Below, one piece after another: positions 1 to 32,000 of a stretch of DNA of 32,000 bases (the stretch's first letter is position 1; each line of letters opens with the position of its first letter). Origin of the DNA: Akkermansia muciniphila ATCC BAA-835 (GTDB taxonomy: Bacteria > Verrucomicrobiota > Verrucomicrobiia > Verrucomicrobiales > Akkermansiaceae); contig NC_010655.1 in assembly GCF_000020225.1 (NCBI RefSeq), positions 360,001 to 392,000 of the forward strand. The letters are read 5' to 3'. The position numbers and the translations under genes are program-made. The notes below the pieces were generated by a model that saw only the letters and a list, made by a program, of their open reading frames with translations, was not told where the DNA came from and made no database searches.

Positions 1-69
1 CTTCTAATGTAAAGGTATTTGCGGACATAGATAGGTTTTCCTATAATCAATGTGAGGTTAACTAAAGCC

Positions 70-705
70 TTACTTCTTCTTGGCGGGGCGAATCACGAGG
101 TAGGAACCGCGCGCGCCGGGCACAGCCCCGGAGATAAGGATGACATTATCTTCCGGACGAACGGCGACAACCTTCAGGTTCTGCACCGTGCGCTTGGCAT
201 TGCCCATCTGTCCGGGCATCTTCTGGTTCTTCCAGACGCGGCCGGGGGTGGAACAACCGCCTACGCCGCCGGTACGGCGGTGCATCATGGAACCGTGGGC
301 GGCGGGAGAGCCGTGGAAGTTGTGGCGGCGCATCGCCCCCTGGAACCCTTTGCCTTTGGAAGTGCCGATCACATCCACCCACTGTCCGGCGGAAAAGAGA
401 TCCACACCGGGATCTTTTGCGCCTTCAGCAGGCAATTCGGATGCTTCTACGCGGAATTCCTTGAGGAGTTTGGTAGGCTGGATGCCCAGTTTCTTGAAGT
501 GGCCGGCCTGAGGCTTGGCCACGCGGCTTTCCTTCTGCGCATCAAAAGCAACCTGGATAGCATTGTAGCCATCCTTGTCTTCTGTTTTAATCTGAGCGAA
601 GGTGTTACCCTTGACGTCAATGACGGTCACGGGAACCATAGCGCCGGATTCCTGGTCAAACAGACGGGTCATACCGACCTTTTTTCCGATAAGTCCTAGA
701 GCCAT
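70..705 (-). CDS. rplC: 50S ribosomal protein L3 (uL3)
   Basis: 211-aa ORF. N-terminus MALGLIGKKVGMTRLFD and the GKGFQGAMRRHNF segment are classic uL3. Lies directly downstream of rpsJ, as in S10 operons. Confidence 0.95.
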   Translation of the reverse strand: MALGLIGKKVGMTRLFDQESGAMVPVTVIDVKGNTFAQIKTEDKDGYNAIQVAFDAQKESRVAKPQAGHFKKLGIQPTKLLKEFRVEASELPAEGAKDPGVDLFSAGQWVDVIGTSKGKGFQGAMRRHNFHGSPAAHGSMMHRRTGGVGGCSTPGRVWKNQKMPGQMGNAKRTVQNLKVVAVRPEDNVILISGAVPGARGSYLVIRPAKKK

Positions 706-750
706 TGTAGTGTGTCTTTCTGTTTTTTAATTACTTATCCGGGTGCCAAA

Positions 751-1059
751 CTAGATGCGGATCGTGATGTCCACCCCGGCCGGAAGATTAAGCTTCTTGA
801 GCTCATCAATCGTGCGCGCAGTCGGGTCGACGATGTCGAGCAGACGCTTGTGGGTGCGGATTTCAAACTGTTCAGCCGATTTTTTGTTGACGTGAACGGA
901 ACGGTTCACAGAAAACTTTTCAATACGGGTCGGCAACGGAATCGGGCCGTGAACTTTGGCTCCGGTGCGCTTGGCGGTTTCAACGATCTCCTGGGAGGAG
1001 CGGTCGATGGCGCGGTAGTCGAATGCGCGGAGTCGAATGCGGATTTTTGGACTTTGCAT
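751..1059 (-). CDS. rpsJ: 30S ribosomal protein S10 (uS10)
   Basis: 102-aa [42 protein letters not shown] is the conserved S10 core. Size and position upstream of rplC fit. Confidence 0.95.
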
Positions 1060-1096
1060 GGACGTGCGGTCTATTGGTTATACTTCAAAGGTTTGT

Positions 1097-3244
1097 TTAT
1101 TTAGCCTTCTCGCTGACAATCTGGTCAACGAGGTTCTGGGGCACCTGTTCAAAGTGGGAGGGTTCCATGGAATAGGAAGCACGGCCACTGGAAAGGGTTC
1201 GGATGGCGGTGGAATAACCGAACATTTCGGACAAGGGGACCATAGCTTTCAAAATGCAGGCGTTGGCCTTGTTTTCCATGTTGCTGATCTGGCCGCGGCG
1301 GCGGTTCAGGTCGCCCATGATGTCGCCCTGGTAATCGGTCGGCGTGGAAGCTTCAACGGACATGATGGGTTCCAGCATGATCGGCTTGGCTTTTTTGAAA
1401 GCATCCTTCATGGCGAAGATGGCAGCCATTTTGAAAGCATTTTCATTGGAGTCCACTTCGTGGTAGGAACCGTCCACCACTTCAACGTGCACGTCCACCA
1501 CCGGATAACCGGCGACGACGCCCGTGGTCATGGCTTCATTAAGGCCGGCATAAACGGCGTTCATGTATTCCTTGGGAATGGCGCCGCCTACGATCTTGTT
1601 TTCAATGGTAAGCCCCTTGCCGCGTTCGTTCGGCTTCACATCGATGACCACATGGCCGTACTGGCCGCGGCCACCGGACTGCTTGACCAGTTTGCCGTCG
1701 CCATGGGCAGGGGCAGTAATGGTTTCGCGGTAGGCAATCTGGGGCTTGCCGATATCGGCTTCCACCTTGAATTCACGCATCAGGCGGTCAATAATGATTT
1801 CCAGGTGAAGTTCACCCATGCCGGAAATCAGGGTCTGACCGGTTTCTTCATCAGTCTTCACCCGGAAAGTCGGGTCTTCTTCAGACAGACGGCCCAAGGC
1901 ATTGGACATTTTTTCCTGGTCAGCCTTGGTCTTGGGCTCTACCGCCATGGAAATAACGGTTTCCGGGAAGGTGGGGGGTTCCAGGCAGATATCATTGTCC
2001 GGGCTGGTGATGGTGTCGCCCGTGGTCACGTTGCGCAACCCAACGATGGCGGCAATGTCACCGGAGTACACGGCATCAATATCCGTATGCTGGTCAGCCT
2101 GAATCTGAATGATGCGGCCCACGCGTTCCGTCTTGCGGGTGCGGGGATTGTACACGGTGTCACCTTTCTTGAGAACACCGGAGTACACGCGGATGAACAC
2201 CAGCTTGCCGACGAATTTGTCAGCCCAGAGCTTGAACGCCAGCACCATGGGCTTGGCATCGTCCGTAGCGGTGATTTCGAAGGTCTTTTCCGGATCCAGC
2301 GTGCTTTCCGCGTGGGCGGGAACGGTTTCTACCGGAGAGGGGAGGTAATCCACCACGGCGTCAAGCAGGAACTGGACGCCTTTGTTCTTGAAAGCGGAGC
2401 CACCGGCGACAGGCACAAATTTGTTGGCGATGGTGGCGCGGCGGATAGCTTCCTTGAGCTCTTTGGGCGTGAAGGGTTCTTCCATGAGCACCTTTTCAGC
2501 AAGCTCATCGTCCACGTCAGCCACACGGCTCACGAGTTCATGGTAGGCCAGTTCGGCTTCTTCCTTGAGTTCGGCGGGAATATCCTCAATCGTGTAGGTG
2601 GAGCCCAGGCGGTCGTTGTCGGCGTAAATGACGGCTTTCTGGTTCACCACGTCAATCTGGCCGCGGAGCTGGTCTTCAGCGCCGATGGGGATCAGAATGG
2701 CAGCGGCATTCGCGCCCAGCTTGTTGTGAATATCGTCCAGCACGTTGTTGAAGTTGGCGCCGGTACGGTCCATCTTGTTGACGAAGCACATGCGGGGCAC
2801 GCTGTACTTGGTGGCCTGACGCCACACGGTTTCCGTCTGGGGCTGCACGCCTGCCACGCCGCAGAACACCACGATGGCACCGTCAAGCACGCGGAGGGAA
2901 CGTTCCACTTCGGCAGTGAAGTCAACGTGCCCGGGAGTATCAATAATGTTCAGCTGGAAATTTTCGCCTTCGAACACTTTGCTGATACCTTCATTCTTCA
3001 CCTGCTTCCAGTTGGTGGTAACAGCGGCGGAGGTAATGGTGATACCGCGTTCGCGTTCCTGCTCCATCCAGTCGGTCGTGGTGGAACCGTCGTGGGTTTC
3101 ACCAATCTTGTGAATCATGCCGGTGTAGAAAAGGATACGCTCGGACAACGTGGTTTTGCCGGCGTCAATGTGAGCGGAAATACCGATATTGCGGTAACGC
3201 TCAAGGGGAGCCTTGCGATTGGGATTATTTACGTGATCGGACAT
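1097..3244 (-). CDS. fusA: Translation elongation factor G
   Basis: 715-aa ORF with G1 [10 protein letters not shown]3 DTPGHVDF and G4 NKMD motifs and EF-G domain IV/V-like C-terminus. Follows rpsG as in str operons. Confidence 0.97.
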
Positions 3245-3307
3245 AGTGTCTGGAAAGTATCTGTAGTGATCGAAAGTGAATGATTCGGCTGACAGTCGCA
3301 GAAGGAA

Positions 3308-3781
3308 TTACCAGCGGAAATGGGCAAAGGCGCGGTTGGCCTGAGCCATTTTGTGAACGTCGTCGCGCTTGCGAACGGAAGAGCCCTGATTGTTGGCGGC
3401 TTCCTTGATTTCGTTGGCGAGAGCCTTGTGCATCGGCACACCCTTGCGGTTGCGGGCGTAGTTCACAATCCAGCGCATAGCCAGGGATTCGGAACGGGCC
3501 GGATCCACTTCAAGCGGCACCTGGTAAGTAGCGCCACCGACACGGCGGCTCTTTACTTCCACACGGGGTTTGGCATTTTCAATGGCGCGGGTGATTACTT
3601 CCAGAGGATCAATGCTGTCCGTGCCTTCGTTAGCCATGTCAATAGCGGCATAAACAATACGTTCCGCAAGGGAGCGCTTGCCATCCAGCATAACCTTGCT
3701 GATCAGTTTGCCAACAAGAGCGCTGTCGTAACGGGGGTCACGACGTTCGATTTTTCTATAAACGCGTTTACGGCGAGCCAT
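3308..3781 (-). CDS. rpsG: 30S ribosomal protein S7 (uS7)
   Basis: 157-aa ORF with conserved S7 segments LMLDGKRSLAERIVY-like and RRVGGATYQVPLEV. Located between rpsL and fusA. Confidence 0.95.
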   Translation of the reverse strand: MARRKRVYRKIERRDPRYDSALVGKLISKVMLDGKRSLAERIVYAAIDMANEGTDSIDPLEVITRAIENAKPRVEVKSRRVGGATYQVPLEVDPARSESLAMRWIVNYARNRKGVPMHKALANEIKEAANNQGSSVRKRDDVHKMAQANRAFAHFRW

Positions 3782-3807
3782 AATATATAGTAGGTAAGAT
3801 GTTTGGT

Positions 3808-4191
3808 TTACTTGGCAGCAGCCTTCGGACGCTTGGCGCCATACTTGGAGCGGCCCTGGCGACGCTTGTCAACACCGAGGCAGTCAAGAGCGCCGCGGAC
3901 GATATGGTAGCGAACACCCGGCAAGTCTTTCACACGACCGCCACGAACAAGCACGATGGAGTGTTCCTGAAGGTTATGACCTTCGCCGCCAATGTAGGCG
4001 ATCACTTCTTCACCATTGGTAAGACGGACTTTAGCCACTTTACGAAGAGCCGAGTTCGGCTTTTTGGGCGTACGGGTCATCACCTGGAGACAAACACCGC
4101 GGCGTTGCGGGCAGCTATGAAGAGCGCGTGATTTGGACTTCTCTTCCGGAGTAATACGTCCCTTGCGGACGAGCTGATTAATGGTCGGCAT
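3808..4191 (-). CDS. rpsL: 30S ribosomal protein S12 (uS12)
   Basis: 127-aa ORF beginning [12 protein letters not shown], with [19 protein letters not shown] and [14 protein letters not shown], which are textbook S12 motifs. Confidence 0.95.
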
Positions 4192-4706
4192 GTTTTCCTG
4201 CTTTGGTTGTGGTTCGTCGGTCTGATCCGATATTCAAGGCGAACATTCCTTTTTATAAGCAGGAAGCGCGCCTTTTTTCCGGAGGCAAACCCGATAGAAA
4301 ACGTATTTCTTGTGCCTTTCGGCACGTTTGGGGACGGCCAATATAACGTGATTTTATATCATGACAAGTCTTTTATTCATCTTTTCCTAAATATTTTATC
4401 CGTTCCATTTTCCCCGCTCCTTTCAAAACTCCATTTCGGGCTCCCGGAGTCCTTTTTCCTCCCCGTCCAGCAGTTCTCCACTTATGGAGGATGAAACAAA
4501 AAATCTTCTTCACAGGCAAAAAAAACATTTCTTCATGTCCGACATGTTACCGCAGAAAAAAATGCATGAAGCGCCGGAGAGGCACAAAAAACAAGCTTTC
4601 CATCAGAATTCACGGAAAATTTTTTCATAAAAACGGCAGCCGGTCTATTATTTATTGTTAACCTGCCTGCTTTCCCATTTTGCCCCGTCCGGAAAGCATG
4701 ACATAG

Positions 4707-4743
4707 AAAAATCCGTTTCCGGAACGCATCCGGAAACGGATTT
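4707..4743 (-). terminator. Rho-independent terminator downstream of gpmI
   Basis: Perfect 15-bp inverted repeat aaatccgtttccgga / tccggaaacggattt (4709-4723 and 4729-4743) with a 5-nt loop. Read on the minus strand it is followed by a U-rich tract (AUUUUUCUAU). Lies 23 nt after the gpmI stop codon. Confidence 0.7.
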
Positions 4744-4765
4744 CATCAATGAACTCAGCAGCCCG

Positions 4766-6310
4766 CTATTTCCCAGGCGTCACCAGGGAATGTCCGGACA
4801 TTTCGGCAGGCTGTTTCAGCCCCATCAGGCTCAGCAGCGTGGGAGCGACATCCGCCAGAATGCCATCGGAGAGAGTTACCTGATCCTTGTCGTCCGCCAC
4901 GTAAATGAGATCCACAAGGTTGGTCGTGTGGGCTGTATTCGGAGAACCATCCTCATTGCGCATGTGTTCGGCATTGCCATGATCCGCCGTAATAAGCAGC
5001 TTGCCGCCAAGTTCCAACACCTTCTTCACACATTTTTCCAAGGCGCTGTCCACTGCTTCGCAGGCGGCGATGCCGGCTTCCACAAATCCGGTATGGCCAA
5101 CCATGTCCCCATTGGCGAAATTCATGATTACCACATCATACTTGTTCACAGCGTCCACAAATTTATCCGCCACTTCTGCCGCGCTCATCTGGGGCTTCAG
5201 GTCATAAGTAGCCACTTCCCGGGGGGAAGGAACAAGGATGCGGTCTTCTCCGGGGAACTGGGTCTCCACACCTCCGTTAAAGAAGAAAGTAACGTGGGCG
5301 TACTTTTCCGTTTCCGCTATGCGGAGCTGGGTTTTCCCGGCTTCCGACACAATCTGCCCGAAAATATTGTTCAGCTGTTCCTGTTCAAAAACAATGGGAG
5401 AGGGATACTTGGCATCGTATTCCGTCAACGTCACATAGTGCACTTTGGGCGTTACTTCACGGTCAAATCCGTCAAATTCGGGGTAAAGGAAAGCGTCGCT
5501 CATCTGCCGGGCGCGGTCCGCACGGAAATTAAAGAAGAACACCACATCGTTATCCCTCACGCGCTGTTCGTTGCCATAGGCAAAAATGCCGGGCTTCAGG
5601 AACTCATCCGTCTCCCCCTTCGCATAACACTGCTCCACATATTCGGCAGGGGAGCAGGAGCACTGTTCGCCGCGCCCCAGAACGATGGCATCCCATGCCA
5701 GCTTGTTGCGGTCCCAGCGCTTATCCCGGTCCATCGCATAGAAACGGCCGACAACCGTGGCAATTTTGGCGCCGTACGGCCTGACGGCTTCCTCCAGCTG
5801 GCGAATAAAGCCGACCCCACTGGTTGGCGAGCAGTCACGTCCATCCGTAATGGCATGGATGCAAATATCGCGGACACCCGCTTCATAAGCATATTTGACG
5901 ATGCCGATCAAATGGTTGATATGGCTGTGCACGCCGCCGTCACTCACCAGGCCAAGCAGGTGCAGACGGGAAGAAGCGGCCTGGGAAAAAGCGGTCTTCA
6001 GCACGGCGTTTTCCCCCATGGACCCATCTTTGATGGCATTATCCACCCGGCAGAGGTCCTGAAAGACAACGCGGCCCGCACCCAGGTTCAAGTGTCCTAC
6101 TTCGGAATTACCCATCTGGCCGTCCGGAAGGCCCACGTCCTCCCCGGAAGCGCCCAGCAGGCTGTGGGGATAGTTGGCAAGGAGGTAATCAGTAAAGGGG
6201 GTATCAGCCAGAACAGTGGCGTCACCGTACTCTTTCGCGACATCAGGCCCCAACGGATTGCGGCCCCAGCCGTCGCGAATAACAAGAACGACAGGCTTTT
6301 TAGAAGACAT
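4766..6310 (-). CDS. gpmI: 2,3-bisphosphoglycerate-independent phosphoglycerate mutase
   Basis: 514-aa ORF. VVLVIRDGWG N-terminus, MGNSEVGHLNLGAGR, GLVSDGGVHSH and ITADHGNAE motifs are typical of iPGM (alkaline-phosphatase superfamily). Confidence 0.93.
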   Translation of the reverse strand: MSSKKPVVLVIRDGWGRNPLGPDVAKEYGDATVLADTPFTDYLLANYPHSLLGASGEDVGLPDGQMGNSEVGHLNLGAGRVVFQDLCRVDNAIKDGSMGENAVLKTAFSQAASSRLHLLGLVSDGGVHSHINHLIGIVKYAYEAGVRDICIHAITDGRDCSPTSGVGFIRQLEEAVRPYGAKIATVVGRFYAMDRDKRWDRNKLAWDAIVLGRGEQCSCSPAEYVEQCYAKGETDEFLKPGIFAYGNEQRVRDNDVVFFFNFRADRARQMSDAFLYPEFDGFDREVTPKVHYVTLTEYDAKYPSPIVFEQEQLNNIFGQIVSEAGKTQLRIAETEKYAHVTFFFNGGVETQFPGEDRILVPSPREVATYDLKPQMSAAEVADKFVDAVNKYDVVIMNFANGDMVGHTGFVEAGIAACEAVDSALEKCVKKVLELGGKLLITADHGNAEHMRNEDGSPNTAHTTNLVDLIYVADDKDQVTLSDGILADVAPTLLSLMGLKQPAEMSGHSLVTPGK

Positions 6311-6315
6311 AGGCT

Positions 6316-6747
6316 TTATTTACAGGCATCCCCTCCTTTTGAAAAGCCTGAAATCAGGCATTCCCTCTCCGATTCCGGAATTGCCTGAGGTTTGCCGCCC
6401 TTCCCCACACGGACGACTACATATCTTCCCCTCATCACCGGACGCTCGGAATGAAATACAGCAAATTTCCATTCCAGAGAACTGGTTCCCACCGTTCCCA
6501 GGCTTAATTCTATGCTCAGCCAATCTCCCAGCCCCGCAGAGCTGGAGTAATCCGCCTCCACATGCACGCGGGGCCAGCCGCAGTCTGGGGAAAGAACCTC
6601 CACCCCCCGGGAACGCAGGTACTCGTGCTCCACTTCTTCCACCAAACAAAGCAGCCGGGAGAAATGGGCCACCCCGGAAGCATCCGTATCATGAAAAGCT
6701 ACCTGGCGCGTTCTGACAAAGGGCATGCAGGGAAAATCTTCAGGCAT
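6316..6747 (-). CDS. Acyl-CoA thioesterase, hotdog fold (4HBT/YbgC-like)
   Basis: ORF contains VAFHDTDASGVAHFSRLL, the (Y/F)xDTDxxGxVxH hotdog-thioesterase N-terminal signature. The open frame extends to 6801. Starts at 6747 (MPEDF) or 6726 (MPFVRTRQ) fit family length better, so the start is uncertain. Only 5 nt separate it from gpmI. Confidence 0.7.
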   Translation of the reverse strand: MPEDFPCMPFVRTRQVAFHDTDASGVAHFSRLLCLVEEVEHEYLRSRGVEVLSPDCGWPRVHVEADYSSSAGLGDWLSIELSLGTVGTSSLEWKFAVFHSERPVMRGRYVVVRVGKGGKPQAIPESERECLISGFSKGGDACK

Positions 6748-6803
6748 GCCGTCATCCTGCCTCCTCCCCCGGAACCATGTCCAGCCGCAAATGCGCGACA
6801 ATG

Positions 6804-6828
6804 TGTCACATCAGCTTGATTTGTGACA
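6804..6828. promoter_or_regulatory. Inverted repeat TGTCACA-N11-TGTGACA in the divergent thioesterase/histidine-kinase intergenic region
   Basis: 7-bp perfect arms at 6804-6810 and 6822-6828, followed by an AT-rich tttatatatataag box upstream of the kinase start at 6881. Operator-like, but no known regulator is assigned. Confidence 0.2.
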
Positions 6829-6880
6829 TGCCGCTCTTTATATATATAAGAGCAAGCCGCACGGCAACGGACCCGCCGCC

Positions 6881-8032
6881 ATGAAAAAAGACACCATTGA
6901 CAAGCTGATCGGCCGCATTGACCACATCAAGGAGGAGGATCTCCAGCGCTTTTTTGTCAAGCTGGCGGAACAGCAGGGTTTTTTCCAGCAGGTATTTGAA
7001 GCCATTCAGGAAGGCCTGATCCTGCTGGATAACAAGGGAAAAATTCTGTTCGTCAACAAGGCTGCCCTTAAACTCTTTGACAAGGAACGCGGGCAAATAA
7101 CCCCGGATGACTTCTGTATTTTCCTGGGCAGGGACTGCTCATGGGACACGATCCAGCAGAGCCAGACCGCCGTCTCCCGGGACACGGAAATCTTTTACCC
7201 GGAACACAGATTCCTGAACATTTTCATTTCCCCCATCGGCAGCAAAAACCAGGGCCACCTGGTCCTGATACGGGATGAAACGCCCCGGCATAAAAAAAAC
7301 GCGGAAAACCTTGAGGCAGAACGCCTGAATGCCTTGACGCTGCTGGCCGCAGGAGTGGCTCATGAAATAGGCAACCCCCTCAATTCCATAGGCCTCCATC
7401 TCCAGCTCCTTGCCAGGAAGGCAAAGCAGCTGCCTCCAAAGTACCGGACGGACATGGAGGAATTGCTGAAAACAGCGGAGAGCGAAACCACGCGGCTGGA
7501 CGTTATCCTGAAGCAATTCCTCCAGGCCATCCGCCCCACCAGGCCCATCCGGGAACCCTACAACATTGAAACCATCCTCATGGAAGTGCTGAAACTGCTG
7601 GAACCGGAAATCCAGCAGCGCGGCATCCAAATCAACACGGACCTCCAGCCCAGTCTTCCCATCCTCAGCCTGGACCCCGTCCAAATCAAACAGGTCTTTT
7701 ACAACCTGATCAAGAATGCCTACCAGTCCATCCCTCCGGAGGGAGGCACCATTCTGCTCAAAAGCGGTTATACGGATGACAGCGTATTCGTCACTGTGGC
7801 GGATACCGGCTGCGGTATTTCACCGGAGGTCATGGGCAGCATTTATGAACCTTTCCTGACCACCAAGTCCACCGGCTCCGGACTGGGGCTGCTTATCGTT
7901 CGCCGCATCGTGAAGGAGCACGGCGGGTCCATCACGCTGGCCAGCCAGCCGGGTCAGGGAACCACCATCACGGTCTTCCTGCCGCGCGTGGAACGCACCA
8001 TCAGGCTCCTGCCATCCTCCATTCCCTCATGA
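6881..8032 (+). CDS. Cytoplasmic PAS-domain sensor histidine kinase (NtrB/AtoS-like)
   Basis: 383 aa with no obvious TM segment. PAS-like N-terminus (GLILLDNKGKILFVNKAA), H-box AAGVAHEIGNPLNSI, N-box NLIKNAYQS and G-boxes DTGCGI / GSGLGL. The stop overlaps the regulator start (ATGA at 8029-8032). Confidence 0.85.
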   Translation: MKKDTIDKLIGRIDHIKEEDLQRFFVKLAEQQGFFQQVFEAIQEGLILLDNKGKILFVNKAALKLFDKERGQITPDDFCIFLGRDCSWDTIQQSQTAVSRDTEIFYPEHRFLNIFISPIGSKNQGHLVLIRDETPRHKKNAENLEAERLNALTLLAAGVAHEIGNPLNSIGLHLQLLARKAKQLPPKYRTDMEELLKTAESETTRLDVILKQFLQAIRPTRPIREPYNIETILMEVLKLLEPEIQQRGIQINTDLQPSLPILSLDPVQIKQVFYNLIKNAYQSIPPEGGTILLKSGYTDDSVFVTVADTGCGISPEVMGSIYEPFLTTKSTGSGLGLLIVRRIVKEHGGSITLASQPGQGTTITVFLPRVERTIRLLPSSIPS

Positions 8033-9420
8033 AGATGCCTGTTCTGCTGATTGTAGATGATGAAAAACCCACGCGCGACGCTCTGCGCATGGGTTTTCAG
8101 GATGATTATGAAGTGTACACCGCCGCCAATCTCTCCCAGGCTTCCGCCCTCCTGCAGGAAGAATCTCCGGACCTGGTTCTGACGGATCTGAGACTGGGCG
8201 GGGAAAGCGGCATGGACGTGCTGAAAGCCGCTGCCTCCCTGCCCCACCCTCCGCAAAGCATCATGATGACTGCCTACGGCTCCGTGGATGCCGCCGTAGC
8301 AGCTATGAAAGAGGGAGCGTACGACTTCGTCACCAAACCTCTGAATCTGGACGCCGTGGAGCTGGTGCTCAAACGGGCGCTCCATACCCGGAACCTGGAA
8401 ACGGCCAACCAGGAACTCACCACCCGCATCCAGGCGGACTCCGGACTGCAAAAACTCCTGGGCAGATCCGCCGCCATGGAACACGTATTCTCCATTATTC
8501 GTCAGGTGGCCCCCAGCAAAACGACTGTGCTGATTGAGGGGGAAAGCGGCACCGGGAAAGAACTCGTAGCCCAGGCCATCCATTCCCTTTCCGGAAGGCC
8601 GGAAAATAAATTCGTGGCCGTCAACTGTGCGGCCCTTTCCCCCCAATTATTGGAAAGCGAGTTGTTCGGCCATGAAAAAGGCTCCTTCACCGGAGCCGGA
8701 CAACGCCGCATCGGCCGCTTTGAGCAGGCGGACGGCGGCACCATCTTTCTGGATGAAATCGGGGAAATAGACGCCGGAACACAAGTCCGGCTGCTGCGGG
8801 TGCTGTCTGAACGGACCATTGAACGCGTAGGGTCCAATGCATCCATTCCCGTCAATGTGCGCGTTATCGCGGCCACCAACAAATCATTGAAAAAGCTCGT
8901 GCAGGAAGGAAAATTCCGGGAAGACCTCTACTTCCGCCTCAATGTGGTGCATATCCAGATGCCCCCCCTCCGGGACCGCCGTGAAGACATCCCCCTGCTT
9001 GCCACCGCCTTTCTGAAGGAATTCGCCAGGGAAAACAACAAGGAATTCAAGCCCCTCTCCCGGGACGCCCTTGAAGCCGCCCGGAATTACCAGTGGCCGG
9101 GAAACGTTCGTGAACTCCGCACGGCCATGGAACATGGCGTCGTCATGAGCAATTCCGCCAGCATAGGCCTCCATCATCTTCCCCCGCAACTGCAGGATAC
9201 TTCTCCGGAAGCCGCTCCACAGGAACGGCCGGAGGACAATGCACCCAACACGCAGAATGGGCTTGTCCCGGCCGGGGTTTTGAATTTATCCTTGCTGGAA
9301 CGGAATGCCATCCAACAAGCGCTGGCCCAGTCAAACGGCAATAAAACGGCAGCAGCCCACCTGCTGGGCATCAGCCGGCGCACTCTTCAACGCAAACTAC
9401 AAGACATCCTCCATTCATGA
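8029..9420 (+). CDS. Sigma-54-dependent response regulator (NtrC family)
   Basis: 463 aa. Receiver domain (LLIVDDE ... DLVLTDLRL). AAA+ sigma-54 activator core with Walker A GESGTGKE, the GSFTGA (GAFTGA-type) loop and Walker B IFLDEIGE. C-terminal Fis-type HTH (NKTAAAHLLGISRRTLQRKL). Confidence 0.9.
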   Translation: MKMPVLLIVDDEKPTRDALRMGFQDDYEVYTAANLSQASALLQEESPDLVLTDLRLGGESGMDVLKAAASLPHPPQSIMMTAYGSVDAAVAAMKEGAYDFVTKPLNLDAVELVLKRALHTRNLETANQELTTRIQADSGLQKLLGRSAAMEHVFSIIRQVAPSKTTVLIEGESGTGKELVAQAIHSLSGRPENKFVAVNCAALSPQLLESELFGHEKGSFTGAGQRRIGRFEQADGGTIFLDEIGEIDAGTQVRLLRVLSERTIERVGSNASIPVNVRVIAATNKSLKKLVQEGKFREDLYFRLNVVHIQMPPLRDRREDIPLLATAFLKEFARENNKEFKPLSRDALEAARNYQWPGNVRELRTAMEHGVVMSNSASIGLHHLPPQLQDTSPEAAPQERPEDNAPNTQNGLVPAGVLNLSLLERNAIQQALAQSNGNKTAAAHLLGISRRTLQRKLQDILHS

Positions 9421-11294
9421 ATGAGCCCTCCTCGGCATCCCGCACCCCTTTTATCATTATCCTTATCCTGCTGCTGGCAATCACGGGGGTGCAGTACTTT
9501 TTCAACTTTAACGGGCTGGGCACTGATGCCGCCATGGACCACGCCCAAATCGCCCGCAACGTAGCCAGGGGGCAGGGGATGACCACCAACTGGCTGAGGC
9601 CCATCCAGATGGTCTCCGGAAGCACACGCGCCGGCCTCAACCCTTTTCTTTCAGACGCCCAGATACACGAACAGGAAGCCATCCGGGCTGGACAAGGCGA
9701 AACCCTCGTCGATCCGGAAAAATTCAATCCCTATGCCCTCCGGGACACACGCAACGCTCCGCTGAACATCCTGACGGAAGCAGCTGTCTTCAGGATGGCC
9801 GGCGTCCACAAATTTGACCTGTGGAGCATGACGGGCTCATCCATGATTTACCTGCCTGACCGGATTGTGGTGGGCATTTCCTGCATGTTCTTCATCCTGT
9901 CCGTCCTGAGCTGCTATTACATCCTTCTCCGGATGTTTGACGTCACCATCGCCTGCTTCACCTGCCTGACGATGATACTCAGCAATCTTTTCCTGCAGTA
10001 CGCTACCAGCGGCCTCCCGCAGATGATGATGCTCTTTTTCTTTGCCTGGGGCATCCACTTTTTGTACACGGCCCTGCAAAACAAGGAGGAAAACCGCGCA
10101 TTCCTGTGGCCTCTCATCGGCAGCTCCATCTGTTTTTCATGCGTCTGCCTTACCGGATGGATCGGGCTGTGGCCCATGGCCGGTTTTCTGATTTTTGCAG
10201 GCATCCGGTTCAAACCGCACGGCCTGTACTGCATTCCGGGCCTTATCACTCTCCTTCTTTTCCTGGCCTACCCCATTTACATTAACCGCTCCCTCAGCGG
10301 AGGCTTCTTCGGAACGGCTTATTACACCATCTTCACGGGGCTGACCGGCAATGAAGAAATAGCGATGAACGCCCTGGTTTCCGGGAGCATTCCCATCGCT
10401 GCCCAAAAAGTAGTCACTTCCGTCATCAACAACATTCTGACACAGGGTGACCTGCTCTATGAAAACCTCGGCAATCTCCCCCTGGCCATGGTATTTCTGC
10501 TGGCCCTCCTGCATAAATTCAAACGTCCGGAAGTCAACCAGTCCAAATGGGGCATCTTTGCCATGTGGGTCCCTGCCGTCATCGGCATGGCCATTTATAC
10601 CTCCAATAAAACCGGCATTTCCTTAGGGCAAATTCAAATCCTCTTCGCTCCCTTTTTCACGGCCTATGGCACGGCATTTGTTCTCAACCTGATAGCCAGG
10701 CATTCCAACAAAGAGCTAATCTCCATCCTTCGGGGAGGCGTCCTGCTGCTCTCCCTTCTCATCACTTCCCTTCCGCTTCTGCTCAACCTTCCGCACATTG
10801 TGCGGGTGGGCATCCTGACGGCCGGCCGCGGCATTCCGGCATGGCCGCCCTACTATCCCCTGGGCCTTAACCGGGATCTTCGCACCCAGACGGCGGAAAA
10901 GGATTTCATTCTCACGGACCAGCCGTCCGCCGTCGGGTGGTATGCAGACCGGAAAGCCATCGGCATCCCCAAAATGGTGGAACAATTCATGGTGCTGGAA
11001 CGCATTTTGAAATTCCACGGAGGCAAGGTGGGCAGCATTCTGGTGACTCCTTCTTCCACGTCAAAAATGAACCTCCGCACCATTTCCTCCTCCTATGGAG
11101 AATTCACTCCCCTCGTTCTGGAAGGCACGGTTCTGTTCCAGACCAAGGATAAAAACCCCGTGTACATCTTTGACCACAGCCGGGCGCTTGCCCCCCTGGC
11201 GCAGCGCTTTGGAACGCCTGACTCCCGCCAATTCATTCAGGGAGCGGAAATGATTCTTTACAAAGACCTTCAGAAAACCGCCCCTCAACCTTAA
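9417..11294 (+). CDS. Polytopic integral membrane protein, possibly a GT-C-fold (PMT_2/ArnT-like) glycosyltransferase
   Basis: 625 aa with many hydrophobic spans. The first loop GTDAAMDHAQIARNVARGQG resembles the D-x-x-x-(Y/H) ... A-x-N-x-x-x-G loop of GT39/GT83-type enzymes; this is a weak, motif-level resemblance only. The start overlaps the regulator stop (ATGA at 9417-9420). Confidence 0.7.
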   Translation: MNEPSSASRTPFIIILILLLAITGVQYFFNFNGLGTDAAMDHAQIARNVARGQGMTTNWLRPIQMVSGSTRAGLNPFLSDAQIHEQEAIRAGQGETLVDPEKFNPYALRDTRNAPLNILTEAAVFRMAGVHKFDLWSMTGSSMIYLPDRIVVGISCMFFILSVLSCYYILLRMFDVTIACFTCLTMILSNLFLQYATSGLPQMMMLFFFAWGIHFLYTALQNKEENRAFLWPLIGSSICFSCVCLTGWIGLWPMAGFLIFAGIRFKPHGLYCIPGLITLLLFLAYPIYINRSLSGGFFGTAYYTIFTGLTGNEEIAMNALVSGSIPIAAQKVVTSVINNILTQGDLLYENLGNLPLAMVFLLALLHKFKRPEVNQSKWGIFAMWVPAVIGMAIYTSNKTGISLGQIQILFAPFFTAYGTAFVLNLIARHSNKELISILRGGVLLLSLLITSLPLLLNLPHIVRVGILTAGRGIPAWPPYYPLGLNRDLRTQTAEKDFILTDQPSAVGWYADRKAIGIPKMVEQFMVLERILKFHGGKVGSILVTPSSTSKMNLRTISSSYGEFTPLVLEGTVLFQTKDKNPVYIFDHSRALAPLAQRFGTPDSRQFIQGAEMILYKDLQKTAPQP

Positions 11295-11301
11295 TTCCCA
11301 T

Positions 11302-11562
11302 ATGGCCAAACAACGGAAAAACGCTCCCGGATTTGAAGAATCCGTAGCACGCCTGGAAGAAATCATACGCCTGACGGAAGCCCCCGTCACCGAGCTGGAA
11401 GACATGATAGCCCTGGTGGAAGAAGGCAATAAGCTCATCCGTCACTGCCGCAGCATCCTGCATGATGCGGAACTGCGCATTCAAACTCTCAGCAACCCGG
11501 AAACCGTTCAGGATAAAACGGATACTGATGAACCAGACAGCAATGAATTCTCCCTCACCTGA
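11302..11562 (+). CDS. xseB: Exodeoxyribonuclease VII small subunit
   Basis: 86 aa. FEESVARLEEIIRLTEAPVTELEDMIALVEEGNKLIRHCRSILHDAELRIQTL matches the XseB helical-hairpin pattern. xseB-dxs linkage is common. Confidence 0.85.
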   Translation: MAKQRKNAPGFEESVARLEEIIRLTEAPVTELEDMIALVEEGNKLIRHCRSILHDAELRIQTLSNPETVQDKTDTDEPDSNEFSLT

Positions 11563-13429
11563 ACTTCCGGAACTGCTGGCAAGCATCCGCAGTCACGCAG
11601 ATCTGATGGAAATCCCTGAGTCGGAACTGCCCAGGCTTGCGGAAGAAATCCGGAATACTCTCATTCACTCCCTTTCCCTCACCGGAGGCCACCTGGGCCC
11701 CAACCTGGGCGTGGTAGAGCTGAGCATTGCCCTTCACCGCGTCTTTGAAACGCCGCGGGATAAAATCATCTTTGATGTCTCCCACCAGGCCTATGTCCAT
11801 AAAATGCTGACTGGGCGCGCTCCCCTGATCCACACCATCCGCCAGCACGGGGGGCTTTCCGGATTTGCCAAAATGTCCGAATCCCCTCATGACTCCTACG
11901 GAGCGGGGCATGCGGGCACGGCGCTTTCCGCCGCCCTGGGCATGTGCGCGGCCAGGGACCTGAAAGGAGAAGACTACCATGTGGTGGCCGTAGCCGGGGA
12001 TGCGGCATTCACCTGCGGCACCACTCTGGAGGCGCTGAACAATATCAGCCAGACCACCAAACGGTACATCACCATTCTGAATGACAACGAATGGGCCATC
12101 GACAAAAACGTAGGAGCGCTGGCAAAATACTTCAACTCCCTGCAAACATCGGAAACGTTTTCCTGGTTAAGGGATAAAACGGCTTCCTTCATTGAAAAGC
12201 TGGGCGGCACGCAGGCCAGGGACTTTGCTTTCAAGCTGGAAGGCACCACCAAAAACCTTATCTTCCCGTCCCTGCTGTTCAACAAATTCGGGCTGCGCTA
12301 TTTCGGCCCCCTGGACGGACACGACATTCCCACCCTGATACGCACCCTTGCCTACATCAAGGATCTCAACGAACCCGTTATTCTGCATGTGGTCACTCAG
12401 AAGGGTAAGGGCTACCAGCCCGCTCTGGACAACCCCACCAAATTCCACGGCCTGGGCTCCTATTGCGTGAGGGACGGGGAAACGCAGGCCGCCCCCACCC
12501 CCACATTCTCCCATATCTTCGGCTCCACGCTGGTGGAAATGGCGCGCGAGGATGAATCCATCACAGCCATCACGGCCGCCATGGCCAGCGGCACCAAGCT
12601 GGACTTATTCAAGGAAGCCTTCCCCAAACGCTATTTCGACGTAGGGATCGCGGAAGAGCACGGCGCCCTCTTCGCCTGCGGGCTGGCGGCGGAGGGCATG
12701 AAACCCTACATCGCCATTTACTCCACTTTCATGCAGCGCTGTATTGACATGATTCAACATGACGCCGCGCTGCAAAAACTGCCCGTGCGTTTCTGCATGG
12801 ACCGCGCCGGGCTTTCCCCGGACGACGGCCCCACACACCACGGGCTGTTTGACATTGCCATGATTCGCAGTATCCCGAACATTGTCTTCATGCAGCCCAA
12901 GGATGAAGCCGAATTCGTCCACATGCTCCGAACCATGAACCATTACCAGAACGGCCCCACCGTTATCCGCTATCCCAGAGGATGCGGCGCCGGAACCCCC
13001 GTCCCCGCCAAGGCGGAAATCCTCCCCATCGGCAAGGCGGAAGTACTTCAGGCGGGACAGGATGTAACCCTCGTTTCCCTGGGCACCATGATCGGCATCG
13101 CCCGGGAAACCGCCTCGCTGCTGGAAGTCCGCGGCTACACCGTCACCCTGATCAATGCCCGTTTCATCAAACCTCTGGATGATGAATGCATCCGCCGTCA
13201 CGCAGCACGCAGCCGGGTGGTCTGCACCTTCGAAGACCACTCCATCAGCGGCGGCTTCAACTCAGCCGTTCTCGAATCCCTGGAAACCGGAGATGTCAAG
13301 ACGCCCGTGGAAGCCATCGCTTGGCCGGACCAATTTATTGAGCATGGTTCGGAATCCATCCTCAGAAAAAAATATGGACTCACGGCGGAAGCCGCGCTAC
13401 AAAAAATCATTCCCCACCTGAACTCCTGA
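11528..13429 (+). CDS. dxs: 1-deoxy-D-xylulose-5-phosphate synthase
   Basis: GGHLGPNLGVVELSIALHRVF, SHQAYVHKMLTGR, GDAAFTCG and IAEEHGALFACGLA motifs are diagnostic of Dxs (TPP enzyme). The open frame begins at 11462. Likely starts are 11528 (MNQT) or 11543 (MNSP), overlapping xseB by 20-35 nt. Confidence 0.95.
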   Translation: MNQTAMNSPSPELPELLASIRSHADLMEIPESELPRLAEEIRNTLIHSLSLTGGHLGPNLGVVELSIALHRVFETPRDKIIFDVSHQAYVHKMLTGRAPLIHTIRQHGGLSGFAKMSESPHDSYGAGHAGTALSAALGMCAARDLKGEDYHVVAVAGDAAFTCGTTLEALNNISQTTKRYITILNDNEWAIDKNVGALAKYFNSLQTSETFSWLRDKTASFIEKLGGTQARDFAFKLEGTTKNLIFPSLLFNKFGLRYFGPLDGHDIPTLIRTLAYIKDLNEPVILHVVTQKGKGYQPALDNPTKFHGLGSYCVRDGETQAAPTPTFSHIFGSTLVEMAREDESITAITAAMASGTKLDLFKEAFPKRYFDVGIAEEHGALFACGLAAEGMKPYIAIYSTFMQRCIDMIQHDAALQKLPVRFCMDRAGLSPDDGPTHHGLFDIAMIRSIPNIVFMQPKDEAEFVHMLRTMNHYQNGPTVIRYPRGCGAGTPVPAKAEILPIGKAEVLQAGQDVTLVSLGTMIGIARETASLLEVRGYTVTLINARFIKPLDDECIRRHAARSRVVCTFEDHSISGGFNSAVLESLETGDVKTPVEAIAWPDQFIEHGSESILRKKYGLTAEAALQKIIPHLNS

Positions 13430-13436
13430 TCTGTTT

Positions 13437-14210
13437 ATGAAAACACGCACCTTCCTGCTGGCAGCCCTTGCGCTTGCCCTTCTTCCCGTCTCCGCGCGGC
13501 AATCCCTGCCGGCCTCCCCTTCCCCTGCCTGGATTCAGGAATTCAACAACCTGCCGGAAACAACCAGAAAAAGCTATATAGCCCAATTCCGCAAAGCGGA
13601 ACAGCTCTTTGCCCAGAAAAGAATCATGGAATGTCTTTTTTCCCTCATGGAGCTGGAAAAACTTTATGCCGGAAATCCGGGCTTATACAACCTCCGCGGC
13701 GCATGCTACATTGAAATCCGCAATATCGAAAAAGCCCTGGAAAATTTTGAAAAAGCCCAGAAACTGGATCCCTCCAACCTCACCATCCAGTTCAACCTGG
13801 CGGAAGCGCATTACGTCAATCACGACTATTCCAGGGCTCTGAAAGCGTTCACGGAACTCCTTCTCCCCTTCAAGGACAATCCCGGCATGACGCCCCTGCT
13901 GCAATTCAAGCGTTATATCTGCGCCCGCAAACTGGATAACCAGCCCCTTGCTGCGGAATTGGAAAAGCTGTACGGCCCGATGGATGATACGCCATACTAC
14001 TACTGCACCCAGGCCATCCTCAAACTGATGGAAGGGGACAAGGAAGCCGCCCAGGGACAGCTCCTTTCCGCCATCCGCATCTACGGAGGCACCAGCGCCA
14101 TCCAGGCCTTCACGGACGCCATGACGGAGGCTGGCATCCTTCCCTCCCCCTATGGGCAAACCGTCCCAACCGAACAGCCGGTAAAAACCGGACTGGAAAA
14201 ACGCCGTTAA
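13437..14210 (+). CDS. Secreted TPR-repeat protein
   Basis: 257 aa. N-terminal signal-like MKTRTFLLAALALALLPVSA. TPR-like repeats (YNLRGACYIEIRNIEKALENFEKAQKLDP, FNLAEAHYVNHDYSRALKAF). Confidence 0.7.
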   Translation: MKTRTFLLAALALALLPVSARQSLPASPSPAWIQEFNNLPETTRKSYIAQFRKAEQLFAQKRIMECLFSLMELEKLYAGNPGLYNLRGACYIEIRNIEKALENFEKAQKLDPSNLTIQFNLAEAHYVNHDYSRALKAFTELLLPFKDNPGMTPLLQFKRYICARKLDNQPLAAELEKLYGPMDDTPYYYCTQAILKLMEGDKEAAQGQLLSAIRIYGGTSAIQAFTDAMTEAGILPSPYGQTVPTEQPVKTGLEKRR

Positions 14211-14746
14211 TGAATGCGGAAGCGACGGTCCTGAAGCTTTATCCCCTGGGAGAAAACGGCCTGATTGCCGTCTGGTGCACGGAAGAAGGCCTTATCAGGA
14301 CGGCGGCAAAAAGCGCCAGAAAACCCGGCAGCCCCTTTGCCGGGTGTCTGGACATTTTCTATCAGTGCCGCATGCAGTGGACGCAGGCAAAGAAGGGGGA
14401 TTTGCACACCCTGACCTCCGCAGACCTGCTTTCACCGCGCCTGGCCCTCCGGAAAAGCTACCTCCGACTCAGTGCGGCAGGCTATTTCGCGCGCCTGTTT
14501 CTCCAAATGCTGGAACCGGACACGCCCATCCCGGAATTTTACGACTTGCTGCAGAGGGCCTACACCTACCTGGAAAACAATGATCCCACGCTGCGCGCCG
14601 TCCTGCACTTCGAACAGGAACTCGCCCGGCTGCATGGAATAGCCCACCCAGGCATCCCGGCGCACGTCATTCTGAAATCCCACTTCGGCAAGCTTCCCCC
14701 GCAGCGGGAAAAACTGCTCGGAAGCCTGGAACAAAAAGAAAGCTGA
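14210..14746 (+). CDS. recO: DNA repair protein RecO-like (short form)
   Basis: 178 aa. OB-fold-like N-terminus (ATVLKLYPLGENGLIAVWCTEEGLIRTAAKSARK) followed by a helical region (LRLSAAGYFARLFLQMLEPDTP ... RAVLHFEQELARLHG), similar to RecO. No CxxC zinc finger is seen. Start overlaps the upstream stop (TAATG). Confidence 0.55.
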   Translation: MNAEATVLKLYPLGENGLIAVWCTEEGLIRTAAKSARKPGSPFAGCLDIFYQCRMQWTQAKKGDLHTLTSADLLSPRLALRKSYLRLSAAGYFARLFLQMLEPDTPIPEFYDLLQRAYTYLENNDPTLRAVLHFEQELARLHGIAHPGIPAHVILKSHFGKLPPQREKLLGSLEQKES

Positions 14747-14848
14747 GCAACATGCCTATCCCGCTTTCATCCTCAGCAGGGGATGTTCCCCGCCCCGCTC
14801 AACACTTCCTTCCTCCGGGACGGGATGCGCATTGTTCCGTGCGCGAGA

Positions 14849-14877
14849 TTGACTTGTCCGCAGCCTTCGGGCAGAAT
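14849..14877 (+). promoter_or_regulatory. Candidate sigma-70-type promoter for the LptF/G-family gene
   Basis: TTGACT (14849-14854), a 17-nt spacer, then CAGAAT (14872-14877), about 20 nt upstream of the ATG at 14898. E. coli-type consensus is applied to a lineage whose promoter rules I cannot verify. Confidence 0.25.
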
Positions 14878-14897
14878 ATCCGGCACGGTTTTACTGC

Positions 14898-15989
14898 ATG
14901 AAGATCCTTGACAGATACATTGCCCGCCAGCTGCTGGGTGTCACGGCCCTGGGGGTAATGGCCCTGAGCGCCCTGCTCCTTCTGGGCAACCTGTTCAAGG
15001 AACTGCGTCCCCTCCTGGTGGAAAACAAGGCTCCCATCAGCATCGTTCTGGAATTCATCTTCCAGGTCATCCCCTTTTCGCTGATGTTCTCCATTCCGTG
15101 GGGGTTCCTGACGGCCGTTCTTCTGGTGTACGGCCGTCTGGCCTCGGACAACGAACTCACCTCCATGCGCATGTCCGGCATGAGCCTGTGGCGTCTGAGC
15201 GCCCCCGCCATCGCCATCGGCATCGCCCTTTCCGGCCTTTGCTACTGGATTAACATAGACATCGCACCGCGCGCCAAGCAATCCATTTCCGAGTTGCTCA
15301 TCAAAGCCGCATCCATCAACCCGAAGGGGCTTCTCAATGAAGGCCAGGCCATTACCAAATTCGACAACCTGGAAATCTACATCGACAAACGCGTGGACGA
15401 CGTCATCCACGGCATGCATATCTACCAGAAAGCGGACGACAAATCCCCGTCTGTGGCCATGCACTCGGAACGCGTGACCATGGATTTCTCCCCCGAGAAA
15501 AAAATCCTCACCCTGCATCTCATCAATCCCCTCATCACCACGCAGGAAGAAGGTTCCATCTCCCAAAGCGTGACCATGGACGAGATGCCTCTGAGCATCA
15601 ACTTGGACAAATCCCGCTCCCGGCGCATCAAGGCCAACCGCTTCACCAACCGGGAAATCCGGGAAGCTCTGGACACGCCCGGCTATCTGGATAAAAAGCA
15701 GACCACGGAATTCGCCACGGAACTGCCCAGGCGCGCCTCCTTCTCCCTGGCCTGCATCGTCTTTGCCCTCATCGGCGTGCCACTGGCCATCAACACCCGC
15801 AGAAAAGACACCTCCACAGGATTTGCCCTGGGCATCCTGATCGCCTCACTCTACTTTCTGGCCCTGATCTTTGCAGACTTGTCCCGGAAAAACGACACGA
15901 TGCTCCCCTATATTCTGCTGTGGCTTCCCAACATCATCACGGTTGCCGTGGCGTTGCACCTTCACAAACGGGCCAAGCACAAAGGATAA
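14898..15989 (+). CDS. LptF/LptG-family (YjgP/YjgQ) LPS export permease
   Basis: 363 aa. N-terminus MKILDRYIARQLL is the family hallmark. Three TM segments, then a periplasmic beta-jellyroll-sized insert, then three C-terminal TM segments. Confidence 0.85.
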   Translation: MKILDRYIARQLLGVTALGVMALSALLLLGNLFKELRPLLVENKAPISIVLEFIFQVIPFSLMFSIPWGFLTAVLLVYGRLASDNELTSMRMSGMSLWRLSAPAIAIGIALSGLCYWINIDIAPRAKQSISELLIKAASINPKGLLNEGQAITKFDNLEIYIDKRVDDVIHGMHIYQKADDKSPSVAMHSERVTMDFSPEKKILTLHLINPLITTQEEGSISQSVTMDEMPLSINLDKSRSRRIKANRFTNREIREALDTPGYLDKKQTTEFATELPRRASFSLACIVFALIGVPLAINTRRKDTSTGFALGILIASLYFLALIFADLSRKNDTMLPYILLWLPNIITVAVALHLHKRAKHKG

Positions 15990-16037
15990 GCCCCCGGCGG
16001 AAGCCCTTCCCGCTGGCGTGGAATTAGCTTTCACAGC

Positions 16038-17459
16038 ATGGGAGCTTCGGGTAACATGACGTGCATGCAGCACGTCCCCACCATCGCCATCGTAGGCAGG
16101 CCCAATGTCGGGAAATCCGCCATTTTCAACAGAATGGCAGGCAGGCGCATCGCCATCGTGCATGATGAACCCGGCGTCACCCGCGACCGCCTTTCCGCCC
16201 CCTGCAAGATTACGGACCGCGCCTGTAAAATCATGGATACGGGCGGTATCGGCGCGCGCCTGAGCGACGGCTTTGCAGAACAGGTAGAGGCAGAGGCGGA
16301 CATTGCCATAAAAACGGCGGACCTCATCCTCTTCGTGCTGGACTGCCGGGATCACCTTACACCTATCGACCAGAGCATCGCGGACCACCTCCGCAAATCG
16401 GACATTCCCGTCATCCTCCTTCTTAACAAAGCCGACCACGAAAAACAGGACCTTAATCTGGGCGAATTTGCCGGACTGGGTTTTGACGACCATATCTTTC
16501 TTTCCGCCGCCCACGGCAGAGGCTTTTCCGAATTAGCCTCCCGGCTGGACGGTTTTCTCAAGCAAAAAGGGGCTCCGCTTAAAGAAGAACTGGAGGAAGA
16601 ACCGGAAAACGGAGAGGAAACGGCCCTTCCCATCAAGGTAGCCGTAGTGGGACGCCCCAACGCAGGCAAATCCTCCCTGGTCAACGCCATCCTCCGGGAC
16701 AGGCGCACCATTGTCTCCAATGTGGCGGGCACTACCCGCGATGCCATTGACGTCCCCTACCTGCACGACGGCCAGCCCTACGTGCTGATTGACACCGCCG
16801 GCATGCGCCCACGCTCCCGTCGGGACACCTCCGTAGAAGTTTTCTCCGCCATGCGCAGTGAAAAAGCCATCCGCCGGGCGGATATCTGCCTGCTGGTCAT
16901 TGACATTGCGGCGGGCATCACGCAGCAGGACCGCCGCATTGCCGGCATCATTGCGGAGGAAGGAAAACCCTGTATCATCATCGTCAACAAATTCGACCTC
17001 TTCCATCCGAATGCCTCCCGCAAGGACCGCATGGCGGAAGTGGAGGAACAGGTGCGCAGGGAACTCTTCTTCATCAGCTACGCGCCTTTCATCGCCACCT
17101 CCGCCAAAAAAGCGGAAGGCGTGGAAATCATCTTCAAAGTCATCACGCGCATCCGCCGGGAATCCCATAACCTGCCCACTACCGGCCAGCTCAACCGCCT
17201 GATCCAGCTTGCCCAGCAGATGAATCCCCCCGGCGCCGCCAGCGGCTCTGCCAGAAGGTTGAAAATATATTACGCCACCACAGCGGTGGACCCCAAGTAC
17301 AATACTATTCCCGTCCCGCGCTACGTTCTTTTCGTCAATGACAAAAGCCTGCTCACGGACAGCTATTCCCAGTACCTGCGCAACAAAATAAGGGAAGCCT
17401 ACCCCGCTCCCGGCATTCCGGTCATCTTCTCCGCCCGTTCACGCGTGCGCAACGACTGA
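16038..17459 (+). CDS. der: Ribosome-associated GTPase Der/EngA (tandem GTPase + KH-like domain)
   Basis: Two G domains: IAIVGRPNVGKSAIFN ... DTGG ... NKAD and VAVVGRPNAGKSSLVN ... DTAGMR ... NKFD. C-terminal KH-like tail. The true start may be at 16065 (MQHVPTIAIVGRPNVGKS). Confidence 0.93.
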   Translation: MGASGNMTCMQHVPTIAIVGRPNVGKSAIFNRMAGRRIAIVHDEPGVTRDRLSAPCKITDRACKIMDTGGIGARLSDGFAEQVEAEADIAIKTADLILFVLDCRDHLTPIDQSIADHLRKSDIPVILLLNKADHEKQDLNLGEFAGLGFDDHIFLSAAHGRGFSELASRLDGFLKQKGAPLKEELEEEPENGEETALPIKVAVVGRPNAGKSSLVNAILRDRRTIVSNVAGTTRDAIDVPYLHDGQPYVLIDTAGMRPRSRRDTSVEVFSAMRSEKAIRRADICLLVIDIAAGITQQDRRIAGIIAEEGKPCIIIVNKFDLFHPNASRKDRMAEVEEQVRRELFFISYAPFIATSAKKAEGVEIIFKVITRIRRESHNLPTTGQLNRLIQLAQQMNPPGAASGSARRLKIYYATTAVDPKYNTIPVPRYVLFVNDKSLLTDSYSQYLRNKIREAYPAPGIPVIFSARSRVRND

Positions 17460-17477
17460 TCATCCCTCCTTCTCCGC

Positions 17478-18446
17478 ATGCTCTCCGTCAGGAACCTCAG
17501 CGCCTCCTTCCACACCAGGGCCGGCATTGTCCGGGCGGTAAGGAACGTGTCCTTTGATGTAGCCCCGGGGGAAACGCTTGGCATCGTGGGTGAATCCGGA
17601 TCAGGAAAATCCGTCACCTGCTACTCCATGATGGGGCTCATTCCGATGCCTCCGGGCCGCATTGAAAGCGGTTCCGCCATGCTGAACGGCACGGATCTGC
17701 TCCGTTGCCCGGAAAAGAAACTCCGGGCCATCCGCGGCAAACGCATCTCCATGATCTTCCAGGACCCCATGACCTCCCTCAACCCGTACCTGACCATCGG
17801 GGAGCAGGTGGCGGAACCCCTTGTCATTCACGAAGGGGCCGGCAAAAAGGAAGCGCGGGCACGCGCGCTGGAACAGCTTGCCCTGGCAGGCATACCGGAT
17901 GCGGAACAGCGCATGGACGCATATCCCCACCAATTCTCCGGCGGCATGCGCCAGCGCGTGATGATTGCCATGGCCCTCATCACCAGGCCGGAAATACTCA
18001 TCGCGGATGAACCCACCACCGCCCTTGACGTCACTGTCCAGAAGCAGGTGCTGGATCTCATCAGAAAACTTCAGCAGGACATGGGCACCTCCGTCATCCT
18101 CATCACACATGACCTCGGCGTGGTGCGCCAATACGCGGACCGCATCAATGTCATGTATGCAGGCCGCATCGTGGAAAGCGCCCCGGCGAAGGAACTTCTG
18201 GAACATCCCCGGCATGCCTACACCAGAGCCCTGATGAAATCCATTCCCGGGCTGCATGCGAAAGGCGCCCCCCTCTATACCATTCCCGGACTGCCTCCCA
18301 ACATGACTCAGGAGCCATGCGGATGCAGCTTCCGCCCCAGGAACACCCTCGGAAACCCGGCACTCTGCCTCACGGACCGGGAACCGGAGCTGGTGGAAAT
18401 ATCTCCGGGGCACTCAGTCCAGAATTGTCCGGGCTGCCTAGCTTAG
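17478..18446 (+). CDS. Oligopeptide/dipeptide-type ABC transporter ATP-binding protein (OppD/DppD-like)
   Basis: 322 aa. Walker A GESGSGKS, signature FSGGMRQRV, Walker [14 protein letters not shown]-loop ITHDL and the OppD-type C-terminal extension with Cys residues ([10 protein letters not shown] ... CPGC). No cognate permease or OppF is adjacent. Confidence 0.88.
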
Positions 18447-18888
18447 CTCCCTTTCTTTCCTGCCTGTTTGCACGCAGATAATGCCGCGCACGATTGATTG
18501 CTTCTCGCTTTCGGGAAAAGCCGGGCGGCCGTTGCGGTTACGGTTCTTCAGATTTGACTTGGCTGTTGTCTTGGGTTTCATTGGCGGTGGGGATTTGGGG
18601 TGGTTGAAAAATGGAGTGGCTGGCGATGGGCGGTACACTGGTGTACCGTTGCACCGGGTGAACTCTTCTTCAATCATACGCTTCTTTTCTTCCTTGAATG
18701 ATTTTGGCACCCACTTGTCGATGTCAAAGTCATAGTCCATATCTGGGGGAAGGAGCATCCTCCCAAGGATTGCCATCCATGGCACCTTCGGGAACAATGC
18801 TCTTGATGGCTATCTCTGCGTCTTGACGCGCTCTCATTCGGGCAATATACTCATTCGCATCAAAACTACTTGTATATCTGTCTATCAT
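18438..18888 (-). pseudogene. Hypothetical protein split by a +1 frameshift in a C5 homopolymer
   Basis: A 52-codon ORF (18888 down to 18730, MIDRYTSSFDANEYIARMRARQDAEIAIKSIVPEGAMDGNPWEDAPSP...) continues in the 119-aa ORF frame (...PDMDYDFDIDKWVPKSFKEEKKR...) if one C is removed from the minus-strand CCCCC run (ggggg at 18744-18748). No recognisable domain. The 3' end overlaps the oppD-like stop by 9 nt. Confidence 0.4.
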
Positions 18889-18943
18889 AATAATTTAAAT
18901 TGTGGTCACCGAGAAAAACTCAGCAACCGGGGTTAATGTTGAA

Positions 18944-19193
18944 CTTGATAATTTGATGAAAAGTAGTGGTAACTATATGTGAAATAGTATGTTATTTTTT
19001 CATCGGTATTTCATCAAAATTTTTCGACCAATGAAAAGAAGAAGCAACCGGGGCAAAAGAGAAGTCCAATCCTGATATTTTTCTTTTCAGTGGTTTTATC
19101 CTTGTTGAGCCGATGATGAAAGGGCGATGAAAAGAAAAACTTCTGATAACTATTCTTTTATGTTCTCATTCATCAATTCATCAAATTATCAAG
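18944..19193. repeat. 17-bp perfect inverted repeat pair enclosing iteron-like short repeats
   Basis: cttgataatttgatgaa (18944-18960) is the exact reverse complement of ttcatcaaattatcaag (19177-19193). The AT-rich interval between them holds repeated (c/g)gatgaaa(a/g)g units (18955, 19031, 19112, 19125), gcaaccgggg twice (18923, 19035) and attcatca twice (19169-19183). Confidence 0.5.
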
Positions 19194-19209
19194 AGCAACG
19201 AGAAAAAAA

Positions 19210-20443
19210 TTAAAGGTTCTCCAGCATCTGCCGGGTGACGGTGTAGAAGCGTCCGACTTTCCGACTCTCGACGTATGAGGGTTCGTTGAGAAACACGCCC
19301 ATCTGATAGGAGGTATAGCAGAGCGAGTTCGGTGCCGGATGCAATTTCCAGCATTCCTGTACCACTTTTCTCAGTGCCGTGCGGTCGGCCTTGACGCGCT
19401 GATAGTCGAAAAGGTTGAGGATATCGTTCATGCAGAACGAAACGGACTCAACATTCTTCGTCACCATTATGTCCATTAGCAGCTCGGCGAGTTCTATCTC
19501 CACACGGTTGCGGTTGGCGCGGATTACGCGCTGCAACGCCTCGGTGTCGGTAAGAGCAGGGTCGAACCACATACGGCTTTTCTCGGTGGTGGATAGAGGT
19601 CGCTCCGAAAGATGATGCAGAAATGCTGGAATCTCGGCTCTCACTTTGTCGAGAAATGCGGTGTCATCGTGTTGCAGCCGCTCAATCTTCCTGACCCAAT
19701 AGCGAGTTTCGCCGGGATCAATGACAACGGGAAGATGCTCGTTGTTGGAACACAGCACGAACTTGGCGAAGAAACTCACTTCCTCGCGGTCGCGTCCTTG
19801 CGCCTCCATCTTGTAATTGTAGGTGATTGAAAGGTTCTTCAGACGCTCGGAGTCCTCACGTTTATTCAGAAGCACCTCATCAACGACAATTACCAATTTC
19901 CCGTCCCAATCGGAATTGAACTGACTGCGGAAGCTCTCGTTGGTGTTGAAGGTCACGTTGGCCTCAAACATCGCTTTGAGAAAGTTGAGGAGCGTAGATT
20001 TCCCGGTGTTGCGTTCTTCCGATAAAGCAGCAGAATCGGGAGTTTCTGCAACGGTTTCGTATAGAGCAGTTGCAGGTAGTCAAGACCGAGTTCGTACTGA
20101 CTGACGAAGATGTGACGACAAGGGCTTCGATTGTCGGCCATTCTCCCGGCGTGGGGATATGGCTTATGGGCGCATATCGGTTGAGGAAATTGCCTACAAC
20201 GGGCTTGTAGTCTATGTGAGCCGGAACACAGCAGAAGCCATCATACTTGGGTACATTGGCGAAAAAATCTTTGCCATAGTCCTGACGGATGGCCTCAATG
20301 CTCCACGGCATACGGTATTCCACAAGTTCGCCTGTGGCGTTGGGACGCATCACAATCTTGTAGTAGGTCGTGGCGATACGCACAAAGCGGTCTTCGGGTA
20401 GGTCAGTAGATTGTGCATTGTTTTCTTTCATTGGCTCAGTCAT
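19210..20443 (-). pseudogene. Primase C-terminal/SF3-helicase-like (DUF5906/VirE-like) replication protein with at least 2 frameshifts
   Basis: Three consecutive minus-strand frames carry one protein: MTEPMKEN ... PGEWPTIEAL | RHIFVSQYELGLDYLQLLYTKPLQKLPILLL | SEERNTGKSTLLNFLKAMFEANVTFNTNESFRSQFNSDWDGKLVIVVDEV ... Walker A NTGKST is at 19993-20016 and Walker B VVDEV lies downstream. Frame changes are at about 20112-20124 and about 20018-20028. The start overlaps the excisionase stop (ATGACTGA). Confidence 0.75.
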
Positions 20444-20756
20444 TTTTAGAGTTGAGAATATCGGATACCTCACTCTGGCGATAACGGACACTGTTGTTCA
20501 CTTTGACAGGGGTGAGTTTACCGCGTTTGGTGAAATTCCAGACGGAGGTTTCTCCTATGCCGAGTTGGGCGTACACCTCTTTCTTGGTGAGCAGACGGTC
20601 TTCCTCGGCTTTCATGAGGATGGGGAGAAGACGCTCGCGAGTAGCGTCGATGGTGTCAACCACAAGCTGATGGAGGTCAGCGAGGGTGACATTGAGAACA
20701 ATGTTGGGAGAGTTGGGGTCGGAGAGAGTTGCTTGAAGAAGGGTATATAGGTTCAT
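20436..20756 (-). CDS. Helix-turn-helix DNA-binding protein, excisionase (HTH_17/MerR-like) family
   Basis: 106 aa from the ATG at 20756 (MNLYTLLQ...). LLTKKEVYAQLGIGETSVWNFTKRGKLTPVKVNNSVRYRQSEVSDIL fits the excisionase-type HTH_17 pattern. The 193-aa open frame upstream of this ATG has no recognisable content. Confidence 0.72.
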   Translation of the reverse strand: MNLYTLLQATLSDPNSPNIVLNVTLADLHQLVVDTIDATRERLLPILMKAEEDRLLTKKEVYAQLGIGETSVWNFTKRGKLTPVKVNNSVRYRQSEVSDILNSKND

Positions 20757-22106
20757 TGGCTGTATGCTTGAATCTATTGAAATGAATCGCCTGATTATCT
20801 GCACTGCCAAACCTCCGGCGACGATTGAAGGCATGGCGGTGTGTCCCGGAAAGGACATAGCTGTGGCTGTCGGCCCCTTTTTCGTTGAAATCAACACAAG
20901 GGGTGCTACCGACCCTTTTGAGGTCAGCAGACGGACGCACTGCCGATTACGGGTGCCTCTGACAACCGGGCACAACCGTGGCTGTCCGCCTTGTCGGGGC
21001 AGACTTGCGTCTTGCAATGTCGCATGGGTGCAACATACGCTGAAATGTTAAGATGGAACATCGCGCGTACCGCGCTTCATAGGATATATTCCTCTACCTG
21101 CATCTTACCATATCCTATTGTCAGTCATCGCTGCCACTAAATCCACAATTATCAGCGTGCTGACAGTCTGATATAATCATCTGCGTACCAAGGAATATCC
21201 TTTCTTTCATTGAGCCATATACAGCAGCCATTCAATCCTTTGCAAACCGTTGAGCATCGCTTCCTTAGTGCGGGTTGTTATCGGTCTGCGTCTGCCGTTA
21301 TCTTAGGCTCTCTCATAGTATTCCGGGCGGCTTCAGCCGGTCGTGTTGGTAAGTATGAACACAAAAAAGTGTAGCACAGTCAGGAGCATCATTCCAATCC
21401 GATATATAAAAGTTGAATGTGTCGGACGGTGGCTCTGCCATCTTGTGTTATATAAAGATACGAAATATTTTTCGTATTTCCAAATTTTTAGATCCCTCGA
21501 CCGAAGAAAGTGCGATTTTGCCGCATTTTCCGCATCATACGACACGGCGGCAACTGCCGACAATATGCCTTGAACCAAAGATGATAACGGTGCAATGTCG
21601 CAGGTTCGTTCCCGCACACCATATGTTTCGCTCGGCAAGCGTCGGCGCACTTTGAGCAGTGCGTGAGTCATTTGTCCTCGAAGCCGGGGACTTGGGTTAT
21701 GGTCTGCCCTTGTACGGGACTTTTTAGGCACAATCCATGCTGTTTGACCGTCACCGCAGAGCTTCGATGTATAATTCCATCCGTTGATGATGGTGTGTAA
21801 TTGCTCCGCTGGGTCGCATGATGTGCCATCACAAAATACAAAACAGAGGAATGTTTCAAAAAGTTCAGCCAATCAGAAAGATTTTTCTTTCGGCGAAAAA
21901 ATCTGATTACCGATACAGCCTGACATTTGAAACGCCCCGGAATTGCGATGCAAAGATAGTAGCGATAATCGAAGCCTCCAAATAATCAGATGCCCGGTAT
22001 CGCTTCAGGTTGTACAAGTATTGCCTAATATCGCTTTTAGCTCACCATCTCCACTGTACCGCAAAGATAATATGTCTGGATCTAAACCACCAAATTTTTA
22101 GTCCCA

Positions 22107-22289
22107 CTATCCGTGAATCTCCGTTATACTTCCGAGGTTCAGCCAAAAACTTCCGACCCATTTCCGAATACCGCTTTCTTCCGGCAATTCTAAAACGAAT
22201 ATGTCCTTCACAATATCTTGCGGAGTACGGATCACTTGTCCCTTTTCAGCCAACTCCAAAACGCCTATTTTTATACTGACTTTGAGCAA
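22107..22289 (-). pseudogene. Remnant of a DUF1016/YhcG-type PDDEXK nuclease gene (fragment)
   Basis: The 60-aa ORF contains VLELAEKGQVIRTPQDIVKDIFVLELPEES. This resembles the conserved (V)LELAEKGQ-I-x-P-x-D-x-IKDPYVLEFLGLPE linker of YhcG-family proteins as I recall it. No continuation is seen in any frame, and flanking DNA lacks intact ORFs. Confidence 0.3.
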
Positions 22290-22433
22290 GCCGCATAAAA
22301 AGGCCTGAATCTATATGTCGTCGGAGAGTTCGCCCCCCCAATGCTGTGATAAACATTCATTTTCATAGAATTGATGTTCAAGCCTATCATCCAGCTCTAA
22401 AAGCTCCCACTAATGAGACCAATATCATTAACT

Positions 22434-22472
22434 TTACTTCCAAATTTATATTCAAACTAGATCTGGAAGTAA
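22434..22472 (-). terminator. Hairpin immediately after the methyltransferase stop (possible operon terminator)
   Basis: 9-bp perfect stem ttacttcca (22434-22442) / tggaagtaa (22464-22472) with a 21-nt loop, starting 2 nt after the stop codon at 22474-22476. There is no clear U-tract. Confidence 0.3.
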
Positions 22473-22473
22473 A

Positions 22474-23769
22474 TCACTGGTAATCAATCACAATTACACT
22501 TTCTCTTAGTTTGCCGATTTTATCACTTTGCTGTGGGCTGGTTTTTAAATCCCTCGCTTTTCTTATTTCGCGAACCTTAAATCCACAAGATTCTGCTATG
22601 TCAGCAATGATATAATCAACAGGAACTTCAACTCCATAGTAAGCAGAATTAGCCACATTGAAATATATGACACCCCCTTTATGCATTTTCTTTGCAAATT
22701 CCGAGAATAAAAATTGCATATCCTCAAAATAGGCACATATCATATTTGTAATATCTGTATTCCATGTATTTAACTCTTTATTAGACATCTCTAGAAGGCT
22801 ATTCTTAAGTCTTTCATTTGCTATCGGAAAGACTTTTCCATATGGAACTTGAACATGAGAACGTAATGTGTTTTTACGTAATTCACGAAGTTCCTCATAA
22901 GAGTTAATTAATTGTAAAACTTTTAGCTCTAACATATAAATATCCGTGTAATCTCTGGAGTTTAGATAGGGTGGAGAAGTAATAATCAAATCCACTTCTC
23001 TATCTGGAACCTGTTGTATGTTTTTCCGAACATCTCCCAAATAGCATATCTCAGAATTTTGTACAGATGGATTCTGTTTGGAAATGATTCTAATATCTTC
23101 TGTAAAAATTGAATTTAATCTGTCCAGAAAAAAATTATGAATATCTTTTCTACTAAAGATTCTAGTTTCCCATCCTTTCTTGTACGACAAGCACTTGCCA
23201 TTACGAAACATATTGCTTGCTTGAATGATAATCGAAGCCAATGCGATTGTAAATAAATTCTTATAATCATCATTATCAACAATCGTTCTAATGGCATGTC
23301 TTACATCAAGTATTCCATCTATAGCAGTGTCGTGAAAATTCCACTTCTTACTCTGCTCTTTTTTTACAATCGTATCGCCAAAAGGTAATGATTCTATTTT
23401 ACGTATATTTCGACTTGTACGTGACAGCTTCTTTGTTACGGCTTTAACATAATACGTAAAGGTATCGACATTATATTTTCTACCCAATTTGACCGTTGAT
23501 AGGAGATGCATAAAAGGACTGACCTCAAAAGAATAGCACTTTATTCCGTGGTTTTGCAGTTCAACAGGAGTTGTTCCGCTACCACAGAAAGGCTCTAATG
23601 CACAGGTTGGCGCAAAAGGTAATTCGCCTAGTATGTCTTCAATAAACTCCTTAGAATATCCTTCCACAAAAGGGTACCAACGATGTACAAAAACATTCTT
23701 GTTTTTGTCAAATTGCATAACCGAATGGTATTTTTCTGTGCAATCTATGAATTTATAGTCTTTGTACAT
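22474..23769 (-). CDS. Amino-DNA methyltransferase (N4-cytosine or N6-adenine; N6_N4_Mtase-like)
   Basis: 431 aa. AdoMet motif I LEPFCGSGTT (23569-23589) is preceded by HRWYPFVEGYS. Catalytic motif IV DLIITSPPYLNSRDY has SPPY at 22966-22977, about 200 aa downstream of motif I. Confidence 0.85.
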   Translation of the reverse strand: MYKDYKFIDCTEKYHSVMQFDKNKNVFVHRWYPFVEGYSKEFIEDILGELPFAPTCALEPFCGSGTTPVELQNHGIKCYSFEVSPFMHLLSTVKLGRKYNVDTFTYYVKAVTKKLSRTSRNIRKIESLPFGDTIVKKEQSKKWNFHDTAIDGILDVRHAIRTIVDNDDYKNLFTIALASIIIQASNMFRNGKCLSYKKGWETRIFSRKDIHNFFLDRLNSIFTEDIRIISKQNPSVQNSEICYLGDVRKNIQQVPDREVDLIITSPPYLNSRDYTDIYMLELKVLQLINSYEELRELRKNTLRSHVQVPYGKVFPIANERLKNSLLEMSNKELNTWNTDITNMICAYFEDMQFLFSEFAKKMHKGGVIYFNVANSAYYGVEVPVDYIIADIAESCGFKVREIRKARDLKTSPQQSDKIGKLRESVIVIDYQ

Positions 23770-23782
23770 AGTTGTTAATTAT

Positions 23783-24898
23783 TCAGTTGGGATGTTCATT
23801 TATTACTCTAAAATCATCTAATTTAATGTGTCTGTAATAAGCTGGTCTATCTTTCTTAGGTATTTGATCGATGGTCATGTCTATTCCTGTGTCAGGAAGT
23901 TCTTCGTCTCTAGCATCAAATACTGCTAAATACCCCAACTTGAAATCTTTTTCCTCGGCCAACAATTCTGTTATGTAAGAGGTTGATTGTTTAAATGCAT
24001 CAGGGACAATACGCGGTTTGGCACTATATGTGGTTCCTATTTTCTTGCCTAAATGATGAACACTAGTACCTACCCACTTGACTTCTATAAAATACAATCC
24101 CTCGCCATCTTCATCAATCATAGCAATATCCAATCTCTTCAAACTTTCTAACATGACCTCTTTCTGCACGAAGAAAACTTTTAATTTTTCCTTTAAGAAC
24201 ATACGTAAATCATCCCTAAAACAATCTTCTGGAGTATTTCTGAGTAATTGCTTATTGGCTTTGATAAACTGTTCTTCATTAAGTTCTGATTTCAAATCGG
24301 TTCGTAAAGATTTTAAATGACTTTTCTCAACAAAGAATTTAGAATAGGTATCTCTGAGTTTTAAGTGTTTTCTATATTCCTCAAGTACTCTCGGCAATTC
24401 TGAAATAGGCTTTTTACTATTGAATGAGTGTAAGGCCGAGCTTTCATAAAAAATGGAATCACCACCGTCGCGGCCGTTAACAAAATAATTAATAATGCCT
24501 TCTGAAGTCACCATAAATACAACGATACCATTCTTTGACATTTGTGTGAAAATACGTCTAGTTTCGTTGTTATCTTTGTGCAATTCGTTATCAAATTCTT
24601 GAATATTAAAATTAGAATCAATGACAATGTGGCGATTCTGAACAAACGTTGGGTCTGTAAACAACTGTTCAATAGCACTATCTGCATTATTTGTAAGATT
24701 CTGTAAGTCTTCTTCTGATATGACAATATACTTAAAACTATTGTCTGGGTGTTTATCGCACATTGTTTTTATGAGCGACTGCATAAGCTTGAAATTGTCA
24801 GTAGCTTCCAATCCATTCAATGCCGCGTCCACTATAGCTTCTTGATTACGTTTTAGCAAATCTTTAAAGTTTGCATTTTGGCTGAATCTTGTTTTCAT
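23783..24898 (-). CDS. Protein with a C-terminal PD-(D/E)xK (restriction-endonuclease-fold) nuclease motif and an unknown N-terminal domain
   Basis: 371 aa. ...PEDCFRDDLRMFLKE ... LKRLDIAMIDEDGEGLYFIEVKWVG ... QSTSYI gives the E ... D ... E-x-K ... Q layout of PD-(D/E)xK nucleases. D codons are at 24113-24130 and EVK at 24077-24085. The first ~230 aa show no motif I recognise. Confidence 0.6.
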   Translation of the reverse strand: MKTRFSQNANFKDLLKRNQEAIVDAALNGLEATDNFKLMQSLIKTMCDKHPDNSFKYIVISEEDLQNLTNNADSAIEQLFTDPTFVQNRHIVIDSNFNIQEFDNELHKDNNETRRIFTQMSKNGIVVFMVTSEGIINYFVNGRDGGDSIFYESSALHSFNSKKPISELPRVLEEYRKHLKLRDTYSKFFVEKSHLKSLRTDLKSELNEEQFIKANKQLLRNTPEDCFRDDLRMFLKEKLKVFFVQKEVMLESLKRLDIAMIDEDGEGLYFIEVKWVGTSVHHLGKKIGTTYSAKPRIVPDAFKQSTSYITELLAEEKDFKLGYLAVFDARDEELPDTGIDMTIDQIPKKDRPAYYRHIKLDDFRVINEHPN

Positions 24899-24904
24899 AA
24901 CCTG

Positions 24905-25492
24905 CTACTTTATAATTTCGCTAAAAACATACTCAAAATATAACTCTATGTATTTTTCATCGCTGATAGCTGATGCGTCGTCAAGAGTTTGTTCAAAAGC
25001 GATTTTGAAATCTTTGAGGACTTTTAGTGTTTCGCTATCTGGTGATGATGTATCTATGCCATCAATATTGTTAGTTTGAGATGCGTTTTCATAAGATGGG
25101 TCATTAACGATGAAACCAAATAATCGTTTTTCGCCGTATTTGCCTAACATATACATAATAGTTTTCAGCCATTCAACTTTTTCTTGATTCAAAGGAATCT
25201 CCTTCTTAGAACATAAAACCAATCCACCCTCCTCTTCACGTAATTTTAAAGAACTTCTTAGGAAAACTAAACTCCGTTCAATCAAATCTGAATATGGACC
25301 GAAAGTTGTTACTGTAAAATGGTAATATGAAAATATATTTTCTCCTTCATGCTTGAATGAATAGAGAACTTGTACCAAATACAATATTCTTTGGAAAGAT
25401 TGTTCTGAAACCGCCCCCCAACCCATACTTTTGGCTATGGTTGAGACTGTTACAATATCTTCATTTGCTCTTATCAAATTCTTTTCTAGCAT
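24905..25492 (-). CDS. Small helical protein (candidate 'middle component'/adaptor; weak DUF4065/Panacea-like N-terminal pattern)
   Basis: 195 aa. The start overlaps the ATPase stop (ATGCTAG, 25486-25492). FQRILYLVQVLYSF ... FTVTTFGPYSDLIERSLVFL resembles the LQKLLYxAQ ... W-x-GP-(V/Y)-S pattern of DUF4065-type proteins. No catalytic motif. Acidic, low-complexity C-terminal third. Confidence 0.55.
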   Translation of the reverse strand: MLEKNLIRANEDIVTVSTIAKSMGWGAVSEQSFQRILYLVQVLYSFKHEGENIFSYYHFTVTTFGPYSDLIERSLVFLRSSLKLREEEGGLVLCSKKEIPLNQEKVEWLKTIMYMLGKYGEKRLFGFIVNDPSYENASQTNNIDGIDTSSPDSETLKVLKDFKIAFEQTLDDASAISDEKYIELYFEYVFSEIIK

Positions 25493-27501
25493 AATTCCAA
25501 TCTGTTTTTAATATGATGATAGATTGATTTTAATTGCTCACTTGTGTTCTGTATAGTAGATTGTTTTGCAATATCCAATAACCCAACAATACCAAGATCA
25601 ACATTTTCCTGATCCAATAAATGCTCAATAAATAAACTATTGTTCAGGTTTGATGTTATGATTAATGAGTTGGGCTTCTTTAGGAATTCAGCAAAAACGC
25701 TTGCAGCATTCCTTTCGTATGATATATCCAAACTACTGTCCGGTGTCTCAACTATATAAAAAGACGGAGTCCTATAGAAGAATGTAAGAATACTCATTCT
25801 AAAAGAATGATCCACAAAGAATCTTTGTGATTCTGACATTTCTTCTTCGTAAAACCGGACTTTCCCATCAATAACAGGATAAAAACGCTTGTTTGTATCT
25901 CCAGTTTGTTTGATGTATGTCAGCTCGCAAGGTACACCTAAAAACTTTCCTGCGTATTGGGCAAAAATCGAGGAAAACGCATGAACATTAGCTGTTATAA
26001 CATCTTCTATTTCGTTTGAAATAGAAGTCACGATATTATACTGCTCGTCACGTTGTTTTTGGTATGCCTCTTTTTGTTGGGTCAGACGATTTACTTCATC
26101 TAGGAATGGTTGAATGGAATTTTGACTATTATCAGACATAGCATTTTCATACTCCAGTTCCCTGATTTGTTGCTGAATCGTTCTTCTTTCCAATTCAATC
26201 TTAGTAAACTCTGTATCTGAGTTAATGATTTGTTGCTCTATATTTTGTATTGTCTGCTTCTTGGTATTAATAGACTGATATAATGTTTTTCTATGTGTGC
26301 TTATCTCATCAAAACGTTTTCTTAATATTGTATCCGTTTCTGTGTTTTCATTAATTGAAGAGCCACAAGCAAAACAACTATTTGAGTCATTTGCAACTTT
26401 TTCAACCAATTCATCATTTGGCTGATTGCACATCGGACAGATGTGGTTCAGCTGAATGTTCTTTATGAAAACATGATATGAAGGATGTAGAGTCTCCCAT
26501 ATATGGTTATTTAGTTGCTCCTCTATTTGTTTTAACTGTTTATCCATATCATTTGCAGATAAACTTATTTTGTTGATTTCATTCTGCAATAGTGATATGT
26601 CTTGACTTTTAGAAGCACGTTCTTTTTGTATGGATGCCAGTTTGGCGTCCATTCCTGCAAGCTTTCCCTTTAAATCAATAAGAATAAGTGCAGTGTTCCC
26701 TTGATTAGCTGTTGAGTGGTCGGCTGACGGAGAAGTATCCTTCATTTTGCCAAGAACCTTATTAATAGCTCTCATGTCTTCTGAACTATGACGAGACAAA
26801 CTATCAAAATATTTAGCTTTTCTAATAGCTTCTTGCCGTTTCTTGTCGAGAACAGGGTCATTGAAATATTTGTTAAATAGTTCGCTTTGTACATCAGGGA
26901 AGAAGCCACCATCATTCCAAAGGATGGTCTTGTGGTCTTCTCCGAAAAAAAGTACCTCGTTTACGAAAAATATTAAATCATCAAATTCTAAATTTGTATT
27001 AGTCTTAATGATTTTCTCATATAGATAAGGCAACATATTAACTTTTGCAGCATCAGATAATTTTTCGTAGCTAAACTGATTGATTAAGGTGCCAAATACT
27101 TCTGTTCCATCAACCTTAAGTTTGGTTAAGGTTATGGAGGATAAATCTCTTGTCAAATCAACTGTAACATTGTTTATCTTCATGCTAATTGATACGGTAG
27201 GAGAAGCATCCGTGTGAATGCTGTCATCCATGCGATTGCTGAAATACTTTTGCGGAAACAGTTGGCGTTTTTCTATAATATTTCCTTGGTATGTACGAGT
27301 ATATCCGAAAGGCTTTTTGTATAACCCAAGAATTGCATATCGAATAATGTTGACAAAAGTAGTTTTCCCCATGCCATTACCACCTAGCACAAGATTGACG
27401 CCTTTAACAAAATCAAAGGTGTAATCCAAACCGTTGGGGTATAAAGTATAATTCTTAATATTTATACTCAATAGCTCTGGCAGATAAATGTGTCTACTCA
27501 T
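25486..27501 (-). CDS. SMC/Rad50/RecN-like ABC ATPase with a coiled-coil insert containing a 4-Cys zinc ribbon
   Basis: 671 aa. Walker A VLGGNGMGKTTF (about 27355-27390). About 350 aa of Q/E/K/I-rich heptad-like helix. CPMC-x17-CFAC at 26365-26439. Signature-like MSESQR at 25825-25839. Walker B/D-loop FYIVETPDSSLD at 25723-25765. Confidence 0.85.
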   Translation of the reverse strand: MSRHIYLPELLSINIKNYTLYPNGLDYTFDFVKGVNLVLGGNGMGKTTFVNIIRYAILGLYKKPFGYTRTYQGNIIEKRQLFPQKYFSNRMDDSIHTDASPTVSISMKINNVTVDLTRDLSSITLTKLKVDGTEVFGTLINQFSYEKLSDAAKVNMLPYLYEKIIKTNTNLEFDDLIFFVNEVLFFGEDHKTILWNDGGFFPDVQSELFNKYFNDPVLDKKRQEAIRKAKYFDSLSRHSSEDMRAINKVLGKMKDTSPSADHSTANQGNTALILIDLKGKLAGMDAKLASIQKERASKSQDISLLQNEINKISLSANDMDKQLKQIEEQLNNHIWETLHPSYHVFIKNIQLNHICPMCNQPNDELVEKVANDSNSCFACGSSINENTETDTILRKRFDEISTHRKTLYQSINTKKQTIQNIEQQIINSDTEFTKIELERRTIQQQIRELEYENAMSDNSQNSIQPFLDEVNRLTQQKEAYQKQRDEQYNIVTSISNEIEDVITANVHAFSSIFAQYAGKFLGVPCELTYIKQTGDTNKRFYPVIDGKVRFYEEEMSESQRFFVDHSFRMSILTFFYRTPSFYIVETPDSSLDISYERNAASVFAEFLKKPNSLIITSNLNNSLFIEHLLDQENVDLGIVGLLDIAKQSTIQNTSEQLKSIYHHIKNRLELC

Positions 27502-27553
27502 AATACTTTCTTTAAAAAGATCGGCTATATATACAACAGATCCAATATAATTA

Positions 27554-27561
27554 CAAAAATA
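27554..27561 (-). promoter_or_regulatory. Bacteroidota-type -7 promoter box (TAnnTTTG) upstream of the ATPase operon
   Basis: The minus strand reads TATTTTTG, 53 nt upstream of the ATG at 27501, inside a 114-nt AT-rich gap. The expected -33 TTTG is not clearly present (ACTTTA only). Confidence 0.3.
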
Positions 27562-27615
27562 CTTTTTTCTTCAATTATAAAGTTGTAGCACGGTATTATT
27601 AAAAACTTTTGTTCT

Positions 27616-28983
27616 TTATATAATATCCTCCGTTTTTTTTGCTCCACGATATTCTATCAAGCCTAGACTGATTAGATTCTTCAATGTGCGAGACAACGTA
27701 GGGACACAGACTTCTATCATTGTAGACAACTCATTGGTCCTTAGACCAGGAGTTTTAGATAAAATCAGAAGAACTTGTTTCTCTCGTGAATTTATCCTAT
27801 CATTTAATCTATCATTTAGTTTATCATCGGTGGTTCTTAGGGACTTGGTTCGCTTCATAAAAGTAACGGTAAAGAAGCCCTTGTTGTCAAATTCGGGTTC
27901 AGGCAGACCAGCTTCTTTCATAAGGCGGCGCATACGGGGAATGCCGGAGCCTACTTTCTCAACAAGCTGCATTCTTGTGAATAGTCCGAAAATAAGTGGA
28001 TTCCGGCTCATACTCTTTTCTCCGAAGTTTTCTGCAACAATGGGAAGAAGACCTCCGGGATTGGAAATCTCAACCCGGTCATCATATACTTCAACCATCA
28101 CTGTCGCACCCTCTTCATACAGGTCGCGATGACAGATGGCGTTCATAACCGACTCCTTGAAAACATCCAGCGGTATCTCCCATATTTCTTTTCGTGGCCC
28201 CGTACCTTCGATGATGTACTCTACTTCAAGTTTGCTCTCAATCCACGAGAGAGTATTGAGATACTGCTGATATAGTGGTCCTCCAAAAGTCTTGTCATCT
28301 ATGATGTGGACCTTGTCAAAACCTTTGAATCTCAAACATCTTACGACAGCATGAGCAAACTTCCTCTCCGGCTCTTTGCCGAAGAAAAGAGCAGCGGCAT
28401 TCTTCACTCGTCCATCATCGGTTGTTAGTTCCAGGTTGTCGAATAATTGTCGAATCGGTAAATCTTCAGATAGGTGAGATTTTTCAAGAAAGGAACGGAA
28501 ATTATGGCTGTCTATGTCCTCGTCAATGCCAAACCATTTGCATGGAATGGCATCATAAAATATCTTTGAACATTCGGCAAAGAAAGCCCGTATTTCTTCA
28601 GCCGTTCTCAACTTTTGGCAGTTGGCACCCTCTCTTACATATATCACGCCTCCGGCGATGTAAGGTTTGTCCTTACCGCTTGGCACATCAACAACCCATA
28701 TCTTCTTACCATCAACATCCATCGGATAAAAGACGCAATGCAGGGCAGGAGAAATTTCACCGATGGTGTCTTGGATTGCTGAACGCTTATTATTGTCTAT
28801 CTCGGCGCCTATAATCTTGTTGTCATCACTAACACCAATGAGAACATAACCTCCGGCGGCATTAGCAAAACCAGCCACTTCCTCGAATAGTTCTCTTACT
28901 TTTGAAGGCACACTGCGTTTGAAGTCCACATTGTAGCCTTCGCCTCCTTTTACAAGGTCAAGTATTTGAGATGCCGTTAACAT
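27616..28983 (-). CDS. AlbA_2 (Schlafen-like 'divergent AAA') + HATPase_c_4-like + C-terminal winged-helix DNA-binding protein
   Basis: 455 aa. The N-terminus GGEGYNVDFKRSVPSKVRELFEEVAGFANAAGGYVLIGVSDDNKIIG is the AlbA_2 signature. The middle ESVMNAICHRDLYEEGATVMVEVYDDRVEISNPGG is HATPase_c_4-like. The C-terminus REKQVLLILSKTPGLRTNELSTMIEVCVPTLSRTLKNLISLGLIEYRG is a MarR/ArsR-like wHTH. This family is often mis-annotated as RecG-like. Confidence 0.8.
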   Translation of the reverse strand: MLTASQILDLVKGGEGYNVDFKRSVPSKVRELFEEVAGFANAAGGYVLIGVSDDNKIIGAEIDNNKRSAIQDTIGEISPALHCVFYPMDVDGKKIWVVDVPSGKDKPYIAGGVIYVREGANCQKLRTAEEIRAFFAECSKIFYDAIPCKWFGIDEDIDSHNFRSFLEKSHLSEDLPIRQLFDNLELTTDDGRVKNAAALFFGKEPERKFAHAVVRCLRFKGFDKVHIIDDKTFGGPLYQQYLNTLSWIESKLEVEYIIEGTGPRKEIWEIPLDVFKESVMNAICHRDLYEEGATVMVEVYDDRVEISNPGGLLPIVAENFGEKSMSRNPLIFGLFTRMQLVEKVGSGIPRMRRLMKEAGLPEPEFDNKGFFTVTFMKRTKSLRTTDDKLNDRLNDRINSREKQVLLILSKTPGLRTNELSTMIEVCVPTLSRTLKNLISLGLIEYRGAKKTEDII

Positions 28984-28987
28984 AATG

Positions 28988-28995
28988 CAAAATTA
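28988..28995 (-). promoter_or_regulatory. Second TAnnTTTG-type box just upstream of the AlbA_2 gene
   Basis: The minus strand reads TAATTTTG, ending 4 nt before the ATG at 28983. That is too close for a normal leader, so it is either a leaderless-type start or coincidence. Confidence 0.15.
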
Positions 28996-29035
28996 CGAAA
29001 TTATTTTGAAATGACATAATGATAAGGGCTGTGTG

Positions 29036-30250
29036 TCACCACATCTCACACTCTTTCTTCGACATTGCGGCGATTTCATCGGCTATCTCTTCGGAGGAGA
29101 GTTTGATGTAGTCCATGAAGGTCTTTTGGGTTTTGTGGCCGCTGACGTGCATCATCTGGAGCATCGTGTATTTGTGGGAGAGGTACATATTGGTGATTCC
29201 TGTTCTTCGGGCGGTATACGAAGTTACACAAGCATAACGCGGAACAATAACGTTGCCGTTGAGGTCGGTCTCAGCTTCCTTGCCTTCTTTTTTCAGTGCC
29301 TCCTTCTGCTTCATAGTCAATCGGGTCGGCACTTTCTCAGCAAGGGTCGGCATAATTTCCGACAAATCTTTGAGAATGTTCTTGATGTAGCGGTTCAACA
29401 CCTGCTCGTTGACTTTCGGCACATTGTAGCCGTATTTCTCGCAGATGGCTATTAGATTCTCATTAAGAACCGGAATTGTCACCTCGGTCTTGGTCTTTTG
29501 CTGGACTATACGGATGATGCGTGTGCCTTTGCGTGTAGTCTCAAAGCAGTCGGCATGAGATTGTTGTAGTCACTGACACGTTGGCAAGTATAGCAACCGA
29601 TGAGAAAAACATCGCGTATAAGGTCGTTCTTACCGGTCAGCGGCATTTCATAGAGAACTTGCAGTTCATCTTCCGTCAGATAGATTTCGACAGCCTTGTC
29701 GCGGTCTTCAATCTTGTTCTTCACAATCAGCGAAGCGGCACGTTGGTTGTGTCATGCACACCATCAATGAAAGCGGCGTTTATCAAAGCTTTCAGGTTGG
29801 TCAGATGCTTGTTGACAACCTTCTCCATATAGCCGTTCGCGCCTTTTCTCTCGCCTCTTCACGCTTGGTAATCGCCTTCCGCTCGGCTGCGGCTGCTTCC
29901 TCTTTTGCCCTGCGCTCTGCATCCACCTTTTCAGACTCGGATATGTAGCGCACATCCATGTCGAGAGCCTCACGATCGAAATCAATTTTCGCCATGTGAG
30001 CCTTTACGATGCCTTCAATCTGCGTTAGCTTGGCATGAAGTTGGTAATTCTTCTTCTGATGCGCCAGCCACGCACGTGGCGAAGCGGTGGCTTTCAGCCA
30101 TTCGTTCACCTCCACTTGGAGCAATGTCGAAATAAGCACATCAATCTTTCGGGTATGGATGCGGATAAACAGAGTCGCGGTATCCTTTTTCAAGTCCTTG
30201 TTGCGAACATGAAACGGTGTCAATTTTTTCGGAGAGGGTGTTGTTGCCAT
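29036..30250 (-). pseudogene. Tyrosine recombinase/integrase (Bacteroidota-type with Arm-binding N-terminus) with at least 3 frameshifts
   Basis: Fragments in successive frames: MATTPSPKKLTPFHVRNKDLKKDTATLFIRIH ... EKA | NGYMEKVVNKHLTNLKALINAAFIDGVHD | NQRAASLIVKNKIEDRDKAVEIYLTEDE ... CQRVSDYNNL | ADCFETTRKGTRIIRIVQQKTKTEVTIPV ... TSYTARRTGITNMY ... HVSGHKTQKTFMDYIK. The catalytic R, the R in ARRT, H and Y are all recognisable. Frame changes are at about 29835-29850, about 29745-29752 and about 29550-29558. Confidence 0.85.
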
Positions 30251-30354
30251 ATATTTGTTTGTCGTTAAATTTGAATGTCGGCTTTCACAGTTGTTCCCTG
30301 TCAGCCACTTTGGTTCTGCAAATATAACAACTCAAACTGCCATTTGTCAAATCG

Positions 30355-30376
30355 GGTCACCACGCAGGTCACCACG
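30355..30376. repeat. Tandem direct repeat GGTCACCACG-ca-GGTCACCACG upstream of the integrase
   Basis: Exact 10-nt copies at 30355-30364 and 30367-30376, about 105 nt upstream of the integrase ATG (30250), followed by a T6 run. A related tggtcaccg occurs at 18903-18911 near the other end of the island. Confidence 0.6.
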
Positions 30377-30523
30377 TTTTTTGAATGACGGTGAAATTCC
30401 AAAATTCAGTCGAAATTTATATTGCGTTATTATTCAGTATTTTGCATCCAGTTCAAATTCATCTTGATTCACCTCAATTCACAAACTCAAGTTCTGTTGG
30501 AACCACGCCACGGAAAAATCCTT

Positions 30524-31159
30524 TTAACAGAATTGATTTCCGCACAATTCTTCCAGAATACCGTAAAAACGGCCCACATGCACCCCGTCCACCAGCACAT
30601 GGTTTGCCTGAATGGCCACGGGCATCACCATCCTGCCGGAAGCATCCGCCTCCATCTTCCCCCAATGGATGAGGGGAAAGTATTGTCCCCGAAACACTCT
30701 GTAGGCGCTGGCCACCTGTGTGAATGGAATCCACGGCAGGCAGCTGAATACGGCGATATCCGCCCTATGGCACGGATTCGCCTGGGCGGGAGCAAGTTTG
30801 GCAGCCTGCACAAGAGGAACGGCATGTTTCAGGAAATCAGACAACTCCATCCGGTATTCCACTAAAATCTGAGTGAATTCTCCATCCGCAGCCAGCACTG
30901 GAACCAGGGCATCCACGGACTCATACTCCCATACATCCCCTTCCTCCACCCGCTGGCGCAGCTGGGGCACCCTGTTCAACGCCTTCAGCAGCACAAACAG
31001 GCACAAAATGAAAAAGGAAACCCCCTCCCGTTTCGCATAACGGTACAGGGCATCCACCCGGACCGGGGACGTAATGGAAAACATGGGGCAGTCAAACGTC
31101 TGGAAATACTCATAATGAGACTTTCGAGGCCAGGAAGAGATTTCTATTTTCTTTTTCAT
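30524..31159 (-). CDS. cat: Chloramphenicol O-acetyltransferase-family (type A CAT-like) protein
   Basis: 211 aa. WPRKSHYEYF N-terminus, SCLPWIPFT, and the catalytic-His region AIQANHVLVDGVHVGRF (the H-x-x-x-D-G pattern of CAT). High GC like the core genome. Substrate not verifiable. Confidence 0.8.
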   Translation of the reverse strand: MKKKIEISSWPRKSHYEYFQTFDCPMFSITSPVRVDALYRYAKREGVSFFILCLFVLLKALNRVPQLRQRVEEGDVWEYESVDALVPVLAADGEFTQILVEYRMELSDFLKHAVPLVQAAKLAPAQANPCHRADIAVFSCLPWIPFTQVASAYRVFRGQYFPLIHWGKMEADASGRMVMPVAIQANHVLVDGVHVGRFYGILEELCGNQFC

Positions 31160-31335
31160 GCACTTATTTTCTATTCAGGGAAGGCTCCCCGTTTCACAAC
31201 AGCTTCTTTCCTTCCATTATTCCCCGGCTCTACCGGAAATTCCAACCCGGCTGTTCCCAGCGCCAAAGCATTGATTAATGCTTCTATTTATTCAATTATC
31301 AACTATGTTGCAACAAAGAACATCCTGAATGCCCC

Positions 31336-32000
31336 CTACCCCTCGCGAACGGAAAGCAAATCCGTTACGGACGCATGCTTCATGCGCCACGCAGGCAGAA
31401 GGCACGCCAAGGATGAGAGGGAAAGCACCAAAAGCACAGCACAGGCCAGATGCGCCCAAGGCATCGTGACAGGAGGAGTAACGACGCCGAAGTGATAGCC
31501 GTATTCCAAAATCTGGATGGAGCACCAGGCGCCCAGGACTCCCAGCACAAGACTCATGACAACGGAGCACAGGGAAACCATCAGCGTTTCCGCCCAGAGC
31601 ATCCGCATCACCATGCCGCCCGGCACGCCCACCGCACGCATCAATCCAAACTCCCGGCGGCGGGACTGCACGGAAGCCAGGACGGTGTTAAGTACGGCCA
31701 GAACGGCGATCACCATCATGATGATGGGAAGCTTGCTCATCGTAAAAATCACATCGTCCCCGCGGCTGGTAACGCTTCCTCCCAGGCTTTCCCGGGTCAG
31801 GGCCTTCACCAGAGGCTTGGCGCCTTCCCCTCCGTTTTCCTGCTCCCGCACCTTCATCAGGGCGTATTCCCCCAGGTCGTTCTGAAGTTCCACGTTGCTG
31901 ATCCCCGGAGCAGTATCCCCCCAGATAAACTGGAATCCCTGATGAGCGTATTCCTCTTTGAGCCAGCGTTCATCGGCAATCGCCAAAGCGGCAACAAAAC
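31336..32000 (-). CDS. ABC transporter permease, FtsX/MacB/LolE-like (C-terminal part; 5' end beyond the window)
   Basis: The C-terminal four-TM FtsX domain has RRREFGLMRAVGVPGGMVMRMLWAETLMVSL. The frame is open to the window edge, so the gene is partial. Confidence 0.8.
   Translation of the reverse strand, partial: FVAALAIADERWLKEEYAHQGFQFIWGDTAPGISNVELQNDLGEYALMKVREQENGGEGAKPLVKALTRESLGGSVTSRGDDVIFTMSKLPIIMMVIAVLAVLNTVLASVQSRRREFGLMRAVGVPGGMVMRMLWAETLMVSLCSVVMSLVLGVLGAWCSIQILEYGYHFGVVTPPVTMPWAHLACAVLLVLSLSSLACLLPAWRMKHASVTDLLSVREG

Follow-up and report, generated by a model that had tools for sequence, protein, structure and literature searches.

A 12,017-bp insert in the chromosome of Akkermansia muciniphila is, with a probability that we estimate at about 85%, the immobilised remnant of a Bacteroidales integrative mobilizable element (IME) that entered Akkermansia, whose mobility genes decayed and whose cargo was kept as a putative defence island. 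It occupies positions 18492-30508 of the window, the whole stretch of 32,000 nucleotides analysed here. The first-pass annotation had proposed an island acquired from another phylum; the decay, the tRNA-Phe target of the element family and the empty site go beyond that reading.

Insertion site and boundaries

The insert and its surroundings are as follows.

17478..18446, plus strand: OppD-like ABC ATPase, core flank (ABC_tran and oligo_HPY); stop codon 45 bp before the insert
18492..30508, minus strand: island, probable Bacteroidales IME remnant; every gene on the minus strand
30494..30506, minus strand: degenerate att core copy GTGGTTCCAACAG, 11/13 against the family att core GTGGTGCCACCAG
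30524..31159, minus strand: CAT-family acetyltransferase, core flank (Pfam CAT); stop codon 15 bp from the insert

Both the exact OppD and the exact CAT proteins occur on A. muciniphila complete genomes, and the window is A. muciniphila chromosome. Among the longest contigs carrying these exact proteins (24 for OppD and 22 for CAT), all contain the island, identically fragmented. It is not universal among relatives: the comparison suggested by the first-pass annotation gave a clean empty site in two sister A. muciniphila lineages, where the CAT and OppD stop codons are 48-49 bp apart and the flanks are 94-98% identical to the window at the nucleotide level. The empty-site contigs (L098-L101, L110) align through 18491 and from 30509, which defines to the base an insertion site previously considered unclear. 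The earlier limits, 18447-30523, enclosed a real island and corresponded to the flanking stop codons.

No host bases were lost at either junction. The only sequence shared by the two junctions is GTG (3 bp), which chance alone could explain and which counts against the integration and deletion scenario reconstructed below. The weak resemblance of the Akkermansia target to the canonical att site (TTTTnC..GTG) also counts against it, and the extra GC/GTGGC ahead of the att core at the right junction has no explanation in that scenario. As a copy of the family core, GTGGTTCCAACAG marks the genuine int-proximal end of the element. A search of the window confirmed that it holds no tRNA gene. The earlier failure to find a tRNA target thus fits this copy, which is intergenic and non-canonical, but not the element family, which targets tRNA-Phe.

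The presence of the island in every contig examined with the exact OppD or CAT protein, together with extra DNA between CAT and OppD in more distant Akkermansia species, could point to a region ancestral to Akkermansia, inherited vertically and precisely deleted where absent, without inter-phylum transfer. However, the extra DNA of the distant species is unrelated: it contains a 23S_rRNA_IVP-like gene and a heptamer repeat, without blastn match to the island. In addition, the left junction falls within mobA rather than at an att site, so that precise recovery of the 48-bp spacer by deletion on two occasions is implausible. Base composition and tetranucleotide usage are Bacteroidales-like, and the backbone is 73-85% identical to Bacteroidales elements at the nucleotide level. 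Ancestral presence followed by loss is therefore largely refuted, and we consider it highly improbable.

Composition of the island

GC content falls from 0.56-0.62 to 0.38-0.45 within 500 bases past ~18500 and rises again beyond ~30500. It is 0.560 in the left core, 0.545 in the right core and 0.409 in the whole island; the core was thus measured at about 56%, not the 52-53% first counted. Within the island, the backbone segments have values of 0.483 (18492-20756), 0.459 (20757-22473) and 0.465 (29036-30508), the four-gene cassette (22474-27501) 0.342, and the SLFN-like gene (27502-29035) 0.412, in a tier of about 0.41-0.43; the backbone tier is put at 0.47-0.48. The tiering described in the first-pass annotation is real, but there are four tiers rather than three, the SLFN-like gene being intermediate. 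The k-mer and codon profiling proposed at that stage agrees with a foreign origin: island segments correlate in tetranucleotide usage at 0.64-0.76 with a Bacteroides acidifaciens chromosomal flank and at only -0.11 to 0.28 with the Akkermansia core, and GC3 is 0.29-0.32 in the four cassette genes versus 0.58-0.74 in core genes.

A sharp compositional break with nearest relatives in another phylum could also arise from an assembly or binning chimera joining a Bacteroidales contig to Akkermansia. This is refuted by isolate genomes, since the same junctions are found in the independently finished isolates CP024740, CP174100, CP071807, CP042830 and CP024738, as well as in many metagenome assemblies.

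TAnnTTTG boxes had been taken as a Bacteroidota-like trait of the island. Indeed, 17 of the 18 matches in the window lie within it, but a total of 18 is not above chance (16.4 expected). The boxes of significance are the positional ones, upstream of int (the integrase gene) and 53 nt upstream of the cassette ATPase gene. The former lies in a block conserved with loci L093 and L094 of the element family, and may be the int promoter element.

30319..30326, minus strand: TATATTTG box, matching the TAnnTTTG consensus of Bacteroidota -7 elements; the int start lies ~70 nt downstream

Decay of the mobility genes

The backbone comprises the following features.

18492..18581, minus strand: mobA 5' remnant (NikA-like relaxosome protein), ~30 codons, fused to host DNA
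18632..18647, no strand assigned: 16-bp near-palindrome GGTACACTGGTGTACC, upstream of mobA
18662..18888, minus strand: probable N-terminal remnant of a DUF3408 gene, frameshifted and mostly deleted, between rep and mobA as in L093
19213..20431, minus strand: DUF5906 primase-helicase-like Rep pseudogene, 409 aa when intact (Pfam DUF5906 2.5e-14)
20439..20756, minus strand: HTH_17 excisionase-like gene, intact, 106 aa (Pfam HTH_17 1.8e-6; PHROG excisionase 8e-9)
20804..21866, minus strand: conserved non-coding backbone region upstream of HTH_17; collinear patches match L093
29039..30250, minus strand: tyrosine integrase pseudogene, 487 aa when intact (tblastn of L093 int)

All the features first noted here are present, namely the KKDTATLFIRIH Arm-type integrase N-terminus, HTH_17 and DUF5906 with NTGKST. 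The integrase and DUF5906 genes, listed at the time among the backbone proteins, are both pseudogenes according to their tblastn frames. With the L093 integrase as query, residues 1-138 are in frame -2, 222-250 in frame -1, 251-314 in frame -3 and 315-487 in frame -2. This corresponds to three frame changes and a deletion of residues 139-221 (83 codons), in a locus ~250 bp shorter than its L093 counterpart. In addition, the catalytic HxxR histidine is replaced by tyrosine (SYTARRT in the window versus SHTARRT in L093). The rep gene carries two frameshifts, its residues 1-106, 95-155 and 139-409 matching L093 rep in frames -2, -1 and -3, respectively. In contrast to these pseudogenes, the intact HTH_17 protein is 72% identical in amino acids to that of L093 across its full length.

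Of mobA, residues 1-32/33 are left (84% to L156, 70% to L093; tblastn). The gene is cut at codon 32-33 and a chimeric ORF continues to 18438, overlapping the oppD stop; blastn homology to L156 and L153 extends to 18493. The DUF3408 assignment is weak but probable: the resemblance to the L093 N-terminus is visible by eye only, and tblastn gave no match at E<0.01. Neither a relaxase nor the tRNA-proximal element end was found in the window by tblastn with family proteins and a search for the att core. Counterparts of GGTACACTGGTGTACC lie ~60 bp upstream of mobA in L093, L122, L128, L129, L134, L153 and L156, and are perfect palindromes in 4 of these 7 loci, making it a candidate oriT inverted repeat. 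In the non-coding region, a 137-bp patch (21349-21485) is conserved far above neighbouring genes, being ~95% identical in L151, L153, L154, L156 and L173 and 72-76% in seven others. The region gave no Rfam match, and a single conserved hairpin or inverted repeat was found in it. Overall, window DNA is 73-85% identical to that of L093.

At least seven frame-breaking lesions are found in ~3 kb of backbone coding sequence, whereas the 6.4 kb that code for cargo have none; such a split has a probability of about 4e-4 under uniform decay. Sequencing errors are an unlikely cause of the frameshifts, since these are identical in several independent complete genomes. The Akkermansia copy is dead and immobile, with decayed mobility genes and intact cargo. 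A still-functional IME, able to excise and be mobilised out of Akkermansia, would be expected to keep an intact HTH_17 gene, an oriT-like palindrome and an att core copy next to int, all of which are present; but the lesions in int and rep, the truncation of mobA, the lack of a relaxase and of a second att end, and the presence of identical lesions in all genomes read make such function extremely doubtful.

A Bacteroidales family of mobilizable elements

The family architecture, read across 76 metagenome loci, is that of an IME hosted by Bacteroidales (Muribaculaceae, Bacteroides, Alistipes), with the order int, cargo, ~1 kb non-coding, HTH_17, DUF5906 rep, DUF3408, MobA, relaxase, cargo, tRNA-Phe. 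Intact relatives encode a NikA-like MobA, a PF03432 relaxase and DUF3408. The att core GTGGTGCCACCAG is the 13-bp 3' end of tRNA-Phe; it is found at the int-proximal end of L094, L128, L129, L134 and L153 and is repeated at the far end, inside tRNA-Phe(GAA).

The nearest intact integrases (487 aa, PF13102) are 83-91% identical in amino acids, and the named members of their clusters come from Bacteroides acidifaciens, Muribaculum, Muribaculaceae, Paramuribaculum and uncultured Bacteroides. One A. muciniphila-annotated protein, GLV05726.1, also belongs to a cluster and is counted against a Bacteroidales origin. Hosts of intact elements, assigned from exact flanking proteins, are Ca. Homeothermus (Muribaculaceae), B. 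acidifaciens, Muribaculaceae and Alistipes. The closest intact integrases and element hosts are thus Bacteroidales and not Verrucomicrobiota, in agreement with the inter-phylum transfer first proposed; the best backbone matches do not lie in the host's own phylum.

In an intact IME, the tyrosine integrase would target the 3' end of tRNA-Phe(GAA), and integration there would leave the 13-bp core in duplicate. The HTH_17 protein and the DUF5906 primase-helicase would act on the excised circle, and the NikA-like MobA and the relaxase would act at oriT for transfer by a co-resident conjugative element. Two cargo slots, after int and after the relaxase, hold variable, mostly low-GC, defence-type genes.

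The cargo

Five intact genes lie between int and the rest of the backbone.

27616..28983, minus strand: SLFN_AlbA_2 + HATPase_c_4 + C-terminal winged-HTH protein, 455 aa, intact (Pfam 6e-21, 8e-26)
25486..27501, minus strand: cassette gene 1, SMC/Rad50-like ABC ATPase, 671 aa (Pfam AAA_23 3e-10)
24905..25492, minus strand: cassette gene 2, 195 aa, a rare protein family; helical, its core winged-helix-like
23783..24898, minus strand: cassette gene 3, 371-aa protein, N-terminal alpha/beta domain, then C-terminal PD-(D/E)xK nuclease-like domain
22474..23769, minus strand: cassette gene 4, DNA methyltransferase, 431 aa (Pfam N6_N4_Mtase 2.5e-8)

Orthologues of the SLFN-type protein (82-84% aa) are encoded immediately after int in L141 and L156, with dN/dS of 0.04 versus L156, which identifies the gene as a recurrent int-adjacent cargo of the family. 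Its PHROG match (7e-71) and a 57%-identical copy on an IMG/VR contig are compatible with a prophage or phage-satellite remnant that was not conjugatively mobilised, as is the association of integrase, excisionase-like HTH_17 and DUF5906 primase-helicase, also a common replication module of satellites and prophages. However, intact relatives carry the mobilisation genes listed above, no capsid, terminase or tail genes were found in the window or in L093, and no PHROG structural matches were found. A phage origin is therefore improbable.

The low-GC cassette behaves in sequence comparisons as a self-contained module. It occurs whole in other Bacteroidales islands (87% and 81% nt, 33-35% GC), and in Millionella and Bacteroidaceae-like contigs it neighbours unrelated integrases, its GC being 33-35% regardless of host flank. 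This bears out in substance the suggestion that the cargo was gained earlier from a lower-GC source. Relative to Bacteroidales copies, dN/dS is 0.035-0.10 (ATPase, 0.04-0.08; methyltransferase, 0.05-0.06). Since the nearest copy stands at dS 0.5-1.1, the actual donor is unsampled.

The ATPase matches PADLOC LmuB (5e-18, also 7e-18) near full length, mad3 (9e-11) and Rad50 P-loops in the PDB, and has a long coiled coil with a CPMC...CFAC four-Cys motif. In a set of 1.84 billion representatives, the 195-aa family accounts for only 66 clusters at 50% identity; the AF2 model (pLDDT 87) gave no significant hit in a fold search, and SocA_Panacea was matched only at E 0.018. The 371-aa protein has no Pfam family but 120 homologues of ~370 aa, with invariant E247, D257, E272, K274, Q304, D328 and R330. 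Its AF2 model (pLDDT 90.8) has weak Foldseek matches to PspGI, EndoMS, McrC and MunI, and DAC-like ones for the N-terminal domain (E 4e-4, TM 0.44). Neither protein matched any defence model. The methyltransferase matches PADLOC MTase_II (REBASE-derived Type II methyltransferase models) over its full length (4e-55); FxGxG and SPPY motifs can be read in its translation, at about residues 60 and 266, respectively.

The cassette probably serves to keep out phages or foreign DNA and is a candidate new defence system. We tentatively view it, at somewhat less than even odds, as an ATP-dependent restriction-modification-like system, in which the methyltransferase would mark self DNA, while the ATPase and the 195-aa protein together would recruit the PD-(D/E)xK protein to incoming DNA that lacks the mark, or activate it there. 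It could instead mediate Lamassu-like abortive infection, the ATPase sensing phage DNA ends or replication intermediates and releasing the PD-(D/E)xK protein as an effector that attacks the DNA of both host and phage, with the methyltransferase as an add-on, e.g., anti-restriction or regulatory. LmuB models are indeed the best defence-model matches of the ATPase, the small middle gene and nuclease-type effector parallel the LmuC and LmuA roles, and the four-Cys motif, midway along the coiled coil, is reminiscent of an SMC/Rad50 hook. Yet, with the E-value cutoff relaxed to 10, neither the 371-aa nor the 195-aa protein matches an LmuA or LmuC model, and the ATPase gene comes first and the nuclease gene third, whereas the Lamassu operons described begin with the effector gene lmuA. 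Moreover, the methyltransferase is found in every cassette copy seen, under equally strong constraint, which fits an obligatory self-marking partner. We thus hold Lamassu-like action to be unlikely.

Proposed history

The order int, SLFN, low-GC cargo is also that of the intact members L141 and L156, and window DNA homology to L141, L153 and L156 takes in the SLFN gene. Given this layout and the self-contained low-GC module, the mosaic predates entry into Akkermansia. No Bacteroidales contig with the exact composite of int, SLFN, this cassette and HTH_17 was found, so that capture of the cassette before transfer is an argument of parsimony. The ancestral IME would already have held the SLFN/AlbA_2-type gene and the four-gene methyltransferase-linked cassette in cargo slot 1 when it moved into an A. 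muciniphila ancestor. Integration, probably via its own integrase, would have occurred at a secondary non-tRNA site, the 48-bp spacer between convergent CAT and oppD. A deletion across GTGCGC microhomology, with one end precisely at the host junction, would then have removed the tRNA-proximal part (mobA 3' end, relaxase, cargo 2 and far arm). This sequence of integration and microhomology deletion is a reconstruction. The remaining mobility genes would have decayed while the intact cargo became fixed in the type-strain-like lineage, where the island would now serve as a chromosomal defence island.

Comparison with known systems

NBU1, NBU2 and Tn4555 are mobilizable integrated elements of Bacteroides, mobilised by CTnDOT-like conjugative transposons and able to move over wide taxonomic distances. 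Elements of this type have a terminal tyrosine integrase, integrate at a tRNA 3' end with duplication of a short core, and carry a small excision helper, a primase-like gene and Mob protein(s) with an adjacent oriT, requiring a helper conjugative element. The present family shares the terminal integrase, tRNA 3' end, core duplication, excision helper, primase-like gene and Mob protein(s) with a candidate oriT alongside, and would likewise depend on a helper element and be able to cross wide taxonomic distances. It differs in its target, tRNA-Phe(GAA) with core GTGGTGCCACCAG, in its gene set (487-aa PF13102 integrase, DUF5906 Rep, DUF3408, NikA-like MobA and PF03432 relaxase) and in its two slots with defence-type cargo. 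The copy in the window stands further apart, being a truncated set of pseudogenised mobility genes outside any tRNA gene and in a different phylum.

The cassette resembles Type II restriction-modification in its full-length Type II methyltransferase match, adjoining PD-(D/E)xK protein and separate NTPase subunit. CglI and NgoAVII are ATP-dependent Type II variants combining a methyltransferase, a nuclease and a separate ATPase subunit. Their ATPase is SF2 helicase-like and their nuclease PLD, whereas the cassette is predicted to have an SMC/Rad50-like ABC ATPase, a PD-(D/E)xK nuclease with an extra N-terminal alpha/beta domain, and a fourth subunit of 195 aa with no significant fold match. Like Lamassu (LmuA/LmuB/LmuC; DdmABC), it combines an SMC/Rad50-like ABC ATPase that has a long coiled coil with a small accessory subunit and a putative effector of nuclease type; the LmuA and LmuC models find no match in it, and its gene order differs. 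The methyltransferase is an invariant fourth gene in the cassette; to our knowledge, no DNA methyltransferase is part of Lamassu as described.

MADS is an 8-gene methylation-associated defence system that requires MAD6-8 (bioRxiv 10.1101/2023.03.30.534895), and MANTIS/Gao_RL is a four-gene operon of DUF499 AAA+, DUF3870, N6A methyltransferase and PLD-helicase (bioRxiv 10.64898/2026.09.23.753747). Both follow the logic proposed here for the cassette, in which a methyltransferase marks self and is combined with ATPase(s), a small co-factor protein and an effector nuclease. The cassette likewise has four genes, as MANTIS does, but domain searches detected no MANTIS components here (DUF499, DUF3870, PLD-helicase set). 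Weak HMM matches link its ATPase to mad3 and its methyltransferase to mad2, but MAD6-8 are absent from it.

Finally, the island resembles other decayed or domesticated elements that became defence islands, with degraded mobility genes and intact defence cargo fixed in a lineage. It differs in that donor and recipient belong to different phyla, and in that intact relatives of donor type can be shown, as can both the insertion site and its empty counterpart.

Identity and limits of the insert

The island is best read as the decayed remnant of a Bacteroidales integrative mobilizable element (IME), an identification to which we assign a probability of about 0.85. It is a 12,017-bp insert between convergent genes encoding a CAT-family and an OppD-like protein. 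Its limits were set by alignment to empty-site contigs (L098-L101 and L110), in which 48-49 bp separate the CAT stop from the convergent OppD stop: no host base was lost, and GTG is found at both junctions. The Akkermansia spacer between CAT and oppD reads TTTTCCTGTGCGCAGC. Empty sites were located via CAT homologues and look-ups of exact proteins; the CAT variants P0231 and P0219 (94% amino acid identity) lie on contigs with flanks 94-98% identical in nucleotides to the window. With OppD as the query, the matches listed from the genome collection were distant relatives (at most 70% identity) without synteny.

Exact copies of the OppD-like and CAT proteins occur in finished A. muciniphila genomes about 2.664 Mb in size (CP024740, CP174100, CP071807, CP042830, CP024738), and the window matches the type-strain-like lineage of the species. 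Among the longest contigs carrying the exact proteins, 24 of 24 (OppD) and 22 of 22 (CAT) have the island with identical gene fragmentation. Hence, this lineage is fixed for the island, and the island is no artefact of assembly. Between island-bearing and empty-site strains (L098, L110), the flank on the OppD side (window 1-18491) is 97.9-98.0% identical and that on the CAT side (30509-32000) 93.7-95.7%, which suggests a recombination breakpoint or differing histories of the two flanks.

In more distant Akkermansia, with flanks 86-90% identical in nucleotides, the content of the spacer is unrelated to the island. There, the CAT/OppD spacer contains a 23S_rRNA_IVP-like gene of about 190 aa (L111, 10556-11338; after CAT in L112-L114 and L095). 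It terminates in a heptamer tandem repeat, about GGTGACAGG, translated as GDRGDRGD, and the contigs break off or have gaps at this repeat. In Akkermansia, this spacer seems to have received insertions repeatedly.

Composition of the island

In 500-nt windows, GC falls just past 18500 from 0.56-0.62 to 0.38-0.45, is 0.32-0.36 at about 22250-27750, then 0.43-0.50, and returns to 0.52-0.59 beyond 30500. The segments are as follows.

Segments of the island and its flanks, with GC content
Core flanks: GC 0.560 and 0.545
18492-30508: whole insert, GC 0.409
18492-20756: left backbone, GC 0.483
20757-22473: non-coding stretch, GC 0.459
22474-27501: four-gene cassette, GC 0.342
SLFN segment: GC 0.412
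Integrase region: GC 0.465

This profile and the segment values confirm the abrupt change at the island edges reported in the first-pass annotation. The tiering described there also holds, with four tiers by segment GC instead of three. The minus strand is the coding strand of every island gene. GC3 is 0.29-0.32 in the cassette versus 0.58-0.74 in core genes, and the correlation of tetranucleotide usage in the island segments is -0.11 to 0.28 for the Akkermansia core versus 0.64-0.76 for a chromosomal flank of Bacteroides acidifaciens. TAnnTTTG boxes, a motif noted at first pass, lie upstream of int, at about 70 nt, and of the cassette ATPase, at 53 nt; the upstream context of the cassette is a candidate promoter of Bacteroidota style. 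An enrichment of this motif was also considered and set aside, as its count across the whole window is not above chance.

An IME family that targets tRNA-Phe

The family was defined from the loci L093, L122, L128-L134, L141 and L153-L156, and its architecture from 76 metagenome loci found in a scan with the L093 relaxase. Its members share the order int, cargo 1, about 1 kb of non-coding DNA, HTH_17, rep, DUF3408, mobA, relaxase, cargo 2 (about 4 kb) and a conserved terminal arm. L093, an intact relative, carries int, an Abi_2 cargo gene, HTH_17, DUF5906 (409 aa), DUF3408, a NikA-like MobA and the relaxase, and aligns with the window in four collinear blocks at 73-85% nucleotide identity. The window follows the family order up to codon 32-33 of mobA, and the relaxase and everything beyond are gone. 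Exact protein matches place these elements in Bacteroidales hosts: Ca. Homeothermus (Muribaculaceae) for L093, via FeoB, and, via flanking proteins, B. acidifaciens for L094, Muribaculaceae for L129 and Alistipes for L155.

The terminal arm ends in a tRNA-Phe(GAA) (ARAGORN; L129, L134, L155). The 13-bp 3' end of this tRNA, GTGGTGCCACCAG, recurs at the int-proximal end as AAGTGGTGCCACCAGAAC (L094, L128, L129, L134, L153). The family is characterized by insertion at a tRNA-Phe(GAA) 3' end flanked by GTGGTGCCACCAG; in the window, the site is the CAT/oppD spacer. Around L093 itself, no direct repeats of at least 11 bp were found, and a shared 7-mer, GGTGGCG, was set aside as chance, the true core having come from the loci that reach the tRNA. 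L117 (protein P0004) was rejected as a second complete element, since its cargo differs and no backbone lies within 10 kb.

Directly past the arm, many family loci contain a second integrase, and these look like tandem arrays at the same tRNA-Phe site. With two cargo slots and such arrays, the family is a useful hunting ground for Bacteroidales defence genes. In L141, L153, L126, L145-L147, L149, L157, L169 and L171, a different second integrase (45-54% amino acid identity to that of L093) lies a few kb past the relaxase; in L141 and L153, it comes after a truncated far arm.

In another A. muciniphila isolate, an apparently intact 461-aa integrase, P0122 (GLV05726.1, Amuc02_14340), is annotated on a 179-kb contig. 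This protein falls in the same 90% cluster as the Bacteroidales protein P0003, which hints that the IME family entered Akkermansia more than once.

Five family members share a 137-bp patch at window 21349-21485, inside the non-coding stretch 20804-21866, at about 95% identity, the genes next to it in these members being only about 73-80% identical to the window in nucleotides; in seven other members, the patch is 72-76% identical. It contains a conserved inverted repeat, CATC(G/A)TTC...GAA(C/T)GTG, with one compensatory change and, on the gene strand, a promoter-like TTTG...TATCTTTAT. The patch could be an operator/promoter or a Rep origin. Its window plus strand folds well (z -5.35). A structured RNA was considered and dropped: no Rfam family matched in the island, and the family alignment of the patch supports one hairpin or inverted repeat only.

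Junctions and insertion history

A degenerate core, GTGGTTCCAACAG, lies at window 30494-30506, exactly where family homology starts, so that the element truly ends at the right junction. On the left, homology of mobA to L153 and L156 extends to window 18493. The family sequence here is Q-S-(Y/I)-(V/I)-R-H-T; the window reads Q-S-I-V-R, followed by host sequence, and the GTGCGC of the V-R codons coincides with a host GTGCGC.

Empty site and junctions, CAT to OppD orientation (slash, junction)
Empty site: ...GGATTTTCCTGTGCGCAGCATTATC...
Right junction: ...GGATTTTTCCGTG / GCGTGGTTCCAACAGAAC...
Left junction: ...GAGAAGCAATCAATC / GTGCGCGGCATTATC...

No tRNA was detected in the window; together with the single, degenerate core copy at the int-proximal end and the CAT/oppD site, this points to a non-canonical insertion of a family member. 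First, the integrase would have recombined the att site of the element with a secondary site of weak similarity in the CAT/oppD spacer. Then, a deletion from the GTGCGC in mobA to the one at the junction would have removed the 3' end of mobA along with the relaxase, cargo 2 and far arm, leaving host DNA untouched. A non-canonical and later truncated insertion of a tRNA-Phe element explains why, as the first-pass annotation had rightly remarked, the island has neither a tRNA target nor a long flanking repeat. The inter-phylum transfer proposed there is likewise supported, with corrections: the island is a dead remnant at a defined site, its family targets tRNA-Phe, and its GC tiers number four. 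Overall, donor-type relatives, canonical target, empty site and decay path are all visible, and the transfer from Bacteroidota to Verrucomicrobiota is resolved to the base.

At the left junction, a 119-aa chimeric ORF (18438-18797, minus strand) runs from the DUF3408/mobA remnant across the junction into host DNA. It overlaps the oppD stop by 9 bases and is annotated publicly as a gene of 100-112 aa.

Mobility genes decay and cargo is retained

Six-frame translation and tblastn with intact relatives showed that the integrase is a pseudogene. Its residues 1-138, 222-250, 251-314 and 315-487 are read in frames -2, -1, -3 and -2, respectively, residues 139-221 (83 codons, about 250 bp) are deleted, and the His of the catalytic HxxR is replaced by Tyr. 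The four surviving fragments are all 83-92% identical in amino acids to the L093 integrase, and the gene is the orthologue of a PF13102 tyrosine integrase with a KKDTATLFIRIH-type N-terminus. The best database matches of the reconstructed protein are 487-aa PF13102 proteins (83-91% identity), in clusters whose named members come from Bacteroides acidifaciens, Muribaculum, Muribaculaceae, Paramuribaculum and uncultured Bacteroides and, for one protein (GLV05726.1), from A. muciniphila. Two frameshifts interrupt the DUF5906 gene, the NikA-like mobA keeps its first 32-33 codons only, and the HTH_17 gene (106 aa) is intact. In terms of the features of a functional IME, the island has no intact site-specific recombinase; of the two att ends, one is missing with the far arm, absent from the window, the left junction lying within mobA; and a candidate oriT-like palindrome is kept, the relaxase being undetectable in the window by tblastn. 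With no recombinase, Rep or relaxase and a single att end, the island no longer works as a mobile element.

The 16-bp (near-)palindrome, GGTACACNGGTGTACC, is found family-wide about 60 bp upstream of mobA (window 18632-18647; L093, 16495; L134, 9548; others). If it is an oriT, a Bacteroidales relaxase acting in trans might nick the Akkermansia chromosome there.

Directly after int lies an intact SLFN-type gene of 455 aa, with SLFN_AlbA_2, HATPase_c_4 and winged-HTH domains. Searches of plasmids and IMG/VR returned matches of at most 57% identity only; its origin was settled by the metagenome loci L141 and L156, intact family members with orthologues (82-84% amino acid identity) at the same position. 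In L141, the genes that follow have 32-33% GC. Since intact members share this int/SLFN/low-GC layout, the GC tiers characterize the family in its native hosts as well.

At least seven frame-breaking lesions are found in about 3 kb of backbone coding sequence versus none in 6.4 kb of cargo coding sequence, a split with a probability of about 4e-4 under uniform decay by our own arithmetic. This argues that the cargo has been held by selection in Akkermansia while mobility was lost. dN/dS is 0.04 for the SLFN gene and 0.035-0.10 for all four cassette genes. The island illustrates the usual fate of such transfers, in which the genes for mobility decay and the defence cargo survives. Now a stretch of chromosome, it is most likely a defence island.

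The four-gene cassette

The cassette fills the low-GC block of the window (27501-22480) and also occurs apart from this backbone. Its four genes are found in the same order, at 87% nucleotide identity, on a Bacteroidaceae-like contig beside a 407-aa integrase of Bacteroides/Parabacteroides type, and also, at 81%, next to a 422-aa integrase in Millionella massiliensis. Homology spans the cassette from the ATPase ATG to a point a few bases from the MTase stop codon, and every copy has 33-35% GC.

The first gene encodes a 671-aa SMC/Rad50-like ABC ATPase (AAA_23; PADLOC mad3, 9e-11; Rad50 P-loop matches). In the middle of its coiled coil, residues 354-383 or so (window about 26350-26440) carry a four-Cys motif, CPMC...CFAC, that appears reminiscent of a Rad50 zinc hook or a zinc ribbon. 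The family of the 195-aa protein is rare, with 66 clusters among 1.84 billion representatives, and the protein (AF2 pLDDT 87) has no fold or family match; Panacea antitoxin, LmuC and kleisin were each rejected as identities, on one or two weak matches only and no fold match.

The 371-aa protein (23783-24898; AF2 pLDDT 90.8) has 120 homologues and no Pfam family. Across 65 homologues, a PD-(D/E)xK signature (E247, D257, E272-x-K274) does not vary, and the fold weakly matches PD-(D/E)xK restriction enzymes. Distant homologues are named from Flavobacterium, Kordia, Flavobacteriales and Xenorhabdus. For the N-terminal alpha/beta domain, residues 50-180 or so, the best PDB folds are DAC domains (CdaM, CdaA, DisA; E 4e-4, TM about 0.44). 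A DAC-like N-terminal domain would be odd in a restriction-type protein; the modelled resemblance is too weak to call, and we make no claim of a diadenylate cyclase.

The MTase (431 aa) matches PADLOC MTase_II at 4e-55 and N6_N4_Mtase above the Pfam cut-off. Its translation contains FxGxG and SPPY, the SAM-binding and (S/D)PPY motifs of a Type II restriction-modification MTase. A probiotic A. muciniphila strain is reported (PMC11741434) to methylate RAATTY (m6A) and AACN6TAC; the cassette MTase is a candidate enzyme for one or the other motif.

Judged from these sequences, the cassette would act by an ATP-dependent mechanism of restriction-modification type, a reading that we favour at a shade under even odds because the MTase is always present, equally constrained and of Type II kind, and its partner has the invariant PD-(D/E)xK motif. 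The main rival is abortive infection of Lamassu type. The ATPase does match the PADLOC LmuB models over most of its length, at 5e-18 and 7e-18, values that carry no curated cut-off and stand beside matches to generic SMC/Rad50 and mad3 models. However, Lamassu requires an LmuA effector (and LmuC in type II), and neither was detected in the cassette, the LmuA and LmuC models being unmatched by the 371-aa and 195-aa proteins at E up to 10. We consider this rival unlikely.

A. muciniphila is a leading next-generation probiotic and is hard to engineer. An intact MTase/ATPase/nuclease cassette is a candidate restriction barrier, which bears on phage susceptibility and on transformation, through pre-methylated DNA or deletion of the cassette. 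The cassette and its 371-aa and 195-aa families are uncharacterized and easy to test.

Comparison with known systems

The element behind the island presumably works like classical Bacteroides mobilizable elements of the NBU1/NBU2 type, although the gene families differ and the family described here uses tRNA-Phe. For the cargo, MADS (10.1101/2023.03.30.534895) has MAD6, MAD7 and MAD8 as mandatory genes in its authors' model, whereas the cassette consists of four genes without MAD6-8, its sole mad8 match being to the P-loop (E 0.0026). MANTIS/BREX-related type 2 comprises a DUF499 AAA+ protein, DUF3870 and a PLD-helicase nuclease, none of which is among the Pfam families of the cassette. Our literature search found no paper describing the island or the cassette.

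It is quite possible, if somewhat short of an even chance, that the cassette is a previously undescribed, self-contained, methylation-linked defence system. It would be made up of an SMC/Rad50-like ATPase whose coiled-coil apex bears four Cys, a rare 195-aa winged-helix protein, a 371-aa protein that joins a DAC-like alpha/beta domain to a PD-(D/E)xK nuclease, and a Type II-like MTase. It may hop as a unit among unrelated integrase-borne islands of Bacteroidota, and would be the selected payload for which a dead Bacteroidales element was retained in the commonest human A. muciniphila lineage. In that case, the cassette probably hinders phages as well as genetic manipulation of the species. Transfer between phyla is a known phenomenon in the gut, as is the decay of mobile elements into defence islands; the value of this island lies in the completeness of its reconstruction and in the organism, and the candidate for true novelty is the cassette.

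Follow-up and report, generated by a model that had tools for sequence, protein, structure and literature searches.

A four-gene cassette of Akkermansia muciniphila combining a LmuB-like ATPase, a middle protein, a predicted nuclease and a DNA methyltransferase: a candidate restriction-modification-type defence system

The cassette and its four products

The window, which is the whole 32,000-nt stretch of DNA analysed, comes from Akkermansia muciniphila (Verrucomicrobiota), where the cassette is present in the type strain as well, and its ORF listing contains four intact and closely spaced minus-strand ORFs at 22474-27501 (proteins ACD04165-ACD04168), as shown in Table 1. The genes are linked by a 7-nt overlap, followed by gaps of 6 nt and 13 nt, with 114 nt lying upstream of gene 1, and inspection of the sequence revealed that the overlap, ATGCTAG at 25486-25492, joins the start of gene 2 to the stop of gene 1. 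Over 22.5-28 kb the GC content is 0.33-0.35, whereas the core genome, measured at 1-18 kb, gives 0.55-0.60, and the cassette is a low-GC island within a genome of 55-60% GC. It is located on a decayed integrative element, whose integrase is broken across three frames in the window, although the cassette itself is still intact. The initial annotation, made from the sequence alone, had given the ORFs, coordinates, gaps and overlap exactly as found here, and its statement that the operon stayed intact while the element decayed held for the integrase. However, its assumption of a Bacteroidota host failed, as did its value of about 52% for core GC, the measured contrast being larger than claimed.

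Table 1. Positions of the cassette genes and flanking features in the window
Feature	Position	Strand	Details
Gene 1, SMC/Rad50-like ABC ATPase, LmuB-like	25486..27501	-	671 aa, ACD04168.1
Gene 2, middle component	24905..25492	-	195 aa, ACD04167.1
Gene 3, nuclease (predicted)	23783..24898	-	371 aa, ACD04166.1
Gene 4, DNA methyltransferase	22474..23769	-	431 aa, ACD04165.1
AT-rich upstream gap, 114 nt, promoter-like elements	27502..27615	-	promoter scan and sequence reading
Hairpin, 9-bp stem TTACTTCCA/TGGAAGTAA	22434..22472	-	sequence reading

The upstream gap, initially described as promoter-like, does carry such elements. TTAATA-17-TATAAT at 27602-27574 is the top sigma-70-like match of the region in the promoter scan (10/12), and TATTTTTG at 27561-27554, which we take to be a fit to the Bacteroidota -7 box TAnnTTTG, was located in the gap by sequence inspection, while a promoter there remains an inference from sequence alone. 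The downstream hairpin, which begins 1 nt past the methyltransferase (MTase) stop codon and has a 21-nt loop, held as a stem, but it is only possibly a terminator and its function is uncertain; the evidence is weak because no T-tract was found at 22434-22472 and the terminator scan makes no call there.

Gene 1 contains the Walker A motif GGNGMGKTT (aa 40-48), the signature SESQR (aa 556-560; MSESQR in the sequence), a coiled coil bearing a four-Cys apex, CPMC...CFAC (aa 355-379), and a non-canonical Walker B, FYIVETPD. It matches AAA_23 in Pfam (E = 3e-10) and LmuB in PADLOC (E = 5e-18), and LmuB models are the best match of 22/22 ATPase family members tested, all of which match model PDLC03859, while the ATPase motifs are conserved across 49 sequences and the typical size in the family is ~665 aa. 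In its hhhh[E/D]T Walker B pattern and its pair of CxxC motifs, the family agrees with published descriptions of short LmuB. The ATPase is LmuB-like by its model matches, its short-Lamassu Walker B variant and its two CxxC hooks; the Lamassu-like label that the operon had initially received held for this protein only.

The AF2 model of gene 2 (pLDDT 81.7) shows a winged-helix-like core with flanking helices, for which Foldseek returned weak winged-helix matches only. No family match was obtained in Pfam, PADLOC-DB v2 or NCBIfam, including the ABC-3C middle component (MC) families, and a SocA_Panacea match stayed below threshold, and gene 2 represents a new family. The gene 2 profiles of clades A and B proved homologous in hhalign (probability 95.5%, E = 1.6e-8).

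Gene 3 consists of an N-terminal alpha/beta domain of ~200 aa, of unknown function, and a C-terminal PD-(D/E)xK domain with D257, E272-x-K274 (E272-V-K274), Q304 and VFDAR at 326-330, the catalytic columns being invariant across the family alignment. Its AF2 model (pLDDT 89.8) resembles EcoO109I, PspGI, NucS/EndoMS, McrC and the R2 nuclease in Foldseek. The initial expectation of an Mrr/PDDEXK family match failed, as no match was found in Pfam (PD-(D/E)xK and Mrr families included), PADLOC-DB v2 or NCBIfam, including the ABC-3C CTD families, while the D...ExK layout held. Only its motif layout and the AF2 model point to the predicted nuclease fold, and gene 3 represents a new family, with 540 relatives of uniform size (typically ~360 aa) among 1.84 billion cluster representatives.

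In gene 4, motif I (FCGSGTT, aa 61-67) lies ~200 aa ahead of motif IV (TSPPY, aa 263-267), and matches were obtained to N6_N4_Mtase in Pfam (E = 2.5e-8) and MTase_II in PADLOC (E = 4e-55). UniRef names the protein 'cytosine-N(4)-specific'. Production of N4-methylcytosine is predicted from the SPPY motif and this name only, the target base being inferred, and no 4mC motif was reported in an Akkermansia methylome paper.

Conservation and co-evolution across loci

A genome set of 51 nuclease-anchored loci from nine phyla was compared with a metagenome set of 80 ATPase-anchored loci, of which 68 were assessable, the contigs of the other 12 stopping <1.8 kb past the ATPase gene. ATPase, nuclease and MTase occur together in all 51 genome loci, with a ~200-aa ORF in the gene 2 position in nearly all, and the complete four-gene set was recovered in 68/80 metagenome loci, that is, in 68/68 of those assessable. 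The quartet is non-random because the same gene set recurs in both sets. Strict co-occurrence outside the Akkermansia locus, whose absence would have refuted the reading put forward in the initial annotation, was thus found in agreement by the nuclease- and ATPase-anchored surveys. The cassette is spread over at least nine bacterial phyla, and copies of 88-95% identity were detected in Akkermansia, Bacteroidales and an Erysipelotrichaceae genome bin (MAG). Some flanks carry integrase, RteC, relaxase and other defence genes, and the Capnocytophaga cassette lies near integrase/RteC. However, many loci have no nearby mobile-element genes, and enrichment in defence islands is not demonstrated, because ordinary housekeeping genes often make up the flanks. 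No fifth conserved gene was found in the flanks of the loci examined.

The order ATPase-MC-nuclease is invariant, with overlaps or very small gaps, and the distance matrices of this triad are closely correlated (ATPase-MC 0.98, ATPase-nuclease 0.955, MC-nuclease 0.95), whereas the MTase correlates with the triad at 0.68-0.88 (nuclease-MTase 0.69-0.82). Gene order and correlations both tie the nuclease to the ATPase module and not to the MTase. The MTase, always of the same SPPY family, is placed downstream, downstream-inverted, upstream or upstream-inverted; it neighbours the nuclease in most loci, but in at least 13 of 131 (nine genome, four metagenome) it lies upstream, with the ATPase and MC genes between the two. 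As this family stands beside the triad in 119/119 assessable loci, the MTase is, for these loci, an obligate yet exchangeable partner, sometimes swapped and never absent.

Walker A, the signature motif, D...ExK...Q and MTase motifs I and IV, the latter two kept in all loci, are conserved in every family member, from which we infer that the family is catalytically competent; all motifs quoted in the initial annotation (GGNGMGKTT, MSESQR, FYIVETPD, D...EVK, FCGSGTT and TSPPY) held and are conserved family-wide. The MTase TRD region varies separately from the triad, being 98% identical between loci L001 and L008 (nuclease N-domain 38%, MC 47%) and only 41% identical between L016 and L017 (nuclease N-domain 67%, MC 73%). 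In L017, two divergent intact triads, with ATPases ~22% identical, are followed by one MTase. This decoupling and the shared MTase suggest that sequence specificity sits in the MTase. No intact triad with a broken MTase was seen among the genome loci checked for decay, while in L047 the ATPase is frameshifted but the MTase intact, a truncated-nuclease variant retains an intact MTase, and all four genes of L026 are decayed. Such an asymmetry is what R-M logic predicts, although very few loci are informative.

Proposed mechanism and rival explanations

With moderate confidence, we read the cassette as most probably a self-contained, horizontally mobile and ATP-gated R-M-type defence built around a Lamassu-type SMC-like machine, its function being inferred. 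In this reading, the MTase, whose domains are shown, would be the sole sequence-specific component and would mark host DNA at its own motif, most likely with N4-methylcytosine, both base and motif being inferred. The ATPase may dimerise via its four-cysteine zinc apex, and the winged-helix middle protein (~200 aa) may hold the PD-(D/E)xK nuclease on it in an inactive state; this step is proposed because the genes are translationally coupled, keep one order and co-evolve tightly, and by analogy with LmuB/LmuC/LmuA. The Walker B of the clamp is without the usual catalytic Glu, so that ATP would be turned over slowly while the clamp grips DNA, and the nuclease would be licensed only on DNA without the methyl mark. 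As in Type I, Type III and BREX, the MTase might serve as a shared recognition subunit and so read the mark, or methylation might veto a sequence-independent clamp. Methylated self DNA would be spared, and loss of the MTase beside an intact triad would be lethal.

Defence, methylation sensitivity, complex formation and ATP dependence are all inferred and have no experimental evidence. The effector-sequestration analogy with Lamassu rests on the ATPase alone, because neither the MC nor the nuclease has a match among the Lamassu and ABC-3C families and the catalytic domain is C-terminal, whereas the LmuA effector domain is N-terminal. The opposite-strand MTase of some loci suits an independent Type II-like methylase equally as well as a shared subunit, there being no data on MTase-triad contacts. 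The hybrid, methylation-coupled reading of the initial annotation is supported, with defence and methylation-licensed cleavage remaining inference; if true, it would represent an unnamed ATP-driven restriction-modification-type immune system that is widespread across bacterial phyla.

Lamassu-type abortive infection is an unlikely alternative, in which the triad would sense aberrant DNA structures (ends, palindromes or replication intermediates) and kill the infected cell as DdmABC/Lamassu do, the MTase being a regulator, an addiction/stabilisation module or a shield against another enzyme and not a self mark. It is favoured by the ATPase, which is LmuB-like in its zinc hooks and Walker B variant as well as in sequence, by the effector sequestration, released on DNA sensing, through which Lamassu works, and by the candidate DNA-binding parts of the triad, which show no covariation with the TRD region of the MTase. 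However, frequent loss would be expected of an MTase that was merely accessory, while the same MTase family accompanies every assessable triad and in no locus is the MTase broken where the triad is intact; moreover, no described Lamassu has an MTase and no Lamassu or ABC-3C family matches the MC or nuclease. Also improbable is a sequence-specific Type II-like enzyme, whose nuclease N-domain or middle protein reads the MTase motif and whose ATPase merely stimulates or regulates cleavage. The resemblance of the nuclease core to EcoO109I and PspGI, its variable N-terminal domain and the adjoining MTase in most loci speak for it, and Type II isoschizomers can diverge widely. Against it stand TRD regions of 98% identity with nuclease N-domains of 38%, similar triads with TRD regions of 41%, the single MTase serving two triads in L017, and the loci where the MTase is upstream, apart from the nuclease.

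Two further explanations appear very unlikely. One holds that two independent systems are neighbours, a Type II pair (MTase and nuclease) and an ATPase/small-protein module, as the strong Type II model matches of the MTase and the frequent presence of other defence genes in or beside R-M systems might suggest. This fails because the ATPase-MC-nuclease order is fixed while the MTase moves, and because r is 0.95-0.98 within the triad against 0.68-0.88 with the MTase (for the nuclease, ~0.95 with ATPase and MC against 0.69-0.82). In addition, the uniform-sized nuclease relatives were ATPase-linked in 51/51 genome loci sampled from them, and no ATPase of the clade lacks the nuclease where metagenome contigs allow assessment. 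The other explanation is that the cassette serves DNA maintenance or element stabilisation, such as post-segregational killing or methylated-DNA repair, rather than defence. R-M-like cassettes can act as addiction modules, and the decayed element in Akkermansia and the integrase/RteC in Capnocytophaga agree with such a role, but mobile-element genes are absent near many loci, the Akkermansia cassette outlasted the integrase of its element, and addiction and defence can coexist in R-M-type systems.

Comparison with known systems

None of MADS, CxC/PbeABCD, Lamassu, Wadjet, Ambrosia and Type I-IV R-M fits all four genes, and the proposal of an undescribed system in the initial annotation agrees with the absence of a named match to all four components in PADLOC-DB v2, Pfam, NCBIfam and the literature comparison; a prior ABC-ATPase/R-M listing in Krishnan et al. 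2020 is not excluded. The mad3 model of MADS (mad1-8) was matched by 22/22 ATPase heads, down to E = 1e-14. However, MADS comprises eight genes, of which MAD6-8 are mandatory and have no counterparts in the cassette, mad3 lacks a coiled coil, and the cassette MTase matches mad2 at motif I only. In the CxC-ABC ATPase/PbeABCD systems (sister clade of DndD), a Zn-hook coiled-coil ABC ATPase likewise anchors a restriction-like system, and some carry circularly permuted N4-cytosine methylases. Their ATPases are universally accompanied by DndE, which contains two RHH domains, and the systems employ an HKD nuclease in fusion with an SF2 helicase, whereas the cassette has a winged-helix-like partner and a PD-(D/E)xK nuclease, and PbeC models match its ATPase at the Walker A region only. 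Wadjet (JetABCD) similarly gates a nuclease against foreign DNA with an SMC-family complex, but there the topology and size of the DNA decide, and methylation plays no part; the cassette has no JetA/JetB (kleisin/KITE) or Toprim JetD homologues, and JetC models match its ATPase weakly, in the coiled coil only.

With Type I/III R-M and BREX the cassette shares the proposed logic of methylase specificity and a generic ATP-dependent motor-nuclease acting on unmodified sites, an inference supported only by the TRD-triad decoupling and the shared MTase of L017, without association data. Its motor is an SMC/Rad50-like ABC ATPase instead of an SF2 helicase or AAA+, and no HsdS, Res or BrxC/PglZ homologue is present. 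Type II R-M also has a separate N6_N4-family MTase with SPPY and a PD-(D/E)xK nuclease, and in both the MTase is often independently oriented and never lost alone; however, the cassette nuclease is tied, in gene arrangement and evolution alike, to an SMC-like ATPase and adaptor, its specificity regions do not co-vary with those of the MTase, and ATP dependence is predicted. The closest likeness of the ATPase is found in Lamassu/ABC-3C/DdmABC, and especially in short Lamassu: in both, an SMC/Rad50-like ABC ATPase ~600-700 aa long has a coiled coil, a Walker B that diverges to hhhhD[Q/S/T/E] and 0-2 zinc hooks of the CxxC type. Lamassu/ABC-3C also encode a small middle protein between the ATPase and a nuclease effector. 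Nevertheless, the MC and nuclease of the cassette match no MC, CTD, LmuA or LmuC model, its nuclease bears the catalytic domain at the opposite end to the LmuA effector domain, and the order is ATPase-MC-effector rather than the effector-MC-ATPase of DdmABC. The MTase is obligatory in the cassette and absent from described Lamassu and from ABC-3C, as the initial annotation had put it for ABC-3C/Lamassu, and the cassette is predicted to restrict unmarked DNA rather than to abort infection.

Layout of the cassette and its genomic setting

The cassette comprises the genes for an ATPase (gene 1), a middle protein (gene 2), a nuclease (gene 3) and a methyltransferase (MTase, gene 4), and the first three are called the triad here. 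The ORF listing reproduced exactly the coordinates that the initial annotation, made from sequence alone, had proposed for the four ORFs; its 7-nt overlap ATGCTAG between genes 1 and 2, its gaps of 6 nt and 13 nt at the later junctions and its AT-rich gap of 114 nt upstream also held. The low GC content it had claimed was likewise confirmed, being 0.33–0.35 in the operon against 0.55–0.60 in the core part of the window. The predicted hairpin with a 9-bp stem after the last stop codon is present, with a 21-nt loop and without a T-tract, and this hairpin 3′ of gene 4 was not called by the terminator scan. The upstream gap carries the best sigma-70-like match of the region in the promoter scan, and also contains the TATTTTTG element.

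Features of the cassette and its surroundings (window coordinates)
Feature	Coordinates	Strand	Description
Gene 1, ATPase (ACD04168)	25486–27501	minus	ORF, 671 aa
Gene 2, middle protein (ACD04167)	24905–25492	minus	ORF, 195 aa
Gene 3, nuclease (ACD04166)	23783–24898	minus	ORF, 371 aa
Gene 4, MTase (ACD04165)	22474–23769	minus	ORF, 431 aa
Low-GC island	about 18500–30400		~12 kb; contains the operon
DUF5906/primase-like and HTH_17 ORFs	19210–21017		look fragmented
AlbA_2/HATPase_c_4 gene	27616–28983	minus	455-aa protein with Schlafen AlbA_2, HATPase_c_4 and C-terminal winged helix; directly upstream of the operon
Tyrosine integrase pseudogene	29036–30250	minus	N-terminal, middle and catalytic C-terminal parts in three different frames
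Chloramphenicol-acetyltransferase-family (CAT) gene	30524–31159	minus	just beyond the island, beside MacB/FtsX-type ABC transporter genes

The Bacteroidota host that had been assumed was wrong, the host being Akkermansia muciniphila (Verrucomicrobiota). One product from the core part of the window bears the name ribosome biogenesis GTPase Der of this species, and the four cassette proteins belong to strain ATCC BAA-835. The same locus was found in complete genomes of ~2.664 Mb, and 1,639 assembly-collection blocks list the exact nuclease sequence, which makes the cassette very common among public gut sequences; for A. muciniphila, type strain included, it is near-ubiquitous in public data. The low-GC island that holds the operon bears integrative-element remnants. 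Its mobility genes had been described as decayed, and the integrase is indeed broken across three frames, while the DUF5906/primase-like and HTH_17 ORFs appear fragmented; no convincing direct repeats were found at the island ends. The AlbA_2/HATPase_c_4 gene has an intermediate GC content (0.40–0.44) and weak matches to pAgo-associated and PDC-S50 models. It was rejected as a fifth component, having no homologue in any of the 51 genome loci surveyed.

Families of the four proteins

Domain identities and the conservation of catalytic motifs are shown by the searches and alignments described here. Gene 1 encodes an SMC/Rad50-like ABC ATPase with a match to Pfam AAA_23, and its top matches in the PADLOC defence library are LmuB models, covered to near full length. 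The PADLOC LmuB model PDLC03859 matches 22 of 22 diverse family ATPases (best E = 7e-24); the scores are modest (~63 bits), and the relationship to LmuB is therefore distant. Across 49 family ATPases, Walker A and the SESQR signature are universal and the Walker B region is invariably hhhh[E/D]-T-P-[D/E], so that Thr stands where a catalytic Glu is usual; the coiled-coil apex bears CPxC...CxxC in most members. According to the Lamassu study, 'short' LmuB has a Walker B of hhhhD[Q/S/T/E] and zero to two CxxC hooks, and the gene 1 family matches these traits in its Walker B pattern and its two CxxC motifs. The PDB sequence search with gene 1 returned only Rad50 at Walker A and no solved LmuB or DdmC, and in a profile search with the ATPase alignment the best 120 matches were all of the same family, revealing no sister group. 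The CxxC...CxxC apex is missing from six ATPases of clade B, one of two divergent cassette clades (L031, L033, L035, L036, L038 and L045), and present in all other members, from which a different dimerisation mode within the family may be suspected.

Gene 2 has no family assignment, the sole hit of the single-protein Pfam search being SocA_Panacea below threshold, and the MC families of Pfam and the LmuC models of PADLOC match none of 29 middle proteins, with only SocA_Panacea and HTH_45 appearing, again sub-threshold. The gene 2 model (pLDDT 81.7) shows flanking helices around a winged-helix-like core. Foldseek gave nothing significant and the PDB sequence search nothing; no solved LmuC was among the results of either search, and remote structural homology is not excluded. 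By hhalign, gene 2 and the ORF lying between ATPase and nuclease in the distant clade are homologues (probability 95.5%, E = 1.6e-8).

Gene 3 is without a match in Pfam, PADLOC or NCBIfam, neither it nor 28 family members match LmuA (PADLOC) or any CTD family (Pfam), and its PDB sequence search returned nothing. Within the family alignment D257, E272-x-K274, Q304 and VFDAR are invariant, and in a confident model (pLDDT 89.8) the C-terminal half resembles PD-(D/E)xK enzymes, while the N-terminal ~200 residues form a folded, confidently modelled domain without a clear relative. A weak DAC/CdaA/DisA-like Foldseek signal in this domain (E ~1e-3, TM ~0.43) is not relied on. A total of 540 relatives (E ≤ 1e-3), mostly of 340–380 aa, were found among 1.84 billion cluster representatives, and the family has about 540 clusters at 50% identity. 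The nuclease protein had no match in annotated plasmid and phage collections, its family is nearly absent from viral contigs, and the cassette occurs in only three viral-collection contigs (IMG/VR, L140–L142). One of these, L140, is the Akkermansia island itself, 98–99% identical in all four genes, and is thus probably a misclassified or prophage-adjacent fragment. A recurrent truncated nuclease variant of 252 aa was observed in the metagenome contigs L057–L059, which encode P0029 and break ~100 nt upstream of the nuclease; an intact MTase lies downstream with a Type ISP R-M gene alongside, and an insertion or an assembly break inside the nuclease gene is conceivable.

Gene 4 encodes an N6_N4-family methyltransferase in which motif I lies ~200 residues ahead of motif IV, TSPPY, and SPPY is kept in all loci. 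In the PROSITE N4_MTASE pattern, motif IV SPP[YF] is preceded by T, and the UniRef name for gene 4 is cytosine-N(4)-specific. The N4-cytosine specificity, and with it the modified base, is inferred from motif IV; the Akkermansia methylome paper lists only 6mA motifs and no 4mC motif. Regarding the families expected in the initial annotation, AAA_23/SMC_N-like for gene 1 (as AAA_23) and N6_N4_Mtase for gene 4 held, and the anticipated 'DUF4065-like or none' for gene 2 came out with no family above threshold. The PD-(D/E)xK layout read in gene 3 is supported by the invariant motif and the model, and the Mrr_cat/PDDEXK Pfam match foreseen for it was absent.

Co-occurrence of the four genes and exchange of the methyltransferase

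Strict co-occurrence of the genes, co-evolution of the triad, and mobility and exchange of the MTase are shown by two surveys. The nuclease, the most specific marker, anchored a scan of one genome per species, which gave 51 loci from nine phyla (Bacteroidota, Bacillota, Verrucomicrobiota, Acidobacteriota, Chloroflexota, Actinomycetota, Spirochaetota, Cloacimonadota and Pseudomonadota). ATPase, nuclease and MTase lie within ~6 kb in 51/51 of these loci, and an ORF of ~200 aa separates ATPase and nuclease in nearly all. Metagenome contigs, scanned independently with the ATPase as anchor, yielded 80 loci; 68 of these have all four genes, and the remaining 12 contigs stop <1.8 kb past the ATPase gene. 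The MTase thus belongs to 51/51 loci from genomes and to 68/68 assessable ones from metagenomes. Among flanking ORFs no family exceeds 3/147, so there is no fifth component. Failure of the homologues to co-occur elsewhere had been named beforehand as a refutation, and it was not borne out, the cassette being kept together in both surveys.

The ATPase–middle–nuclease order is constant in both surveys, and the MTase is placed downstream, downstream-inverted, upstream or upstream-inverted. Pairwise-identity matrices correlate at 0.95–0.98 within the triad, while correlations between triad and MTase are lower, at 0.82–0.88 overall and 0.68–0.74 in the window's clade. Real damage was found in only two genome loci, with all four genes decayed in L026 and a single ATPase frameshift in L047, and no locus has an intact triad with a broken MTase. 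The apparent degeneracy of L032, L040, L041, L044, L046 and L050 was dismissed as an artefact of the ORF-start rule, these loci being intact.

Exchange of the MTase relative to the triad is evident in single comparisons. Loci L001 and L008 have MTases 97–98% identical, with 98% in the TRD-like region (the presumed target-recognition part), against 38% in the nuclease N-domains, 47% in the middle proteins and 43% in the coiled coils. The reverse is seen between L016 and L017, with 41% in the TRD-like region, 67% in the nuclease N-domain and 73% in the middle protein. Moreover, the Flavobacterium calami locus L017 (7376–16234) carries two tandem triads, both complete but very divergent from each other, and after them a single MTase, whose start overlaps the stop of the second nuclease. 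No candidate reader in the triad tracks MTase specificity in these comparisons, and the simplest reading is therefore that sequence specificity resides in the MTase alone.

Copies 88–95% identical were found in Bacteroidales, Bacteroides caecigallinarum and an Erysipelotrichaceae genome bin (MAG), and Capnocytophaga ochracea holds an 83%-identical ATPase and full cassette adjoining an intact integrase, RteC and HTH_17 element, so it is evident that gut and oral bacteria have recently exchanged the cassette horizontally; the near-identical Bacteroidales copies indicate recent inter-phylum transfer. Cultured carriers include A. muciniphila MucT, C. ochracea, C. sputigena, B. caecigallinarum, Prevotella spp., Lutibacter maritimus, F. 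calami, Photorhabdus caribbeanensis, Xenorhabdus sp., Rhodospira trueperi, Thiomicrospira sp. and Duganella sp., so the cassette is experimentally tractable, the A. muciniphila type strain included.

Proposed mechanism and comparison with known systems

In the R-M-type model proposed, the MTase would mark self DNA, the LmuB-like clamp and the middle protein would hold and gate the PD-(D/E)xK nuclease, and DNA without the methyl mark would license it. Complex formation is suggested by analogy with LmuB/LmuC sequestering LmuA, and slow ATP turnover of the ATPase is inferred. The initial annotation had proposed a methylation-coupled ABC-3C/Lamassu-like defence quartet, an interpretation that is supported as far as sequence analysis reaches, with the defence function inferred.

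We lean modestly towards this model over its rivals, while its defence role, methylation sensitivity and modified base remain inferences. A Lamassu-type abortive system with an accessory methylase would share the LmuB-like ATPase; Lamassu/ABC-3C systems act via abortive infection and have no DNA-modification component, whereas the cassette always has its MTase in assessable loci, and we regard this account as unlikely. A conventional site-specific REase with helper proteins is improbable too. The cassette does have both enzyme kinds of a Type II R-M system, in which MTase and PD-(D/E)xK REase act independently without ATP or accessory subunits; however, the nuclease is always linked to and co-evolving with the ATPase and middle protein, which argues against such independence, and the Type II expectation of co-inherited REase and MTase recognition regions is not met (L001/L008 and, conversely, L016/L017). 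Lower still we rank two unrelated systems lying side by side, against which count the nuclease's closer correlation with ATPase and middle protein than with the MTase and the constant linkage of all four genes, and a non-defence addiction module; both appear very improbable.

The R-M-type model can be extended to a bolder reading, possible at best and put forward as one joint claim, in which the quartet would be a new ATP-dependent R-M class, 'SMC-type R-M'. The stand-alone MTase would be the sole specificity determinant, and a Rad50/LmuB-like zinc-hook clamp, a new adaptor and a new PD-(D/E)xK nuclease would sense the absent mark, e.g., through clamping or translocation between unmethylated sites, and cut foreign DNA directly without killing the cell. 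If true, this mechanism would be distinct from Types I–IV, BREX, DISARM, MADS and canonical Lamassu, and would form an evolutionary bridge from abortive SMC sensors to self-marking restriction.

If the favoured model is true, the cassette would provide the first example of a Lamassu-type SMC machine whose self-marking MTase is obligatory, indicating that an SMC-like DNA sensor, normally linked to abortive infection, can turn into a restriction system discriminating self from non-self. Two uncharacterised families would be added, an adaptor and a nuclease with an N-terminal domain of unknown function. The A. muciniphila type strain is a next-generation probiotic, and since Akkermansia genetic tools are limited, transformation and strain engineering would be directly affected by a restriction barrier that has gone unrecognised and by a methylation motif, probably m4C, that is still unassigned.

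Among known systems, Lamassu/ABC-3C comes closest in its ATPase, an LmuB-type SMC/Rad50-like ABC ATPase with a coiled-coil insert. LmuA carries its effector domain at the N-terminus and a conserved ABC-3C CTD at the C-terminus, whereas the PD-(D/E)xK domain of gene 3 is C-terminal, and the gene 2 family has no match to the MC families of Pfam or the LmuC models of PADLOC; membership was rejected, with effector CTD, MC family and absence of a modification gene all unmet. MADS was rejected, as it has eight genes against four here, and its published detection model demands MAD6, MAD7 and MAD8; of the MADS models, mad3 and, weakly, mad2 and mad8 were the only ones to match, and they did so at the head of the ATPase or at motif I of the MTase. 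CxC-ABC/PbeABCD requires DndE (two RHH domains) and an HKD-SF2 helicase nuclease, and was also rejected; DndE, HKD and helicase families had no match in the four proteins (Pfam, PADLOC, NCBIfam), and the middle protein model is winged-helix-like, unlike the RHH partner DndE. Wadjet was excluded because JetA (kleisin), JetB (KITE) and JetD (Toprim) were not matched in PADLOC, where JetC gave only weak coiled-coil matches (E = 6e-5 and weaker). Further candidates rejected were HEC-02 and Hma (ABC ATPase and NERD nuclease without an MTase; Walker A-level matches only), Ambrosia (HNH nuclease and two-component regulator), and Septu, Gabija and PARIS (matches limited to Walker A level or coiled coil). 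A named system fitting all four components had been set out as a second refutation, and none fitted among MADS, CxC/PbeABCD, Wadjet, HEC-02, Ambrosia and Lamassu.

The SMC-based defences named in a 2026 review are limited to Wadjet and Lamassu, and methylation features in neither. Krishnan et al. 2020 (NAR 48:10045) reportedly raised ABC ATPases working jointly with R-M systems, and an earlier computational mention of the cassette's ATPase clade, for example there, is possible and cannot be excluded. Overall, the cassette, whose function is untested, is inferred from its sequence to work most like a cross of short Lamassu and an R-M system; it joins an LmuB-like SMC machine to putative self-marking methylation, and its adaptor and nuclease each represent a new protein family.
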